UHGV virus genome: UHGV-0141068
Direction: 5' to 3' (one strand)
Origin: a virus
Length of the DNA: 28,359 nt
Made by a program: the position numbers and the translations under genes. The notes under the pieces were generated by a model. It made no database searches and was not told where the DNA came from. It saw only the letters and a list, made by a program, of their open reading frames with translations. Positions 1-28,359 of this stretch are shown here, piece after piece (positions within the stretch are counted from its first letter, which is position 1; the number at the start of each line of letters is the position of its first letter).

Positions 1-370
1 ACCTCCGCAACCCCATGTTTTCACATAACTGTTGCGTTGACCAATTGAATCTACACGTGCCTTCTTCGGCATTATGGTTCGCTTCGCCGTGCAGCCAGGC
101 AGACGACAGTACATAGACCTGACCGTTCGCCAGCTCGGCAGTGATGGTCATCTCATCAGACGAGGTGATTTTGCTCACCGGAAAATTCTTCGGCACCTTG
201 AAGGTCCCTTTGACATAGGGCGCACGGTGAGTTTCCTTGCGGTCCACTGAACCGTCCAGGCCGATGATGTCATCATTGACCGTCCTGTTCATGGGCACCT
301 CAATGCCGCCGGTCAGCGATAGCTGCTGACCGTCAATTTTGAAATAACAGGTTCCCCCGATACGGGCCAT
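1..370 (-). CDS. phage tail tube protein (contractile tail), truncated by window edge
   Basis: ATG at 370..368 overlaps sheath stop (TAATG); frame stays open to position 1 (MARIGGTCYFKIDGQQLSL...); sheath-then-tube gene order; absent from ORF track because no stop lies in the window. Confidence 0.5.
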   Translation of the reverse strand, partial: MARIGGTCYFKIDGQQLSLTGGIEVPMNRTVNDDIIGLDGSVDRKETHRAPYVKGTFKVPKNFPVSKITSSDEMTITAELANGQVYVLSSAWLHGEANHNAEEGTCRFNWSTQQLCENMGLRR

Positions 371-1866
371 TATGCAGACTCCTCTGAATACTGAAGACGG
401 AACTGGTTAACCACGGCAAAGACACGCAACTGGTTAACATAGTCAGGCGGGAACAGCGTGTTCAGGCGGTTCGGATCGCTGGCATCACGCTCCACAACCA
501 GGTACTGCTTAAACAGTTCGTAGTTTTCCACGATCCCCGCACGCTCAAGCTGACGGTAGGTTGCCAGCAGTTCCCCTTTGATCACCGCCGGGGTGACAAT
601 CGCCTGACCGGGACCAAAGCGGGTACCGTCACTGGCAAGCTTGTGACGCCCGTACTTACTGGTAATGACGGATTTCAGTTTGCGCAGTACATACGCGCTG
701 GTATGCAGTGTCTCACTGTCGAGGTAGCTGTTATCCGCAACCCCGTAAGCGTTTTTCCTGTACGTGGTGACATCACGCTGAATGCGCAGTACCCCGCTTT
801 CGACATACGCCGTTGCCACGCCATGAGACAGCAGGGTCTGTTGTTCGGTCATCGTGAACCGTTTCCCCTTCGGCGCAGGCAGCATACCCACCAGCTCACC
901 GGTCTGCGTGGGACGTGCCGGATCGTTGCGAATAAACACCGCTGCGCGGGCGGTACGGCTTGCCGCCAGTTCGTCGGCAGGCGTCTGGGTCTCTTTTTCG
1001 TACCCCGCCAGGGTAATGTGCTGCTGGTTAAACTGGTCACCTGCGGTCACCAGTTCTGACAGCGTGCCGATCTTTGCCGTATACACATGACCATACAGCT
1101 GACGCGCATAGCTCCAGCGACCGCTGGTATCGTTCATCTCGGTCACCAGCGTGTTAACGGAGGCCGTGTCGTTGAACGGCAGGCCGATATAATCAAACGG
1201 CTCATCCGCCATTGCAGCCACCGCGCCGGTGAGAACCGGAGCACCCGTTCCGGCGGTACCCGTCGCCACGGCAATCTGTACGCCCGCTGGCAGCACTTCG
1301 CCCCCACCAAAGCCGTAGTAATTGAGGCTGACAGGAATTTCATTCCCGCAAAGCCCCTTATGACGCGCGGTCAGTGTGACCACACCTGCCGAAGATGAAG
1401 CCGTAAACGGCAGGGCCGGAACGGCATTGATGGCATCTTTGATACTGCTGGCAATCGTCGTGACGTTATCGCCGTTGGTCACCGGAGCCTGCACGCGGGT
1501 ACGTCCCACATAGACATTCACCGTGCCGCTTTCGGTTGCTTCCCCGGTCACCGTCAGCGTAACCGTTGCCGCCGCGCCTGTGGCTTCCGGAACGGCAATC
1601 ACATACAGCTCACCAAACGGGTCGGTCTGGCGATAAGCCTCGACCATACGCGCCAGCTGACTTCCCGCACCACAAATCTGGCGTGCATAGTCTGCCGACG
1701 GCATCAGCACCAGACTGTTGGCAACAATCTCTGCACCGTTACTGGCATGACCAATCAGCAGCGATGCTCCGCTGTCCTGTGCAGTATTCGCCGCCTGGTT
1801 ATCCATTTCCGCATAAAACAGCGGAACCAGCGTATTCGACGGAATGGTGTTAAAGCTTATCGTCAT
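370..1866 (-). CDS. phage tail sheath protein
   Basis: 498-aa ORF, size and position typical of Mu/SfV-type sheath, followed immediately by a small tube-like ORF; family recalled, not searched. Confidence 0.6.
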   Translation of the reverse strand: MTISFNTIPSNTLVPLFYAEMDNQAANTAQDSGASLLIGHASNGAEIVANSLVLMPSADYARQICGAGSQLARMVEAYRQTDPFGELYVIAVPEATGAAATVTLTVTGEATESGTVNVYVGRTRVQAPVTNGDNVTTIASSIKDAINAVPALPFTASSSAGVVTLTARHKGLCGNEIPVSLNYYGFGGGEVLPAGVQIAVATGTAGTGAPVLTGAVAAMADEPFDYIGLPFNDTASVNTLVTEMNDTSGRWSYARQLYGHVYTAKIGTLSELVTAGDQFNQQHITLAGYEKETQTPADELAASRTARAAVFIRNDPARPTQTGELVGMLPAPKGKRFTMTEQQTLLSHGVATAYVESGVLRIQRDVTTYRKNAYGVADNSYLDSETLHTSAYVLRKLKSVITSKYGRHKLASDGTRFGPGQAIVTPAVIKGELLATYRQLERAGIVENYELFKQYLVVERDASDPNRLNTLFPPDYVNQLRVFAVVNQFRLQYSEESA

Positions 1867-2028
1867 CGGTGTTCACCTTTTTATTCACGCGCCGGATATC
1901 ACCCGCTGCTTCACGGCGCAGCCAGTAGTTGTTCTCGTCAACATTTCGCCCTTCGGCGGGCAAAAGGTCGCTGCGGGCAGGGTCAGGCACTGACCGCCCT
2001 TTAACAGGTTTCACAAACATGAGGATCC

Positions 2029-2589
2029 TCAGGAAGGAATGGTTATTTCTGTGTGATGTTCGATATCGCCGTCAGGCCCGTTACCTGGATCGAGATAATC
2101 AACATCAATCGCCAGCGTTTGCAGTTCATCCAGACTGTTCAGATCATCCTGCTGGCGGGTATCGTCTTCAGTCAGCTCGCTGATGACCGAAAAATCGAAC
2201 TGATAAATCAGCTCATGACGATTCAGATCCAGCAGCGTGCCGCCGTCATAGGTAATCGGGTTACCGCACGCCTCCGGGTTCCAGCCCAGCAGAGCCTTAA
2301 AGAGCATCTGCCGGACATCGTCCACCACATCATACGAGGCAAACTGACCGCGCTCATCACGCCCGTTACTCAGTATGACAACCACGGAGAAACCCTCTTT
2401 CAGCGCCTGCCAGTAGTCGGTCTGGCTTTTGTTTTCTCCCGGAGAATCATCACCCGGTACAACATATGCCGCCGGGAGTTTCAGCTTTCCGACCTCCGGC
2501 AGATTTTTGAACTGGGCCGCACCTGCAACCCGGTTTTCAAAATACGGACAGCGGGCACGCAGTGCAGCAATAACAGGCGTCAGTTTCAT
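2029..2589 (-). CDS. phage virion/tail-associated protein of unknown function
   Basis: 186-aa ORF between tail completion and sheath genes; start overlaps upstream stop by 4 nt. Confidence 0.45.
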   Translation of the reverse strand: MKLTPVIAALRARCPYFENRVAGAAQFKNLPEVGKLKLPAAYVVPGDDSPGENKSQTDYWQALKEGFSVVVILSNGRDERGQFASYDVVDDVRQMLFKALLGWNPEACGNPITYDGGTLLDLNRHELIYQFDFSVISELTEDDTRQQDDLNSLDELQTLAIDVDYLDPGNGPDGDIEHHTEITIPS

Positions 2590-3092
2590 CTGTGTCGTCG
2601 CTCCGGCTTCAGTGATTTACGCAATTCCCGCGCCAGAAAATAGCGTGTCCAGCTGCGGTTCTTTTCAAGCGTTTCCATCATGAAGTTATTACGTGGAGCC
2701 AGTCGCCAGCCGCTGCCACCGGATGCACCACGATGATGGCTGCGACGACGCTTTGCCCCTCGCCTCACGCCATAGAACAAAAAAGCCGGATAAAAATCAC
2801 CAGTGATACGGCGGTTTCCCTCTCCATTACGCTGGTTAGGGGCTATACGTGCCATAAAACCAGGGCGATGTTTACTGGCTCTGGGTACCATGTAACCAAT
2901 CGAACGAGCCAGGCGTCCGGTCTGATAACCGGGGTTTTCACCCGGTGCCGACCGCGCACGGCGCATCACCAGCCGACGGGCATCACGCATATGACGCTGA
3001 CCAATCGTGACAAACGCCCGCCGGACACGGGCGCGGTTAAAGCGCATCTCCGTGGGCTGCTGAAAATCAACGTGCAAAAAGGAAGTCGCCAT
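2586..3092 (-). CDS. phage virion morphogenesis / tail completion protein
   Basis: 168-aa basic protein in head-tail joining block; overlapping-stop coupling with neighbours. Confidence 0.5.
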   Translation of the reverse strand: MATSFLHVDFQQPTEMRFNRARVRRAFVTIGQRHMRDARRLVMRRARSAPGENPGYQTGRLARSIGYMVPRASKHRPGFMARIAPNQRNGEGNRRITGDFYPAFLFYGVRRGAKRRRSHHRGASGGSGWRLAPRNNFMMETLEKNRSWTRYFLARELRKSLKPERRHR

Positions 3093-3477
3093 TGCTGCCT
3101 CCGTGACTCTGCCTACATTCGCCCAGCTCCGTACACTCCAGCAGCAGAAAGCGCCGCGCTCCGTTCAGATCGCGCTGACGTTTCACCCGGTACACACTGT
3201 CACCGCAGACCACCTCATAATCAGAGGTGATCCCCCGGCGGTAACGAATGGTGATGTAATGGGTGATGGCGTCTCCGGTCTGCGCGGTTTCCTGCCAGGT
3301 GGTGGCACTGGTCTGGATAACCTTCGCCCATGTACTGAACGCAACCGGGTATTGAGGCTCCACGCCAAAGTTATCTGCGGGCATATCCACCCGCTGGCGG
3401 ATCAGGACGCGTTTATTCAGTTCACCGGGGTCCGGCAGAATGTAGGTTGCGCTGGTCTGTGCCTGGCTAATTTTCAT
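3067..3477 (-). CDS. phage head-tail adaptor / head closure protein
   Basis: 136-aa ORF in conserved position after the gp6-like connector gene. Confidence 0.5.
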   Translation of the reverse strand: MKISQAQTSATYILPDPGELNKRVLIRQRVDMPADNFGVEPQYPVAFSTWAKVIQTSATTWQETAQTGDAITHYITIRYRRGITSDYEVVCGDSVYRVKRQRDLNGARRFLLLECTELGECRQSHGGSNGDFLFAR

Positions 3478-3803
3478 TGCGGAAAGTACCTGTACGGGCT
3501 GACAAGCCAGCCAAAACTCTGCGGCATGTCGAGTTTCTCCACTTCCGTAACCGACGAGCGGTTTTCGTAAAAGTGGCTGATAAGCATCAGCATCCCAAGA
3601 CGAATATCATCCGGCAGGTGCAGCCCGTCCGGATCGCTGTCCGGAATGGATTCATCCGGTGCATAGAGCTTCCGGTTCAGATACGTTTCCGTCCGCTTTT
3701 GCGCCGCACAGGCCAGCAGTTGCAGATGGCGGTCATCGGCATCGAAATCCTCATCCAGCCGGAGTTGGGCTTTAATCTCTTCCAGTGTCAGAAGCATTCT
3801 CAT
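3474..3803 (-). CDS. gp6-like head-tail connector protein
   Basis: 109 aa, N-terminal LTLEEIKAQLRLD motif typical of gp6-like connector family. Confidence 0.55.
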   Translation of the reverse strand: MRMLLTLEEIKAQLRLDEDFDADDRHLQLLACAAQKRTETYLNRKLYAPDESIPDSDPDGLHLPDDIRLGMLMLISHFYENRSSVTEVEKLDMPQSFGWLVSPYRYFPQ

Positions 3804-3999
3804 CCCTCTTTACTGGCCGTGGCTTTTTCTCTTTTGCCGCTTTACTGCTTTTTGCACTGGTTCCGCGCTCTGCTAACCCGGCCTGAAGTGCAATCTCCTG
3901 CACCCGGGCAGGAAGCGCCCCGTCGTCATACTCACCGGCCCGAATGACCTCAACACGCATACCGTCCGGTGACCATTTAAGATCTTGTTTCAGGATCAT
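3772..3999 (-). CDS. hypothetical small protein (possible head-associated)
   Basis: 75-aa ORF directly after the capsid gene; overlaps connector start by 32 nt; weak RBS. Confidence 0.3.
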   Translation of the reverse strand: MILKQDLKWSPDGMRVEVIRAGEYDDGALPARVQEIALQAGLAERGTSAKSSKAAKEKKPRPVKRDENASDTGRD

Positions 4000-4022
4000 G
4001 ATTCTTCACCCTTCAGAACAGG

Positions 4023-4040
4023 GGGCGCGGAACCGCGCCC
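4023..4040 (-). other. GC-rich hairpin downstream of major capsid gene
   Basis: GGGCGCG-GAAC-CGCGCCC perfect 7-bp stem between capsid stop (4049) and next start; no U-tract, so attenuator/stability element rather than clean terminator. Confidence 0.4.
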
Positions 4041-4048
4041 ATGAGCGA

Positions 4049-5254
4049 TTACTTCTCTGCAATCTTCAGCAGTTTGATGGCCTGCGAATCGACCAGCATT
4101 CCGCCGGTGCGCTTGGTGGTATAAAAACCGACAAACGGTTTATTGGTGTACGGGTCACGCAGAATGCGGGTGCCGATACGGTCAACGATGGTGTAACCCC
4201 GTTTGAAGTTACCAAATGCGATGGCTTTCGCATCCGCAGCAATATCCGGCATCTGTTCGTTTTCAGCAATACCGTACCCCAGCAGAGAAGAAGGCTGCCC
4301 CAGTTCCAGCCCCGGACGCCACAGATAGTTACCCTCGTTGTCTTTCAACAGACGAATGGCAAACAGGCTGTTGTTGTTCATCATGAACTTCGCGCCAGTG
4401 CGGTGTGCCTTACGCAGCGTGTAAATCAGTTTGATAATGGCGTCTGCGGTCACCGCAGTCGCTTCGCCGGATACAATATGCTGAAGTTTGCCGAACGCCC
4501 GGACCTTATCGGTTTCATCAGTGGATTCATACGCCAGGAACCCTTTCGGCTTCTTGGTGCCATCGCCTGAGGTAAAGGCAATTTCTTCCTGTTCGGCAAA
4601 TTCGGTTGCCAGCTCGCTGTTGATCCATGCTTCCACGTTGAAAAAGGCATCATCCAGCATTTTCTGGGTGGCCTGCGGGTTACCGTAGATTTCCCCCATG
4701 AAAGGTTCAATCAGGCCCAGTTTTGAGGTGGCAGTCTGGGAGCGCGCGTCAGTCTCGCCAACCCATCCGGAAGCCGTGCCGCCCAGATTCACCAGTTTTT
4801 TGTAGTCGGAACCACCAATGGTGATCACCGTGGCTTCCTGACGCATCACCACTTCATCTTTCAGCAAGGTCAGAATGTTGCGATCCAGCGCTTCCGGCAC
4901 GGCATAGCCGCCGTCTTCATCGGTGCCCACCTGTAATGCCTTGCGCTCCAGATCGCGCAGACCATCTTCACGGCCTTTACGCAGGAAGCCCACAAACGCT
5001 TCTTTATGCTCGGTGGTCAGTTTATTTTGCGCACCACCTGCCGGACGTTTCAGCTCAAGCAGCTCTTTTTCAAGATCGCTTTTGAGATTTTCCAGCTCGC
5101 TGAGTTTTCCGTTCAGGGTTTCCACCTGCCCGGCAAGTTTGCCTTTTTCCTGCTCAATCGCCTCAACGCGCTTGTCGTTCTTTGCTTTGAAGTCGTCAAA
5201 CTTCTGCTGCAGCTCCTGCGCGACCTGTTCGACATCTTTAATATCAACCGCCAT
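4049..5254 (-). CDS. major capsid protein, HK97 family
   Basis: 401 aa with coiled-coil N-terminal delta-like region followed by HK97-fold-like body; follows the protease gene. Confidence 0.85.
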   Translation of the reverse strand: MAVDIKDVEQVAQELQQKFDDFKAKNDKRVEAIEQEKGKLAGQVETLNGKLSELENLKSDLEKELLELKRPAGGAQNKLTTEHKEAFVGFLRKGREDGLRDLERKALQVGTDEDGGYAVPEALDRNILTLLKDEVVMRQEATVITIGGSDYKKLVNLGGTASGWVGETDARSQTATSKLGLIEPFMGEIYGNPQATQKMLDDAFFNVEAWINSELATEFAEQEEIAFTSGDGTKKPKGFLAYESTDETDKVRAFGKLQHIVSGEATAVTADAIIKLIYTLRKAHRTGAKFMMNNNSLFAIRLLKDNEGNYLWRPGLELGQPSSLLGYGIAENEQMPDIAADAKAIAFGNFKRGYTIVDRIGTRILRDPYTNKPFVGFYTTKRTGGMLVDSQAIKLLKIAEK

Positions 5255-5268
5255 CGTATTTCTCCTGA

Positions 5269-5955
5269 TTAGAAGTTCAGATTTTTCAGTGCATTCAGTG
5301 CAGAGCCCACATCCTCAGCGTCGCGCAGGGACAGTGCGCCATAGCCCCCGGCCATGAATGCTTTGGCCTGGGTACGGGAGAGTCCGACATCACGCAGGAC
5401 TCTTTCGATTTTTTTCTGTTCGGGGATTTCCCCGCGGGCCAGTGCGTTCTTGACGTCGCTGATCCGCGCCTCGTCGTTAGACGGGAACGTCACCAGGCTG
5501 ACTTCCCAGAGGTCGATTTCTTTCAGCAGAAAGGCTTCTTTGCTCCGGTCGTATTCCCAGTCTTTCAGGACGTACCCAATAGAAAGGCCGGTTAACGAAC
5601 CGGCCTTCATGTGTGCATGTGCGCGTTTTGCGAGGGGATCATCATCAATAAGCAACCGTCCCCTGACGTAAAGCCCGACATCGTCTTCCTTCATTTCGGT
5701 GTAAACACCGATGGGTTCATCCATGCGGTGCTGCCAGAGCAGCGCAGGTAACGCTTTTCTGTCACTCCACGCCCGCAGGGAAGCAGCAAATGCCCCGGAC
5801 ATCACCACATCATCGTGGCTGTCCTTTACACCAAAGACGGAGCCATACCCTTCAAACTCACCGGAGTCACTGACAGATTTCAGACTCAGCGGTACATCAA
5901 GACGTTGTTTCGTCTGCATTGGCGTTATCCTTCTGCTTACCGGCTTTACTGCCAT
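5269..5955 (-). CDS. prohead protease (HK97 family)
   Basis: 228 aa between portal and capsid genes; true start may be internal because the ORF overlaps portal by 59 nt. Confidence 0.75.
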   Translation of the reverse strand: MAVKPVSRRITPMQTKQRLDVPLSLKSVSDSGEFEGYGSVFGVKDSHDDVVMSGAFAASLRAWSDRKALPALLWQHRMDEPIGVYTEMKEDDVGLYVRGRLLIDDDPLAKRAHAHMKAGSLTGLSIGYVLKDWEYDRSKEAFLLKEIDLWEVSLVTFPSNDEARISDVKNALARGEIPEQKKIERVLRDVGLSRTQAKAFMAGGYGALSLRDAEDVGSALNALKNLNF

Positions 5956-7138
5956 CGGAGGGTTTCGTGGTCATGTTCATCGGTGTGAGATAGACATCAC
6001 CACCGGGTCGTGGATTCATATCTTCCAGGTCGCGGCAGTCATTGGGAGAGTAAATTCCCCAGTTGATCCCGGTGGCGTAGGCTTCAAAACGGGACTTCAT
6101 ATCCCCGCGCAGTAACGCCCCGGCGTTAAATTTGGCGTAATAAACGCCCTGCTTACTTTTTCGTACCAGTCCGGTGTTGATCCGCTGTTCGATGCGGGTC
6201 AGATACGGCACCAGTGAATAGTTGATAAATCCCAGCCCCAGCTCTTCGATATTGTTGAAGGTGGCGCGATCGGTGTTCTGCACCATGTGCAACGGCACCC
6301 GGAACAGACGACAGATTTCTTCAAGCTGAAACTTGCGGGTTTCCAGGAACTGGCTGTCCTCGGCGTTCAGCGCCATCGACTTCCAGTCCAGCCCCATCTC
6401 AAGGATCATCGGGCGGTGAGCATTGCCAAGCCCGGTGTGACGCTCCTCAAAATCTTTCTTCAGGCGCTCATAAGCCTGATCTGACAGCGTCTGCTCTGTA
6501 CGCAACACACCCGACGTCACCGCGCCATTGCTGAACAGTCTGGCCCCGTGCTCTTCGGTCGCTGCCGCCAGCGATATTGCCTCGCGGGCATAGGCGATGG
6601 GATTCAGCCCCACCAGTCCGTCCAGCGTCAGCGTGCGCACATGCCAGATATCCTTCTGGCTCAGTACATCCGTGGAGCCATCCGGGAATGTGACCTGATA
6701 GACCGGCTCCCAGCTACTGTTAAGCTTCGGTACCACACAGCCGGGATCGACGGGCAGCAGTTCAGCCACTTCGCCAAATGCTTTCACTTTGTAGGCGTAA
6801 AAGTTTCCCCGCAGGCACAGACAGGTGACCACCAGCTCCCAGAACTCCTGCGGCGTCATATAGCCATTGGGATGCGTGGAGATCAGCTTATGCAGACGTT
6901 CGCCAGCGGCTCTCTGCTTCAGACTGCCGTTCAGGTGATACAGGTTGCAGGGCAACATCCCGACCGACTCCGCCAGCACCCTGACACAGGAAAAAACCGC
7001 CGTCAGTCGCATGGCCCGCTGGCTGCTGATCTGCTTTCCGGTATAGGTGTCGTAGGACAACCCGATAGCATCCGCCAGCTCTGCTGGCGTGGTCACCGGT
7101 GCGTCACTTTTTCGTTGAAATAATCCCGAAAAGAACAC
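5897..7138 (-). CDS. phage portal protein (HK97 family)
   Basis: 413 aa, follows terminase large subunit, precedes protease and capsid. Confidence 0.85.
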   Translation of the reverse strand: MFFSGLFQRKSDAPVTTPAELADAIGLSYDTYTGKQISSQRAMRLTAVFSCVRVLAESVGMLPCNLYHLNGSLKQRAAGERLHKLISTHPNGYMTPQEFWELVVTCLCLRGNFYAYKVKAFGEVAELLPVDPGCVVPKLNSSWEPVYQVTFPDGSTDVLSQKDIWHVRTLTLDGLVGLNPIAYAREAISLAAATEEHGARLFSNGAVTSGVLRTEQTLSDQAYERLKKDFEERHTGLGNAHRPMILEMGLDWKSMALNAEDSQFLETRKFQLEEICRLFRVPLHMVQNTDRATFNNIEELGLGFINYSLVPYLTRIEQRINTGLVRKSKQGVYYAKFNAGALLRGDMKSRFEAYATGINWGIYSPNDCRDLEDMNPRPGGDVYLTPMNMTTKPSDGSKAGKQKDNANADETTS

Positions 7139-7320
7139 TATTTACCTCCGCCGACAGACGACTGTGTACGGTCGAGATATCGCGCCACCAGCCACGACCA
7201 GAACAGACACAACGCCCCGGCAACAACAAACCCCGCCGGGGGATAAATCAGCCAGGCACCATACGCCAGCAAAAGCGCCCCCAGCACGCCCACCAGAGGC
7301 GCGAGAATCAGCATGATCAT
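7138..7320 (-). CDS. small two-helix membrane protein
   Basis: 60 aa with two hydrophobic segments ([38 protein letters not shown]); packed between terminase and portal. Confidence 0.4.
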
Positions 7321-7331
7321 AATTACCTCAG

Positions 7332-9065
7332 TTAAAGCGAGCGGATCCCATAGGACTCAATGTGGTCAGACAGCGTGTCTTCTTTCTCGTACAGCATGGC
7401 TCTGCCAACCGCCATAATCAGCGCAACTGCACCATCGATTTTGTTTTCCGCCTGCTCTTTGACGGGCTTCACTAAATCATCGTTACCCGGAATGGTTTTG
7501 CCGACCACATTGCCGATACACCAGGTCATGATGGGATTGCCGTCATGATGAAAGCGTCCCGATTCAATCGCTGCCTCCAGCTCTTTCATCGGGTCGGACA
7601 TATTGGCGAAGTTCTGGACGATAGTAACGGGATTCAGGTCTTCATCAGCAAGGTCATGTGACAGCCCGGTCGCTCCGAAAGGGTCGATGGGTGACTCACT
7701 GACCGGGCTGATTTTGTTCGCCGCTTTGGCCTCTTCGAGGATGTAGCGATAATCCACCTCTGCACCATCGGTAACGGTCAGAACGCCCATTTCCACCCAT
7801 TTCTGAAAGCGTTCGGCTGTCCGGCGATCTTCATTTTTCTCGACGCTGTACACCGTGTCATACGGTACCCAGAAACGCGGGGCCACACTGTAGTAATGCG
7901 TTTTACCGTCAATCTCGCGGGTATAAAGTCGCGCCATGCTGTTCATATCCAGCTTACGCGCCAGGTCAAAGGCCAGAATGCACGGCTGCCCCTCGAACTG
8001 CTCAAGAGTCAGTGATTTATCCTCGCAGCTCTGCCAGCTCACCAGGTTGAAATACGCCGAACGCGCCGACACCCAGATATTGAGGTGTTTTGTTTTAAAG
8101 ACGTTTGCCAGACGGGCGTTATTTTTCGCACGCTGCTGCTGACTTAACAAAAATTCGCGATAAACCGACACGCCAATATTTGGATTGGCTTTTTCCAGCA
8201 CCTGCGGGTCGGTCCAGTCGTCACCTTCATCAACGGTATAGATGATCCCGAACAGTTCATCGTTAGGCACCGAGCCGTTGAGCATCTCGATGACTTCCCG
8301 CCGCTTGTCGTAGCACGGCCCCTCAATGTTGTACCCGGCGGTGGTGATGGCCCACATCAGTGGCTGACGTCGCGCCCCCATCCCGGTAAGCATTGTGGTA
8401 TAAAGCGCATCGGTGGCATGCTCGTGATATTCATCAACCACGGCACAGTGGGGTGATGAACCATCACCTGGGTTGCCGATCAGCGGTTCAAACCGCGCGC
8501 CATCCTCCGGACGGTTCATGTTTGAGGCGTTAACCTCAATCCCGAACGCTTCCGTCAGCATGGGTGTGCGTTTACACATCAGTCGCGCCGGGCGAAAGAC
8601 TTCCCACGCCTGTTTCTCTGTCGTGGCACCGGAATACACTTCCGCGCCAAACTCGTTATCACAGGCAAAACAATACAGGGCAACACCGGCAGAGATTGCT
8701 GATTTGCCGTTCTTACGGGGGATTTCGGTGTACACCTCCCGGAAGCGGCGCAACCGGGTGCCTTTATTGACCCAGCCAAACGCACAGCAGATCACAAATA
8801 GCTGCCACGGCTCCAGCGTGATGGGCATCCGTTTGAATGCCCACTCCCCCTTGGTGTGCGGCAACAGCTGAATAAATTTCGCGGCCCGTTCAGCCAGGTC
8901 CTTGTCGAAGCGGTAACGAAACGACTTACTTTTTTCCGCCATCAGGTCATCAAGATGGCGCTGGCAGGCCTGAATCACAAACTGGCAGGCAACAATCTTT
9001 CCGCGCACGACATCCCGGGCATACTGATTTGCAGCATTTACGTTGGGGTAAGATTTCCGGCTCAT
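7332..9065 (-). CDS. terminase large subunit
   Basis: 577 aa with ATPase and nuclease regions; ATGA overlap with small subunit gene. Confidence 0.9.
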
Positions 9066-9556
9066 GATTCGATGATTTTCAGAAACGGGTTAGTGGCTTT
9101 CTTCTTCCCCGCCAGGCCAATCAGACGCTGGCGGCTGCTGGGGTCGAGTCCGAGCATTGCCCCCGTACTGCTCATCTCGGACTCCTGTTCTTTTTTGGCA
9201 GTCAGCTCCGGATTTTTGACCATACCGCCCATTGCACCGGTGATGGTGTTGCCCTGTCTGGCAATATTTTTCACGGCACGTCGCCAGAACTCGTAGGCCA
9301 CGCACCACCGCTCAAGCACCGCAAGGTCAGTCACGCACAGCAGGCCCTGACCGCAGAGTTCTTTAGTTGTCAGTTGCCACATGATCGTAGCGAGAGGGAG
9401 ATCTTCTTCAGCGAACCACTCCGGTGGCTCAACACCTTTGATGGGCGTAAAAACAGGTTCATCTTTATTCAGGGCTCGCTTGCCGGGGTTTCCGGCCAGC
9501 GCCTTGCGCGCCGTTGGCTTGGGGCGACGCCCGGAACGCCCCGCCGTTCCAGCCAT
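9062..9556 (-). CDS. terminase small subunit (P27 family)
   Basis: [15 protein letters not shown]-terminus; AGGAG RBS 8 nt upstream of ATG at 9556 (ORF track begins at upstream GTG 9565). Confidence 0.8.
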
Positions 9557-9590
9557 ATGCGGCACTCCTGGTTAAATTTCATTTTTCGCG

Positions 9591-9655
9591 GGTATAAAAA
9601 AACGATGGGGCGGGCAGTCCGGAAGACGTCAGGTCACAGAGATTTGACCCGCCCC
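9591..9655 (-). terminator. candidate intrinsic terminator, possibly within the cos region
   Basis: GGGGCGGG (9607-9614) and CCCGCCCC (9648-9655) inverted repeat followed on minus strand by 7 U (plus A-run 9596-9602); lies between HNH and small terminase genes. Confidence 0.4.
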
Positions 9656-9681
9656 TCCCCTCAGACAGTTGAGAATTATTA

Positions 9682-10032
9682 TCACTTAAGTCGTTCACGG
9701 GCCGTCTTCGCCTTATGACACGGCCAGCACAGACTCTGCAGATTACAGTCGGCATCAGTGCCGCCATGCGCTTTAGGGATGATGTGGTCAACGGTTTTCG
9801 CCTCACGCACCACACCAGCACGCAGACATAACTGACACAGGCCTTTGTCACGCTTCAGGACACCCGCGCGGATACTGTCCCACTTCGAACCATAACCGCG
9901 CTGATGACGGGATTGTCCTGGCTTGTATTGCTTCCAGCCCTCGCTTTTGTGGCTTTCGCAATAGCCTGACGGATCAGTCGTGGTATTGCGGCAACCGCGA
10001 AAACGGCAGGCTTTTGGGGTTCGTGGTGGCAT
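9682..10032 (-). CDS. HNH endonuclease
   Basis: 116 aa with Cys/His-rich HNH-type motifs (CESHK, CQLC, DHIIPKAHGG, CWPCH); directly upstream of terminase. Confidence 0.8.
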   Translation of the reverse strand: MPPRTPKACRFRGCRNTTTDPSGYCESHKSEGWKQYKPGQSRHQRGYGSKWDSIRAGVLKRDKGLCQLCLRAGVVREAKTVDHIIPKAHGGTDADCNLQSLCWPCHKAKTARERLK

Positions 10033-10067
10033 TTATATCCCCTCTTTGGTGCACGCTTACAATGCGT

Positions 10068-10091
10068 AAAAAAGCCTCGCATTAGCGAGGC
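10068..10091 (-). terminator. rho-independent terminator
   Basis: GCCTCGC-ATTA-GCGAGGC hairpin followed on minus strand by U6; separates lysis and packaging modules. Confidence 0.6.
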
Positions 10092-10198
10092 TCGTTTATA
10101 TCTTGAAGGTGAATACTTATTGTCTTATCTATCCACGGGAAACATTAAGATTATTACACCCGTTAGTTGGGAAATAAAACAAAATGCAGGTGGTTTAT

Positions 10199-10423
10199 TT
10201 ATTCTTTGCTGATTGCTTTCTGAATGGCATCGGCTAATGGTTCAATTAAGCCAATAGCTGCTTTTAATTCCTGTTCAAATTTTGCACTTGTAGCCTGACC
10301 ACCTGCAGAAGAAAGTGAGGCCTTAACTAATTCAAGGGCAGCTTGAACAGCTATAACCCTCTGTTTTTGAGCTTGAGTTACAGGCTGAGCACCTATTCCT
10401 GAAGGGAAATAATTCTCTAACAT
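10199..10423 (-). CDS. hypothetical helical protein
   Basis: 74-aa ORF with GGAGG RBS, lower GC than flanking genes, no signal peptide. Confidence 0.4.
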   Translation of the reverse strand: MLENYFPSGIGAQPVTQAQKQRVIAVQAALELVKASLSSAGGQATSAKFEQELKAAIGLIEPLADAIQKAISKE

Positions 10424-10690
10424 TACAACCTCCGTATTAAAAAGTGAGGTTACACATTACCCTTAAGATTACTCTTAGTGAAGAGGTATCTCATAATTAT
10501 CACCCTTACCAATAACGCTTGATGAAATTTGTAATGGACTGGCTCTTATTTCAACGCAACCACTTACCGCGCGCCAGATGCTTAACCTCAAACATTAGCA
10601 ATGAGATGTTTAATCTGAATCCACTCCAGAAGTAATCACCACTCTGTCTACAGGGCCTGATGTGAAGGATGATGAGTAAAATTATCGCTA

Positions 10691-11152
10691 TCATCGAAGG
10701 CATTGCGTCCTGATGTACTCCTGCAGGTAGTTAACCTGTGCGGTTATCCTGTCGATTCCACTTCGGAGACGGTAATAATTGAGTTCAGCATCTGCTGTAA
10801 GTCCTGGGCTTTCTCCATCGCCCATGCCGCTGGCTCTGGTCGTTGATTTTGCACAGGTGGCGGCGACTTGCAGGCGCTTACGCCCAGAAGAAACATCAGC
10901 ACGGAGACTTTCGATAGTCGCGTTAGCATCAGCAAGCTCCTTTGTGTATCTGGCGTCAAGTTCTGCTACGTCACGTTGACGCTTCTGCATATCAGAGATA
11001 GTCGCCATAGCCGAATCTAATGCCATAGCATTCTCATCACGCTGCTTTTTGTATTCGATGGCTTTGCTGTGGTAATAATTTGCTGAACAGATAAAAGAAC
11101 CAATGACAGTAACGAAGAATGCAGCGATAACCAGCTTATAGCTCAACTTCAT
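10691..11152 (-). CDS. Rz: i-spanin Rz
   Basis: 153 aa with N-terminal TM segment then coiled-coil periplasmic domain; overlaps endolysin stop. Confidence 0.85.
   Translation of the reverse strand: MKLSYKLVIAAFFVTVIGSFICSANYYHSKAIEYKKQRDENAMALDSAMATISDMQKRQRDVAELDARYTKELADANATIESLRADVSSGRKRLQVAATCAKSTTRASGMGDGESPGLTADAELNYYRLRSGIDRITAQVNYLQEYIRTQCLR
10744..10929 (-). CDS. Rz1: o-spanin Rz1 lipoprotein, embedded in Rz
   Basis: +1-frame ORF inside Rz; signal peptide with lipobox (LLGVSAC) and proline-rich mature part; start taken at internal Met. Confidence 0.7.
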   Translation of the reverse strand: MLTRLSKVSVLMFLLGVSACKSPPPVQNQRPEPAAWAMEKAQDLQQMLNSIITVSEVESTG

Positions 11153-11612
11153 TTACCACCCCGCCAGCCTCTTTGAATCGGGCAATCAGGTCACCGATTT
11201 TATGTTCATACTGACCGTAACCAGCGCCCGGCAGTGAAGCCCAGATATTGCTGCAACGATCGATAGCCTGACGAATATCGCCGCGATCAATCATCGGTAA
11301 AGCGCCACGCTCTTTAATCTGCTGCAATGCCACAGCATCCTGGCTTTTTGGAGAGAAGTCTTTCAGCCCAAGCTGCTTGCGGTAAGCATCCCACCAGCGT
11401 GAAAGAAGTTGATAACGGCCTGCAGCTGTTGATTTGAGTTTGGGGTTTAGCGTGACAAGTTTGCGAGGGTGATCGGAGTAATCAGTGAAGAGTTCACCAC
11501 CGACAATAATATCATAACCGTGGTTACGTGTCGGTTGTCGCCCGTTATCCGTTCCTTCTGACCATGCCACCATATCGAGGAAAGCTTTACGCTGAGGATT
11601 AAGATTTTGCAT
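11136..11612 (-). CDS. R: lambda R-type endolysin (lytic transglycosylase)
   Basis: 158 aa; NQRKAFLDM.AWSEGTDNGRQ.TRNHGYDVIVGGELFTDYSDHPRK region matches lambda R as recalled. Confidence 0.9.
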   Translation of the reverse strand: MQNLNPQRKAFLDMVAWSEGTDNGRQPTRNHGYDIIVGGELFTDYSDHPRKLVTLNPKLKSTAAGRYQLLSRWWDAYRKQLGLKDFSPKSQDAVALQQIKERGALPMIDRGDIRQAIDRCSNIWASLPGAGYGQYEHKIGDLIARFKEAGGVVNEVEL

Positions 11613-12003
11613 TTTTCACCCCTGTCAGTCGTTCCCAGAAGTACGTCAGTGCAACCGAACCCATCGCACCACTAATCCCCGCTGTCGCGAGAATCATGTA
11701 AATACTGAATCCACTTTCGATGCTGATCAGGCCACCAATAACACCGGTGAATCCTGATACCACTATCTGAGCCAGAGCATTTATCCAACACCACGTTGCT
11801 TTACTCTGCTTCACATCTATCAGGTAGCGGACCAGACCGCCCCAACCTGCGATGATCAGCAAAACGAGCCAGAACGCTCCAGCAAGATTCTCTTTTTCGT
11901 GCATATGAATAGCCGCAGTTTCGCCTCCGACAGAAAATCGGAGCGTGAAATGATATGTTGATTTATTATTAATTCGAAAATTACATTCTAATTCATCAGG
12001 CAT
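11599..12003 (-). CDS. putative holin (start codon uncertain)
   Basis: Three hydrophobic helices immediately upstream of and overlapping the endolysin gene; N-terminal 33 codons are AT-rich and lack an RBS, so real start may be Met at 11904. Confidence 0.55.
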   Translation of the reverse strand: MPDELECNFRINNKSTYHFTLRFSVGGETAAIHMHEKENLAGAFWLVLLIIAGWGGLVRYLIDVKQSKATWCWINALAQIVVSGFTGVIGGLISIESGFSIYMILATAGISGAMGSVALTYFWERLTGVKNAKS

Positions 12004-12021
12004 TGATGATTTTATAATAAT

Positions 12022-12044
12022 AAAGGCCGTTCGTTACGGCCTTT
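12022..12044. terminator. hairpin with flanking A/T runs (possible bidirectional terminator)
   Basis: AAAGGCCG-TTCGTTA-CGGCCTTT between the acidic moron gene and the holin ORF. Confidence 0.45.
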
Positions 12045-12055
12045 ATTATTGATAT

Positions 12056-12391
12056 TTATTTTACATCCCAAGGTAGTTCCTCAAGAGAGAAGACTAATTC
12101 ATTATCAATGATTTCGTATTCTGCATAACCTTCAACCTCTCCTGAGAAGTTATTGTCAACGCATCCTTCATAATAGCTATATGGTGCTATAAAGTGAAAC
12201 CCATATTCATCTATCTCTGTGATTTCAAAATTGTAGTAATCGTAAGAATATCGAATATCATCATCAGAAATAGAACTAAGTACATAGTTATTAAATTTAT
12301 CGGAATGCTTAACGATAAGCTCTGACAACGCGTCAAGATTCTCTGGAGAGATATTTCCTAACGGTAATCTGTACTCAACGGCATTAATCAT
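12056..12391 (-). CDS. highly acidic Tyr-rich hypothetical protein (moron between Q and holin)
   Basis: 111 aa, about 24 Asp/Glu versus 5 Lys/Arg, 12 Tyr; strong RBS AAGGAGG; AT-rich; first gene downstream of tR'. Confidence 0.55.
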   Translation of the reverse strand: MINAVEYRLPLGNISPENLDALSELIVKHSDKFNNYVLSSISDDDIRYSYDYYNFEITEIDEYGFHFIAPYSYYEGCVDNNFSGEVEGYAEYEIIDNELVFSLEELPWDVK

Positions 12392-12443
12392 ACAACCTCC
12401 TTTTTAACTGATATGAGGTTATATAATGTGTTTCAGTACAAGT

Positions 12444-12470
12444 AAATAAAAACCCGCTCAACAGCGGGTT
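12444..12470 (-). terminator. tR'-like terminator of the late leader
   Basis: AACCCGCT-CAAC-AGCGGGTT hairpin followed on minus strand by UUUUUAUUU. Confidence 0.65.
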
Positions 12471-12516
12471 CGTGAAAATTATCAACGGCAGACATACAAA
12501 GCCCATCGTTGAGAAA

Positions 12517-12545
12517 ATCTTATCCATATTTTTTGAAAAATGCAA
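12517..12545 (-). promoter_or_regulatory. PR'-like late promoter
   Basis: Minus-strand TTGCAT (-35, 12545..12540), 17-bp spacer, TAAGAT (-10, 12522..12517), located between Q stop and the tR' hairpin. Confidence 0.5.
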
Positions 12546-12576
12546 GCTTCATGTCGCCATCTTCGGCGAAAATCAC

Positions 12577-13329
12577 TTATCTCGTCACCTTTCTCAATTG
12601 CGTTTCAGCATATGCTTCTTCCTGCCAGCACTTTGTTACTAGTTTATCAATTACGTCTGCATATCCTTTGTACCACTGATAATCAGTCAGGTCTGGAACC
12701 AGCTTCTGGACATGACGTCGTGCCAGTGTAGTTGGTAAACGGCTAAACCGGTTTCCATTGCAACGCCCACAAATCTTATAAACAGGCGTGCCATGAAGCC
12801 GGGTCCTTTTTTCATCCAGGACAATACCTTTACCCTTACACCCTCTGCACGCTGTGCTGACTTCTCCCTTACCATGACAATGCTGACATAGTTCCTTCAC
12901 CCACTCTTCCTTGATAACAGATTCCCCGCTTCTGGAGTGTTTCACCACCTCGCGCAATACATTATGAAATCCAGTACCAGCACAATGCTCACAGCGAGCC
13001 TTACTTGCCGCAGACCTGGAATAATCAGCAAAGGCAAAATTCACAAGGTAAGGAATGATCTGTAGCCGGGTTTCTTCACTCAATTTATTCAATGTCGGGT
13101 TATCCAGTGCCATCGCGTAATTGAGCAGACCTTCAATCGCAAACTGAGGATCCTGAACACCAACTTTTGCCAGGAATAAGGCAAACCCAAGCGGTGCTTT
13201 CGACTGCACCATCCCCTGCGCAGCCATCACATCCGTAATCGTTAAACCACCAGAGCCTGTCGCCGGTGCGTCATCGCTCAGTTTTGGAGATTTCGGGGAG
13301 TAATATTTCGGTAAGGCTTCAAGGTTCAT
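12577..13329 (-). CDS. late antiterminator Q (Qin QuuQ-like type)
   Basis: 250 aa with four CxxCxGxG zinc-finger-like repeats; followed by promoter and terminator as expected for Q. Confidence 0.7.
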   Translation of the reverse strand: MNLEALPKYYSPKSPKLSDDAPATGSGGLTITDVMAAQGMVQSKAPLGFALFLAKVGVQDPQFAIEGLLNYAMALDNPTLNKLSEETRLQIIPYLVNFAFADYSRSAASKARCEHCAGTGFHNVLREVVKHSRSGESVIKEEWVKELCQHCHGKGEVSTACRGCKGKGIVLDEKRTRLHGTPVYKICGRCNGNRFSRLPTTLARRHVQKLVPDLTDYQWYKGYADVIDKLVTKCWQEEAYAETQLRKVTR

Positions 13330-13342
13330 GCTCGTTCTCCAC

Positions 13343-14338
13343 TTACGCCAGTACGCCTATTGCCAGCGCACGATCGATAAAACGAAATATCAGCTCCAGC
13401 TGGGAACCATACTTCTCTTCAAATGCCACGGTATCCGCATGCAGCTCGTCGTGATGCTTTCTGCACAAAGGCAACACAAAGAGGTCATGCGCTTTTGTAC
13501 CCATTCCCCCCTGACCGTGGCCTATCAGGTGGTGGGGATCATCAGCAGGCTTTCCACAACATGCACACGGCTGTGTCTTAACCCAGCGTGTGTACTTTTC
13601 ATTAACCCAGCGGCGACGTTTTGGGCGTAACATAAAAGACTCCGGCGACTCCGGATCCACTTTCAGCGCCAGCACCTTTTTCACCTTATCCTGGATGATG
13701 CTGGTGGCAGGAACCGAAGGCACAAGGTCACTTTCCCGGGTGACAGACGGCACAACAGGCTTCGGTAATCTCAGTGCCTTACGGGCTGCACTTTCCGGTA
13801 AGGCATCCGCCAGGTCATTACGAATCAGCCACCAGCACAGTTCCGGCATTGTCACAACGTGACTATCATCAAAACCGAGATCCCGACGCACAACAGACAA
13901 CACCCAGCGGGCACAGTTATCCGTTGCCATTGATTCCAGCCGTTCCGTGAACTGATCGCGCAGCTGGTTATCGCAGTGCCAGCACAGACGGATTGCGCCC
14001 GGCGCGTGTCGCATTGTTGTCATGTTCTCGCTGTGCCAGTCGGAATGAGGCCACTGGCAGCCTTTTTCACGAAGTAACCAGCTTTCAAGACATTCCACGC
14101 CACCAGCACGACGGATCACTGCCTCATTGCGGAACACGGCCCGAACGTCAGGATCATCCGCCAGCGGTTGTGATGCCGCCGGAACAGCACCACTGGCGAA
14201 AGATGAATAACGTTCCGGCTCAGGCTCCAGCAGGACACGCCCCTGCATAAACAGGGGCATCAGCTCTGAACCTGGTCTGAACAATACGATCCCCATACGC
14301 GGGGCAATTTCAGGGGTCAGTAGTGCTCTCACGGTCAC
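13343..14338 (-). CDS. DUF968-family prophage protein (YdfU-like)
   Basis: 331 aa with C-terminal Cys/His cluster (CACCGKP...HHLIGHG...CRKHH); adjacent to Q as in Qin-type prophages. Confidence 0.6.
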   Translation of the reverse strand: MTVRALLTPEIAPRMGIVLFRPGSELMPLFMQGRVLLEPEPERYSSFASGAVPAASQPLADDPDVRAVFRNEAVIRRAGGVECLESWLLREKGCQWPHSDWHSENMTTMRHAPGAIRLCWHCDNQLRDQFTERLESMATDNCARWVLSVVRRDLGFDDSHVVTMPELCWWLIRNDLADALPESAARKALRLPKPVVPSVTRESDLVPSVPATSIIQDKVKKVLALKVDPESPESFMLRPKRRRWVNEKYTRWVKTQPCACCGKPADDPHHLIGHGQGGMGTKAHDLFVLPLCRKHHDELHADTVAFEEKYGSQLELIFRFIDRALAIGVLA

Positions 14339-14339
14339 C

Positions 14340-15137
14340 TCAATGAACGGTATCGAGCAGCTTTAACAGCTCAGGGAATCGGGATTCGAAGAAATGCGGC
14401 TGCGTCTCACGCGGATTTGCGGGACTGGTGATATTCTTGCCGAACATGCAGCCTTTCGCTGTCAGCGACCAGAATTTTTTGATGTTGTTAATCGCTGTAC
14501 GGCTGTATCGTTCGCGCTGTTCGACGATCCCCAGCTTCGCCATCTGGTGATATGCCTGATTAGCCGTAAGGCGGATACCATACTGCTTCAGCAGTGCACT
14601 CAGTGACAGCGTGGGGCGGCTTGAGCCATCAGGCGCGTCAGCAGGAGCATCAATGGCATAGCGCGGTGCCAGATTCGGTAAGCCAACAGCCTCCTGAAGT
14701 TTCTGACAGGCTCCAAGCACTGAAGAGTTAGACAGATTTAACTCCCGGCGCATAAAGTCCAGCAGAATCACACCAGCCTGCATCTTGTCAGCAGCCTGTC
14801 CGGATAATTTTTCCGGTGCGCTGGTTACCATGTCGAAAGTACGGATCACCTTCAGATGGAATGACGGGCTGATCCACATTGCATAGGCATACACCAGTTC
14901 TTTGCAGACATACGTCCCCTGGTTATTTCCGCCACGAATAACGTTAACTGGCTCTATATTGACCGAGTTGCAAATCTGCAACTCGCTTATTAAACGCTCA
15001 GTTTGCTCATTGCGGAGCCAGAATGCAGGCTTATGCTTATCCAGAGAACCGGCAGCCCTGTGCAGATCGTTCAGGCTGTAACGCCCATAAGCATCACGAC
15101 GAACTTCAATACCATCAATGACCATCAGATTATTCAT
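14340..15137 (-). CDS. KilA-N domain protein
   Basis: N-terminal IDGIEVRRDAYGRYSLNDLHRAAG region typical of KilA-N; 265 aa. Confidence 0.65.
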   Translation of the reverse strand: MNNLMVIDGIEVRRDAYGRYSLNDLHRAAGSLDKHKPAFWLRNEQTERLISELQICNSVNIEPVNVIRGGNNQGTYVCKELVYAYAMWISPSFHLKVIRTFDMVTSAPEKLSGQAADKMQAGVILLDFMRRELNLSNSSVLGACQKLQEAVGLPNLAPRYAIDAPADAPDGSSRPTLSLSALLKQYGIRLTANQAYHQMAKLGIVEQRERYSRTAINNIKKFWSLTAKGCMFGKNITSPANPRETQPHFFESRFPELLKLLDTVH

Positions 15138-15156
15138 ACTTCGTTTCTCCTCTTAA

Positions 15157-15546
15157 TCAGGCGGCTGCACCCGCCGTTTTCTCGTACTTACTGATAGTGA
15201 TCTCGACCTTCCCTTCCGGGATAACCGGTCCCCACTCCACCAGCATTCTTTTCACCTGACTGTCGTCTTCCCACACACCCGCGTGGGTCAGGGCGTCAAA
15301 CAGCGCCTTGTTATAGTTGTCCAGATCGCGGATCCGGTTATCCGGAGGAAACAACACGATCTCCACTGAAGCAGGTGCCGACGTTGGTTTTGGCAGACGA
15401 CGTAACTGCTCAACTATTGCTGCACACGCCGCGCTCTGGAATTTGCGCCCCGCCGCGCTTATCAGGCTCTTACCTGCAAACGCCCCTTTGTTGGGGTGTC
15501 GCCAGTACGTGTTCACGCTGGGCGGGAAAGGCAGAATCAGCTTCAT
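15157..15546 (-). CDS. rusA: Holliday junction resolvase RusA
   Basis: 129 aa, MKLILPFPPSVNTYWR N-terminus and acidic catalytic region characteristic of RusA. Confidence 0.8.
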   Translation of the reverse strand: MKLILPFPPSVNTYWRHPNKGAFAGKSLISAAGRKFQSAACAAIVEQLRRLPKPTSAPASVEIVLFPPDNRIRDLDNYNKALFDALTHAGVWEDDSQVKRMLVEWGPVIPEGKVEITISKYEKTAGAAA

Positions 15547-15869
15547 ACTTTCAGACCCCTCTCATGTAACCAGTGGGCTGCACGCAGCCTGGCGTTTTCC
15601 TCACCGGCAAGCAGTGAGCGGATAATCCCGACCGCCTCGCTGTCGTCGTCCTTCACCGCGGTATGAAGCGTTATCCCCCGGGCCACACCACGCTTTATCG
15701 TGATGACGCCTTTTTTCTCCAGTGCGCGAAGATGCTCCACCGCTGCATTCACTGAACGATATCCCAGCATGGTTGCCACCTCCTGATTGGTTGGCGGAAA
15801 GCCACGCTCTTTCTGGTAAGAAATCAGCATATCCAGCACCTGCTGCTGGCATTGAGTTAACGTCGTCAT
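15543..15869 (-). CDS. LexA DNA-binding-domain protein lacking the S24 peptidase domain
   Basis: 108 aa; LTQCQQQVLDMLISY...PPTNQEVATMLGYRSVNAAVEHLRALEKKGVI mirrors the LexA N-terminal winged helix; no Ser/Lys protease domain follows. Confidence 0.65.
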   Translation of the reverse strand: MTTLTQCQQQVLDMLISYQKERGFPPTNQEVATMLGYRSVNAAVEHLRALEKKGVITIKRGVARGITLHTAVKDDDSEAVGIIRSLLAGEENARLRAAHWLHERGLKV

Positions 15870-16519
15870 GCCGCCATCTCCCTGACCAGTTTTTCCGCCT
15901 GCTGGCGAACCTGCGCCAGAAAGGCCTCACCACATGCCTCAAGTTCATCGCGCCCGATGTAGCTGATTGCCGGTCCCTTCCAGGTCTTGTCGAAAACAGC
16001 AATAGCACCAGCGAAGAAAGCGCCTGTCGGTACCTGCTTCTCGTCTTTCGGGATAAACCAGACAGGCAGTTCAAAACCAATACGCCCGCGAATAAAAGCA
16101 ATATGATCTGCATTTTCCGGCCACCACACTTCGCTGGTGGCAGCTTTGATCAGGAAAACATAGCGCCCGCCTTTATCACGCATGGCACTGGCATGCTTCA
16201 TGATGTAACGCATGCCGGTGATGTATTGCCCCTCATGCTGACTGGCGCGGCTGTATGGGGGATTACCAAAGGCAGCACCTTTAAGCTCCGCAAGACGTTC
16301 TGACCAGTCATGCGCCAGCGCGTTGTCTTCCGCCGTGTAATACGCGGCACATTTGGCGTTATCACCGTCAGTGAACAGATCCAGAACAAACGGGCCAAAC
16401 AGGGTGTTAATTCCCCAGAAAATGTTGTCCGGCGTGCGCCACTGATCGCCCACTTCCTTCAGTTCATGGGCTGGTTTGTTCCGCAGTTCCACCAGCGCCT
16501 GGCAATATTTATTACTCAT
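15866..16519 (-). CDS. phage DNA N6-adenine methyltransferase
   Basis: NPPY motif; start assigned to ATG at 16519 overlapping upstream stop (TAATG) rather than ORF-track start 16552. Confidence 0.8.
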   Translation of the reverse strand: MSNKYCQALVELRNKPAHELKEVGDQWRTPDNIFWGINTLFGPFVLDLFTDGDNAKCAAYYTAEDNALAHDWSERLAELKGAAFGNPPYSRASQHEGQYITGMRYIMKHASAMRDKGGRYVFLIKAATSEVWWPENADHIAFIRGRIGFELPVWFIPKDEKQVPTGAFFAGAIAVFDKTWKGPAISYIGRDELEACGEAFLAQVRQQAEKLVREMAA

Positions 16520-17013
16520 TAAGCCCCCACGTAATTCCCTGACAGATACCACTCTTCACCCGATGCAGCGCGCTTGCTGCTTTTCCGTAAGCACCGCTCA
16601 CGACGCGCCAGAAAATTGTTTCGCTCTTGCTGGGAGTGGCTTTCACGGAATGCCGCCATCCACACCGTTGCAGCACGACGGTATAAGCCCCTGGACTCCA
16701 GTTCTTCCGCCTGGCGGGTCAGGCACAAAATCTCCCGCGGGTCGTTAGTGCCGACATAGAAATTGCGCACAGGTCTGGTTTCACGAACTGGTTGCGGTTC
16801 CGCCTCCTGCGCTCTCTCAGTCAGGCGCGGGAAATGTCTGCGTGTATCCCCTTCACAACGGTGAGCCACACGACCACTCTGACGTAACTTGCTTGCTGAC
16901 TGCAGAACGCGCTGCCGTGAGTAACCTGCAAAAGCATCCGCAATGTCTCCGGAAGTACACCCCGGATGGGCTTCAATGTATTTCTGAACTTCATTCAAAA
17001 GACTCATGATCAC
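16519..17013 (-). CDS. PerC-like transcriptional regulator domain protein
   Basis: C-terminal LESRGLYRRAATVWMAA resembles the PerC family signature; N-terminal part HTH-like. Confidence 0.45.
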   Translation of the reverse strand: MIMSLLNEVQKYIEAHPGCTSGDIADAFAGYSRQRVLQSASKLRQSGRVAHRCEGDTRRHFPRLTERAQEAEPQPVRETRPVRNFYVGTNDPREILCLTRQAEELESRGLYRRAATVWMAAFRESHSQQERNNFLARRERCLRKSSKRAASGEEWYLSGNYVGA

Positions 17014-17951
17014 CCCCTGAATCCTGCCGGGATCTGGCTGTAGTCCACGTTGTCGTAACTGGCTTTGAAGTACGGGTCTTCGCGTTTTTCGGTGTACGTG
17101 CTGACGGACGGCGATAAGCGCAGGGAAAGCTCATCCCATTTTTCCCGCAGCTTCGACGGGCTGAGCACGTTACGGCACCAGAACGGATCGCGGCTGACGC
17201 GGCTGTACATCTCGCAGATTTGTTTGTGAGTACGACCATCCTGCACACACATCAGGCGAATTTCGTTTGCCCAGGCTGTCCAGTTCGGTTCTTTGGGACG
17301 AACCACCTCGCCGTCACATTCGGCGGCCTGCTCGTACAGGGCGATGATTTTTTTCCAGAGCCACTGTGCGCAGGTCAAATCATCCTGCGTTCCCCACTGG
17401 CGCTTTTTAGGGCTGAATACAACCGCATCAGGATGGCGAGTTAAAAACTCCTGTTCAGCCGTCTGCGTGTCCGGTTGCGAAGCGTCCGGACGAGAAGTTT
17501 TTTTATCTGACGGATCATGTTTTGATTTTACTGACGGATCCCCGCCAGATTCTGACGGGTGAAAACCCGCTTTTTTGCCAGATTTCGACGCATCAAATTT
17601 TGACGGGTCAGATTTTGATGCGTCAGATTTTGACGGGTCAGAATCTGACAGTTGAGAAAATGCCGCTGCCTGAAGCTTCGCAACGTTAAGCTGATAAACA
17701 TTCGACGCATTGCGGTTACCCTGGCGACGCGCCTTACGCGTTAACCAGCCTTCTGCTTCCAGCCGTGCGATAGCCGTTCTGACGGTACTCATCCCCGCGC
17801 CAATCTGACGGGCAATGGTTTCAATTGATGGCCAGCACACACCTTCGTCATTACTGAAATCAGCCAGGCGGGCCATAATTGCCACGCTGGATAATTTCAT
17901 GCCTGACGCAGCGCAACCATCCCATACATAGCCGGTTAATTTAGTGCTCAT
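17010..17951 (-). CDS. phage replication initiation protein (N-terminal HTH, DnaT-like C-terminal region)
   Basis: 313 aa; winged-helix N-terminus, low-complexity SKSD/DPSK centre encoded by iterons, conserved C-terminal region. Confidence 0.65.
   Translation of the reverse strand: MSTKLTGYVWDGCAASGMKLSSVAIMARLADFSNDEGVCWPSIETIARQIGAGMSTVRTAIARLEAEGWLTRKARRQGNRNASNVYQLNVAKLQAAAFSQLSDSDPSKSDASKSDPSKFDASKSGKKAGFHPSESGGDPSVKSKHDPSDKKTSRPDASQPDTQTAEQEFLTRHPDAVVFSPKKRQWGTQDDLTCAQWLWKKIIALYEQAAECDGEVVRPKEPNWTAWANEIRLMCVQDGRTHKQICEMYSRVSRDPFWCRNVLSPSKLREKWDELSLRLSPSVSTYTEKREDPYFKASYDNVDYSQIPAGFRG
17500..17655. repeat. iteron array, putative prophage replication origin
   Basis: Eight copies of an AGATTTTGACGGGTC-like unit; last four are tandem at 15-bp period (17595-17654); located inside the replication gene. 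Confidence 0.6.
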
Positions 17952-18299
17952 GACCGACCTCTATTTCCCTGAATTTACGACGAAACTGTTCGAGCGGGCT
18001 GAAGCACTCATGCTCATAGTCTTCGCGGAGGTAGATAACCCGTTGTGTTTCCGGCTCCCAACGAATGACTCTGACGGGTACTCCGTAGTGATCTTTGAAC
18101 CAGCGGTTAACTTGTCGCAAAGGACTGTCTCCTTCTGCCGGTTGAAATCACCCACAGCCCACTCTGCAAAGCTGTGGGTTACAATTTCCCTGTCACCTGG
18201 TACATTCACTGCATAGCAATATTCCACCTTCGCTTTTCCACCCGGTACAGGAAGCGCAATCAGTTGCGAGCGACGGTAGTGTGTTGTTAAACTGTTCAT
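17941..18299 (-). pseudogene. hypothetical gene with apparent -1 frame disruption (or two overlapping small genes)
   Basis: Protein-like N-terminus in one frame (18299 down to about 18130), protein-like C-terminus ([37 protein letters not shown]...) in the -1 frame ending at 17941; frames switch near 18118-18150. Confidence 0.35.
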
Positions 18300-18865
18300 G
18301 CGTTAGTTTCTCCACAACCAGAAGCAATCGACGCCACGACGCCCGGAGCTGCACACTCGCGGGCGTCATTACTTTCTGAAATGCAAAAAATTTTGTAGAC
18401 AAGTGCTGCATGCTCCTGCAGCTTCGAAATTGAGAGATACAGCTCGTCGTTAATTGCTGTCTTCTCATGCGGTTCCACTACACCGTCTTCGATTGCTGAA
18501 CGAATCTGTTTTGAATAACTGCCGATCTGTTCAATGACTTCCAGCAGACGCTGGTTAATATCGGCGTTGTCCACATCCTCGACGTCAGGAAGAGACACAA
18601 AGACGCCATTTGCAGACTGCGCCACAGCATCAGCAATGAAGTGAGTGCCACCAGCACGCTGTAAAACCATTGCCCATCCCAGCGGGAAAATCTGATCGCC
18701 ATCTGCACGAAGGCGGTTGAATAAAGCGTTTTCTGTTACATCGAGCCAGTCAGCCGCTTCAGCGTAACCACCCGGCAACGCCGCGATAGTTTTTCTGACA
18801 GCTTTCACGTACCACTCAGGCTGTTTTTCTATTTTCCAGTGATGCTTACCCACGATTAGCCTCAT
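18296..18865 (-). CDS. CII-like regulatory protein (CP76 type)
   Basis: 189 aa; [34 protein letters not shown] region resembles CII-type HTH; sits directly after cro-like gene. Confidence 0.45.
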
Positions 18866-18896
18866 CGTTCTGTGGTTAAAAATTGAAAGTGTTCTG

Positions 18897-19097
18897 CTAA
18901 TCTTTCGGATAGATATCCGGTCTTAAGTCAGATTTCGTAATTGCACCTGACGTGCATTGCTCAAGTTTTTTAGCCAGCACAAAACTGGCTTTTTTATAGC
19001 CATTGAAAACCAGCCGTAAGTAGCCAGGTGTTGAGCCAACTTTTCCGGCCAACTCGCCCTGCTGTTCTTTGGTTAAAGAGTCCCAATACGCTTTCAT
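18897..19097 (-). CDS. Cro/DicC-like repressor
   Basis: 67 aa from internal ATG 19097 with GGAGG RBS; the longer ORF-track version (to 19400) would overlap cI and the operators; architecture resembles DicC. Confidence 0.65.
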   Translation of the reverse strand: MKAYWDSLTKEQQGELAGKVGSTPGYLRLVFNGYKKASFVLAKKLEQCTSGAITKSDLRPDIYPKD

Positions 19098-19187
19098 ACA
19101 ATATGTACCTCCGATGTACATATTACATGATTGAAATGAACCTTCAAGATACTTGTACCTTAACGGTACAAGGGTTTTAATTTCGTT
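19098..19187. promoter_or_regulatory. OR-type operator/promoter region between cro-like and cI genes
   Basis: Two inverted repeats with GTAC cores: ATATGTAC-N7-GTACATAT (19101-19123) and CTTGTACC-N5-GGTACAAG (19152-19172); minus-strand PR candidate -35 TTGAAG (19147..19142), -10 TAATAT (19125..19120). Confidence 0.65.
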
Positions 19188-19862
19188 ATGAAAACAATCC
19201 ATGACATCCGGCGGTCTAACGCCAGAAAACTGAGAGATGGTGTTGGCGGGAATTCTTCCTTTGCCACTATGATTGATCGCGAGCCAACCCAGACCAGCAG
19301 GTTTATGGGAGATGGTGCTACTAAAAATATCGGTGACAGCATGGCACGACACATCGAAAAATGTTTCGACCTGCCTGTCGGATGGCTCGATCAAGAACAC
19401 CAGACAACGAACATCACAAAAAAACCTGATGTTTCAATCACTAATAAACAAATCACATTAGTCCCTGTCATATCATGGGTACAGGCCGGAGCATGGAAAG
19501 AAGTTGGATATTCTGAGGTTGATTTGAGCACAGCAGAAACGTATCCCTGCCCTGTCCCCTGTGGGGAAATGACTTATATCTTGCGGGTGATAGGTGATTC
19601 AATGATTGATGAGTACCGCCCGGGAGACATGATTTTTGTCGATCCTGAAGTACCTGCCTGCCACGGTGACGACGTTATTGCATTGATGCACGATACAGGT
19701 GAAACCACCTTCAAAAGGTTGATAGAAGATGGGACACAGCGTTATCTCAAAGCGTTAAACCCAAACTGGCCTGAGCCTTACATTAAGATCAACGGTAATT
19801 GCTCTATAATTGGTACAGTGATTTTCTCAGGAAAACCAAGAAGATACAAAATCAAAGCCTAA
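19188..19862 (+). CDS. CI-type prophage repressor with LexA/S24-like autocleavage domain
   Basis: 224 aa; C-terminal half (ISWVQAGAW, GDSM, FKRL, LNPNWP) is the S24 peptidase fold shared with lambda CI; no SD upstream, consistent with leaderless translation. Confidence 0.85.
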   Translation: MKTIHDIRRSNARKLRDGVGGNSSFATMIDREPTQTSRFMGDGATKNIGDSMARHIEKCFDLPVGWLDQEHQTTNITKKPDVSITNKQITLVPVISWVQAGAWKEVGYSEVDLSTAETYPCPVPCGEMTYILRVIGDSMIDEYRPGDMIFVDPEVPACHGDDVIALMHDTGETTFKRLIEDGTQRYLKALNPNWPEPYIKINGNCSIIGTVIFSGKPRRYKIKA

Positions 19863-19874
19863 TCAATGTTTATG

Positions 19875-19897
19875 AACCTGCTTCGGCAGGTTTTTTT
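19875..19897 (+). terminator. rho-independent terminator after cI
   Basis: AACCTGC-TTCG-GCAGGTT hairpin followed by T7. Confidence 0.75.
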
Positions 19898-19901
19898 ATA
19901 C

Positions 19902-19934
19902 TTGACAATGTACCTTTGAGATACATAATGTACC
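19902..19934 (+). promoter_or_regulatory. PL-like early-left promoter with operator half-sites
   Basis: TTGACA (19902-19907), 16-bp spacer, CATAAT (19924-19929); ATGTACC repeated at 19908-19914 and 19928-19934, same core as OR sites. Confidence 0.6.
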
Positions 19935-20034
19935 CAAGAGAAACAACAAACAGGCAGGACGTCCACGAAGTAGCCGCCTGGGGCATATGAAGTCCAAGAT
20001 GATTCGTTAGCAACAAAACGCCCATAGGACGCTT

Positions 20035-20053
20035 CGCTCTTTAACAATTTGAA
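20035..20053 (+). promoter_or_regulatory. boxA-like antitermination element (nutL-like)
   Basis: CGCTCTTTAACAATTTGAA, near-identical to the rrn boxA core GCTCTTTAACAATTT as recalled, about 110 nt downstream of PL. Confidence 0.55.
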
Positions 20054-20351
20054 TATTTTCAGCGTCAATGATCTGTTTAGCTCCCTACAAGTAAATGTAG
20101 CGTAGCACCATGATAAATCCTGCTAGTGTTTAGTTAAAAATCGCGCGAGAGCAAGAACGACGTGAGGGCAGGCAATATTGATAGTGTTATTGCTATTAGT
20201 TTATCAAAAATATTTAGACGACCCAGATGAATATTTTTAATACATACTCCCCCTAATTTAACAGGAGTAAATGTTGATGAATAACGAGACATCTATACTC
20301 AACAATTGTATGATATGAACAATTATATAACATAATGTAGGAAAAATAAAA

Positions 20352-20948
20352 ATGGATTGGCATGACCTTATATCAAAGGTAATTATCGGACTTGTTACAG
20401 GCTCAATCGCAGCTTACTTAACTGCGCGATATGCACTCGGCCGTTATTATAAAGAAAAATGGTGGGACAAAAGAATAGATTTGTATACGCAATTAGTTGA
20501 CTGTGTTTATCTTCTAAAAAACACAGCTGACTATTGGTATAAACATGAGTTACATCACGCTTCACAATTCCCAACCTACTTTAGTTACAAATCAAAAGAA
20601 GAAAATGAAATCCTTAGCAAATCTTTCTCTAATGAGCTTGAAAAACTCAGTAGAATAGGTGAGCTATCTTCATTATTCTTAACAGAAGAGTGTGGGGATA
20701 AAATCCGTTCATTCATTGAAAATGAAGAAAATCTATTTATACAATGGGAGTTTGATAGTATAGAGTTGATAGATGCCCACAAGTCAAGACTTGATAAATT
20801 AAAAGTATTACTAGACGATATTATCTCTGAAGCAAAGAGAGAGCTTAAGGTCAATAAAAAACATAACAGCCTAAAGAATATAAAGTGGTCCATAACTATG
20901 CCAGACCAAAAAAATGATGAGCCAATTAATTATTACGACAATCATTAA
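20352..20948 (+). CDS. membrane-anchored hypothetical protein (moron in early-left region)
   Basis: 198 aa, single N-terminal hydrophobic helix (VIIGLVTGSIAAYLTARYALG) then charged helical domain; markedly AT-rich; own terminator. Confidence 0.6.
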   Translation: MDWHDLISKVIIGLVTGSIAAYLTARYALGRYYKEKWWDKRIDLYTQLVDCVYLLKNTADYWYKHELHHASQFPTYFSYKSKEENEILSKSFSNELEKLSRIGELSSLFLTEECGDKIRSFIENEENLFIQWEFDSIELIDAHKSRLDKLKVLLDDIISEAKRELKVNKKHNSLKNIKWSITMPDQKNDEPINYYDNH

Positions 20949-20958
20949 AACACTTTAG

Positions 20959-20980
20959 AACCCGCTGGGCGGGTTTTATT
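20959..20980 (+). terminator. rho-independent terminator
   Basis: AACCCGC-TGG-GCGGGTT followed by TTTTATT, 11 nt after the stop codon. Confidence 0.7.
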
Positions 20981-21135
20981 CAAATATACTTTGCACATCA
21001 CAAATAAAACTATAACGTCCTTCTTCTTTTCCTAATATCTTATATCTACTTATTTATAAGCGGCTTACAGATCTTCAACAGATAAACCTAATGAAGGCGA
21101 CAATGTTCTGATGAATAGCCACCTTTTTACTCAAC

Positions 21136-21258
21136 TGAAAGCGCGTTCTGTCCCTTGTCATTAAGTGCCAGTTCGTTAAGTCCAAAACCTCCGGAACGCG
21201 CTTTCAATTGAGTGGGGAAAATAACTGGCGATGGCAGCCGCCCGTTGCACTAAGTGCC
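21136..21258. promoter_or_regulatory. structured intergenic element of unknown function
   Basis: 12-13 bp inverted repeat GAAAGCGCGTTC / GAACGCGCTTTC (21137-21148, 21194-21205) enclosing TTAAGTGCC-type direct repeats (21159-21169, 21176-21183, 21248-21258). Confidence 0.4.
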
Positions 21259-21370
21259 TCTGGATGGGGCATTTACTGAAACGAAACCAAAACTTTTAAT
21301 CGCCTTATGGCGAGGGATTCGTGCAACCAAAAATCGTGCGGTGCAGCGCACCAATTAAGGAGAACTAACG

Positions 21371-21907
21371 ATGAGTTTTATCCAGACTCTTACCGGTAAG
21401 AAGTTCAATTATATCAACTCCACCATTGACGATATTTATATCGAGGATATCGCCGGTGCGCTTTCAAATATCTGCCGCTTCGCGGGACACTTGCCGGATT
21501 TTTACAGCGTGGCGCAGCATTCCGTTCTGTGCAGTCAACTTGTGGCGCCAGAGTTCGCCTTTGAAGCGTTAATGCATGATGCAACAGAAGCGTATTGTCA
21601 GGACATCCCCGCGCAACTGAAACGCCTTCTTCCTGACTATAAACGGATGGAAGAAAAAATAGACGCCGTAATCCGTGAGAAATACGGGTTACCCCCGGTT
21701 ATGAGCACGCCCGTGAAATATGCCGATCTCATCATGCTGGCAACCGAACGCCGCGATCTCGGGCTTGATGATGGCTCTTTCTGGCCTCTACTGGAAGGTA
21801 TCCCAGCAACAGAGATGTTCAAAGTTATTCCACTGTCGCCAGGCCATGCCTACGGGATGTTTATGGAACGTTTTAACGAGTTATCGGAGTTACGCAAATG
21901 CGCATGA
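21371..21907 (+). CDS. HD-domain phosphohydrolase (YfbR/YfdR-like)
   Basis: 178 aa with H..H (VAQHSV) and HD (MHDATEAY) metal-binding motifs; strong RBS AAGGAGA. Confidence 0.65.
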   Translation: MSFIQTLTGKKFNYINSTIDDIYIEDIAGALSNICRFAGHLPDFYSVAQHSVLCSQLVAPEFAFEALMHDATEAYCQDIPAQLKRLLPDYKRMEEKIDAVIREKYGLPPVMSTPVKYADLIMLATERRDLGLDDGSFWPLLEGIPATEMFKVIPLSPGHAYGMFMERFNELSELRKCA

Positions 21908-22260
21908 ATGTTTTCGAAATGGAAGGGTTTCTTCGCGGGAAATGTGTACCGCGAGATCTGAAAGTGAATGAAACGGATGCTGAATACCTGGTGCGTAAAT
22001 TCGATGCGCTTGAAGCTAAATGTGCGGCACTGGAAAACAAAGTAATACCAGTGTCAACTGAACTGCCACCAGCAAATGAAAGTGTTTTGTTATTCGATGC
22101 TAACGGAGAAGGCTGGCTAATTGGCTGGCGTTCTCTCTGGTACACCTGGGGACAAAAAGAAACCGGAGACTGGCAGTGGACATTTCAGGTCGGGGACCTT
22201 GAAAACGTCAATATCACTCACTGGGCAGTAATGCCAAAAGCACCGGAGGCTGGAGCATAA
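21898..22260 (+). CDS. DUF551-like phage protein
   Basis: 120 aa, Trp-rich C-terminus with THWAVMP motif; overlaps HD gene end. Confidence 0.5.
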   Translation: MRMNVFEMEGFLRGKCVPRDLKVNETDAEYLVRKFDALEAKCAALENKVIPVSTELPPANESVLLFDANGEGWLIGWRSLWYTWGQKETGDWQWTFQVGDLENVNITHWAVMPKAPEAGA

Positions 22261-22565
22261 TGACCACTTTTACCGACAAAGAACTGATTAAAGAAATCAA
22301 AGAGCGTATCAGCAGCCTTGACGTGCGAGACGATATTGAGCGCCGTGCTTATGAAATCGCACTCCTATCTCTGGAAGTAGAGCCAGATGAACGCGAATCC
22401 TATGAATTATTTATGGAAAAACGTTTCGGTGGCTTAGTAGATAGTCGGAGAGCAAAAAACGGCGATAACGAATACATGGCATGGGATATGACTCTCGGTT
22501 GGATCGTCTGGCAACAACGAGCTGGCATTCATTTTTCAACAATATCACAGCAAGAGGTGAAATAA
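22260..22565 (+). CDS. hypothetical protein
   Basis: 101-aa ORF, ATGA overlap with upstream gene, TAATG overlap with xis. Confidence 0.5.
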   Translation: MTTFTDKELIKEIKERISSLDVRDDIERRAYEIALLSLEVEPDERESYELFMEKRFGGLVDSRRAKNGDNEYMAWDMTLGWIVWQQRAGIHFSTISQQEVK

Positions 22566-22915
22566 TGGAACCATACAGCCTCACGCTAGATGAGGCCTGT
22601 CATTTTCTCAAGATATCCAGACCGACTGCCATTAACTGGATACGCACAGGGCGTCTGCAGGCAACACGCAAAGATCCCACTAAGAATAAATCTCCTTACC
22701 TCACAACACGACAAGCCTGCATTGCGGCGCTTCAGTCTCCGCTGCATACTGTCCAGGTGAGCGCGGGTGATGGCATAACAGAGGAAAGAAAATGTCACTC
22801 TTCCGCAGAGGTGAAATATGGTACGCCAGTTTCACATTGCCGAACGGTAAAAGATTTAAACAGTCTCTTGGAACAAAGGACAAAAGGCAGGCGACAGAAC
22901 TCCATGACAAGCTAA
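22565..22915 (+). CDS. xis: excisionase (P22 Xis-like, AlpA-type HTH)
   Basis: 116 aa from ATG 22565; [36 protein letters not shown]; 3' end overlaps integrase start. Confidence 0.8.
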
Positions 22916-23955
22916 AGGCTGAAGCATGGCGGGTCAGCAAACTTGGTGAAATTCCTGATATAACGTTCGAGGAAGCGTGTGTCAGGTGGCTTGAAGAGAA
23001 AGCACATAAAAAATCACTGGACGATGACAAAAGCCGGATCGGATTCTGGCTTCAACATTTCGCAGGAATGCAACTAAGAGACATTACTGAATCAAAAATT
23101 TATTCAGCAATGCAGAAAATGACGAACCGGCGTCATGAGGAAAACTGGAAACTCAGGGCAGAAGCATGCAGAAAAAAAGGGAAACCTGTTCCAGAATACA
23201 CGCCAAAACCAGCGTCCGTTGCAACGAAGGCTACGCATCTTTCATTTATAAAGGCCCTGCTAAGAGCCGCAGAGCGTGAATGGAAAATGCTGGATAAGGC
23301 ACCAATTATTAAAGTGCCTCAACCAAAGAATAAACGGATCCGCTGGCTGGAGCCTCATGAAGCACAAAGGCTGATTGATGAATGTCCGGAGCCATTAAAG
23401 TCTGTTGTTGAATTTGCACTTGCAACAGGCTTAAGACGCTCGAACATCATCAACCTTGAATGGCAACAAATAGACATGCAGCGCCGGGTGGCATGGATAA
23501 ACCCGGAAGAGAGTAAATCAAACCGCGCAATTGGCGTTGCGCTGAATGATACTGCATGTCGCGTATTGAAAAAACAAATCGGGAATCATCACCGTTGGGT
23601 ATTTGTGTATAAGGAAAGCTGTACCAAACCAGACGGAACGAAAGCGCCAACAGTCAGGAAGATGCGGTATGACGCAAACATAGCCTGGAAAGCGGCGCTG
23701 AGACGAGCAGGTATTGATGATTTCAGATTTCACGACTTGAGACACACCTGGGCAAGTTGGCTGGTTCAAGCCGGAGTCCCGTTATCAGTGTTACAGGAAA
23801 TGGGAGGCTGGGAGTCTATCGAAATGGTTCGTCGATATGCTCACCTCGCACCTAATCACCTTACCGAACACGCACGGCAAATAGACTCGATTCTGAACCC
23901 ATCGGTCCCAAATTTGTCCCAGTCAAGAAATAAGGAAGGTACTAATGATGTGTAA
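22792..23955 (+). CDS. int: tyrosine integrase, P22-type
   Basis: 387 aa; [15 protein letters not shown]-terminus and C-terminal R...HxxR...Y catalytic region (HDLRHTWAS...MVRRYAHL); adjacent to tRNA-Thr-derived att core. Confidence 0.9.
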
Positions 23956-23969
23956 CTTATTGATTTAAA

Positions 23970-24021
23970 TGGTGCCGATAATAGGAGTCGAACCTACGAC
24001 CTTCGCATTACGAATGCGAAG
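23970..24021 (-). other. attachment-site core: 3' fragment of a tRNA-Thr(CGU) gene (not a complete tRNA)
   Basis: Reverse complement reads anticodon stem-loop (TCGCA-TTCGTAA-TGCGA, anticodon CGT), T-arm GGTTCGACTCC and acceptor 3' strand ending CCA; no D-arm or 5' acceptor strand upstream. Confidence 0.75.
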
Positions 24022-24103
24022 TTTTTATATTTTAACTGCTTGAACAACCATCAGAAATCACAAATTTATCATTTTAAATCATAATATTAAAACAAAAAAC
24101 CTG

Positions 24104-24129
24104 TTGATGTAAATTGATGAGTGTTGATG
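24104..24129 (+). repeat. three TTGATG direct repeats at 10-bp phasing upstream of integrase
   Basis: TTGATG at 24104, 24114, 24124; further TTGAT/ATCAA copies at 25508-25537 just after the integrase stop. Confidence 0.5.
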
Positions 24130-24201
24130 TTTATCCTTTCAATTTACTTACACCAGCCGTTACATTACTGTAAACCGTAATCCCCAACAGGAACCCTAAA
24201 A

Positions 24202-25521
24202 ATGGCGCTTTCAAGACAAAAACTAACCTTCGAACGAATTCGAAGATTTACTTTACCTGAAGGGAAAAACCAAGTTTTCCTTTGGGATACGGACGTAACA
24301 AGCTTGGCATGTCGAGCAACTCGTGGAGCAAAAGCCTTTGTATTCCAAAGCCTGTATGCGGGAAAAACCCTTCGCATGACCATTGGCAACATTAACGATT
24401 GGAGGATTGATGATGCGAGGGCCGAAGCCAGGCGACTGCAAACATTAATCGATACTGGGATAGATCCGCGTATAGCTAAGGCGGAAAAAATTGCTGAAGC
24501 GGAATCACAGCAGGCTGAATCTCGTAAAACGAAGGCAACCTTTTCAAGCGCTTGGGAAGATTATCTTGATGAATTGAGAACCGGAATCAGCGCAAAAACT
24601 AAACGCCCCTACTCTGCACGCTACATTGCCGATCACGTTAACTTGTCCAGTCGTGGAGGCGAAAGTAAAAAAAGAGGCCGGGGCCCAACCTCACCTGGGC
24701 CACTGGCTAGCCTGCTCGACCGACCATTATCAGAACTAACACCAGAGAACATTGCCGAATGGCTAAGTACAGAGAGACAAAATCGGCCTACCGTCACTGC
24801 TCATGCCTACCGTCTGTTGCGTGCATTCATCAAATGGGCTAATTACCAGAAAAAATATCAGGGAATAATCGATGGCGATCTTGCACAAGATCATAACGTG
24901 AGAAAAATGGTTCCAATATCAGCGAGCAAAGCGGGAGATTGCTTACAAAAAGAACAGCTCAAAAGCTGGTTCAGTGCCGTGCGTAGCCTCAATAATCCCA
25001 TTGCATCAGCCTATCTCCAAGTGCTTTTGCTCACCGGTGCACGGCGTGAAGAAATTTCCTCACTTCGCTGGTCTGACATAGATTTCAAATGGTCAAGCAT
25101 GAGAATTAAAGACAAGATCGAAGGCGAGCGAATTATCCCCCTCACTCCCTATGTTTCTGACTTGTTACGCTCACTGATGGAGATCCCCAATCGTGGTACA
25201 AACGAGGAGAATTGGGTTTTCAGAAGTAACAGCAAAAGTGGCAAAATTATTGAACCGCGTTCAGCACATAATAGAGCATTAACTCGCGCGGAGTTACCAC
25301 ATATCAGCTTGCACGGATTGCGCCGTAGTTTTGGGACCCTCGCTGAATGGGTCGAAGTACCAACAGGTATTGTTGCGCAGATTATGGGCCATAAGCCTAG
25401 CGCTCTTGCTGAAAAGCACTATCGCCGCCGTCCATTAGATTTGCTAAGAAAATGGCATGAAAAAGTTGAATTATGGATCTTAGAAGAAGCAAAAATAAAA
25501 AACAACGTTGATAAGCGTTGA
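24202..25521 (+). CDS. tyrosine integrase, P4 type
   Basis: 439 aa; N-terminal arm-binding-like region, C-terminal catalytic R..HGLRRS..Y region (LHGLRRSFGT, HY near the end). Confidence 0.85.
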   Translation: MALSRQKLTFERIRRFTLPEGKNQVFLWDTDVTSLACRATRGAKAFVFQSLYAGKTLRMTIGNINDWRIDDARAEARRLQTLIDTGIDPRIAKAEKIAEAESQQAESRKTKATFSSAWEDYLDELRTGISAKTKRPYSARYIADHVNLSSRGGESKKRGRGPTSPGPLASLLDRPLSELTPENIAEWLSTERQNRPTVTAHAYRLLRAFIKWANYQKKYQGIIDGDLAQDHNVRKMVPISASKAGDCLQKEQLKSWFSAVRSLNNPIASAYLQVLLLTGARREEISSLRWSDIDFKWSSMRIKDKIEGERIIPLTPYVSDLLRSLMEIPNRGTNEENWVFRSNSKSGKIIEPRSAHNRALTRAELPHISLHGLRRSFGTLAEWVEVPTGIVAQIMGHKPSALAEKHYRRRPLDLLRKWHEKVELWILEEAKIKNNVDKR

Positions 25522-25635
25522 TTTTATCAAATATCAACAACTTACATAAAATCACATGTGTTGACAGAAATTTTTTTTCAGTTATCTTTTATTACTGCTA
25601 ACTACATTCACTCACTAAGCAGGAGATTAACTACA

Positions 25636-26061
25636 GTGACTAACCCAATAACTGTATCAAGAGAAGACCGAAGTGCGGAAATCAGAGCGAGATGGGGTTT
25701 ACATCCGACTAAAAACAAAAGTTCTAATTTTTGGGAAACAACAATTCAGCGTTTTAATAATAGTAGTACTGACCGAATACTACCTCTTTGGCACCGTGTT
25801 TCAAAACTTTTAGTTGCTATTAGGAATGTAGTCAATACTATAACATGCCTTTTTCCACCAAAGGGGAATACTTCCCGCTCACGCCGAAGTTCAACAACGT
25901 CATCAAAAAACTCATCATCATCTTCATCGGATGGTAGTAGTAGCGACCCCGATCCCGATAGAGACCCCATATTCACCCCTTTTCATTTCATTCTTTCATC
26001 TCTGTTAAAAACAATGATCGTCTTATTTGCCCACATATCAAATGTTGGGGTGATGAAATGA
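25636..26061 (+). CDS. Ser-rich hypothetical protein with hydrophobic C-terminus
   Basis: GTG at 25636 with AGGAG RBS 10 nt upstream; low-complexity S/D stretch; stop overlaps AlpA-like start; candidate -35 TTGACA at 25561. Confidence 0.35.
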   Translation: MTNPITVSREDRSAEIRARWGLHPTKNKSSNFWETTIQRFNNSSTDRILPLWHRVSKLLVAIRNVVNTITCLFPPKGNTSRSRRSSTTSSKNSSSSSSDGSSSDPDPDRDPIFTPFHFILSSLLKTMIVLFAHISNVGVMK

Positions 26062-26279
26062 GCGATATCAAACATCAAAAACCCTCTCAGTCACAACTAA
26101 TTTCTACCCGCGAGTTAGCTAATATTATTGGCTATGAAGTACAAACTATTCGAGCTTGGCTTTGCAAAGACAAACTGCCTAATGGTTTACCGCGACCGAA
26201 GAAAATTAAAAACCGACACTATTGGTCACGTAAAGACATTGATAGATACCTATTAACCTTCTCAGTATATAGTAACTAA
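26058..26279 (+). CDS. AlpA-family HTH regulator / excisionase-like
   Basis: 73 aa; LISTRELANIIGYEVQTIRAWLCKDKLP HTH typical of AlpA/Vis-type proteins. Confidence 0.7.
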   Translation: MSDIKHQKPSQSQLISTRELANIIGYEVQTIRAWLCKDKLPNGLPRPKKIKNRHYWSRKDIDRYLLTFSVYSN

Positions 26280-26290
26280 TAGAGGCCTCC

Positions 26291-26316
26291 CCCGGCTATT
26301 CTAAAGAATAGCCGGG
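26291..26316 (+). other. perfect 11-bp palindrome (terminator-like hairpin or operator)
   Basis: CCCGGCTATTC-TAAA-GAATAGCCGGG between AlpA-like and RHH-protein genes; weak T-tract. Confidence 0.5.
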
Positions 26317-26401
26317 TTAGTTAATACAAACCTTCCATTAACAATGGGGGGAGATTAATACTATTTATCACATCTCACATTAACAAAATTCAAGGTCACA
26401 T

Positions 26402-27166
26402 ATGAAAAAACGCATCACTTTCAGCGTAAACAATAGTTCTACTATTGATGCAATTGACGACTATAGCAATGCAAAAGGATACTCCAGGTCAGAGGTGATA
26501 TCATTTTTATTAAACGCCACAGTCCCAGCATTGAATAAAATAACATCGCAATATCATATAGCTCAAACTTTGGAGTCAACATTAGGCTGTATTTTTGAAG
26601 AGAAGGTCCCGTCAATAGCACGGGGGGAGCCAAAATTAACTTACGAAGAGTTTTTTCATTCCGTCTGGAACACTCACATTCGACACCGGAACGAGGTTGT
26701 CGATCAAGATTTTTATGCGCACAAAATACCTCATGATAAGATGGGTAAGAGCGAAAAAAAATTAATTCATGAAAAGCTCTCATACATTATAAAAAGTTTC
26801 AATGTAAAAAAAGCAATTTTTATTTACACAGATCGGCGCGTGAACCACAAACATCTCATTGCAGGAGGGTTATCTAATATCATACTGATAAAGGAAACAG
26901 TCTACGATGGTTGTTTTTTTGATTTGAGCAGCATTGTGATTATGCCAATCTTTGAACTTATTACATTTGGAGTTGAAGCAGTATTGAAAAGAAATAAAAC
27001 TCCCCCTAAACAATCATGCTATTGCTGGATACCAATTTATTACACAAATGATCTAGCGGTAATGGTCCCTGTGATTGCCGAAGGCGATACACCTCAAAAG
27101 GCGATGAAAGGAGGAGATGCCATCATTATTAACCCCTTTAACGGTGAAGTAAGCCATACTTTCTGA
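26402..27166 (+). CDS. RHH-domain fusion protein of unknown function
   Basis: 254 aa; N-terminus (KKRITFSVNNSSTIDAIDDYSNAKGYSRSEVISFLL) looks like a ribbon-helix-helix; about 200-aa C-terminal domain unrecognised; AT-rich. Confidence 0.55.
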   Translation: MKKRITFSVNNSSTIDAIDDYSNAKGYSRSEVISFLLNATVPALNKITSQYHIAQTLESTLGCIFEEKVPSIARGEPKLTYEEFFHSVWNTHIRHRNEVVDQDFYAHKIPHDKMGKSEKKLIHEKLSYIIKSFNVKKAIFIYTDRRVNHKHLIAGGLSNIILIKETVYDGCFFDLSSIVIMPIFELITFGVEAVLKRNKTPPKQSCYCWIPIYYTNDLAVMVPVIAEGDTPQKAMKGGDAIIINPFNGEVSHTF

Positions 27167-27248
27167 TACCAATGTTAAGCATAACCACTTAGTTGCATAC
27201 ATCTCGACAGTATGGAGTTAGTACCTAATAGCTTGATGAGGGTAAAAG

Positions 27249-27425
27249 ATGCCTACTAACAAAGCAAAATCAAAGAAAATTCTAGGAAGGCCTGAAGGAA
27301 GTAAATATTCCCATTTAATTCAGAGTGAGAAGGCTAAGCATTACTCTCAATCCAAGGTGGCAAAGATCTTAGGAATAAGTATTTCCACGGTAAAAAGACA
27401 CTGGGATAACGGCATCTTTGGGTGA
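27249..27425 (+). CDS. small HTH protein
   Basis: 58-aa ORF below ORF-track cutoff; GAGGG RBS 7 nt upstream; SKVAKILGISISTVKRHW helix-turn-helix. Confidence 0.45.
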   Translation: MPTNKAKSKKILGRPEGSKYSHLIQSEKAKHYSQSKVAKILGISISTVKRHWDNGIFG

Positions 27426-27627
27426 TTATAATTGCAGAGTTGCTTTTTAATTATTTTACTGCATGGGTAATGGGTTGATAACAAGTTTTATTGTTGGAAA
27501 GGTATTATATAACAGTCATTACTATTAATAGTTAATTAATATAACTAACCACAGACATTCAGCTATGTCTGATCATATTACTATATACGGCTATCCAAAG
27601 CCGTAGGGCTAACGACAGGATCGAAAC

Positions 27628-28248
27628 ATGGAATTATATCATGGTTCCCATGGTGAGCATGTGCTCGCCTATAAAAAACATATTGAACGAGTCGTCAATG
27701 ATGCTATCAGTGAATTCCCCAGAACAATGGCGTTACGTGTTGATGTTCATTATCCACCCATTTTAGACAGAGGTGACACTGTTTGCTGTTTTCCTAATCT
27801 AGAGCCTGGTGCCATATCCCGTTTCCGTAATGCATTAAATGCCATGTTGGAGGCCAATGAGAGAACCAGAGCAGCTAACGGCAAAAGAATATATCCAAAC
27901 CGTGTTCGTCATGTTTGGGCACGGGAGTTTTCCGAAGAAGGAAAATGTCACTTTCACCTTGGTCTTTTTTTTAACAAAGATGCTTATTACCATTTAGGTG
28001 ATTATGAGGCTGAAAGAAATTTAAGGATGATGATTGTAAGAGCATGGTATAGCGCACTGGGATTGGAACTGGATGATTATCCGGGATTGGTTCACTACCC
28101 TGAAAATTGTCGTTATATTTTAGACGTCAATGATTTTAACTTTGAAGGAGAATACAATAAATTACTGAATCGTCTCGACTACCTAGCTAAACTCGATACA
28201 AAAGCATATGGAGATGGCGACCGTAGCTTCGGCTGCAGTCGCGGGTAA
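27628..28248 (+). CDS. YagK/YfjJ-family protein
   Basis: 206 aa; family typical of CP4-type cryptic elements, assigned from memory of conserved regions. Confidence 0.55.
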   Translation: MELYHGSHGEHVLAYKKHIERVVNDAISEFPRTMALRVDVHYPPILDRGDTVCCFPNLEPGAISRFRNALNAMLEANERTRAANGKRIYPNRVRHVWAREFSEEGKCHFHLGLFFNKDAYYHLGDYEAERNLRMMIVRAWYSALGLELDDYPGLVHYPENCRYILDVNDFNFEGEYNKLLNRLDYLAKLDTKAYGDGDRSFGCSRG

Positions 28249-28311
28249 TTTATTTTTTACAGCAATGGCCTTTCTTATGGATGGAAAGGCCAGACCTTAT
28301 ATATCAAGAAG

Positions 28312-28359
28312 CTGTCTCTTATACACATCTGACGCTGCCGACGATCTACTCTGTGTAGA
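28312..28359. other. Illumina Nextera adapter read-through (sequencing artifact, not genomic)
   Basis: CTGTCTCTTATACACATCT (Tn5 mosaic end) + GACGCTGCCGACGA + TCTACTCT (8-nt index position) + GTGTAGA (start of P5 sequence). Confidence 0.95.

Follow-up and report, generated by a model that had tools for sequence, protein, structure and literature searches.

The slot between the antiterminator gene Q and the lysis genes is the site of the most consequential cargo of lambdoid phages, including Shiga toxin, and Stx phages carry stx there. The cargo pair that phage SfV carries is bounded by two annotated terminators. The concept of the moron as a promoter-gene-terminator unit goes back to Juhala et al. 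(2000), as cited in PMC7067206. Among small acidic phage proteins, T7 Ocr has 34 acidic and 6 basic residues in 116 aa (PMC3439906). Here we analyze a highly acidic 111-aa protein encoded in UHGV virus genome UHGV-0141068, a stretch of DNA of 28,359 nucleotides that is referred to below as the window. The logic of the locus is unsurprising to phage biology; the protein family, as moron cargo, is what is new.

Results

Organization of the locus

Read along the minus strand, the region runs from Q through a hairpin with a U-run, the acidic ORF, a second hairpin and the holin to a GH24 endolysin and Rz (Table 1), and the place that the first-pass annotation had given the ORF, after the tR' hairpin and before the holin, is thus confirmed. 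The regulatory arm of the prophage is Qin/SfV-like, with RusA, KilA-N, DUF968/YdfU and the YdfT-type Q, and its morphogenesis arm is of myovirus type. The tR' hairpin has a dG of -14.9 kcal/mol (z -4.5) and is homologous to an annotated terminator of phage SfV. The putative late promoter pR' was assigned by analogy, from its place after Q and the similarity of its leader to those of loci with the same Q type (L025 and L028), and the short pR'-tR' arrangement of the window matches the description of Stx phages in PMC7547250. The second hairpin, between the acidic gene and the holin, is more stable (dG -20.2 kcal/mol, z -7.5), and none of 200 shuffled sequences was as stable.

Table 1. Positions of the features around the acidic gene, counted from the first nucleotide of the window
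Feature	Position	Strand	Evidence or remark
Holin, LydA-type, PF16083, first gene of the lysis cassette	11599..11904	-	Pfam and PHROG matches; RefSeq 101-aa model
Inserted cargo cassette, ~485-512 bp, 32% GC	11937..12448	-	Homology breaks on both sides
Strong hairpin, bidirectional terminator type	12015..12051	.	Between acidic ORF stop and holin; 15-bp stem
CDS, 111-aa acidic protein	12056..12391	-	PHROG 13663 family; identical to RefSeq WP_000606308.1, 'hypothetical protein'
Shine-Dalgarno AGGAGG	12396..12401	-	4 nt 5' of the acidic-gene ATG; read from the sequence
Candidate sigma-70 promoter	12418..12446	-	-35 TTTACT (12446-12441), 17-nt spacer, -10 TATAAC (12423-12418)
tR'-type intrinsic terminator, after Q and the inferred late promoter	12450..12471	-	9-bp stem (5 GC) and U-run
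Inferred late promoter pR', TTGCAT-17-TAAGAT	12517..12545	-	Upstream of the conserved AACGATGGGCTTTGTATG leader; 7/12 consensus
Q antiterminator, YdfT-like, PF03589	12577..13329	-	Pfam E 4e-54; phrog_127 E 5e-109

For the holin, the longest ORF would start at 12003 and encode 134 aa; this start was rejected in favor of 11904 (101 aa, as in RefSeq), with a homology break upstream. The start at 11904 is the most likely one because prophages with an empty slot share homology with the window only up to 11935-11952. The initial ~33 codons of the long holin ORF (11599-12003, minus strand) are probably cassette DNA.

Several other features of the window are of note. An out-of-frame ORF at 10744-10959 (minus strand), embedded within Rz (10691-11152), carries a lipoprotein-box-like LLGVSAC motif and is likely the Rz1 o-spanin, which is missing from the RefSeq annotation. 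Between Rz and the HNH/terminase genes, an AT-rich stretch of ~39% GC (window positions 10050-10650) contains a 74-aa ORF (10199-10423, minus strand; phrog_5901, no Pfam match) and a 50-aa ORF, and looks like another accessory slot. A 198-aa ORF at 20352-20948 (plus strand), with 33% GC and no Pfam match, adjoins an S24/LexA-like repressor (19188-19862) and appears moron-like, in an immunity-region slot. Beyond the prophage integrase (22792-23955) lies a tRNA-like match from Rfam (23973-24045, minus strand) that ARAGORN does not call; another integrase, of P4 type (24202-25521), and a gene of the YfjJ/YagK family (27628-28248) come next, so that 22792-28248 looks like a tandem pair of mobile elements at a single tRNA attachment site.

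Composition and occurrence of the acidic protein

The ORF runs from an ATG at 12391 to a TAA ending at 12056 on the minus strand. Its product was first described as 111 residues with 24 Asp/Glu, 5 Lys/Arg and 12 Tyr, and our recount agrees exactly; it has a pI of 4.05, a mass of 13.0 kDa and a net charge of -19. Among the 35 genes of the window, its charge per residue is the lowest (-0.171, the runner-up being at -0.091), its Tyr content (10.8%) is the highest and the GC content of its gene is joint lowest. The AT-richness reported earlier was likewise recovered (33.9% GC for the ORF versus 49.1% for the window), as was the strong ribosome-binding site, whose GGAGGTT is kept in the orthologous Salmonella and Citrobacter loci. 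No hydrophobic or transmembrane segment was found by Kyte-Doolittle analysis, the best 19-residue mean being 0.59, and the protein is a soluble, cytoplasmic one of 13 kDa.

A chromosomal prophage of E. coli ECONIH4 matches the region at 100% identity, and its copy of the ORF is the RefSeq protein listed in Table 1. Of 5,426 complete E. coli genomes, 131 (~2.4%) carry the full cassette, and the exact protein occurs on at least 1000 contigs, where it has never been given a name.

A conserved family restricted to Enterobacterales

In a PHROG search, the protein matches phrog_13663 over its full length (E 9e-54). A word-indexed search of 5.8 billion proteins returned only near relatives, in Salmonella (72% identity) and Citrobacter (69%), and an exhaustive HMMER pass over 1.84 billion representatives added about 24 proteins of 106-118 aa at 26-45% identity. 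Two profile searches extended the membership to Enterobacter, Klebsiella, Duffyella, Erwinia and a second E. coli clade, giving ~50 diverged homologues of conserved length in which the invariant motifs are present; the host range of the family is confined to Enterobacterales. Two large candidate homologues, P0019 (2661 aa) and P0029 (435 aa), were rejected as repeat-driven false positives, and a 134-aa cluster (P0005) proved to be a chimeric assembly artefact that has only its N-terminal half in common with the family. Across the alignments F33, D45, R47, Y48, G76, C77 and W108 are invariant, and the family is marked by the motifs YF-x-GC-x-D-x-N and LDET-x-W.

Acidity is a trait of the whole family: all 43 members examined have a pI of 4.05-4.74 and a net charge between -9 and -22, with a mean of -15. 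The Tyr excess, on the other hand, is limited to the E. coli clade (12 residues versus a family mean of 6.5). All genes of the family are of 34-41% GC.

The assessment that the protein belongs to no recognized family was upheld. Every member matches PHROG 13663, whose entries are all 'hypothetical', and no other family of the library. Pfam gave only sub-threshold noise (NIR_SIR_ferr, E 0.016) and NCBIfam no match; three members of the family found no PADLOC defense HMM at E <= 1, and sequence searches of the PDB with profiles built from 4 and 25 sequences gave nothing below E 0.1. Homology to a structural or housekeeping protein, which would have spoken against an accessory role, was looked for and none was found. 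No published literature specific to WP_000606308.1 or PHROG 13663 was found either. On sequence criteria, the protein therefore falls outside every known DNA-mimic, anti-restriction, immunity, defense and antiholin family.

The other observation that could have overturned the first description is an ORF that is not translated. Pairwise dN/dS values within the family lie at 0.10-0.28, and the copies of E. coli and Salmonella, 72% identical as proteins, have reached saturation at synonymous sites; together with the residues that are invariant across homologues, this speaks for purifying selection on an ORF that is translated. A spurious ORF, or a neutral hitchhiker in AT-rich filler DNA, might be suspected from the base composition, the want of an annotated function and the absence of the gene from sequenced phage isolates (tblastn with three diverged members had no match in 50,697 phage genomes), but this reading is effectively excluded by conservation, that is by the dN/dS values and the length-conserved homologues with their invariant motifs, to which the strong ribosome-binding site, the confident AlphaFold model described below and the spread of the exact protein over its many contigs may be added. 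The gene founds a small family that is real and conserved, though uncharacterized.

A single-gene cassette in the Q-to-lysis slot

The boundaries of the insert are set by two kinds of relatives. Two phages with the same Q and other cargo, SfV and 720R4, lose homology to the window at 12448 and 12437, respectively, and DLP12-like prophages, which have the same holin and an empty slot in ~880 E. coli genomes, lose it at 11935-11952. Because homology ends at both flanks, the insert is ~0.5 kb long and holds the acidic gene alone; Rfam and tRNA scans of the cassette detected no RNA gene. The same comparison bears out the original assignment of the ORF to the Q-to-holin moron slot, which is occupied by cspB/cspF in Qin of K-12 and by orf47 and a methyltransferase in SfV, and is empty in DLP12-like prophages. 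Three of the properties expected of a moron are present: the gene is there or missing at the same position among relatives (SfV, 720R4 and the DLP12-like comparators), its base composition is distinct (32% GC for the cassette, 34% for the ORF, 49% for the window) and a downstream terminator of its own is provided by the predicted second hairpin. A GC hairpin with a T-run lies 15-50 nt past the stop codon of the acidic gene in at least 15 of 21 loci under strict criteria. We are therefore highly confident that the acidic gene is optional AT-rich cargo, carried as a mobile single-gene cassette.

Conservation of the neighborhood had been proposed as a check and was assessed in nine genome/metagenome locus groups and 26 IMG/VR proviruses (~36 independent loci), the neighbors in the proviruses being classified by BLAST against Pfam-annotated references. 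The acidic gene is co-oriented, downstream of Q and upstream of the lysis cassette in ~36 loci (26 of 26 among the proviruses), the one exception being a decayed prophage of Erwinia tracheiphila, and this position is kept despite unrelated Q and holin families. Its Q partners are of the PF03589, PF06530 (long and short forms) and PF06323 types and of one 204-aa type outside Pfam assignments; its holin partners belong to five Pfam families (PF16083, PF16931 with PF05449, PF04971 and PF16080), and the endolysins of these loci are GH24, GH19, GH108 or Phage_lysozyme. Given this diversity of Q and holin partners, the gene is tied to the slot and not to a particular neighbor. No conserved partner gene was found when one was sought, the divergent 289-aa (Citrobacter) and 293-aa (Erwinia) neighbors being unrelated.

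These data bear directly on a role in lysis timing. T4 RIII and P1 LydB are precedents for such factors. The location of the gene, directly before the lysis cassette and in the same orientation, would suit a cytoplasmic antiholin or other holin modulator, binding to the charged tail that the holin has in the cytoplasm, and an acidic protein could in principle bind basic holin tails. Yet the partners span five unrelated Pfam holin families, the holin of the ~880 E. coli genomes with an empty slot differs from that of the window by a single residue and works without the acidic gene, and the acidic gene is set apart from the holin gene by a terminator and is not translationally coupled to it. Other cargo, such as a methyltransferase, intervenes before the holin in several loci, and the Erwinia tracheiphila copy survives without any lysis genes. 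None of the features looked for in an antiholin, namely co-variation with the holin, a membrane or SAR domain, and overlap or coupling with the holin gene, was found, and we regard such a role as highly unlikely.

The slot receives other cargo as well. In seven loci the acidic gene adjoins an SfV-orf47-like ORF and an N6/N4 DNA methyltransferase, lying on either side of the methyltransferase. The Citrobacter slot (L014 2476-4030, L038 1461-3015) carries on the opposite strand the 289-aa protein, which is a candidate defense protein of the PADLOC family PDC-S42 (E 1.6e-31), and it also holds two small hydrophobic ORFs, an SfV-orf47-like ORF and an N6/N4 methyltransferase, so that it resembles a multi-cargo hotspot.

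Some carrier prophages have further features of interest. A Klebsiella aerogenes carrier (L052 1-1997) encodes an S-pyocin/cloacin-type toxin and a cloacin immunity gene, and a Citrobacter carrier (L007 2181-3275) a pore-forming colicin-domain protein. In the Erwinia tracheiphila loci (L016-L018), an intact family member lies at the edge of a decayed, IS-riddled remnant in which only a Q fragment is left, ~4.8 kb upstream, lysis genes are absent and a GbpA-like LPMO gene adjoins; persistence there may reflect domestication or neutral retention. The tR' hairpin of the window (12450-12471; AACCCGC...GCGGGTTTTT) is nearly the same in L002, L007, L012 and L024, where it stands behind different Q families, and may provide shared homology for recombining cargo cassettes into the slot.

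Expression signals

The candidate promoter lies directly after tR' and matches 9 of 12 consensus positions; it fails a stricter scanner because its position -7 is C. Its -35 overlaps the tail of the terminator, in DNA common to 720R4, which is without the acidic gene, and its -10 sits in cassette-specific DNA. The TTTTTATTTAC and TATATAACC blocks are invariant between E. coli, Salmonella and Citrobacter, whereas the spacer and the synonymous sites have diverged. In a clade of 110-aa proteins, represented by 12 loci with differing terminators and flanks, an A-tract, TTGACA (or CTGACA/TTGGCA), a spacer of 15-16 nt, which is short, and TAnnnT form an invariant footprint. No promoter-like element was found upstream of the acidic gene in the L044-L047 clade, and the region has no more promoter-like sites than expected from shuffled sequence. 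From its position, late Q-dependent transcription of the gene would follow, and transcription in the lysogen is plausible from the sequence signals.

Predicted structure

AlphaFold with four sequences gave a model of pLDDT 74, and with 25 sequences one of pLDDT 86 and pTM 0.78. The predicted topology is beta1, two helices and a five-strand antiparallel meander, and Foldseek searches of this model against the PDB and BFVD returned nothing at E <= 0.001; the model is therefore best classed as a cystatin/NTF2-like alpha+beta roll without identifiable relative. Column statistics show that conserved acidic residues alternate along beta5 (85, 87, 91, 93, 95) and beta6 (102, 104), and, given how side chains alternate along a strand, these positions would point to one side of the sheet and the hydrophobic residues between them toward the helices. 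The residues D45/R47/Y48, G76-C77-x-D79 and D104-E105-x-x-W108 are predicted from strand topology to converge at one pole of the sheet as a polar patch.

Such a patch raises the question of whether the protein is a small enzyme, or a binder of a ligand or second messenger, which acts through D45, R47, Y48, C77, D79, E105 and W108 and whose acidity is secondary. NTF2/cystatin-like cones often bind small ligands, and strand topology would bring the seven invariant residues together at one end of the sheet. Nevertheless, there is no invariant His, no recognizable catalytic motif and no family match, 110 aa is small for an enzyme and a strongly negative protein is unlikely to bind anionic nucleotides, so that we hold this explanation to be quite improbable.

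Discussion

Our results suggest, with a probability of about 0.4 for the statement as a whole, that the locus is an accessory cassette whose product is a polyanionic decoy or inhibitor; the mechanistic part taken by itself is tentative, possible but short of probable. According to this proposal, a lambdoid (SfV/Qin-like) E. coli prophage has acquired a single-gene moron at the start of its late operon. With Q, pR' and tR' all preceding it in the late orientation, the gene would be the first reached by Q-modified RNA polymerase after induction, and in two of the three clades the promoter footprint after tR', together with a private terminator, would allow expression of its own in the lysogen while lysis is kept off. 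The product would then act by stoichiometric binding, a nucleic acid-like decoy occupying the basic, nucleic acid-binding surface of a host or competitor protein, for which a nuclease, a restriction enzyme or an abortive-infection effector are candidates.

This reading is drawn from a soluble protein with no enzymatic domain in which the acidic pattern and the polar patch are conserved, from a charge bias like that of Ocr and from the conflict-related cargo found in the same slot elsewhere, namely the orphan N6/N4 DNA methyltransferase and the PDC-S42 candidate defense gene of PADLOC. The negative charge and low pI expected of a DNA mimic are present both in the protein of the window and in its relatives, and this family-wide acidity, concentrated in beta5/beta6, fits a DNA mimic, immunity or inhibitor protein. 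No homology or structural tie to a known mimic or immunity family was found; Ocr, ArdA and other anti-restriction families gave no Pfam, NCBIfam or PDB sequence match and were absent among the top fold-search matches. A more specific version would see a new family of polyanionic inhibitors of prophages, expressed first among the late genes and, for most clades, in the lysogen too, that is directed against an immune nuclease or abortive-infection sensor of the host, a sensor that would otherwise be triggered when free DNA ends and the structural or packaging proteins of the late phase appear. We consider this version unlikely; if true, it would represent a new anti-defense mechanism of temperate Enterobacterales phages and a new fold for nucleic acid mimicry.

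The same acidity would suit an orphan immunity or antidote protein of the lysogen, neutralizing an incoming basic toxin (a bacteriocin, CDI or T6SS nuclease) or a prophage-borne effector and giving the lysogen a fitness benefit via lysogenic conversion. Many nuclease immunity proteins are small, acidic and cytoplasmic, a promoter-gene-terminator layout suits expression in a lysogen, some carrier prophages do encode bacteriocins and an intact copy has been kept in the decayed Erwinia tracheiphila remnant, where it is recorded on 41 contigs. However, the protein matches no Pfam immunity family and no toxin gene is consistently adjacent, the neighbors being Q and the holin and the 289-aa and 293-aa upstream genes being mutually unrelated; the bacteriocins that were seen either have an immunity gene of their own or are pore-formers, whose immunity proteins are membrane-bound, and the promoter-like element is missing in one clade. 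Taken together, these points make an immunity function unlikely.

From an experimental point of view, the family is common, sharply defined and tractable. It is a conserved and fairly common occupant of the slot in E. coli, Salmonella, Citrobacter, Enterobacter, Klebsiella, Duffyella and Erwinia, with clear boundaries, a confident structural model and invariant residues for mutation, and natural isogenic comparators exist that have the same Q or the same holin without the acidic gene. Should the protein be a decoy or inhibitor, it would bring a new inhibitor fold and a new expression logic, that of a first late gene, to phage counter-defense or lysogenic conversion; should nothing measurable come of it, it would be one more conserved prophage ORFan.

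With regard to known systems, the decoy or inhibitor reading invites comparison with the DNA mimics (T7 Ocr, ArdA, Ugi and HI1450/DMP-type proteins), which the acidic protein resembles in its size of ~110 aa, in being phage-borne and in its ratio of Asp/Glu to Lys/Arg (24:5, against 34:6 in Ocr; PMC3439906). It has no sequence or fold relationship to them, being modeled as a beta-rich roll whereas Ocr and ArdA are helical, and its gene differs from theirs by a location in the late rather than the early region. The nearest fold class for the model is that of the cystatin, NTF2-like and VirB8-like alpha+beta roll superfolds. No characterized moron product, Stx, Csp, Bor and Lom included, is related to the protein; the cassette, on the other hand, is like the lambdoid morons in being optional, compositionally foreign and placed between conserved modules with a terminator and a promoter-like element, and it differs from them in that one clade of the family seems to be without a promoter of its own and that expression in the lysogen is here only predicted. 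The cspB and cspF genes of Qin share the slot with the acidic gene, behind the same YdfU-YdfT(Q) module. The closest parallel in position is given by SfV, where orf47 and orf48, the latter an N6/N4 DNA methyltransferase, encode proteins unrelated to the acidic protein and yet lie in exactly the same place behind the same Q and tR', and the window carries the acidic gene in place of that pair.

Follow-up and report, generated by a model that had tools for sequence, protein, structure and literature searches.

The window, the whole 28,359-nucleotide stretch of phage DNA analyzed here, is part of an SfV/e14-like, myovirus-type E. coli prophage and is 100% identical to strain CAVP776. Its minus strand carries, in order, a cro-like ymfT gene, ymfL, a DUF4222 gene, an HTH replication initiator, perC, dam, a gene for a LexA-like protein, and rusA. 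These are followed by a KilA-N gene, a DUF968 gene, the antiterminator gene Q, lysis genes, and head and tail genes. Q occupies positions 12577-13329, placing the early-right module upstream of it (Table 1). The LexA-like gene is packed tightly between dam and rusA, with a short overlap at either end. It starts with ATG, and a GGGAGA Shine-Dalgarno-like motif lies 8 nt 5′ of the start codon. No sigma-70-like promoter was predicted directly ahead of it. Because the gene sits behind the replication genes and has no predicted promoter of its own, its product should be made after derepression; it is a delayed-early lytic gene. A PADLOC search gave no meaningful match to a defense system.

Table 1. 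Coordinates in the window of the LexA-like gene, its parts, and its surroundings.
Feature	Position	Strand	Basis or remark
LexA-like CDS, 108 aa	15543..15869	minus	LexA DNA-binding domain only; RefSeq WP_000210164.1 'LexA family protein'; PHROG 362
LexA-type winged helix-turn-helix, codons 1-68	15666..15869	minus	Pfam, AF2 secondary structure, 3jso_B superposition
Recognition helix SVNAAVEHLRALEK, codons 39-52	15714..15755	minus	S39, N41, A42, and E45 as in E. coli LexA; E44 replaced by Val
Family-specific C-terminal helical hairpin, codons 75-103	15561..15647	minus	AF2, conservation
Dam, phage N6-adenine DNA methyltransferase (PF05869), upstream gene	15866..16552	minus	RefSeq start at 16519
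ATGA overlap of dam stop and LexA-like start (translational coupling)	15866..15869	minus	4 bp
ATGA overlap of LexA-like stop and rusA start	15543..15546	minus	4 bp; same in relatives L002, L003, and L008
RusA Holliday-junction resolvase (PF05866), downstream gene	15157..15546	minus	Pfam and annotation
Early-right operon module traveling with the LexA-like gene, ymfL to DUF968	13343..18865	minus	Annotation, Pfam, k-mer sharing (80 phages), promoter prediction
Prophage repressor, S24-type (RecA-cleavable class), ymfK-like	19188..19862	plus	Divergent from cro

We considered and rejected the idea that the LexA-like gene encodes a CI-type maintenance or immunity repressor. It belongs to the early operon, some 3.3 kb downstream from the immunity region, and the repressor of this prophage is the ymfK-like gene product. 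A first-pass annotation of this DNA had suggested that the LexA-like protein could modulate prophage induction. The timing in that suggestion must be revised: expression is expected after derepression, and the RecA-cleavable repressor is encoded by the separate ymfK-like gene.

The LexA-like protein begins with a complete LexA-type DNA-binding domain. A search with the Pfam profile LexA_DNA_bind (PF01726), the check proposed in the first-pass annotation, matched residues 1-65 over 65/65 profile positions (E=2.9e-19; score 69 bits, cutoff 23.7). The best phmmer matches among PDB sequences were entries of E. coli LexA (1lea, 1jhh, and 3jso; E=7e-16 for 1lea). Residues 2-69 align with residues 2-69 of 1lea without a gap, so LexA residue numbers can be used directly. 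An AlphaFold2 model (mean pLDDT 84.8) places helices at residues 6-22, 28-35, and 40-52 and a beta wing at 56-58/66-68, followed by a low-confidence linker (residues 69-74). Residues 1-68 of the model superimpose on chain B of a LexA-DNA complex (3jso_B) at 0.9 Å over 68 residues, with 50-51% identity to E. coli LexA. At the level of sequence, these E-values exclude a chance resemblance to LexA.

The remainder of LexA is missing. A profile search found no Peptidase_S24 domain in the 108-residue protein. The NCBIfam equivalog model for lexA (TIGR00498) aligned with residues 1-91; the score of 70.8 bits falls short of the 110.95 cutoff, as would be expected of an N-terminal domain alone. The phrog_362 profile ('transcriptional repressor') aligned over residues 1-108 of the protein and profile positions 1-106 of 106 (E=1.4e-59). 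The reading frame closes after 108 residues, and the rusA start lies 4 nt ahead of that stop codon, which excludes a frameshifted or broken full-length lexA. The profile, phmmer, and structural comparisons thus confirm the 108-residue protein with a LexA N-terminal winged helix and no S24 domain that had been described from the sequence at first pass.

The catalytic residues of LexA, Ser119 and Lys156, belong to the S24 autoprotease domain. Without that domain, the LexA-like protein cannot be inactivated by RecA*, and the earlier expectation that it is not RecA-cleavable is upheld. Residues A88-G89 align with the LexA cleavage bond, Ala84-Gly85. We considered whether this Ala-Gly pair might serve as a pseudo-substrate or be cleaved in trans, but rejected that as a feature of the family: the dipeptide varies in distant members, where AD, TR, ER, DD, or AE takes its place, and the catalytic domain that would act on it is missing.

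We compared the DNA-contacting residues of the LexA-like protein with those of E. coli LexA, which are listed as Ser39, Asn41, Ala42, Glu44, and Glu45 in PMC3091678. The alignment, with the codons checked in the sequence, gives S39, N41, A42, V44, and E45 at these positions, so that 4/5 are as in LexA. The wing residues R64-G65-I66 are also kept and are invariant across the family. L4, Q8, V11, P26, E30, S39, L50, K53, I56, R64, G65, I66, A97, and L101 are invariant in the 17 family members compared. Position 44 is never Glu in the family. At position 45, several members have Leu, Ile, Gly, or Asp, with Leu in most proteins from the Klebsiella branch. This variation means that recognition of the canonical SOS box cannot be a property of the whole family. 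The N-terminal domains of all family members are 46-62% identical to that of E. coli LexA and 46-57% identical to one another. The family is therefore about as near to LexA as its members are to each other, a pattern consistent with selection to remain LexA-like. We take the conserved DNA-contact surface to indicate that DNA binding is the selected activity.

The segment after the linker forms a second conserved element. In the AlphaFold2 model it folds into a hairpin composed of a helix (residues 75-88), a turn, and a second helix (residues 93-103). Almost every sequence has a hydrophobic residue at each of positions 79, 80, 82, 83, 86, 87, 93, 97, 100, and 101, which include the invariant A97 and L101, and the tail consensus is EAVxxIRALLAxEENARxRAxxWLxxRG. 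The tail is amphipathic, and the hydrophobic positions give the hairpin broad apolar faces. A relative from Enterobacter/Cedecea that is 42% identical (P0137) has the same topology in its AlphaFold2 model, behind a disordered N-terminal extension. Fold searches found no match to the tail among PDB or BFVD structures. The conservation pattern makes the tail an obvious candidate for a self-association element, and the models indicate that it is unrelated to the LexA C-terminal domain.

LexA dimerizes through its C-terminal domain. The first-pass annotation had raised the possibility that the phage protein forms heterodimers with host LexA. This idea lacks a structural basis because the LexA dimer interface lies in the domain that is absent, and the tail that replaces it is an unrelated helical hairpin.

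The LexA-like gene is widespread. We found it in 2233 of 5426 complete E. coli genomes (41%), in up to four copies, and nearly all copies have at least 95% nucleotide identity. Phages with an identical or nearly identical protein include SfV (orf42, annotated as 'unknown'), SfII, SfIV, mEp460, cdtI, and many of the Stx2a and Stx2c phages. The protein is annotated as LexA-like, as transcriptional repressor, or, wrongly, as 'SOS-response repressor and protease LexA'. In an exhaustive profile search, other Enterobacterales yielded relatives that match over the full length, the most distant at about 40% identity; the matches beyond these were true LexA proteins, numbering in the thousands. Predicted viral proteomes often contain LexA-domain proteins that stand alone. 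PHROG 362 is an already cataloged and very common sequence family; in the searchable literature we found no functional study of, or experimental data on, its enterobacterial members.

We analyzed the gene neighborhoods of close and distant relatives. Of 80 IMG/VR loci of the E. coli type, whose LexA-like proteins are 99-100% identical, 80/80 have rusA as the next gene downstream. The pairing recurs in distant relatives, which represent six distinct contexts and include two RusA subtypes. The rusA gene is directly downstream in four of these (L002, L003-L005, L008/L009, and L010), one small ORF intervenes in L007, and an opposite-strand gene is inserted between the two genes in L006. A DNA methyltransferase gene is directly upstream in the window and in L002, L006, and L008/L009, and in L010 it is one small ORF further upstream. 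Across the 80 phages, k-mer sharing shows that the LexA-like protein moves with a module at 13400-18800 that runs from the replication genes through DUF968. Only about 20% or fewer of these phages share the immunity and Q/lysis regions. The 100%-identical protein is therefore found in phages with differing immunity and Q/late regions.

We searched the window for sites that the protein might bind. The SOS-box matrix was built from 20 E. coli LexA boxes, which score 12.9-26.8 bits against it. The best score in the 28-kb window, 12.9 bits, is that expected by chance (shuffled maxima 11.4 ± 2.5), and an exact CTGT-N8-ACAG sequence is absent from the window. Autoregulation through an SOS box at the gene's own promoter found no support either: the window contains no box, and no such promoter was predicted. 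Pairs of CTGT/ACAG half-sites at spacings of 0-24 showed no pattern. Short inverted repeats in 9500-21400 were limited to the immunity operators, terminators, and what is probably an ori repeat. The shared module contains no repeated or conserved CTGT-half-site palindrome and no other candidate operator. With an identical protein, differing regulatory regions, and a shared module that offers no candidate operator, a constant target outside the phage fits best.

SOS boxes do occur around the gene in its relatives. In the E. coli-type phages, strong LexA boxes lie elsewhere within ±6 kb in 39/80 loci. They are found inside a cI-like repressor gene and over the start of an N6/N4 methylase gene; in one locus, a KilA-N gene is driven by a promoter that carries a LexA box and lies immediately behind rusA. 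A second branch of the family, with extended N-termini, comes from Klebsiella, Enterobacter, Cedecea, and Salmonella and is represented by 80 IMG/VR loci encoding 49 distinct proteins. Enough upstream sequence was available for 73 loci, and 68 of these 73 have a near-consensus LexA box no more than 1.6 kb upstream, mostly scoring 24-30 bits and overlapped by a sigma-70 promoter. The usual gene order is a terminator, the promoter with its LexA box, dinI (PF06183), a small ORF (phrog_1813), the LexA-like gene (phrog_362), and a 67-aa ORF, sometimes followed by rusA, then DUF968 and Q. In this branch, the LexA-like gene is predicted to be expressed together with dinI from a LexA-controlled promoter. 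These upstream boxes may reflect control of expression by host LexA only, rather than binding by the phage protein.

Our tentative preference, which we hold with less than even confidence, is that the LexA-like protein is an uncleavable LexA surrogate of lytic growth that keeps or restores repression at LexA boxes. We infer a DNA target, an oligomeric state, and a physiological effect as follows. The protein would be co-transcribed with the early-right replication and recombination genes, after derepression or on infection, at a time when host LexA is being destroyed or phage replication is about to trigger the SOS response. The hairpin, together with LexA-type wing-wing contacts on DNA, would probably link two copies. 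Such a pair would occupy CTGT-N8-ACAG boxes and leave LexA-controlled promoters repressed again, or still repressed. The proposed targets are the host SOS regulon and the LexA-controlled modules of related or co-resident prophages, such as antirepressor, dinI, KilA-N, and methylase genes. The LexA N-terminal cleavage fragment offers a precedent: it is reported to keep some SOS-box binding and repression, and ClpXP has to remove it (PMC10584840). Occupation of SOS boxes, as raised in the first-pass annotation, is plausible. A gene-encoded, stable LexA domain with a self-association element would be a stronger version of this fragment.

Several observations favor a LexA surrogate. The domain is close to LexA (50% identity, 0.9 Å), the contact residues are kept, the N-terminal domains of the family stay near LexA, and the LexA N-terminal fragment sets a precedent. 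The genomic context points the same way, with an identical protein across differing phages, SOS-box circuitry in 68/73 loci of one branch, neighboring boxes in 39/80 loci of the other, and a conserved hairpin. On the other side stand V44, the variable position 45, a window without an SOS box, and the precedent of a phage LexA-domain protein that binds another palindrome. For the protein of the window itself, we place LexA boxes ahead of a phage-specific operator because four of the five contacts and the wing are kept, its N-terminal domain is as near to LexA as to the rest of its family, and the regulatory regions around it differ. The most specific form of this model is a RecA-proof viral LexA mimic that dimerizes through its hairpin and re-silences both the SOS regulon and, in co-resident prophages, the LexA-controlled modules with antirepressor, dinI, KilA-N, and methylase genes, acting as an anti-SOS or inter-prophage competition factor. 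We regard this form as possible but doubtful.

The main rival explanation, which we consider rather unlikely, is that the protein is a phage-specific transcription factor with its own non-SOS palindrome, activating or repressing lytic phage genes. The model for such a factor is gp6 of the Bacillus phage GIL01, a truncated LexA homologue that activates the late promoter P3 via GaCACAnnTGTGaC and for which K38 is critical (PMC6182141). Variation across the family at recognition-helix positions 44 and 45 would suit a change of target. So would the rate of divergence: LexA-like proteins are 40-50% identical where the adjacent RusA proteins are 66-85% identical, and fast divergence is often seen in specificity determinants. 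The protein of the window, however, retains S39, N41, A42, and E45, and its identical copies occur beside different immunity and late regions. The shared module also holds neither a candidate operator nor a repeated or conserved CTGT half-site palindrome. We likewise found no candidate for a gp6-type cognate palindrome at a phage late promoter, and the late/Q region is not co-inherited with the identical protein. These phages control their late genes through Q antitermination.

Two further explanations move the emphasis away from transcription or from DNA binding. The conserved neighborhood might mean that the protein is a DNA-binding accessory of the recombination and replication module, working with RusA, the methylase, or the DUF968 nuclease, for example in targeting junction resolution. 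The adjoining rusA gene in all 80 E. coli-type loci and in five of six distant contexts (in L007 after a small ORF), the conserved 4-bp overlap, the pairing across two RusA subtypes, and the methyltransferase gene upstream in the window and three distant contexts and nearby in a fourth would all fit. Lambdoid nin gene order is nevertheless conserved through modular inheritance, and most Klebsiella-branch loci have no rusA nearby (dinI, orfX, the LexA-like gene, p67, and DUF968). Many RusA-encoding phages, such as phage 82 and DLP12, are moreover not known to carry a LexA-like gene. We judge a recombination accessory to be improbable. We give still less credence to an SOS modulator that works by protein contacts, in which the winged helix only anchors the protein to DNA and the hairpin binds a host factor (the RecA filament, ClpX, or the LexA C-terminal domain). 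The tail is conserved and amphipathic, the gene shares an operon in relatives with dinI, which encodes a RecA-filament binder, and phage factors that act on LexA or the SOS response by protein contact exist, such as GIL01 gp7 (PMC6182141). The tail, however, has no sequence or fold similarity to known RecA or LexA binders, and the strong conservation of the DNA-contact residues argues that DNA binding is central.

The value of these results would lie in a function for the LexA-like family, since the existence of its sequences is already cataloged. If the protein occupies LexA boxes, two in five complete E. coli genomes hold a version of the SOS repressor's DNA-binding head that is insensitive to damage and would be expressed exactly while host LexA is destroyed. 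Stx2-converting phages and Shigella serotype-converting phages carry the gene as well. An uncleavable LexA surrogate could set the duration and strength of the SOS response during prophage induction, including mutagenesis, filamentation, and colicin production, and could decide whether LexA-controlled antirepressor prophages sharing the cell fire. Direct competition at operators would be an added route to the known tuning of the SOS response by phages. If the protein instead has its own operator, it would be a second independent case, after GIL01 gp6, in which a phage has adopted a LexA domain as a transcription factor.

Comparison with host LexA and its N-terminal fragment defines what the phage protein has kept and lost. 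It shares with E. coli LexA the N-terminal winged helix-turn-helix, four of the five base contacts, and R64-G65-I66. It differs in having a hairpin in place of the S24/dimerization domain and in being phage-borne, in an early lytic operon with no SOS box upstream. With the LexA N-terminal cleavage fragment (residues 1-84), it shares a DNA-binding domain without the C-terminal domain. Neher and co-workers reportedly found in 2003 that a ClpX degron is exposed at the C-terminus of that fragment. The phage protein is instead gene-encoded, has an extra hairpin in its predicted fold, and ends in ...ERGLKV. The host fragment is rapidly degraded (PMC10584840).

Among phage systems, the Gifsy prophages of Salmonella contain a LexA-controlled operon of dinI, an antirepressor gene, and irsA (PMC3121763). 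In relatives of the window protein, the LexA-like gene is likewise the third gene, after a terminator and SOS-box promoter, dinI, and a small ORF. The phrog_1813 ORF, however, is not similar to GftA, and the copy in the window has neither the SOS box nor dinI. We rejected the LexA-like gene as a homologue of Gifsy irsA (Lemire et al.) after checking Gifsy-2 and Gifsy-1. The irsA homologue and third gene of Gifsy-2, STM1020, codes for an unrelated DUF1367 protein (PF07105, E=4e-98) with no BLASTP similarity to the LexA-like protein. Other phage modulators, namely GIL01 gp7 (PMC6182141), Listeria AriS (PMC9043618), and prophage DinI, share the proposed outcome of a dampened or reshaped SOS response. 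They act through protein contacts or have unrelated folds, whereas we propose competition at LexA operators by a LexA-derived domain.

The closest characterized counterpart is GIL01 gp6, the one characterized case in which a temperate phage encodes a LexA DNA-binding domain on its own. It is also made early in lytic development (PMC6182141). The two proteins differ in that gp6 is approximately the winged helix alone, whereas the protein of the window has a tail, keeps LexA contact residues, and belongs to a Q-antiterminated lambdoid phage. PHROG 362 is set apart from gp6 by its conserved hairpin, the retention of LexA's recognition residues in its E. coli-type members, and its location in lambdoid early operons or in operons with an SOS box and dinI.

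LexA boxes lie at several other genes of phages that carry the LexA-like gene or a relative of it (see table). The near-consensus boxes of L002 and L134 are contained in the coding sequence of a cI-like S24 repressor, in its linker region, and a box within this gene recurs in many E. coli phages that have the LexA-like gene. L134 and L010 each have an N6/N4 DNA methyltransferase gene downstream of Q, with a LexA box that overlaps its start codon or lies just in front of it; this arrangement looks like an SOS-controlled methylase moron. One E. coli-type phage (L167) has a terminator and SOS-box promoter directly after rusA, and its KilA-N gene is driven by this promoter. The C-terminal halves of the L167 and window KilA-N proteins are equal; the window gene lacks an SOS box of the L167 type.

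Features in the window and in phage loci carrying the LexA-like gene or its relatives (L numbers)
Feature	Location	Strand	Details
Near-consensus LexA boxes	L002:836-855; L134:2408-2427		25.8-27.2 bits; e.g. TACTGTTTTTACATACAGTA
LexA box at methylase start	L134:11012-11031; L010:7739-7758		20-22 bits
Terminator hairpin, SOS-box promoter	L167:900-1090		directly after rusA; box TACTGTATTTATGAACAGTG, 22 bits
phrog_1813 ORF	L070:5586-5876; L010:4724-4951; L007:4713-4961		75-96 aa
DUF968 gene	window 13343-14338	-	weak HNH-nuclease signature (HNHc_6)
KilA-N gene	window 14340-15137		
PerC-family transcriptional activator homologue	window 16519-17013	-	
Inverted repeat	window 17587-17624		18 nt; GACGCATCAAATTTTGAC / GTCAGATTTTGATGCGTC; 89% complementary
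Two palindromes	window 19094-19130; 19152-19172		between cro-like ymfT and S24 repressor ymfK-like gene
Integrase gene	window 22792-23955		
tRNA match	window 23973-24045	-	Rfam, 36.3 bits; just past integrase gene
Second integrase gene	window 24202-25521		internal stop in RefSeq

Across all branches of the family, no other gene accompanies the LexA-like gene on its downstream side as constantly as DUF968. The early operon of the window also contains the gene for the PerC homologue, which lies two genes upstream of the LexA-like gene. The inverted repeat falls within the HTH_36 replication-initiator gene, in the stretch coding for its repetitive SDSDPSKSDASKSDPSKFDASKS segment, and probably represents the phage origin with iterons. 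The two palindromes, exemplified by CTTGTACC-TTAAC-GGTACAAG, are probably immunity operators and bear no relation to LexA boxes. ARAGORN called no tRNA at the Rfam match; this match adjoins the integrase gene and is therefore probably a tRNA-derived attachment-site remnant.

In the Klebsiella/Enterobacter/Salmonella branch, the small, conserved phrog_1813 ORF precedes the LexA-like gene in 78 of 80 loci. It has no match in Pfam. We consider it a candidate for a new antirepressor family. The ORF sits at the position of the antirepressor in the operon of the Gifsy prophages, but it shares no similarity with the Gifsy protein GftA.

Follow-up and report, generated by a model that had tools for sequence, protein, structure and literature searches.

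The DNA just downstream of the early-left promoter PL in this window (the whole 28,359-nt stretch that we analyzed, virus genome UHGV-0141068) is read here as the PL leader of a lambdoid prophage of the SfV/e14/ST64B type that lacks N, and we tentatively infer that this leader exerts N-independent, host-factor-driven control over transcript elongation. The anatomy of the leader is well supported: PL is followed by a conserved structured RNA that we call Module A, then by a hairpin and a boxA, and then by a second domain, Module B, that ends at a moron (Table 1). The first-pass annotation had proposed N-independent antitermination of the early-left operon. Because the prophage has no N and its boxA is genuine, control driven by host Nus factors or by RNA is a reasonable reading, and the mechanism is the part that is conjectural.

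A repressor-controlled leader without an N gene

PL matches the sigma-70 consensus at 11 of 12 positions, which makes it the top match within 18800-22900, and its start is inferred at about 19936. The same promoter sequence is present in SfV, e14, and PhiR29. It begins 9 nt past the repressor-gene terminator, which is annotated as a terminator in SfV, and the repressor gene is co-directional with PL, as in lambda. By position and annotation, this repressor is nearly identical to SfV cI and e14 YmfK. The strong promoter with operator half-sites described from the sequence at the outset was borne out: copies of the half-site ATGTACC are located at 19908 and 19928, with a further one at 19103 between cI and cro, and the 19-bp operator form WTGTACC-N5-GGTACAW occurs at 19908-19926 in OL (ATGTACCTTTGAGATACAT) and at 19103-19121 and 19152-19170 in OR. 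The second OL site has a weaker second half. On this sequence evidence, PL is well supported as a putative cI-repressed early-left promoter. On the PR side, the gap between cro and the ymfL-like gene is only 31 nt, which is too short to accommodate a nutR.

Table 1. Positions of the leader elements and neighboring features within the window.
Feature	Position	Strand	Description
Q-type late antiterminator	12577..13329	-	Pfam PF03589, E 3.8e-54; phrog_127
ymfL-like gene	18296-18865		adjoins cro
cro	18897..19097	-	
cI-type LexA/S24 repressor gene	19188..19862	+	224-aa ORF
Repressor-gene intrinsic terminator	19874..19893	+	8-bp stem, then T run
PL promoter	19902-19929	+	TTGACA (19902-19907), 16-nt spacer, CATAAT (19924-19929)
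OL operators	19908..19946	.	sites 19908-19926 and 19928-19946
Module A	19943..20014	+	72-nt conserved structured RNA between PL and boxA
Module A, P1	19945-19950 with 20003-20008		paired
Module A, invariant core	19951-19978		CAGGCAGGACGCCCACGAAGUAGCYGCC
Module A, P3	19977-19981 with 19994-19998		paired
Module A, conserved junction	19999-20002		AUGA
Short hairpin	20019..20031	+	CGCC-CAUA-GG(A)CG, 3 nt upstream of boxA
boxA	20035..20050	+	CGCTCTTTAACAATTT
Module B	20061..20197	+	diverged copy of phi80/HK225/PA2-type leader domain
boxB-like hairpin	20085..20100	+	CUACA-AGUAAA-UGUAG; position of phi80 'nutL core'; -3.3 kcal/mol
198-aa ORF (moron)	20352..20948	+	phrog_17948 (function unknown)
Intrinsic terminator after moron	20960..20981	+	ACCCGC-UGG-GCGGGU, then UUUAUUC

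The earlier statement that no N-like ORF lies between PL and 20352 can be made stronger, as the plus strand of this interval does not hold even an ORF of at least 23 aa. Nor did an N homologue come to light elsewhere in the prophage: tblastn of the whole window with lambda N, the arginine-rich motifs of P22, phage 21, and Nun, the phi80 'N', and HK225 gp41 (several of these query sequences were entered by hand) gave a best E of 0.42, the window contained no credible arginine-rich ORF, and neither Pfam nor PHROGs named an N among the early genes. The Q-type protein is the sole recognizable antitermination protein in the prophage. The very small factor offered as a way out in the first-pass annotation was rejected; the only small ORF of the leader, the 7-codon MKSKMIR (19987-20010), is located in the loop of a hairpin, and many relatives have ACG in place of its AUG. 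The missing N of this phage group is already published and is not new: N is absent from SfII, SfV, and SfIV (PMC3851460), and phage LLS, whose early-left operon resembles that of ST64B, likewise has no N, with a put-like mechanism being guessed for it (PMC12315714). Early antitermination in the SfV/ST64B-type group is considered unexplained by specialists (PMC12315714).

The moron lies in an AT-rich insert (about 20200-21100, GC 28-36%), the place of which is taken by other genes in Module B relatives, and the full arrangement of the window was found in 16 of 5426 E. coli genomes. A defense function for the 198-aa ORF was rejected, since searches of Pfam and PADLOC gave no match. The terminator that follows the moron is the sole convincing one on the sense strand between the leader and xis/int.

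Comparative evidence for a structured RNA in Module A

The first nucleotide of Module A lies about 8 nt past the inferred start of transcription, and the element combines two helices with strong covariation support, P1 and P3, with an invariant 26-nt core, as determined by alignment, RNAalifold, and pair counts. The covariance model, R1, scored the window copy at 80.1 bits (E 4e-23). Pairing was retained in 94.2% of the Module A cells versus 64.7% in shuffles, and 174 cells were changed on both sides versus 59 in shuffles; in both counts, 0 of 500 shuffles equaled the observed value. Slid controls, in which the 3' partner was moved by 1-3 columns, paired in at most 44% of cells, and compensatory change was seen at 10 of the 11 pairs. 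Four homologues were obtained by BLAST and not by pattern: the core is unaltered in three of them (Pectobacterium ZF40, Yersinia YeP1, and Salmonella ST64B) and has one base different in the fourth, Eeyore. The comparative support for regarding Module A as a real structured RNA is very strong.

The window copy carries two private changes, U for C at 19962, within the core, and A for G at 19997, which produces a C.A mismatch in P3. P1 and P3 were not formed in its minimum-energy fold (-13.9 kcal/mol, z = -0.15), and single-sequence folding of the leader was uninformative (z = -1.3 and 0.0).

Searches of Rfam returned only a partial tRNA for the whole window at gathering score and only isrK and C4, both in PA2, for the phi80, PA2, HK639, HK022, and CFT073 loci. 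As judged by its absence from Rfam, Module A is previously uncatalogued. HK022 put-like antitermination had been suggested beforehand for this operon, and a conserved structured RNA is indeed found between PL and boxA, but homology to put is not, which leaves an analogy only. Blastn-short against HK022 bases 24000-32000 gave only 8-9-nt chance words, the HK639 putL-like RNA (positions 6188-6313 of our locus L254) is unlike Module A, and R1 found nothing in the HK022 and HK639 loci; with no similarity by sequence or model to the HK022 early region or HK639 putL, a put homologue was rejected. A second copy of Module A, which would be the analogue of putR, was found neither in the window nor in any searched locus. 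A role for Module A as an sRNA that base-pairs with phage mRNAs was also considered and rejected, as the window held no complementary word of at least 10 nt and 9-mers were below chance.

Module A is carried by SfV, e14, ST64B, ZF40, and YeP1. The leader was matched in about 1530 of 5426 complete E. coli genomes (about 28%), K-12 e14 and CFT073 included, and the boundaries of these matches fell inside Module A or just past boxA. R1 scored at least 70 bits in 26 species-representative genomes, all of which we take to belong to Enterobacterales genera. The element consistently opens the early-left operon, directly behind a cI-type repressor gene; in ZF40, YeP1, ST64B, and Eeyore, 100-120 nt separate it from the cI stop. 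Of 103 distinct upstream contexts, 49 had a promoter that matched at least 9 of 12 positions and ended 6-28 nt ahead of P1. Module A recombines independently of immunity type (CFT073, O103). The only protein family that co-occurred with it was the cI-type repressor encoded upstream (122 of 128 loci), and a conserved protein partner was rejected on this basis.

Sense-strand intrinsic terminators were found within 3 kb after Module A in 31% of 78 contexts, and antisense-strand terminators in 86% of contexts. The excess of sense-strand terminators that is a hallmark of processive antitermination was thus not found and, because such terminators are uncommon after Module A, a need for processive antitermination is not obvious.

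The boxA and the phi80-type domain that it heads

By its placement in the sequence, boxA lies on the transcribed plus strand about 100 nt past the inferred start, close to the 110 nt first estimated. The 15-mer GCTCTTTAACAATTT (20036-20050) is the sole zero-mismatch copy in the window, and the 15/15 match claimed for it holds against the actual E. coli K-12 rrnB leader (positions 645-659 of our locus L009, ...cacTGCTCTTTAACAATTTatcag...); we estimate the expectation of a 15-mer matching by chance across 2 x 28 kb at about 5e-5. The final TTT of this match falls within the variation of the phage family (AATTTG, AATATG, AATCTG, AACATG), only a 12-nt core is typical of the family, and the full rrn match is partly luck. 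GCTCTTTAACA at 20036-20046 fits GYTCTTTAANA, the functional boxA consensus given in PMC5725501. The same paper reports that boxA functions outside rrn and lambda, that the suhB boxA is functional, and that a C4T/T6C double mutant of the suhB-leader boxA has its SuhB association abolished (PMC5725501); one of these two altered positions is the T at position 4 of the phi80-type boxA, GCTTTTTAACA. A search for a second boxA in the window gave no exact copy and 9-mer matches at chance level (23 observed versus 21.5 expected).

The hairpin-then-boxA order of the leader resembles rrn. The hairpin is weak at -1.8 kcal/mol; its longer counterpart in CFT073, AGCGCC-UAUA-GG(A)CGCU, reaches -7.2 kcal/mol. 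Variation in the pre-boxA hairpin is too small for a covariation test.

Among the Module A loci of IMG/VR, 22 of 127 have a boxA, which is therefore accessory; SfV and e14 have none at all. Where present, it is retained exactly where the conserved leader ends on its 3' side, and this holds for at least five downstream contexts (the window, CFT073, PhiR29, L057, and L016 types). Its presence showed no association with how much untranslated RNA follows (Mann-Whitney p = 0.26), and on this result boxA as compensation for long untranslated leaders was rejected.

The view of this element as an isolated, rrn-type boxA stood in part: the boxA is genuine, but it does not stand alone; a phi80-type 'nutL' leader domain begins with it. 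Module B aligns with phi80 at 70.7% identity by blastn (E 4e-8) over the annotated nutL boxA and 'nutL core', and the folded domain, about 140 nt in length, has AGCGUCA/UUGGCGCU and CCUGUU/ACUGG as its long-range closing helices. It is also present in HK225, Klebsiella phage KO-TP1, and the PA2/TL-2011c group of Stx phages, and HK639 has an annotated putL-like antiterminator RNA in the Module B slot, after a phi80-like leader start. The phi80 'nutL core' is CACG-UAAA-CGUG; the corresponding window hairpin has 5 bp in a shifted register, and the loop varies from UAAA, AAAA, or AGAAA on the CACG/CGUG stem of relatives to AGUAAA in the window.

This domain lends itself to another explanation, in which boxA and Module B are the decaying rest of a phi80-type leader that lost its downstream part when the AT-rich moron came in, boxA surviving by chance or as a shared phage recombination sequence and the short PL operon needing no processive antitermination. 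We consider this possible, if doubtful. Module B of the window is 65-72% identical to its relatives, which share about 89% or more of their sequence with one another (120 of 135 positions in the measured pair that diverged most), and the covarying helices of the window copy are disrupted in part. RNAalifold predicted 44 pairs on 15 relatives, of which the window keeps 34 and slid controls keep 11-22, but a random-decay simulation gave a probability of 0.13 for 34 or more; pair retention is therefore not distinguishable from neutral decay, and the idea of selection on the structure of the window copy was dropped accordingly. Decay would also fit the end of homology at the AT-rich insert (about 20197), the mosaic breakpoints right after boxA in several lineages, the few sense-strand terminators downstream, and the lack of boxA in SfV and e14. 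It does not readily fit a boxA that is perfect although its flanks have indels and substitutions and that is kept in at least five independent downstream contexts, nor those Module B changes in which both partners of a pair were altered and pairing was kept (C-G to U-A at alignment columns 114/133 and a change to A-U at alignment columns 86/94), and it leaves Module A unexplained.

Proposed function and comparison with known systems

In the host-factor-driven reading that we tentatively prefer, the leader would make RNA polymerase resist premature termination without a phage protein. Once transcribed, boxA would recruit NusB-NusE(S10) together with NusA, NusG, and SuhB, as happens at rrn operons, the suhB leader, and CRISPR arrays. 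Rho would thereby be kept from terminating within the long untranslated leader and within the foreign or antisense DNA ahead of yfdR, xis, and int. For Module A, with its invariant core, its covarying helices, and no conserved neighbor but the cI-type repressor, the simplest reading is an RNA that acts in cis by binding RNA polymerase or a host factor. It would then be analogous to HK022 put in function without being homologous to it. Because both RNA modules are weakened in the window, activity in the present prophage may be reduced. Counting against the host-factor-driven reading are the low share of Module A loci with a boxA, the lack of association between boxA and untranslated length, the scarcity of sense-strand terminators, the T at position 4 of the phi80-type boxA, the repression reported for the suhB boxA, and the state of the two RNA modules in the window. 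The broader proposal, that Module A represents a new family of protein-independent, cis-acting elongation-control RNAs, put-like in function but unrelated to put in sequence and fold, that replaces N in the very large SfV/e14/ST64B/ZF40 group of Enterobacterales phages, with some lineages adding a host-type boxA to form an early antitermination system built wholly from RNA and host factors, is one that we put forward with considerable reserve.

Control could instead be negative or conditional, with Module A acting as a ligand- or factor-sensing aptamer, an attenuator, or a stable 5' RNA and boxA acting in the manner of suhB to promote Rho termination or block translation, such that the moron, xis, and int would be damped or conditional. 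An invariant unpaired core with covarying helices and a closing P1 is a typical aptamer pattern, terminators on which a processive antiterminator could act are scarce, and the suhB boxA reportedly mediates negative autoregulation, that is, repression and not activation. We nonetheless judge this unlikely: no conserved expression platform (terminator or Shine-Dalgarno-sequestering helix) was found after P1, where the sequence differs between lineages, Rfam gave chance matches only, with no riboswitch or ribozyme, for 19890-20360 at E up to 10, and the phage has no target complementary to the core. Least probable of all is a classical nut site whose unrecognized N analogue, divergent or small and encoded in this or a co-resident prophage, binds the boxB-like hairpin or Module A, since, for all that N proteins are short and poorly conserved, which lowers the power of homology searches, that the Module B homologue of phi80 (JX871397) is annotated nutL with a gene called N downstream, and that HK225 gp41 has a basic N-terminal stretch, the sense strand of the leader and the window gave no candidate, only cI co-occurs with Module A, the first ORFs past Module B differ between loci (with none for 545 nt in PA2), the phi80 'N' falls in a PHROG without known function, the hairpin loop varies, and there is no nutR.

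If Module A does modify RNA polymerase, it would also govern excision and the expression of moron and serotype-conversion genes across many pathogens. In any case, the Module A leader provides a concrete, testable object for how N-less lambdoid phages traverse their early operons and adds a phage case to the short list of boxA elements that act, or possibly act, outside rrn and lambda N.

In rrn antitermination, a boxB-boxA-boxC leader works with NusB, NusE, NusA, NusG, SuhB, and S4. The window leader is similar in its boxA, identical over 15 nt to that of the rrnB leader, in the hairpin just upstream, in the position of boxA about 100 nt into an untranslated leader, and in probably needing no phage protein. 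Unlike rrn, it heads a repressor-controlled phage early operon in which Nus binding is presumed, its pre-boxA hairpin is weak, and a large phage-specific folded domain comes after boxA. CRISPR array leaders also have boxA elements, and the window shares with these and with suhB a consensus boxA in the 5' leader before untranslated or poorly translated RNA, which suggests Nus-factor control of Rho; the outcome at suhB is said to be repression, however, and boxA occurs in a minority of Module A phages.

Lambda nutL consists of boxA, a spacer, and boxB, with N encoded downstream. The window element likewise lies just past PL with a small hairpin at +50 from boxA, and its phi80 homologue is annotated nutL, but the window has neither an N gene nor nutR, its hairpin loop shows no clear resemblance to a conserved GNRA-like pentaloop, and the genes downstream of the element vary between the loci of relatives. 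The phi80 nutL leader itself is closer: its boxA, CAGCGTCAATGAYCTGTT strand, boxB-like hairpin, and CGCGCGAGAGCRAGAACGRCGTGAG block all have homologues in the window, whereas the window copy is diverged and incompletely paired, stops at about 20197, and is followed by the moron and not by the rest of the leader, which is about 350 nt long in phi80.

The put RNA of HK022 acts in cis on RNA polymerase, via the beta' zinc-binding domain, to suppress terminators. Like put RNAs, Module A is about 70 nt long, lies a few nt past the PL start of an N-less lambdoid phage, and has no partner protein, and it is present in single copy as in HK639. Unlike them, it has no sequence similarity or covariance-model match to HK022 or HK639, and its architecture of a closing P1, one proven hairpin, and the 26-nt invariant core lacks the two long irregular stems of put. 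To our knowledge, the only demonstrated early-operon solution without N is that of HK022 and a few relatives; if Module A modifies RNA polymerase, this RNA would amount to a second put-type solution, independent of the first.

PL and boxA in a prophage without N

The window belongs to the SfV/e14/CPS-53 type of lambdoid prophage, and a 1.1-kb query around the finding (19900-21000) was 100% identical to E. coli ECONIH4. Gene layout indicates that the plus direction is 'leftward' in lambda terms, so PL is the correct name for the promoter at 19902. The first-pass annotation had described a strong promoter with operator half-sites followed by an rrn-type boxA, and each element was recovered. PL (TTGACA-16-CATAAT, 11/12) is the best match in 4 kb and lies directly past the cI terminator; 19-bp operators (WTGTACC-N5-GGTACAW) overlap it and recur in the cI/cro intergenic region. 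The boxA, GCTCTTTAACAATTT, equals the fetched E. coli K-12 rrnB leader sequence, and its exact copy is unique within the window. It fits the functional consensus GYTCTTTAANA (PMC5725501), and the rrn-like TTT 3' of its core falls inside the normal variation of the family of Module B, the phi80-type 'nutL' leader domain after boxA.

Sense-strand ORFs of at least 23 aa are absent between PL and 20352, and no credible arginine-rich ORF was found within the window. A search with N/Nun-type queries, some of them not drawn from sequence records, found no relatives of N, Nun, phi80 'N' or HK225 gp41 anywhere in the window, where Q is the sole antitermination protein recognised. Since cro is 31 nt from the next gene, there is no nutR. 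The absence of N from SfV-type phages has already been published (PMC3851460); the early antitermination mechanism in such phages is regarded as unknown, with a put-like one guessed (PMC12315714). The earlier observation of a promoter and boxA without an N-like gene stands, and its interpretation, N-independent (put-like or Nus-driven) antitermination or a very small factor, was supported in part.

Features of the prophage and its early-left leader, in window coordinates
Feature	Position	Strand	Remark
Q antiterminator	12577-13329	minus	
LexA-domain protein gene	15543-15869	minus	
PerC-like, Dam, RusA, KilA-N, DUF968		minus	early genes
ymfL/CII-like gene, ymfM-like ORF, O-like replication gene		minus	early genes
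cro	18897-19097	minus	early gene
cI	19188-19862	plus	followed by leader interval
PL	19902-19929	plus	
Module A	19943-20014		structured leader RNA
boxA	20036-20050		
Module B	20061-20197		
AT-rich insert	from ~20197		cargo: 198-aa ORF, terminator at 20960
198-aa ORF, yfdR (HD phosphatase), two PHROG families of unknown function		plus	after leader
Moron terminator to yfdR	20982-21370		
xis, 387-aa integrase		plus	end of plus-strand genes
Partial tRNA (probable)	23973-24045	minus	end of plus-strand genes

Elsewhere in the prophage, a gene in the nin-like region, with Dam on one side and RusA on the other, encodes a 108-aa protein consisting of a LexA DNA-binding domain alone (PF01726, E 2.9e-19), which might serve as a further regulator resembling a repressor or an anti-repressor. 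Rfam called a tRNA (36.3 bits) 18 nt past the integrase stop, where ARAGORN found no tRNA gene; the segment is tRNA-like in its 3' two-thirds alone (anticodon arm, T arm and acceptor 3' strand) and probably represents the attachment-site copy of part of a tRNA. The ~390 nt between the moron terminator and yfdR hold no ORF of more than 36 aa and two minus-strand terminator-like hairpins (21353-21339 and 21242-21227), and may be a reverse-oriented gene remnant or a small RNA.

Module A, a structured leader RNA

The larger feature of the PL-boxA interval is Module A, which is common to SfV, SfII, SfIV, K-12 e14, CFT073 and ST64B, and occurs in Pectobacterium ZF40, Yersinia YeP1, Klebsiella and Citrobacter phages, and over 120 IMG/VR contigs. 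Two helices emerged when 53 distinct sequences were aligned. In P1, the 5' strands AACGAA, AGCGAA, GUCAUC and CCACC are matched by UUCGUU, UUCGCU, GAUGAC and GGUGG; P3 pairs as CCUGG/CCAGG, CCGGU/ACCGG, CCCGA/UCGGG, CCGAC/GUCGG or CUACC/GGUAG. Within them lie an invariant core, CAGGCAGGACGCCCACGAAGUAGCYGCC, a loop, GGCRUAYGAAnn, and a junction, AUGA. Pairing was retained in 94.2% of cells versus 64.7% in shuffles (0/500 reached the observed value) and at most 44% in slid controls; 174 cells were changed on both sides versus 59 in shuffles (0/500), and 10 of 11 pairs showed compensatory change. These pair counts strongly support the predicted structure. Of four BLAST-identified homologues, three had an unchanged core and Eeyore a one-base difference, indicating that the invariance of the core is no artefact of the search pattern.

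R1, the covariance model of Module A, found exactly one copy per locus and no match in HK022, HK639, phi80 or PA2. Among species-representative genomes, 26 scored at least 70 bits, from Escherichia, Enterobacter, Citrobacter, Leclercia, Kosakonia, Phytobacter, Scandinavium, Pantoea, Serratia, Yersinia, Xenorhabdus and Photorhabdus, all of which we take to be Enterobacterales; the remaining 17-mer matches, in GC-rich genomes, reached at most 36 bits and are chance. Module A has no counterpart in Rfam, and no description was found in the literature searched, which covered the relevant papers incompletely. The K-12 e14 copy (L005 3044-3116) keeps P1 and P3, the latter with a compensatory U-A to C-G change, but its P3 loop differs (UACGUACGAAGA) and it carries an additional C; its 74.8 bits were the lowest among true members compared at that stage, as might be expected of a defective prophage.

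In every annotated phage examined, Module A heads the early-left operon, 100-120 nt past the stop of a cI-type repressor, and in 49/103 upstream contexts a good promoter -10 ends 6-28 nt 5' of P1. CFT073 and O103 have different immunity regions and become identical at P1, indicating that Module A and the operator/promoter region recombine separately. The cI-type repressor is the sole protein family co-occurring with it (122/128 loci), the rest being mosaic, and no complementary target was found within the phage. A boxA lies ~25-30 nt past P1 in only 22 of 127 loci. There, a short conserved unit comprises the linker, a small hairpin and, at its 3' edge, boxA; at least five different sequences follow it, including the window Module B, reverse-strand morons (CFT073/E10 and PhiR29/O103) and two different ORFs.

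Across 78 distinct loci from IMG/VR and phage records, the 3 kb past Module A contained antisense intrinsic-terminator-like hairpins in 86% of contexts (mean 1.5) and sense-strand ones in 31% (mean 0.35). The antisense excess fits frequent reverse-oriented morons in the early-left operon, crossed antisense by PL transcription.

Module B and its slot

BLAST against phage genomes showed the leader to be a mosaic of two independent modules. From boxA on (20036 to ~20175) the window aligns with phi80, in which 'nutL boxA' and 'nutL core' are annotated at matching positions, and with HK225, Klebsiella phage KO-TP1 and some sixty Stx2a phages (PA2/TL-2011c type). Scanning IMG/VR with the most conserved Module B 18-mer returned 120 loci, a handful of them chance matches in unrelated sequence; ~115 carry boxA and Module B, near-invariant in most. 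RNAalifold on 15 representatives predicted a folded domain of ~140 nt with closing long-range helices AGCGUCA/UUGGCGCU and CCUGUU/ACUGG, a fold supported by a few compensatory changes (CACCGG/UCGGUG, CACCAG/UUGGUG and CAUCGG/UCGAUG; CACG/CGUG vs CACA/UGUG). The first ORF 3' of Module B varies by locus, PA2 has no ORF for 545 nt past it, and phi80 'N' is assigned to a PHROG of unknown function, so even in its own family Module B lacks reliable coupling to an N gene. This stretch (L012) of PA2, a Stx phage without N, matches Rfam isrK (58.7 bits, 1867-1942) and C4 antisense RNA (77.1 bits, 1967-2054) ahead of a 215-aa ORF, so that the early-left leader of PA2-type Stx phages contains at least three RNA elements in series. 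The RNA-then-gene order is similar to that of the phage P1 immI region.

HK639 has an annotated 'putL-like antiterminator RNA' in the Module B slot after a phi80-homologous leader start, which supports this slot as the site of an early elongation-control element in these phages. HK639 (L254 6313-6400) and phi80 (L002 2440-2500) have in common the first ~60 nt of the PL transcript, ATCGAAACGAAACATCGA.AGCTGAG.GAAGTTAGCCAGCGGCG, past which the putL-like RNA and boxA/Module B, respectively, are alternative cassettes. The commonest boxA of the Module B family, TGCTTTTTAACAA (e.g. L002 2500-2512), has T at position 4, versus the consensus C in the PA2, L178 and window types, indicating that boxA quality varies within one otherwise near-invariant RNA. 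Position 4 is one of two altered in the C4T/T6C double mutant of the suhB boxA, which lost SuhB association (PMC5725501).

A proposed composite mechanism and the window's own copy

The leader anatomy is well supported by the present results. From what is known of boxA/Nus complexes and put RNAs, we tentatively propose a composite of boxA/Nus and Module A acting in cis, to which we give slightly less than an even chance. Upon inactivation of the repressor, PL would transcribe Module A and then boxA, which would recruit NusB-S10 and other Nus factors; polymerase would be shielded from Rho over the ~400-nt untranslated leader, the foreign moron and the non-coding stretch before yfdR (in relatives, across antisense-transcribed genes) and would thus reach yfdR, xis and int. 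Given its invariant core and the lack of a phage partner besides the repressor, Module A may act in cis on polymerase or a host factor. Against this proposal, most Module A phages have no boxA, boxA presence was not associated with long untranslated stretches, sense-direction intrinsic terminators are rare, and boxA action can reportedly be negative, as at suhB.

The state of the window prophage also counts against it: both modules are weakened, and Module B is decayed. The window Module B stands apart from its family, sharing 65-72% identity with relatives whose mutual identity is ~89% or more (120/135 positions in the most divergent pair measured), and stops where an AT-rich insert (GC 28-36%) begins; the full arrangement occurs in only 16/5426 E. 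coli genomes. In Module A, positions 19962 and 19997 carry changes private to this copy, and the minimum-energy fold forms neither P1 nor P3; the pre-boxA hairpin is weaker, at -1.8 versus -7.2 kcal/mol in the CFT073 form. Module B retains 34/44 consensus pairs versus 11-22 with slid partners, and simulated random decay left at least 34 in 13% of trials. The main rival, that boxA and Module B are a relic in the window, seems to us less likely than the composite.

Module A makes the interval more interesting than the first-pass annotation had judged, and boxA in the window copy less so. The identification of a conserved structured leader RNA with an attached boxA appears to be new. By analogy, the leader element would work like those of the put family, of which it is not a member. 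The window has a true boxA yet not a lambda-type nut site, as N, nutR and a conserved boxB loop are all missing. The hairpin-then-boxA order, unlike that of lambda nut, matches the rrn leader, and the window Module B belongs, as a diverged copy, to the phi80 'nutL' leader family.

Follow-up and report, generated by a model that had tools for sequence, protein, structure and literature searches.

In type VI-B2 CRISPR-Cas the accessory membrane protein Csx28 assembles as an octameric pore and depolarises the membrane in the course of infection (10.1101/2021.11.02.466367). PdpSau, the product of an accessory gene of S. aureus prophages, brings about abortive infection, during which the potential and the permeability of the membrane change, and the cytoplasmic domain of both AbiP and PdpSau is OB-fold-like and nucleic-acid-binding (PMC10127798). 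The gene described in this work is found in a stretch of viral DNA of 28,359 nucleotides (UHGV virus genome UHGV-0141068, hereafter the window), which carries an SfV/e14-like prophage of E. coli. An earlier note on this DNA had proposed for it a single-gene exclusion or defence function, an idea that is reasonable and that rests on context and analogy. From the genetic context and by analogy with the systems above, our best guess, offered tentatively, is also that the prophage-borne protein may act in exclusion or abortive infection.

The 198-aa ORF (20352-20948, plus strand, ATG start) is firmly established as a real gene under purifying selection. Its GC content is 0.335, with a GC3 of 0.31, and all homologues fall between 0.31 and 0.34. 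At 33.5% GC about 7.4% of random codons would be stop codons and the chance of 198 open codons is about 2.5e-7, so that the frame is not a chance ORF. The length is kept in homologues of 52-84% identity, and dN/dS is 0.13-0.16, with synonymous sites near saturation. Besides the ORF itself, the earlier note had described one N-terminal membrane helix with a helical body, a lower GC content than the flanks, a terminator belonging to the gene and a PL promoter upstream, and all of these descriptions agree with the results given below.

The same note had called the gene an orphan and its product impossible to place in any family. The latter is borne out as far as named families are concerned, since no Pfam, NCBIfam or PADLOC family was matched. 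In Pfam the only hit was WxLIP_PGBD, at 15.8 bits and under the cut-off of 27.3, with nothing consistent across the 71 family members aligned, and NCBIfam gave no match for the 198-aa protein. The PADLOC run that had been proposed as a check (PADLOC 2.0, with models up to 2023) returned no match for this protein either; among the 71 relatives only scattered weak matches were obtained, and tm_HEPN, the PADLOC name for Csx28, was matched by only two of them (E ~0.0085). The term orphan, in turn, has to be given up. PHROG 17948, a family without assigned function, was matched over its full length (E 6.1e-95), with residues 1-185 aligned to all 185 profile positions. When 5.8 billion proteins were searched by word index, no more than 10 clusters were recovered, all of them enterobacterial. 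A profile search of 1.84 billion cluster representatives with an E limit of 1e-3 gave 366 proteins, of which nearly all have 150-200 aa and are matched over their full length, without fused domains. Judged by sequence similarity, the protein is a member of an unnamed family and not an orphan. The searches found no homology to any solved structure, no Csx28 chain among the PDB profile matches at E up to 10, and no link of sequence or fold to a validated defence or exclusion protein, and no publication on the protein came up when the literature was searched by accession or by concept.

We firmly conclude that the product is a membrane-anchored four-helix-bundle protein. It contains only one hydrophobic segment, a membrane helix at residues ~6-29 (best 19-residue hydrophobic window at residues 6-24, KD 1.71), which is followed by the juxtamembrane motif G-R-Y-Y-K-E-K-W-W-D-K-R (residues 30-41), the four-helix bundle (residues 42-167) and a disordered tail (residues 168-198) ending in YYDNH. 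AlphaFold2 with an alignment of 71 sequences gave a model with pLDDT 89.5 and pTM 0.74 and with helices at residues 3-70, 82-104, 112-133 and 139-164, the first of which crosses the membrane and runs on into the bundle; with only 8 close homologues the model was poor (pLDDT 64.6). The 71 aligned sequences share a short N-terminus, a single hydrophobic helix and a helical body that is variable in sequence. Next to the membrane they carry the near-invariant motif L-x-R-F-Y-x-E-K-W-W-E-K-K (E35, W37 and W38 in this protein), and A-K-K-x-L-K is conserved at the end of the last helix (L165). In an up-down bundle helix 4 ends close to where helix 1 begins, so that both conserved patches would be expected to meet at the membrane-proximal end of the bundle. 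The N-terminal tail is short and acidic across the family (median of 5 residues, with a mean of 0.27 K/R and 1.1 D/E), and the 15 residues after the helix contain 4.1 K/R. K/R were more numerous after the helix than before it in all 71 members, and a second hydrophobic segment was found in none. Under the positive-inside rule this bias points to an N-out/C-in topology, with the bundle probably located in the cytoplasm.

The 1.5-kb query at 19860-21370, comprising the ORF and its flanks, is 100% identical in ECONIH4, E7476, CX04-CX21 and other chromosomes. In the annotated copy of ECONIH4, the minus strand carries the tail, head, lysis, Q-type antiterminator and replication genes, next to which lies a cro-like YdaS gene; the plus strand carries, in this order, a LexA/S24-type repressor, the 198-aa ORF, an HD hydrolase, a DUF551 protein, a small gene, the excisionase and the integrase. 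Pfam and PHROG scans of the window matched this layout. The repressor gene (19188-19862) lies on the same strand as the ORF and encodes a cI-type, ymfK-like protein of the S24/LexA family (Peptidase_S24, E 1.5e-26; phrog_4 transcriptional repressor, E 1.7e-49), labelled ymfK or LexA family protein in the identical E. coli prophages. It is followed by an intrinsic terminator on the plus strand (19874-19900, dG -11.6 kcal/mol, z -4.0, then a T run), a position at which a terminator is also marked in the annotation of SfV.

Downstream of this terminator, the plus strand presents a PL-like promoter with two operators (19902-19945). Its TTGACA (19902-19907) and CATAAT (19924-19929) are separated by a 16-nt spacer and match the consensus at 11 of 12 positions, the best promoter match in the region. 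OL1 (19909-19925) lies within the spacer and OL2 (19929-19945) just past the -10, and both have the same motif as OR (19104-19170), where three copies of TGTACC-N5-GRTACA (19104-19120, 19137-19153 and 19154-19170) stand between the cro-like and the repressor genes. The nine matches to this motif in the window, with several sites counted on both strands, are all at OR or OL, and shuffled sequences gave a mean of 2.4. This arrangement identifies the promoter at 19902-19929 as a repressor-controlled PL, in agreement with the earlier note.

A boxA and a phi80-type nutL leader element follow on the plus strand (20033-20198) and belong to the prophage backbone, outside the cargo. The consensus boxA CGCTCTTTAACAA is matched exactly at 20035-20047, and boxA with the next ~150 nt recurs at 70-77% identity in other prophages. 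The element precedes a 98-aa gene in the phi80 prophage of TOP10, a RelA/SpoT gene in MB07152 and a Rha gene in E2855, and it was also found in Stx2a phages, HK225 and others. GenBank M11919 (phi80) labels the same stretch 'nutL regulatory signal' and designates the 98-aa gene N. The ORF therefore sits where phi80 and lambda have N. The earlier note had assigned the gene to the classical exclusion-gene slot of the sieB/rex type; the gene holds instead the lambda N position, as the first gene after nutL. Homologues of the N proteins of phi80, lambda and P22 were sought in the window and in related loci, and none was found. The description of a 420-nt untranslated leader held in part: the plus strand has no ORF of at least 25 aa between PL and the start codon, but the leader is not featureless, as it includes the two OL operators, boxA, nutL and a promoter-like site. 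An Rfam search of the leader at E up to 1 gave nothing except one chance lncRNA match.

The promoter-like site is of the sigma-70 type and specific to the cassette that carries the gene (20286-20314, plus strand). It consists of GAGACA (20286-20291), a 17-nt spacer and TATGAT (20309-20314), and is a consensus match only, at 9 of 12 positions, in AT-rich DNA. The blocks AGACAT and GTAT(G/A)(A/G)T and their spacing are kept in four cassettes, the proteins of which are only 52-73% identical, with saturated synonymous sites, and these blocks are absent upstream of other cargo genes behind the same nutL. Such conservation is the best available evidence that the gene may have a promoter of its own, from which transcription is predicted to start near 20321. 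A Shine-Dalgarno-like AGGA (20339-20342, plus strand) can be read 9 nt before the ATG. As PL is repressed in the lysogen, a gene directly behind it would be expected to be expressed after induction, unless the inner promoter is functional. At its 3' side the gene is closed by an intrinsic terminator on the plus strand (20956-20985), with a GC core at 20960-20974 and a T-rich tail. The hairpin (20956-20978) has a dG of -13.6 kcal/mol and a z of -4.0, none of 200 shuffles was as stable, and its tail is U-rich in the transcript; a near-identical hairpin with a T run closes the homologue of Raoultella.

The gene is contained in an AT-rich cargo cassette on the plus strand (20196-21121), recognised by its patchy presence, a break in similarity and a GC content of 0.32-0.36. 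Of 5426 complete E. coli genomes searched by megablast, 16 contained the whole stretch 19860-21370, several of these being serial isolates, and the flanks at 19860-20056 and 21122-21369 were far commoner than the full cassette, with some match in 1544 of the 5426 genomes. When aligned to other loci that bear nutL, similarity stops near 20198, and this break and the flank matches place the extent of the cargo at about 20196-21121. Between 20001 and 21200 the GC content is 0.32-0.36; the flanking prophage genes have 0.43-0.50, and values farther out are 0.50-0.60. That the cassette has a second gene, for an antitoxin or another partner, was rejected, as no small ORF was conserved among the four cassettes. 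The same slot is filled by other cargo in SfV, PhiR29_1, 504239, MB07152 and TST3. In SfV it holds orf33, which has a terminator of its own, and in other prophages a reversed 242-aa gene, a reversed 171-aa gene, a BRCT-domain gene or a RelA/SpoT gene. The SfV gene was considered as an N-like antiterminator and ruled out in this role, its product being acidic and without an arginine-rich motif. In PADLOC, 10 other cargo proteins in or adjoining the slot gave one strong match, the RelA/SpoT protein to the defence candidate PDC-S33 (E 1e-92), and two weak ones, and the remaining seven gave no match. Presence or absence among related prophages, a distinct base composition and a terminator of its own are all features of a moron, and the gene is best explained as moron cargo that entered the prophage immediately behind PL and nutL. 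It is firmly supported that the phage can do without the gene, that the gene moves horizontally and that it is packaged as a self-contained cassette in a slot of variable content.

The relatives of the gene occupy several kinds of sites, and the family is distributed on mobile elements. In all close homologues the gene shares the strand of an S24 repressor gene, the type of which differs, and lies between this repressor gene and the early-left genes. A relative was confirmed in 136 viral contigs of IMG/VR; among the best 80 of these, the gene followed an S24 repressor in 18, preceded xis/int in 18 and followed MuF in 21, and the context of the other 23 was unclassified with the markers used. 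The gaps to the neighbours were of 53-85 nt after MuF and of 72-127 nt before xis. Distant relatives are found just before the excisionase and integrase genes in the phages CobraSix and OS31, and prophages of Proteus, Enterobacter, Kluyvera, Leclercia and Tatumella have relatives between a MuF-like head gene and the scaffold gene. Other relatives lie in an island of Serratia, together with YbcO and a TIR_2 gene, on the plasmid pYR7, near HEPN-associated and restriction genes, and, in a Salmonella genome, as a chromosomal singleton flanked by ycgN and dsbB. Species-representative genomes yielded 86 confirmed loci, which range from Enterobacterales to Desulfobacterota, Verrucomicrobiota, Planctomycetota, Bacteroidota, Chloroflexota and others. 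The immediate neighbours include GajA/GajB, BrxL, AriA, KwaB, a type III restriction enzyme, mad3 and TmtA, and also phage genes, and no neighbour family that could represent a conserved partner was shared across the loci. Control genes six positions away were equally rich in PADLOC matches, many of them methyltransferases, and the matches at this distance comprised RM methyltransferases, mad2, a CBASS-type 2TM effector and NsnA. For this reason we claim co-occurrence with defence genes and not an enrichment.

We hypothesize that the gene encodes a small inner-membrane protein that would expose a short acidic N-terminus outside, cross the membrane with one helix and keep its four-helix bundle in the cytoplasm, where the E-K-W-W motif may hold the bundle against the membrane. 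In the lysogen, transcription would start from the promoter-like site of the gene at 20286-20314, and after induction additional read-through from PL could be expected. The protein would act alone, on the cytoplasmic side of the membrane, against superinfecting phages. It would most probably do so by a trigger-dependent self-assembly that perturbs or depolarises the membrane, following the abortive-infection logic of the Csx28 pore and of AbiP/PdpSau; alternatively, it could block either the entry of the genome or an early step linked to the membrane, in the manner of Sie proteins. The anatomy of the cassette, the hotspot slot, the relatives in temperate phages, the co-occurrence with defence genes and the layouts of Csx28, AbiP and PdpSau all speak for an anti-phage function. 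A stronger version of this hypothesis is a stand-alone abortive-infection effector, whose tethered bundle would sense the phage directly and self-assemble into a depolarising pore with neither CRISPR nor a partner, and which would be carried in three recurrent temperate-phage slots; we consider it unlikely in this complete form. Several observations weigh against an anti-phage function in general. The protein shows no link of sequence or fold to a validated defence or exclusion protein, the neighbouring defence genes stand out against no clean background, and the inner promoter is a consensus match only. Most of the slot cargo searched had no defence match (seven of 10 with none and two with weak ones). 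The many relatives placed tightly within lytic operons, and the position of the gene here at the head of the PL transcript, would be just as compatible with a function in the cycle of the phage itself.

Such a role is the main rival to the anti-phage function and, being rather unlikely, stands next to it in probability. The gene would then be an accessory to the induction or lytic programme of the phage itself, transcribed from PL, with a product directed at a membrane-associated target of the host (a transporter, a protease or the division machinery, for example) and with no part in defence against other phages. In lambda, cIII and Kil are examples of such early-left genes. The location directly after the repressor-controlled PL and nutL is what would be expected of such a gene, as are the relatives that are co-directional with early-left operons before xis/int and with head operons, with very short gaps, and the family is far commoner in phage contexts than as chromosomal singletons. 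The gene is dispensable, however, and near-identical prophages lack it or have unrelated genes in its place. Its own terminator and the conserved promoter-like site are unusual for a simple operon member, and this terminator would block early-left transcription unless antiterminated. Relatives that lie outside prophages, by defence genes or between ycgN and dsbB, also count against this rival.

The Salmonella singleton between core genes, the moron anatomy and the patchy distribution could indicate a lysogenic-conversion or host-fitness factor unrelated to phages, involved for instance in membrane homeostasis or stress tolerance and carried as prophage cargo, and a membrane-anchored protein without an enzymatic domain would suit this role. 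We regard it as quite unlikely. The protein lacks the signal peptide, lipobox or surface-exposed domain typical of conversion factors and its bulk is predicted to be cytoplasmic, and the sparse scatter across many phyla on mobile elements suits conflict genes better. Still less probable is a counter-defence protein that shields the phage, or the induced prophage, from a membrane-associated defence of the host. An early-left position would suit immediate expression of such a protein, it is co-located with defence genes in some genomes, and it is small and without catalytic motifs; nevertheless, copies in defence-rich chromosomal regions and in late head operons are at unusual sites for anti-defence genes, and structure searches gave no similarity to a known anti-defence protein. 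Finally, a non-functional or chance ORF in AT-rich acquired DNA, which the lack of a family annotation might suggest, is effectively refuted by a length improbable at this composition, the dN/dS of 0.13-0.16, the motifs conserved across 71 diverse sequences and the confident AlphaFold model.

If the protein proves to be anti-phage, a compact and partner-free family of membrane effectors, present across many phyla, would join the defence repertoire, and the segment after nutL in SfV/e14-like prophages would be a place to mine for cargo; if it does not, it would be one more prophage accessory gene. The finding is of an ordinary kind in prophage biology, and its usefulness is somewhat increased because the family is defined, the fold is predicted with confidence and the regulatory region is mapped. 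The map of OR, OL/PL, boxA/nutL, the inner promoter-like site and the terminator should be useful for anyone who tests the gene.

Compared with known systems, the locus shares with rexAB, sieA and sieB, whose exclusion functions are expressed from the prophage, a place near the immunity region, and RexB, SieA and SieB have hydrophobic segments as well. The two rex genes, however, are co-transcribed with cI and lie between cI and PL, whereas the gene described here is solitary and lies past the cI terminator, PL/OL and nutL; sieB is on the opposite strand, beyond N, and sieA is elsewhere in the genome, in contrast to a position after nutL. Homology was rejected by hhalign for SieB of lambda and P22 (probabilities of 0.16% and 0.23%, respectively), for RexB of lambda (0.6%) and for SieA of P22 (1.2%, on hydrophobic residues only). 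The lactococcal Sie2009 of Tuc2009 (172 aa) also has an N-terminal anchor, and its gene, oriented like that of the repressor, lies between the latter and the integrase gene, but its anchor is followed by a Ser/Thr/Gly/Lys-rich linker and then by sequence unlike the charged helical body found here, and homology was likewise rejected (hhalign probability of 1.0%). AbiP of Lactococcus and PdpSau are single-gene systems, prophage- or plasmid-borne, with an N-terminal anchor and a cytoplasmic domain; they differ in having an OB-fold-like domain where the model here is all-helical, and sequence similarity to them appeared in no search. The lambdoid morons, a class of genetic insert and not a function, have in common with the cassette a distinct composition, a terminator, a promoter-like site, which is putative here, and presence or absence between similar prophages. 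Csx28 differs in its genetic setting, as neither Cas13b nor CRISPR-Cas is among the most frequent neighbour families of 68 members and none occurs in the prophage of the window. By architecture only, it is nevertheless the closest analogue, and it sets a concrete precedent for defence by a protein of such a layout: with 177 aa against 153-203 aa for the proteins studied here, it consists of one N-terminal membrane helix and a cytoplasmic four-helix bundle, as predicted for the latter, and has no further domain.

The AT-rich gene at 20352-20948 encodes a 198-aa protein, predicted to be a membrane-anchored four-helix bundle, which ends in a disordered C-terminal tail formed by residues 168-198 (window 20853-20945). 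Throughout the enterobacterial clade of the family this tail is disordered and rich in lysine and asparagine, and its conserved end is aromatic-acidic, with the motif YY(D/H)N(H/Y/F), in which Y194 is invariant; the majority of the distant relatives are devoid of the tail. Residues 168-198 may serve as a docking peptide.

Members of the family were also found at other sites. A diverged branch, represented by loci L104-L107, L023, L043, L060 and L081 and by the IMG/VR loci L149-L189, occupies a fixed site within the head-morphogenesis operon of SPP1-like prophages from Proteus, Enterobacter, Kluyvera, Leclercia and Tatumella, where the gene lies 53-85 nt 3' of a MuF-like gene and ahead of the scaffold gene. 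Such an operon is an odd site for a gene encoding a membrane protein. In Salmonella enterica strain s1 (locus L017, 7986-8498), a family member of 170 aa constitutes a lone insert with the core genes ycgN and dsbB on either side, and no phage genes were detected among the five flanking genes scanned.

The leader transcribed from PL carries a consensus boxA together with a phi80-type nutL (window 20033-20198), and no N homologue of the phi80, lambda or P22 type is encoded in the window. Among the nutL copies compared, that of the window is the most diverged and the richest in AT. RNAalifold, applied to seven nutL copies, predicted 39 pairs, 11 of which display compensatory change. In a related prophage of E. 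coli MB07152 (locus L093, 4026-5099), the corresponding post-nutL slot is occupied by a gene for a 357-aa RelA/SpoT-domain protein, whose PADLOC hit is PDC-S33 (E 1e-92), a candidate for single-gene defence. The operator motif TGTACC-N5-GRTACA, which defines the immunity specificity of the ymfK-type repressor, occurs in three copies at OR (19104-19170) and in two at OL (19909-19945), and is found nowhere else in the window.

The ECONIH4 copy of the prophage (locus L001) is identical to that of the window apart from an ISSpu7-family insertion sequence at 22487-24097 of that locus, 3' of a DUF551-like gene, a point at which the window prophage is uninterrupted. In the window, the prophage integrase gene (22792-23955) is immediately followed by a second integrative element (24202-28248), whose AT-rich genes encode a P4-type integrase (24202-25521), a small AlpA-like protein (26058-26279), a 254-aa protein (26402-27166) and an inovirus Gp2-family protein (27628-28248). 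This element looks like a tandem island that shares the attachment site of the prophage.

A further AT-rich insert (GC 0.34-0.39) at 12056-12391 on the minus strand codes for an acidic protein of 111 aa, and is flanked by the genes for a holin (11599-12003) and a Q-type antiterminator (12577-13329), one on each side. In Stx phages, the position between the Q antiterminator and the holin is occupied by the toxin genes.

Follow-up and report, generated by a model that had tools for sequence, protein, structure and literature searches.

A 49-nt thrW fragment between two integrase genes as the probable att junction of an SfV-like prophage and a CP4-6-type island

Introduction

What does the 3' part of a tRNA gene signify when it lies between two unlike integrase genes? 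The question is raised by a stretch of 28,359 nucleotides, UHGV virus genome UHGV-0141068 (hereafter the window, meaning the whole stretch analysed), in which a piece of a threonine tRNA gene separates an integrase of the P22/SfV family from one of the IntF/CP4-6 type. The gene concerned, thrW, ranks among the tDNA hotspots that are most often used in E. coli (PMC7545054). The initial annotation offered two accounts of the locus, either the tandem integration of two elements at a single tRNA locus or a prophage that used the partial tRNA copy left by an older element as a secondary att site. Here, we describe a computational follow-up, from which we conclude with high confidence that the fragment is a hybrid att junction within a tandem array of integrative elements at thrW.

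The window, a contig built from short reads, starts in the end of an IS30 element and finishes in Illumina adapter sequence. Neither an intact thrW nor the distal att copy is included in it, and the array was read from the complete genome of E. coli ECONIH4, to which the window is ~99.95% identical. ISSpu7 is present in ECONIH4 and absent from the window.

Results

The 3' part of thrW, CGCATTCGTAATGCGAAGGTCGTAGGTTCGACTCCTATTATCGGCACCA, has an exact 49-nt match on the minus strand of the window at 23970-24018, which occurs once in the window and in none of 100 shuffles. The match runs from the anticodon stem to the CCA end, contains the anticodon CGT as the reverse complement of 24010-24012 (tRNA-Thr(CGU)), and agrees at 49/49 nt with thrW of ECONIH4, K-12 and CX21. 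A tRNA-Thr(CGU) 3' piece of about 50 nt had been noticed here in the initial annotation, and the match bears this out, with no intact gene at the site. The distances given for it are slightly revised, to 14 nt rather than 15 between the stop codon of the first integrase gene (TAA, 23953-23955) and the CCA end of the fragment, and to 183 nt rather than 180 between the fragment and the ATG of the second (24202). The two integrase genes are on the same strand, 246 nt apart. The following features define the junction itself:

23970..24018, minus strand: thrW 3' fragment and att junction, tRNA-Thr(CGU) (exact match; SfIV attP alignment; homologous loci)
23970-24015, minus strand: 46-nt core of SfV/SfIV/P22 type, within the 49-nt fragment
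23952..23969, minus strand: 18-nt flank 3' of the tRNA end, TTTAAATCAATAAGTTAC in tRNA orientation (SfIV attP alignment; AW1.7 flank)

The 18-nt flank holds the int1 stop codon and is part of the int-side arm of the phage attP, and it is also identical to the native chromosomal flank of AW1.7. As both the 46-nt core and this flank are the same in the phage and in AW1.7, the phage and the ancestral attB have 64 nt in common. For IntF-type islands the identity block is all 49 nt of the fragment, the equivalent of the fragment upstream of intF in K-12 that is annotated as the gene ptwF (PMC13170351).

To the left of the fragment lies most of a prophage:

49..23969, no strand assigned: right-hand 24 kb of an SfV-like prophage, its left end being beyond the window (CX21, SfV and ECONIH4 annotation)
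22565..22915, plus strand: excisionase gene (xis), overlapping the int start (the matching sequence of SfIV and P22 is annotated as an excisionase)
22792..23955, plus strand: Int1, tyrosine integrase of the P22/SfV family, 387 aa (Pfam Phage_integrase, E = 2e-47)

The prophage part carries modules for an HK97-type head, a Mu-type contractile tail, lysis, regulation, xis and int, and matches phage SfV at 65% coverage and 95.9% identity, with head and tail genes 96-98% identical to those of SfV, SfII and SfIV. Over the full 387 aa, Int1 shares 99.5% of its residues with SfIV Int and 89.4% with P22 Int, so that its first labelling as P22-type is sound. The int and xis open reading frames appear intact as read, and the counterpart of xis in ECONIH4 is labelled by PGAP as a helix-turn-helix protein. 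In ECONIH4 the prophage is 38.6 kb long, IS excluded; in the source strain of the window it appears to be interrupted by IS30.

The SfIV attP is 46 bp, is identical in SfI and SfV, and serves integration at thrW (PMC3851460). Aligned with the window, one side of the SfIV attP matches the 3' end of int1, the 18-nt flank and the 46-nt core, and its other side matches the sequence past the distal core copy in ECONIH4. The 46-nt core is found at both prophage ends, the near one in the window and the far one in ECONIH4 and CX21, and the two ends rejoin into the SfIV attP (int-side arm, 46-nt core, other arm).

To the right of the fragment the window enters the integrase-proximal end of an island:

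24019..24201, plus strand: int-proximal att arm of the island (homologous loci; the same arm is upstream of K-12 intF)
24202..25521, plus strand: Int2, tyrosine integrase of IntF/CP4-6 type, 439 aa, apparently intact (Pfam; identity to K-12 IntF)
25558..28248, plus strand: int-proximal module of the island (Pfam HTH_17 and YagK_YfjJ_C; K-12 gene order)
25558-26061, plus strand: yagN-like gene (31% identity to K-12 YagN)
26058-26279, plus strand: gene for an AlpA/Vis-type HTH_17 protein, ykgV-like (66% identity to K-12 YkgV)
26402-27166, plus strand: yagM-like gene (32% identity to K-12 YagM)
27628-28248, plus strand: yagK/YfjJ-like gene (Pfam YagK_YfjJ_C)

Int2 matches Arm-DNA-bind_3 (PF13356, E = 1.7e-10) and Phage_integrase (PF00589, E = 2.7e-18) in Pfam and is 89% identical to K-12 IntF over 439 aa (IntF residues 26-466); the genes that follow it keep the K-12 CP4-6 order of yagN-, ykgV-, yagM- and yagK-like genes. 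Copies 100% identical to Int2 occur in AW1.7, MS6192 and a MAG from the Enterobacteriaceae. In NCBIfam, both integrases had only generic Xer-type matches below cut-off, and the neighbouring genes had none of use. PGAP flags int2 as a pseudogene with an internal stop because the K-12 IntF model starts 25 codons further upstream, and here this annotated N-terminal extension is shut by a stop codon. Since the domain begins ~10 residues into the 439-aa form, as it does in the 439-aa integrase of P4, we take Int2 as intact, and it should probably not be called a pseudogene. The initial annotation had called this integrase P4-type, which fits its architecture (domains, 439 aa, repeats before the core) and does not extend to sequence relatedness: direct BLASTP against P4 Int gave 25% identity over 129 aa (pairwise E = 3e-5), and P4 was not among the matches listed when 50,697 phage records were searched by tblastn with Int2 (E <= 1e-5). 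A close relation to P4 was rejected on both searches, and as the similarity is only remote the protein is named here as IntF/CP4-6-type.

In ECONIH4 the 3' core of thrW is present in three copies, all in one orientation. The intact thrW lies beside proA, ~44 kb to the right of the window's fragment, and the third copy, which closes the prophage on its far left, has 46 nt identical to thrW and is followed by a flank identical to the K-12 thrW-to-ykfI flank, which runs into ykfI/yafW of CP4-6. In tRNA orientation, the order is proBA, intact thrW, an island region ending in the inward-facing int2, the 49-nt copy, the SfV-like prophage, the 46-nt copy, and a CP4-6-type island that begins with ykfI/yafW; a heat-resistance locus lies further out, past this last island. 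The initial annotation had proposed locating the intact tRNA-Thr gene and other att copies in the full genome; both are present in ECONIH4.

The thrW-proximal end of the array is not of the ykfI type that the island shows in AW1.7; it is the end of another element, with an AAA ATPase, an S8 peptidase and remnants of tra genes, that occurs in 33 genomes. The interior of the island region is full of IS elements and has one internal boundary without a core copy. This thrW-proximal end was considered as the Int2 island's own and rejected, as it belongs to a different, degenerate element of conjugative type, with IS-mediated scrambling. Given this non-ykfI end at thrW, IS-mediated loss and at least one more integration are assumed; at least four elements and some deletions are involved in the ECONIH4 array.

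Such a junction would arise if both integrases recombine within the part of thrW that runs from the anticodon loop to the 3' end, in which case each integration would rebuild a complete tRNA on one side and leave a 3' copy on the other. To the left of 23970 the window continues into the int-side arm of the phage attP, and to the right of 24018 into that of the island. In the history that we consider most likely, and reasonably probable, a ykfI-type island would have been resident first, a phage would have entered intact thrW, and the int2 island would then have entered the thrW rebuilt by the phage, pushing the prophage outward and leaving the 49-nt copy as its own distal att site. We infer this order rather than read it directly, since both possible orders give identical junctions. 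The core and flank copies, compared for signs of integration order, contained no informative SNPs, and population data must therefore decide.

Junctions were counted in 5426 complete E. coli genomes. An SfIV-type int lies directly against intact thrW-proA in 1218 of these. The int1-fragment-int2 junction was found in seven (two at 100% identity and five with the K-12 intF allele), and the prophage-core-ykfI flank seen in ECONIH4 in 18, most of them, including CX21, at 100% identity. CX21 carries the same prophage between the ykfI flank and intact thrW-proA, and in CX21 and its relatives int1 also lies against intact thrW. ECONIH4 and CX21 are 100% identical over 3.1 kb of proAB and 99.97% identical over the prophage; a patch of the ykfI-side island differs by 1.3%, so the two are not strictly clonal.

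The opposite order, in which the int2 island came first and an SfV-like phage used its 49-nt fragment as a secondary attB, is a possible history that we regard as rather unlikely for the window. The fragment retains the anticodon stem-loop in full and all that follows towards the 3' end, and thereby covers the 46-nt phage core plus 3 nt. In PD7 and four similar genomes, moreover, an SfV-like prophage sits exactly inside K-12-type ptwF, one junction consisting of the K-12 intF arm, 49 nt and a phage flank, and the other of the phage arm, 46 nt and the native yagP flank of K-12. The CP4-6 proteins of PD7, IntF among them, are identical to those of K-12, and as K-12 has the same island without a phage, integration of a phage into the fragment is the simplest reading of PD7. 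Evidently, then, a phage can use the 49-nt fragment as an attB. Against the same course of events in the window, the same prophage with the same distal junction is found at intact thrW in at least 14 genomes, so that the opposite order needs two independent phage integrations beside the same flank. Its required precursor, with the int2 arm, the fragment and the ykfI flank and no prophage between, was found in 0/5426 genomes, which is weak evidence because the int2 island is itself rare (~8 genomes). In the one laboratory test, finally, in which SfI entered the attL of an SfX already resident at thrW and formed a tandem pair (Sun et al. 2011, PMC3306764), the newcomer went to the attL that carried the intact tRNA. 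The secondary att site of the initial annotation is thus possible, and simplest for PD7, while for the window it is the less parsimonious choice, the population data favouring arrival of the island after the prophage.

Arrival of the int2 island after the prophage concerns two elements, and each of these is found alone in other strains. Positions 49-24018 of the window match CX21, which has no int2, at 99.983% identity, and the match ends exactly at 24018, the last base of the shared core. Conversely, int2 occurs at 99.8-100% identity and with the prophage absent in AW1.7, MS6192 and an Enterobacteriaceae MAG. The Int2 island of AW1.7 forms a complete element of CP4-6 type, 44.5 kb long (in order, intact thrW, ykfI, defence genes, scr sucrose genes, int2, fragment, yagP), and in MS6192 yet another element follows the island's fragment. 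SfV and SfIV likewise have no int2 in their genomes, where attP joins the two prophage ends. The strains lacking one element, a comparison that the initial annotation had suggested, accordingly exist for both sides, and together with the ECONIH4 array they uphold its main proposal of two independent elements in tandem at one tRNA locus. A composite, with both integrases in one prophage or island and the tRNA piece as an internal attP or relic, might be suggested by two genes so close together and on one strand, and is very improbable: the identity to each partner stops exactly at the core edges, and the strains with each element alone effectively refute a single element with two integrases. 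Membership of the right-hand integrase in the same prophage, which the initial annotation named as fatal to its proposal, is ruled out by the same strains.

An intact, divergent and possibly functional tRNA gene at this position is just as hard to credit. The Rfam tRNA model does score 36.3 bits over 23973-24045, across its full length and above the gathering score of 29. In that alignment, two acceptor-stem pairs are flagged as non-standard, and the putative D arm, as read from the sequence, consists of A and U only, without G18-G19, with a C in place of U8 and with one D-stem pair broken. ARAGORN, run on the window, called no tRNA. Of the 27 positions on the 5' side only 10 agree with thrW, and this 5' stretch differs among homologous islands, in which the 49 nt are invariant. 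We attribute the Rfam score to the genuine 3' two-thirds of a tRNA that are present, and the intact gene was rejected on the absence of an ARAGORN call, the broken stems and the unconserved 5' half. On this re-inspection the site, where an intact gene would have overturned the initial annotation, came out as a fragment.

An assembly artefact is the least credible reading, since the complete genomes ECONIH4 and CAVP776 contain the identical junction (901 nt at 100%) and five further genomes a homologous one, against which stands only that a short-read contig with adapter and IS30 ends could be chimeric at a repeated 49 nt, a repeat shorter than a read that might still mislead an assembler.

The island arm between the fragment and int2 is A/T-rich and variable near the core and then passes into conserved repeat blocks, with a further cluster at the end of int2:

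24103..24129, plus strand: three (G/A)TTGAT(G) repeats in 10-nt phase (conserved at homologous loci)
24142..24167, plus strand: 26-nt box, ATTTACTTACACCAGCCGTTACATTA, nearly invariant (alignment of homologous loci)
25507..25538, plus strand: second GTTGAT cluster, overlapping the int2 stop (conserved in the K-12, Citrobacter and Scandinavium homologues)

Phased TTGATG repeats had been seen before the right-hand integrase in the initial annotation; they start at 24104, 24114 and 24124, exactly 10 nt apart, and are conserved across genera. For this comparison the Citrobacter, Kluyvera, Scandinavium and K-12 loci were aligned and the Enterobacteriaceae MAG locus was read alongside (five loci); a contig scan with Int2 gave four loci and serves as a conservation check, not as statistics. 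The ptwF-like layout, with the 49-nt fragment ~180 nt upstream of int and divergent from it, is the same in K-12, Citrobacter, Kluyvera and Scandinavium. The order at the homologous loci is the 49-nt fragment, ~85 nt of variable A/T-rich sequence, three (G/A)TTGA(T/C) units, the box and the int start. Repeats 1 and 3 (GTTGAT) are invariant and repeat 2 is nearly so in these four, while the spacers vary. The fragment copy of the Enterobacteriaceae MAG has one C missing.

The second cluster comprises two direct GTTGAT motifs 10 nt apart and one inverted copy, and is followed downstream by a TTGACA hexamer and the next operon. A copy of the 26-nt box is also found on the ykfI-side arm (between thrW and ykfI) of CP4-6-type islands, in the same orientation and preceded by two phased TTGAT units. 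A promoter scan of 23900-24260 found only weak 9/12 matches (4 found against 1.3 expected), from which nothing is drawn.

From their placement and conservation, the GTTGAT repeats and the box probably bind the arm domain of the integrase and/or the AlpA/Vis-type HTH_17 protein (26058-26279). An excision or regulatory protein is a further candidate binder of the repeats at 24103..24129. More tentatively, the 49 nt of pseudo-thrW may be an additional, functional landing pad for SfV/P22-type phages, for which PD7 speaks, and the repeats on both sides of intF-type genes, together with the box on both arms, may form an uncharacterised operator and recombination-directionality system, read by the AlpA/Vis-like HTH protein, that couples int expression to excision; we hold this wider proposal to be somewhat less likely than otherwise.

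Discussion

Every component of the locus has a close counterpart that is already described, namely ptwF-intF of K-12, the phages SfV, SfIV and P22 at thrW, and tandem lysogeny, and the exact int1-fragment-int2 junction is already in two public complete genomes. As thrW is a well-known integration hotspot, the finding is real but ordinary, and it leaves current understanding unchanged.

For annotation, the locus is best described as an att junction (a ptwF-like pseudo-tRNA) between two mobile elements, and not as a tRNA gene or as a prophage with two integrases. It is a small and clean natural example of the growth of an array at a tRNA hotspot, and it suggests that partial tRNA copies remain usable as att sites. 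The repeats around intF-type genes are a cheap target for a study of CP4-6 excision control.

Like P4, the Int2 island has a 439-aa integrase with an Arm-DNA-bind_3 N-terminus and, nearby, a gene for a small HTH protein of Vis/AlpA type. In P4 the int start is ~150-180 nt from the core, with int transcribed away from it, as for int2, and short direct repeats occupy the stretch from int to the core and recur on the other arm, a layout that the Int2 arm shares. The two differ in that P4 has a 20-nt core in leuX rather than thrW, and their repeat sequences are unrelated. The P4 core is also in the opposite orientation relative to int, which places Int2 at the island end far from the intact tRNA.

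The closest relative of the island is CP4-6 of K-12, which has the same 49-nt fragment at the same distance upstream of intF, in divergent orientation, with the same GTTGAT repeats and 26-nt box. The Int2 island is nevertheless a different allele, with scr sucrose and defence genes as cargo in AW1.7 and ECONIH4 and with accessory proteins that are only 31-66% identical to those of CP4-6. Next to the fragment comes the native yagP-pao flank in K-12, whereas here it is the prophage that follows.

Similarly, the prophage shares with the thrW-integrating phages of the SfV family and P22 its Int, the 46-nt core, both attP arms (SfIV) and head and tail genes. At the far prophage end in ECONIH4 and CX21, however, the annotation gives hypothetical genes in the place of gtr serotype-conversion genes. 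The int-side att site here adjoins an island arm rather than the 5' half of thrW.

The nearest parallel for the array as a whole is the SfI/SfX pair in Shigella flexneri, in which two head-to-tail elements with separate integrases have an att copy between them, as here, and in which the incoming phage took the att site with the intact tRNA, the kind of site that the int2 island would have entered in the history favoured above. That pair consists of two phages and was made in the laboratory, whereas the array described here joins a phage to a non-phage island of CP4-6 type in a natural isolate and comprises at least four elements.

In E. coli PD7 (region L010, NZ_CP074047.1 3546000-3595500), an SfV-like prophage lies exactly inside a K-12-type ptwF, the partial copy of the tRNA-Thr(CGU) gene thrW found beside intF, with yagP and intF on either side and the CCA ends of its two core copies (thrW 3' copies at the element boundaries) at 5797 and 45541. 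The same type of junction is present in four other genomes, and PD7 is a natural case of a partial tRNA copy used as a phage attachment site.

In strain ECONIH4, the intact thrW gene is adjoined by an element (region L003, 19958-23906; also in region L016 of strain 14EC047) that carries an AAA ATPase and S8 peptidase pair and HigA, along with traJ, trbJ and trbL remnants. This is a separate thrW-targeting element; it is present in 33 genomes and, in about half of the matches listed, sits beside a partial core copy and not the intact tRNA. Inside the same thrW-proximal island array, ECONIH4 and 14EC047 also carry the heat-resistance locus, with clpK, hsp20-GI, yfdX1/2 and kefB-GI among its genes, located as follows.

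ECONIH4, region L002, 1-9576, and region L008, 39563-45415: locus of heat resistance
14EC047, region L016, 19297-34454: locus of heat resistance

The 49-nt thrW 3' fragment of the window is identical to thrW. The island-side fragment of strain AW1.7 has a G-to-T change (TATCGTCACCA; region L005, 6020-6030), and that of an Enterobacteriaceae MAG (CAUSEC010000067.1, region L013) has a 1-nt deletion. Just past int1, the P22/SfV-family integrase gene of the prophage, the sequence antisense to the tRNA anticodon arm (24001-24021, + strand) folds into a 9-bp hairpin with a T-run after it, flagged as terminator-like; its loop (UUACGAA) resembles the tRNA-Arg2 anticodon loop. Antisense transcripts of thrW and ptwF are among the candidate TadA editing substrates listed in a 2026 mBio paper (PMC13170351).

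For the island integrase gene, int2 (IntF/CP4-6 type), the PGAP annotation gives a pseudogene that contains an internal stop (window 24127-24201; ECONIH4 region L001, 20528-21922) because the K-12 IntF model begins 25 codons upstream, at an ATG within the third TTGATG repeat. Alignment and domain position suggest that int2 and K-12 IntF alike would start at the ATG equivalent to 24202, in which case the K-12 IntF annotation may be too long. At the other end of int2 lies a further set of repeats.

25507-25538: second GTTGAT repeat cluster, two direct copies 10 nt apart and one inverted copy, overlapping the int2 stop codon

This cluster is conserved in the homologues from K-12, Citrobacter and Scandinavium, has a TTGACA hexamer downstream of it at about 25561, and may be an operator of the yagN-like/HTH_17 operon.

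At the left end of the window, positions 1-55 match one end of an ECONIH4 IS30 copy (region L001, 37364-37418) at 100% identity, and prophage sequence starts at about 49-56, within the tail-tube gene; IS30 therefore probably interrupts this prophage in the source strain, and the prophage may be defective. At the right end, ECONIH4, AW1.7 and MS6192 all run on identically with the window as far as 28311, and none of the three matches the last 48 bases (28312-28359, CTGTCTCTTATACACATCTGACGCTGCCGACGA...), which we take to be Illumina Nextera transposase adapter read-through; this stretch is contig-end contamination and not genome sequence.

In the prophage, the tail-fibre segment flanked by pinE lies in opposite orientations in ECONIH4 (region L002, 24551-27038) and strain CX21 (region L009, 8721-11505), an inversion as would be expected of an invertible host-range switch of the Pin/Gin type.

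Follow-up and report, generated by a model that had tools for sequence, protein, structure and literature searches.

The CopG repressor and the ParD-type antitoxins, members of the ribbon-helix-helix (RHH) or CopG/Arc/MetJ superfamily, are stand-alone polypeptides of 45-90 aa, and the antitoxins act together with a cognate toxin. RHH domains joined to a second domain are known in NikR, PutA and Mnt. In NikR the RHH is followed by a C-terminal ferredoxin-like, ACT-type domain responsible for tetramerisation and ligand binding. RHH proteins are also found as accessory factors of relaxosomes (TraY, TrwA, NikA and MbeC), whose genes are laid out in the order oriT, RHH gene, HUH relaxase gene, and as the centromere-binding proteins ParG and omega. 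In Escherichia coli K-12, an RHH protein with a larger C-terminal domain, YagM, is encoded by the cryptic prophage CP4-6 and counted in the y-ome, i.e., its function is unknown. A core made of integrase, AlpA, HTH and Gp2-like HUH genes, accompanied by variable defence cargo, has been described for islands inserted at the tmRNA site of Pseudomonas (bioRxiv 10.1101/2024.08.29.610337).

We have analysed a 28,359-nucleotide stretch of the virus genome UHGV-0141068 (hereafter the window) that carries a gene related to yagM. Positions 1 to ~23955 correspond to a lambdoid prophage with its integrase at the end. Next to it lies the 3' half of a tRNA-Thr(CGU) gene on the minus strand (23970-24021), a thrW fragment like K-12 ptwF, which reads as acceptor, T-arm and anticodon stem-loop and in which ARAGORN did not find a complete tRNA. 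The segment 23952-24232 gave an 81% alignment to the K-12 region 5' of intF, in which the thrW fragment terminates prophage CP4-6. The tRNA-Thr fragment is an attachment-site remnant that defines the left end of a second element. As proposed in a preliminary description of this DNA, the gene under study sits inside this second element and is AT-rich (36% GC), with a GC content of 0.363 in positions 26001-27000 vs 0.53-0.58 in the prophage part to the left.

The yagM-type ORF (26402-27166, plus strand) starts with ATG and encodes 254 aa. The sequence AAGG is found 8 nt upstream of the ATG, and a consensus scan revealed no promoter directly 5' of the ORF. At its right end, the window shares 99-100% identity with a few E. 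coli chromosomes, in which the ORF product is recorded as WP_008321066.1, "hypothetical protein"; the ORF is present in 14 of 5426 complete E. coli genomes, and its product had no match in a phage genome collection. Pairwise BLASTP aligned it to K-12 YagM over 249 of the 254 residues (32% identity, E 2e-43). The tblastn search of plasmid records agreed with this assignment, the matches being F' plasmids that carry the lac-region of the K-12 chromosome, at yagM (32% identity, 98% of the query). All 22 database homologues carry the Pfam family PF27701 (UCP007319). This is a recent family whose model was not in the Pfam set that we have scanned, which explains the missing Pfam match of the ORF product, and the window protein was assigned to it through its homologues.

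The YagM family is small, with 22 clusters at 90% identity among 5.8 billion proteins. In a profile search it was the only family matched, with 51 representatives (50% identity) among 1.84 billion proteins, and its members come from Enterobacterales and Aeromonas. Sequence homology thus makes it nearly certain that the gene is a diverged copy of the uncharacterised K-12 yagM and belongs to an already catalogued family. The homology between the two proteins is full-length and covers both the RHH N-terminus and the C-terminal domain, but K-12 YagM is annotated with 284 aa and an RHH starting at residue 37, and the identity to the 254-aa window protein is just 32%. A literature search on PF27701, UCP007319 and yagM returned no functional study. 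There, yagM appears in genome-wide screens and as an RNA acting as a strong Rho-dependent terminator, and in nothing else.

The predicted domain architecture is that of an N-terminal RHH followed by a larger domain. The RHH DNA-binding domain (26402-26536, plus strand; ~residues 1-45) would comprise the strand KRITFSV, helix A, an S-R-S N-cap and helix B, with the latter extending as a long helix to about residue 67. When a profile built from residues 1-50 in 23 family members was compared with PDB, the top match was CopG (E 8.7e-4), aligned from end to end, whereas the full-length profile retrieved CopG alone with an E of 0.16. The RHH matches of the single sequence were below the curated cut-offs (DUF6364 of Pfam, 18.2 vs 27.3 bits; aCcr1 of NCBIfam, 17.4 vs 60), and DUF6364 was also the only Pfam family matched, again below threshold, by 9 of 29 family members. 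In the AF2 model of the monomer, residues 1-6 had a pLDDT below 50 and no strand was assigned before the helix formed by residues 12-25. The RHH assignment is supported by the N-terminal profile, and the protein is predicted to bind DNA through its beta-ribbon. The C-terminal domain (26627-27163, plus strand; ~residues 76-254) is a family-specific alpha/beta domain of ~175 aa with no recognisable relative. This confirmed the architecture first described, an RHH-like N-terminus with a larger unrecognised domain.

The window protein thus departs from CopG and ParD in having the 175-aa alpha/beta domain after the RHH and in lacking a toxin partner. NikR offers a parallel in layout, with Mnt and PutA as looser ones, but no sequence similarity or significant structural similarity to NikR was detected in the C-terminal domain, which also lacks conserved metal ligands. 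The likeness to NikR is one of analogy, not of membership. Many polar residues of the C-terminal domain seem invariant among close relatives (H107, K136, T143, R145 and Y213, among others). In a 29-sequence alignment that includes distant members, D174 and G190 were the only near-invariant residues of the C-terminal domain, and S28 and S30 of the RHH domain remained conserved. This is suggestive of a domain without a conserved catalytic site and fits a structural, oligomerisation or partner-binding role; judging from this alignment, the C-terminal domain is probably not catalytic.

The genes around the yagM-type ORF reproduce the core of CP4-6. On its 5' side, the first gene encodes an IntF-like, P4-type tyrosine integrase of 439 aa (24202-25521, plus strand; Pfam Arm-DNA-bind_3, E 1.7e-10, and Phage_integrase, E 2.7e-18), which shares 72-100% identity with its counterparts at related loci. 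It is followed by a YagN-like ORF (25558-26061, plus strand) of 167 aa as a mechanical ORF, with 31% identity to K-12 YagN. The alignment to YagN begins at residue 27 of the window ORF, and the counterparts at the same position elsewhere are called with 132-153 aa; the true start probably lies ~26 codons downstream of the mechanical one. This ORF has a low-complexity, Ser/Asp-rich centre, and its stop codon overlaps the ATG of the following gene, which encodes a YkgV-like AlpA-type HTH protein of 73 aa (26058-26279, plus strand). The latter matched Pfam HTH_17 (E 2.7e-6) and the PHROG "excisionase and transcriptional regulator" (E 3.5e-6), is 66% identical to K-12 YkgV (sequence from PMC6001520), and is a putative excisionase or regulator.

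Downstream of the yagM-type ORF there is a YagL remnant of 58 aa (27249-27425, plus strand), in which a resolvase-derived protein is reduced to its GRP hinge and C-terminal HTH. The remnant could be aligned with both YagL-type proteins and an active resolvase over their C-terminal 55 residues, matched positions 151-201 of 254 of the PHROG "DNA invertase", and gave sub-threshold matches to Pfam HTH_7 and similar families. The last gene of the series (27628-28248, plus strand) encodes a YagK/YfjJ-type protein of 206 aa, an "inovirus Gp2 family" HUH nuclease or Rep-like protein (Pfam YagK_YfjJ_C, E 5.3e-52). Its invariant motifs, H108-x-H110 and Y185-L-x-K188, are those expected of an HUH Rep-like nuclease. 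The K-12 order, intF - yagN - ykgV - yagM - yagL - (IS5), is that of the window, and the shared core extends from the thrW fragment through intF, yagN, ykgV, yagM and yagL to yagK. The window differs from K-12 CP4-6 in its yagL, which is reduced to the HTH, and in its cargo. The Pseudomonas tmRNA-site islands resemble the window in having the integrase, AlpA, HTH and Gp2-like HUH core with variable defence cargo, but their core integrase is intY and the host, the attachment site and the gene order differ; a YagM-type RHH gene is not mentioned in the passages of that preprint retrieved by term search.

The conservation of this arrangement was examined in ~50 loci from more than 10 genera (including Escherichia, Kluyvera, Serratia, Buttiauxella, Scandinavium, Pectobacterium, Salmonella, Erwinia, Pantoea, Providencia and Proteus), collected from genomes, metagenomes and IMG/VR, with the six window proteins mapped onto each. 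The wider alignment of the YagM family held no conserved block, and the locus searches used a narrower alignment. In all loci with sufficient sequence on the 3' side, a resolvase-derived HTH gene and then yagK come after the YagM-like gene, which in one large branch is preceded by integrase, yagN and ykgV genes of the same types. In most loci the YagL-type gene encodes 184-232 aa, with a weak Resolvase-domain match and a C-terminal HTH_7; an alignment with a genuine resolvase showed no conservation of the catalytic Ser and Arg among the island copies. In the window lineage, and also in Kluyvera, Serratia, Buttiauxella and Scandinavium, YagL is cut down to the GRP hinge and HTH. The cargo beyond yagK varies from locus to locus (type I restriction-modification, OLD/UvrD-type and SMC-like genes), and here it includes an ATP-binding protein gene and a sucrose operon. 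Fixed neighbours next to changing cargo place the yagM-type gene in the fixed core. Hence, the gene, which had been taken for cargo of the integrative element, is with near certainty a part of the island backbone int-yagN-ykgV-yagM-yagL-yagK.

One locus lies outside this setting. It is a circular Providencia plasmid of 4.1 kb whose only genes are those for a lipoprotein, an active resolvase (Pfam E 1e-33) and, adjoining the latter, a YagM-like protein. A YagM-like gene and a resolvase-type gene can thus travel as a unit, in line with a partnership of YagM with YagL. About 500 bp of non-coding sequence on this plasmid is ~93% identical to a sequence common to more than 300 small plasmids; we read it as a ColE1-type origin, and an Rfam search of the stretch found no RNA family. 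YagM as the Rep of this plasmid was considered and rejected because of this origin.

The position next to a resolvase bears on two other accounts of the protein. The preliminary description had taken the fusion of an RHH to a larger domain as a pointer to a self-regulated effector or a fused toxin-antitoxin-like module, that is, a ParD-like RHH antitoxin combined with a novel toxic C-terminal domain. TA modules sit beside resolvase genes in Tn3-family elements, in line with the arrangement on the small plasmid, and the islands do bear defence cargo. RHH fusions such as those of NikR, PutA and Mnt are not unusual, however, and do not by themselves point to an effector. The ORF product gave no match above threshold in Pfam, NCBIfam, PHROGs or PADLOC, and no recognised toxin family or fold was found, either as a partner or as a domain of the protein. 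Family-wide conserved catalytic residues are absent, and the gene occupies the fixed backbone and not the variable cargo region. Of the two screens that bear on this point, the recovery of the K-12 yagM deletion in a persister screen (PMC5845583) would be in favour of such a module, and the presence of yagM clones among the candidates of an ASKA-library screen suggests, to the contrary, that expression is tolerated (PMC8228696). With no toxin or defence signature and a fixed backbone position, the proposal is unsupported, and we consider a toxin-antitoxin or defence function very unlikely.

Alternatively, the protein could serve the partition or stability of the excised circle as a ParG- or omega-like centromere-binding protein, for which there are precedents among RHH proteins. 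The company of a multimer-resolution-type resolvase on the small plasmid would suit this role, but the conserved core contains no ParA-type or other partition NTPase, and iterated centromere-like repeats were not found near the gene. This makes partition extremely improbable.

We have then turned to the palindrome upstream of the gene. The plus-strand sequence CCCGGCTATTCT-AA-AGAATAGCCGGG (26291-26316) starts 12 nt after the stop of the ykgV-like gene (26279), and 85 nt separate its end from the ATG of the yagM-type ORF. Its arms (26291-26302 and 26305-26316) have 12 nt each, are 100% complementary and are 2 nt apart. As RNA, it would fold into an 11-bp stem with the loop TAAA (centroid energy -19.9 kcal/mol, z = -4.5), a stability that was not equalled in any of 200 shuffles. 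An 11-bp perfect palindrome, as it had first been reported, is therefore a fair description, whether it is seen as an 11-bp stem with a 4-nt loop or as 12-nt arms with a 2-nt spacer. The sequence occurs once in the window, with zero copies expected by chance, and a perfect inverted repeat with arms of at least 11 nt arose in just 9 out of 200 block-shuffled versions of the window. Apart from a weak direct repeat of 18 nt (26327-26344 and 26369-26386, 78% identity), no repeated operator-like motif came to light.

The comparison of related loci showed that the palindrome accompanies the upstream gene. Every locus with a ykgV (HTH_17)-type upstream gene has a perfect or near-perfect hairpin just past the stop codon of that gene. 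These hairpins share an outer half-site, GCTATTCT/AGAATAGC, and differ in their inner stems: the Kluyvera hairpin is CCCAGCTATTCT-aa-AGAATAGCTGGG, with a G:C to A:T change in both arms; that of locus L045 contains GCTATTCTGA-tgaatag-TCAGAATAGC; that of Erwinia is GCTATTCTGCATC-atca-GATGCAGAATAGC; that of Salmonella is AGAGGGCTGTTCTGCC-tgac-GGCAGAACAGCCCTCT, with an A:T to G:C change inside the motif; and that of Pectobacterium is TTGCTATTTTTCTA-tcat-TAGAAAAATAGCAA. The stems thus show compensatory changes in both directions, and all variants have folding energies of -15 to -33 kcal/mol. In K-12, an unrelated 9-bp hairpin occupies the same place between ykgV and yagM. When a PF05930-type AlpA gene precedes yagM (Providencia, Proteus, Pantoea and the Salmonella contig L056), the hairpin is lacking, as it is on the small Providencia plasmid. 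Present with ykgV-type genes and absent when the upstream gene is another, the hairpin goes with the upstream gene and not with YagM.

The preliminary description had implied that the RHH protein uses the palindrome as its operator. For this to be the case, two RHH dimers would occupy the two GCTATTCT half-sites and mediate autoregulation. The idea draws on the perfect symmetry of a site located upstream of the gene, on the sharing of GCTATTCT by loci whose YagM is just 37-49% identical to the window protein, and on the frequent binding of RHH proteins to inverted repeats; NikR binds two half-sites 16 bp apart. A fixed half-site spacing conserved with the cognate protein, a feature of RHH operators, was nevertheless not found in these loci. 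The spacing is 2, 10, 11 or 14 nt, and the filler is self-complementary throughout, which indicates selection on hairpin formation and not on two duplex half-sites. The site is directly adjacent to the upstream stop codon, at a distance of 85-111 nt from the ATG, and many YagM loci do not have it. Furthermore, the half-site motif does not recur elsewhere in the island: with up to 1 mismatch allowed, there were 15 matches in the whole window vs 20 expected by chance, i.e., no enrichment. An operator function for the palindrome is thus distinctly unlikely.

Given the pattern across loci, the palindrome most likely gives rise to an RNA stem-loop at the 3' end of the ykgV-like gene that precedes it. 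The hairpin of Enterobacter wuhouensis (locus L017) contains two G.T wobbles that make it 6 kcal/mol more stable on the plus strand (-24.9 vs -18.9 kcal/mol on the minus strand), which fits an RNA in the sense direction. Of the features of a terminator, a stable GC-containing stem-loop directly 3' of a stop codon is present, whereas the U-rich tract 3' of the stem is absent; the tail TTAGTTAA has 4 T in 8, the terminator scan was negative, and the tails at orthologous loci are also poor in U. Most likely, the hairpin would serve as an attenuator, stabilise the ykgV-like transcript at its 3' end, or terminate it in a weak or non-canonical manner; termination is one of several options. The conserved half-site GCTATTCT implies in addition some sequence-specific recognition, for which the reading as an RNA hairpin does not account.

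Such recognition would leave room for a protein that reads the hairpin, for example as single-stranded DNA. By analogy with relaxosomes, the RHH protein YagM and the HTH protein YagL could associate with the HUH nuclease YagK as partners that confer specificity or play an architectural part, with the hairpin as the recognition or nick site of the nuclease (ori/oriT) in rolling-circle replication or mobilisation of the excised island. The hairpin is followed by the RHH, HTH and HUH genes in a conserved order that recalls the relaxosome layout, with an inverted repeat, an RHH gene and an HUH gene in succession. The HUH and YxxK motifs of YagK are invariant, and the strict complementarity of the hairpins with their conserved lower stem GCTATTCT is what a protein-recognised hairpin would display. 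But YagK is a small Rep-like HUH protein without assignment to a recognised relaxase family, no conjugation or mobilisation genes are found nearby in the window, and the hairpin is not family-wide. Many loci with YagM, YagL and YagK are devoid of it and the K-12 hairpin is unrelated, so that it is not an obligatory partner of these proteins. Its loop of 2-4 nt is small for an origin nicked in the loop, the G.T wobbles of the E. wuhouensis hairpin favour a plus-strand RNA, and the ColE1-type plasmid has a YagM-like gene and a resolvase without YagK. We therefore regard an origin or nick-site role of the hairpin as doubtful. A broader version, in which YagM, YagL (a dead resolvase retained as a DNA-binding subunit) and YagK would form an undescribed three-protein machine that replicates or mobilises excised CP4-6-type islands, with YagM recognising the origin, possibly at the GCTATTCT hairpin in the lineages that have it, seems unlikely to us.

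Taken together, the data are best accommodated by a DNA-binding regulator or accessory factor of the yagL-yagK module of the island, a combined reading that we hold to be somewhat more probable than all others together and in which the function itself is inferred. The yagM-type gene belongs to a CP4-6-like island that has integrated at a thrW-type attachment site and adjoins a lambdoid prophage. RHH dimers of the encoded protein may form higher oligomers by way of the long helix and the C-terminal domain, whose task would most likely be oligomerisation and/or the binding of a partner or signal rather than catalysis. These oligomers would bind DNA within the island core, and bound YagM would control or assist the yagL-yagK module through its expression and/or DNA processing; autoregulation is probable as well. 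For a regulatory role as such, the odds are about even. The upstream palindrome would be unnecessary for the action of the RHH regulator, and the 3' stem-loop of the ykgV-like gene may limit or stabilise read-through into yagM.

As regards the window, the outcome in practice is a negative one. The yagM-type gene does not represent a new defence or toxin module, and the upstream palindrome probably does not serve as its operator. The domain assignment of YagM and the recognition of a triad made of YagM, a dead resolvase and an HUH protein are useful by-products of the analysis. A domain architecture and a genomic role can now be assigned to a family that contains a K-12 y-ome gene. Since CP4-6-type islands bring defence systems and metabolic cargo, the core genes that control their maintenance or mobility are worth knowing.

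The lambdoid prophage and the CP4-6-type island meet at a 52-nt 3' half of tRNA-Thr(CGU) (23970-24021, minus strand), a thrW fragment resembling ptwF of K-12. This fragment is flanked by the integrases of both elements, that of the prophage at 22792-23955 and that of the island at 24202-25521. Hence, prophage and island abut at one tRNA-derived attachment site, in tandem occupancy. RefSeq lists an integrase identical to that of the window (24127-25521) as a pseudogene interrupted by an internal stop codon (NZ_CP026399). When read from the ATG at 24202, the ORF contains complete Arm-DNA-binding and catalytic domains, and the "internal stop" is probably an artefact of an upstream-extended gene model, as for K-12 intF.

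The YagN-like ORF was called mechanically at 25558-26061, and its stop codon and the start codon of the ykgV-like gene overlap in an ATGA. The called 5' end encloses a promoter-like TTGACA-16-TATCTT (25561-25588), so the true start probably lies further downstream than 25558. The centre of the protein is of low complexity and rich in Ser, Asp and Pro (SSTTSSKNSSSSSSDGSSSDPDPDRDP), as is that of K-12 YagN.

Between the hairpin at 26291-26316 and the yagM-type ATG we have found an 18-nt direct repeat, with copies at 26327-26344 and 26369-26386 (CAAACCTTCCATTAACAA and CACATCTCACATTAACAA) that share 78% identity and lie 42 nt apart. The proximal copy falls within a block kept in close lineages (TTTATCACAT.T.ACATTAAC.AAA.TCAAGG), and the repeat region is a candidate promoter or operator. 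Two perfect hairpins were also detected in the prophage part. The one at 12016-12050 has 15-nt arms (AATAATAAAGGCCGT-tcgtt-ACGGCCTTTATTATT) with A- and T-rich flanks and looks like a bidirectional terminator, and the other, at 5584-5607, has 10-nt arms (AAGGCCGGTT-aacg-AACCGGCCTT).

We have compared the YagL-type gene of the window (27249-27425) with those of E. coli K-12 (L057, 4774-5472) and of three further loci, L003 (6778-7362), L002 (6956-7528) and L007 (3237-3791). The YagL-type proteins of these islands derive from serine resolvases and no longer carry the catalytic Ser and Arg. YagL is cut to the GRP hinge and HTH (58 aa) in the window lineage, Kluyvera, Serratia, Buttiauxella and Scandinavium, and this remainder is well conserved across them.

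The YagK/YfjJ-type protein (27628-28248) carries invariant H108-x-H110 (the HUH motif) and Y185-L-x-K188 (the YxxK motif), as in rolling-circle Rep-like nucleases; a sequence comparison of this protein with solved structures gave no match. Immediately 5' of its gene, a 200-nt AT-rich intergenic stretch holds two short hairpins, CAGACAT-tcagct-ATGTCTG (27553-27572) and ACGGCT-atccaa-AGCCGT (27590-27607), which could represent regulatory or origin elements or have arisen by chance.

A circular Providencia plasmid of 4136 bp (L055, NZ_CP114799.1) encodes only a lipoprotein, an active resolvase and a YagM-like protein, and the genes for the last two seem to move together as a two-gene unit. Its non-coding DNA includes about 500 bp with ~93% identity to sequence in >300 other small plasmids, and we read this shared stretch as a ColE1-type origin.

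The yagM RNA of K-12 has been reported to rank among the strongest Rho-dependent terminators (PMC12133298), and the yagM, yagN, yagL and intF transcripts decrease jointly in an rpoZ mutant (PMC5811629). Together, these data fit co-regulation and silencing of the AT-rich island core.

Follow-up and report, generated by a model that had tools for sequence, protein, structure and literature searches.

What the last 48 nt of this sequence are, and where the genuine DNA before them stops, is the question raised by the 3′ end of the window, by which we mean the whole 28,359-nt stretch that was analysed. The answer, which we regard as virtually certain, is that an Illumina Nextera (Tn5 tagmentation) adapter was left untrimmed at positions 28312–28359 and that the window is one whole contig from a draft assembly of E. 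coli short reads. Such an adapter tail is a well-known sequencing artefact without biological novelty, and the feature matters for data hygiene only.

Composition of the 3′ terminus

On the plus strand, the final 48 nt of the window (28312–28359) read CTGTCTCTTATACACATCT, GACGCTGCCGACGA, TCTACTCT and GTGTAGA, in this order. A script comparison of this segment with the start of the reverse-complemented Nextera i5 adapter AATGATACGGCGACCACCGAGATCTACAC[AGAGTAGA]TCGTCGGCAGCGTCAGATGTGTATAAGAGACAG gave identity at 48 of 48 positions. The original prediction had placed a mosaic end, an adapter stem, an index and the start of P5 between 28312 and 28359, and all four were recovered there:

28312..28330, plus strand: Tn5 mosaic end (ME) CTGTCTCTTATACACATCT in its adapter read-through form; 19/19 exact; oligonucleotide Tn5MErev in PMC6994069 and PMC12067302
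28331..28344, plus strand: Nextera A-side (i5/Read 1) stem TCGTCGGCAGCGTC, present as its reverse complement GACGCTGCCGACGA; 14/14 exact; Tn5ME-A and i5 primer in PMC12067302
28345..28352, plus strand: i5 index slot TCTACTCT; read in reverse complement it gives AGAGTAGA, Illumina index 504; tables in PMC4712552 and PMC12067302
28353..28359, plus strand: GTGTAGA, the first 7 nt of reverse-complemented P5 GTGTAGATCTCGGTGGTCGCCGTATCATT, truncated by the contig end; exact match

The mosaic end directly adjoins the A-side stem GACGCTGCCGACGA and not the B-side stem CCGAGCCCACGAGAC, the i7-side stem being absent from the window. The index was identified as 504 by the sole match among the eight classical i5 indexes tested, and reverse-complemented P5 (GTGTAGATCTCGG...) begins right after it, with 7 nt present. 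Published sources give the sequences of Tn5MErev, Tn5ME-A and the i5 primer together with index 504 as AGAGTAGA (PMC12067302), an i5 index table that includes 504 (PMC4712552) and the mosaic-end oligonucleotides (PMC6994069).

Calculated from base composition, the 40 non-index bases would turn up by chance on one or other strand of the window with a probability of ~10^-19.3. Independently of this, the index slot matches one of 8 catalogued 8-mers (8 of the 65,536 8-mers), for which the chance is ~1e-4. Scans of the window for other adapter pieces (mosaic end or stem on both strands, the i7-side stem, the TruSeq core) found none, and the only other match in the window was a single 10-nt adapter seed at 23604, which is ascribed to chance. 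The adapter occupies the plus-strand terminus of the window and points outward. Its 48 nt, its index 504 and its terminal outward position are those of i5-side read-through in Nextera and Nextera XT libraries, from which the window differs only by the missing last 22 nt of P5, where the contig stops.

The boundary at position 28311 and its genomic surroundings

It had been claimed that the biological sequence ends at 28311, and this is borne out by 13 independent chromosomes. The last 2 kb of the window were 98.6–99.9% identical to complete E. coli chromosomes, and the full-length alignments ended at query position 2012, corresponding to window position 28311; two of them reached 28314 via a chance TG match. 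The 48-mer was absent from all 5,426 complete E. coli genomes searched. In the alignment with ECONIH4 and MS6192, identity was perfect through 28311 and the sequences were unrelated beyond. CAVP776 (NZ_CM176338.1) is collinear with the window from 56 to 28311, without gaps, and differs at 3 of 28,256 nt; after 28311 it continues with ATGGTGAGCGAT, whereas the window continues with CTGTCTCTTATA. The exact protein of the last gene is widespread (2,623 blocks), and ten further chromosomes encoding it were taken as comparators. All ten are identical to the window through 28311 and share one common continuation, ATGGTGAGCG.... The first mismatched base is 28312, and the break falls between 28311 and 28312 in 13 chromosomes (CAVP776, ECONIH4, MS6192 and the ten others). 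A search of IMG/VR for the window's own junction, CCTTATATATCAAGAAG joined to the mosaic end, returned no match.

Positions 11790, 26845 and 27975 are the sole differences from CAVP776 across the 28,256 nt. With only three differences, the contig therefore derives from a very close relative of CAVP776 (a perirectal isolate from Virginia) and of ECONIH4. The parts of the window that precede the adapter are:

1..55, minus strand: 55-nt end of IS30 (starting TGTAGATTCAATTGGTCAACG... in reverse complement, also given as TGTAGATTCAATTGGTCAACGCAACAG...), which interrupts the tail tube gene of the prophage; identity to annotated IS30 copies
56..28311, no strand assigned: genuine E. coli DNA, comprising a prophage portion that extends from tail tube to integrase and, after it, the left portion of a genomic island with P4-type integrase / YagK-YfjJ; ungapped CAVP776 alignment, annotation and Pfam
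24202-25521: P4-type integrase with Arm-DNA-bind_3 and Phage_integrase domains; Pfam
26402-27166: 254-aa protein
27628-28248: YagK/YfjJ-family protein
28304..28311, minus strand: genuine last 8 nt of a HATPase_c_4 ‘ATP-binding protein’ gene, with its stop TGA at 28306-28304; annotation of ECONIH4, MS6192 and CAVP776, translation and Pfam

The HATPase_c_4 gene encodes 218 aa in the relatives, on the minus strand, and the rest of it is missing from the window because the contig ends at 28311. An annotation touching the end of the sequence had been held to be artefactual in every case. This is correct for 28312–28359 and incorrect for 28304–28311, where the gene end is genuine.

The P4-type integrase, the 254-aa protein and the YagK/YfjJ-family protein fit the usual backbone of P4/CP4-type islands. 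Beyond 28311, the relatives carry the HATPase_c_4 gene, a Mac-domain acetyltransferase fragment and the scr sucrose regulon (kinase, porin, PTS IIBC, sucrose-6-phosphate hydrolase and LacI-type repressor). In CAVP776, a ~20-kb mosaic that includes IS elements as well as a group II intron lies further downstream, followed by a remnant chromosomal gene and corA. The adapter had also been taken to imply a contig break inside the second mobile element. The location holds, as the island continues past 28311 in each of the relatives examined, but the adapter alone does not carry this implication.

In the RefSeq annotation of relatives, the P4-type integrase gene (24127–25521) appears as a pseudogene with an internal stop. 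The window contains a 439-aa ORF from 24202 in which the Arm-DNA-bind_3 and Phage_integrase domains are intact, and the stop upstream of this ORF may represent either a real truncation or an annotation choice. Two tyrosine integrase genes are arranged in tandem on the same strand, ~250 nt apart: that of the prophage at 22792–23955 and that of the island at 24202–25521. A tRNA scan for an attachment site of the island found none in the window. The tandem integrases and the absent tRNA gene suggest that prophage and genomic island are stacked at one site, and a shared attachment sequence is expected in 23956–24201. Between the convergent YagK/YfjJ-family and HATPase_c_4 genes, an 8-bp GC-rich inverted repeat (GGCCTTTC ... 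GAAAGGCC, 9-nt loop) at 28267–28291 is kept in all relatives and lacks a T-tract. A terminator scan of 27500–28359 yielded no canonical intrinsic terminator, the 28267–28291 repeat failing the T-tract criterion.

At the 5′ end, the best genome matches begin near window position 49 and not at 1. Positions 1–55 are identical to two annotated IS30 copies through ...AATTGAATCTACA, after which the three sequences diverge, and the prophage tail tube gene resumes at 56. This gene is intact in the closest complete genomes (CAVP776 and ECONIH4). The tail tube gene of this strain therefore carries a strain-specific IS30 insertion, which the closest complete genomes lack and which probably inactivates the prophage tail. 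The 5′ contig break is an ordinary assembler break at the IS30 repeat. The IS30 overlap measures 55 nt, a length that would equal the highest k used by SPAdes on short reads by default. That one assembler k-mer rule might account for both contig ends was considered and rejected, the IS30 overlap being 55 nt and the adapter tail 48 nt. With an adapter at one end and a break at an IS30 repeat at the other, the window is therefore an entire draft contig. Both of its ends are assembly breaks and not element boundaries, and hence neither end informs on the true limits of the mobile elements.

Origin of the tail and alternative explanations

Starting from the observed identity of the tail, its exact boundary, its terminal outward position and the differing continuation in relatives, the following course of events may be proposed. 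In library preparation, a Tn5 transposome would have cut the genome, giving a fragment that ended at 28311, as Illumina chemistry suggests. Through gap-fill and indexing PCR, the fragment would then have acquired the mosaic end and A-side stem as well as i5 index 504 and P5. With an insert shorter than the read length, Read 2 would have run into the adapter; in the established Illumina geometry, the adapter appears as its reverse complement in such read-through. The reads are assumed to have been untrimmed or incompletely trimmed for adapters. We further assume that, without a better-supported genomic path, the assembler would have kept one or more adapter-carrying reads at the tip of the contig. 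The contig itself is assumed to have stopped owing to a local coverage gap. Against this account, assemblers usually clip low-coverage adapter tips, and the survival of this one is put down to the assumed gap. Tn5 target-site preference at 28303–28311 was set aside as evidence, being too weak to be diagnostic.

The first 19 nt of the tail are Tn5-derived and the region is rich in mobile elements, as would befit a real transposon end, that is, a natural Tn5/IS50 or an engineered mini-Tn5 or EZ-Tn5 insertion at the contig end. The mosaic end resembles the natural 19-bp Tn5/IS50 ends because it is an engineered hybrid of them; it has 3 mismatches to the natural IS50 outside end and 4 to the inside end. 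The window has the synthetic variant, namely the 19-mer of tagmentation kits (PMC6994069, PMC12067302), and what comes next is the A-side stem, a catalogued i5 index and the flow-cell sequence P5 rather than IS50 or a marker cassette. Moreover, no second, inverted copy of the mosaic end was found in the window, and the 48-mer is in none of the 5,426 complete E. coli genomes searched. A transposon insertion is therefore extremely improbable. For a chance resemblance of genomic DNA to the adapter, nothing speaks beyond the match itself. The 40 fixed bases (P ~1e-19), the catalogued index (~1e-4) and the homology to relatives, which breaks exactly at the first adapter base, leave this explanation with no credence.

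The untrimmed adapter, our preferred reading, could still coincide with a genuine structural difference (deletion, rearrangement or IS insertion) located just past 28311, the tip having been kept for that reason. Assemblers normally remove adapter tips where a well-covered alternative path exists; in addition, the strain already differs from its closest relatives by the IS30 insertion at the other end, and the downstream region of CAVP776 is an IS-element mosaic. However, the continuation at 28311 is the same in all 13 relatives examined, a repeat close by would be expected to put repeat sequence rather than adapter at the contig end, as happened at the 5′ end, and a plain coverage gap is simpler. 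We consider such a difference unlikely. Slightly more doubtful again is the specific form in which the tip survived since the strain lacks the relatives' continuation, a deletion, rearrangement or IS insertion after 28311 having removed or displaced the HATPase_c_4–scr sucrose cargo. The data do not call for a strain-specific breakpoint after 28311, and even if there were one, the 48 nt would still be an artefact.

The adapter in public records and its consequences

A 33-nt core consisting of mosaic end and stem was scanned in GTDB species-representative genomes and in IMG/VR, with at least 120 loci in each. Among the matches listed, 231 of 249 occurrences lay within 70 nt of a contig end (the full adapter length) and pointed outward, as compared with 1.15% expected at random. 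The organisms among these matches are unrelated and include Streptomyces, Collinsella and Frankia, archaeal and numerous other metagenome-assembled genomes, as well as viral contigs. The index slot in the other contigs listed holds members of the familiar catalogued i5 set, with 504 in 9, and the sequence following the index was consistent with P5 in 88 of 92 tails among these matches. The adapter also matched 105 records of the phage collection and 18 of the plasmid collection. The Nextera contaminant is thus widespread in public collections.

The RefSeq entry for Escherichia phage ESSI2_ev129 (NC_049394.1 / LR597640.1) contains the identical 48-mer, including index 504, at its 3′ end (30879–30926). 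There, a partial ‘hypothetical protein’ CDS, YP_009877565.1 (30741–30926, minus strand), is annotated across the adapter, which encodes 16 of its 62 codons. Tail and index are the same as in the window, but the window offers only short open frames: those entering from the 3′ end run for 3, 20 and 27 minus-strand codons, with a plus-strand open stretch of 57. Little mis-annotation is expected in the window, and anything called over 28312–28359 is spurious. As the case of NC_049394.1 illustrates, untrimmed adapter tails can seed spurious partial genes; they can also mislead analyses of prophage and island boundaries, and a shared adapter can create false similarity between unrelated records. We recommend trimming positions 28312–28359 before the sequence is annotated, compared or deposited. 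NCBI VecScreen and FCS-adaptor are designed to catch adapter contaminants of the Nextera type.

When the literature was searched for systematic surveys of assemblies that contain Nextera adapters, only an Oxford Nanopore analogue came up. This source describes synthetic library oligonucleotides that became embedded in GenBank assemblies via incomplete trimming (PMC13182109). Adapter and barcode contamination of this type belongs to the same category of problem as the tail of the window and involves another platform and other oligonucleotides.

Among the matches listed, the adapter tails have a median length of ~47 nt, with a mode of 48 in GTDB genomes and of 46 in IMG/VR. The lengths of the listed tails peak at 44–49 nt and drop sharply past 50, and a small second group, corresponding to the full adapter, is seen at 61–70 nt; the 48-nt tail of the window falls on the peak. 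Some of the contaminated contigs among these matches read GTGTAG(A) and then G-rich junk. The peak might reflect a collapse of base-call quality inside the flow-cell-grafted P5, or limits set by read length or k-mer size.

Finally, interior adapter matches of 88–94% identity, differing mostly in the index, occur in finished phage and plasmid records, for example MK373775.1 (149749–149796), MZ092003.1 (27885–27932) and NZ_CP040712.1 (254292–254339). Their interior position suggests that the records concerned contain chimeric joins or misassemblies bridged by adapter. Some of these matches lie under annotated genes, among them those for a long tail fiber, a recombinase and hypothetical proteins.
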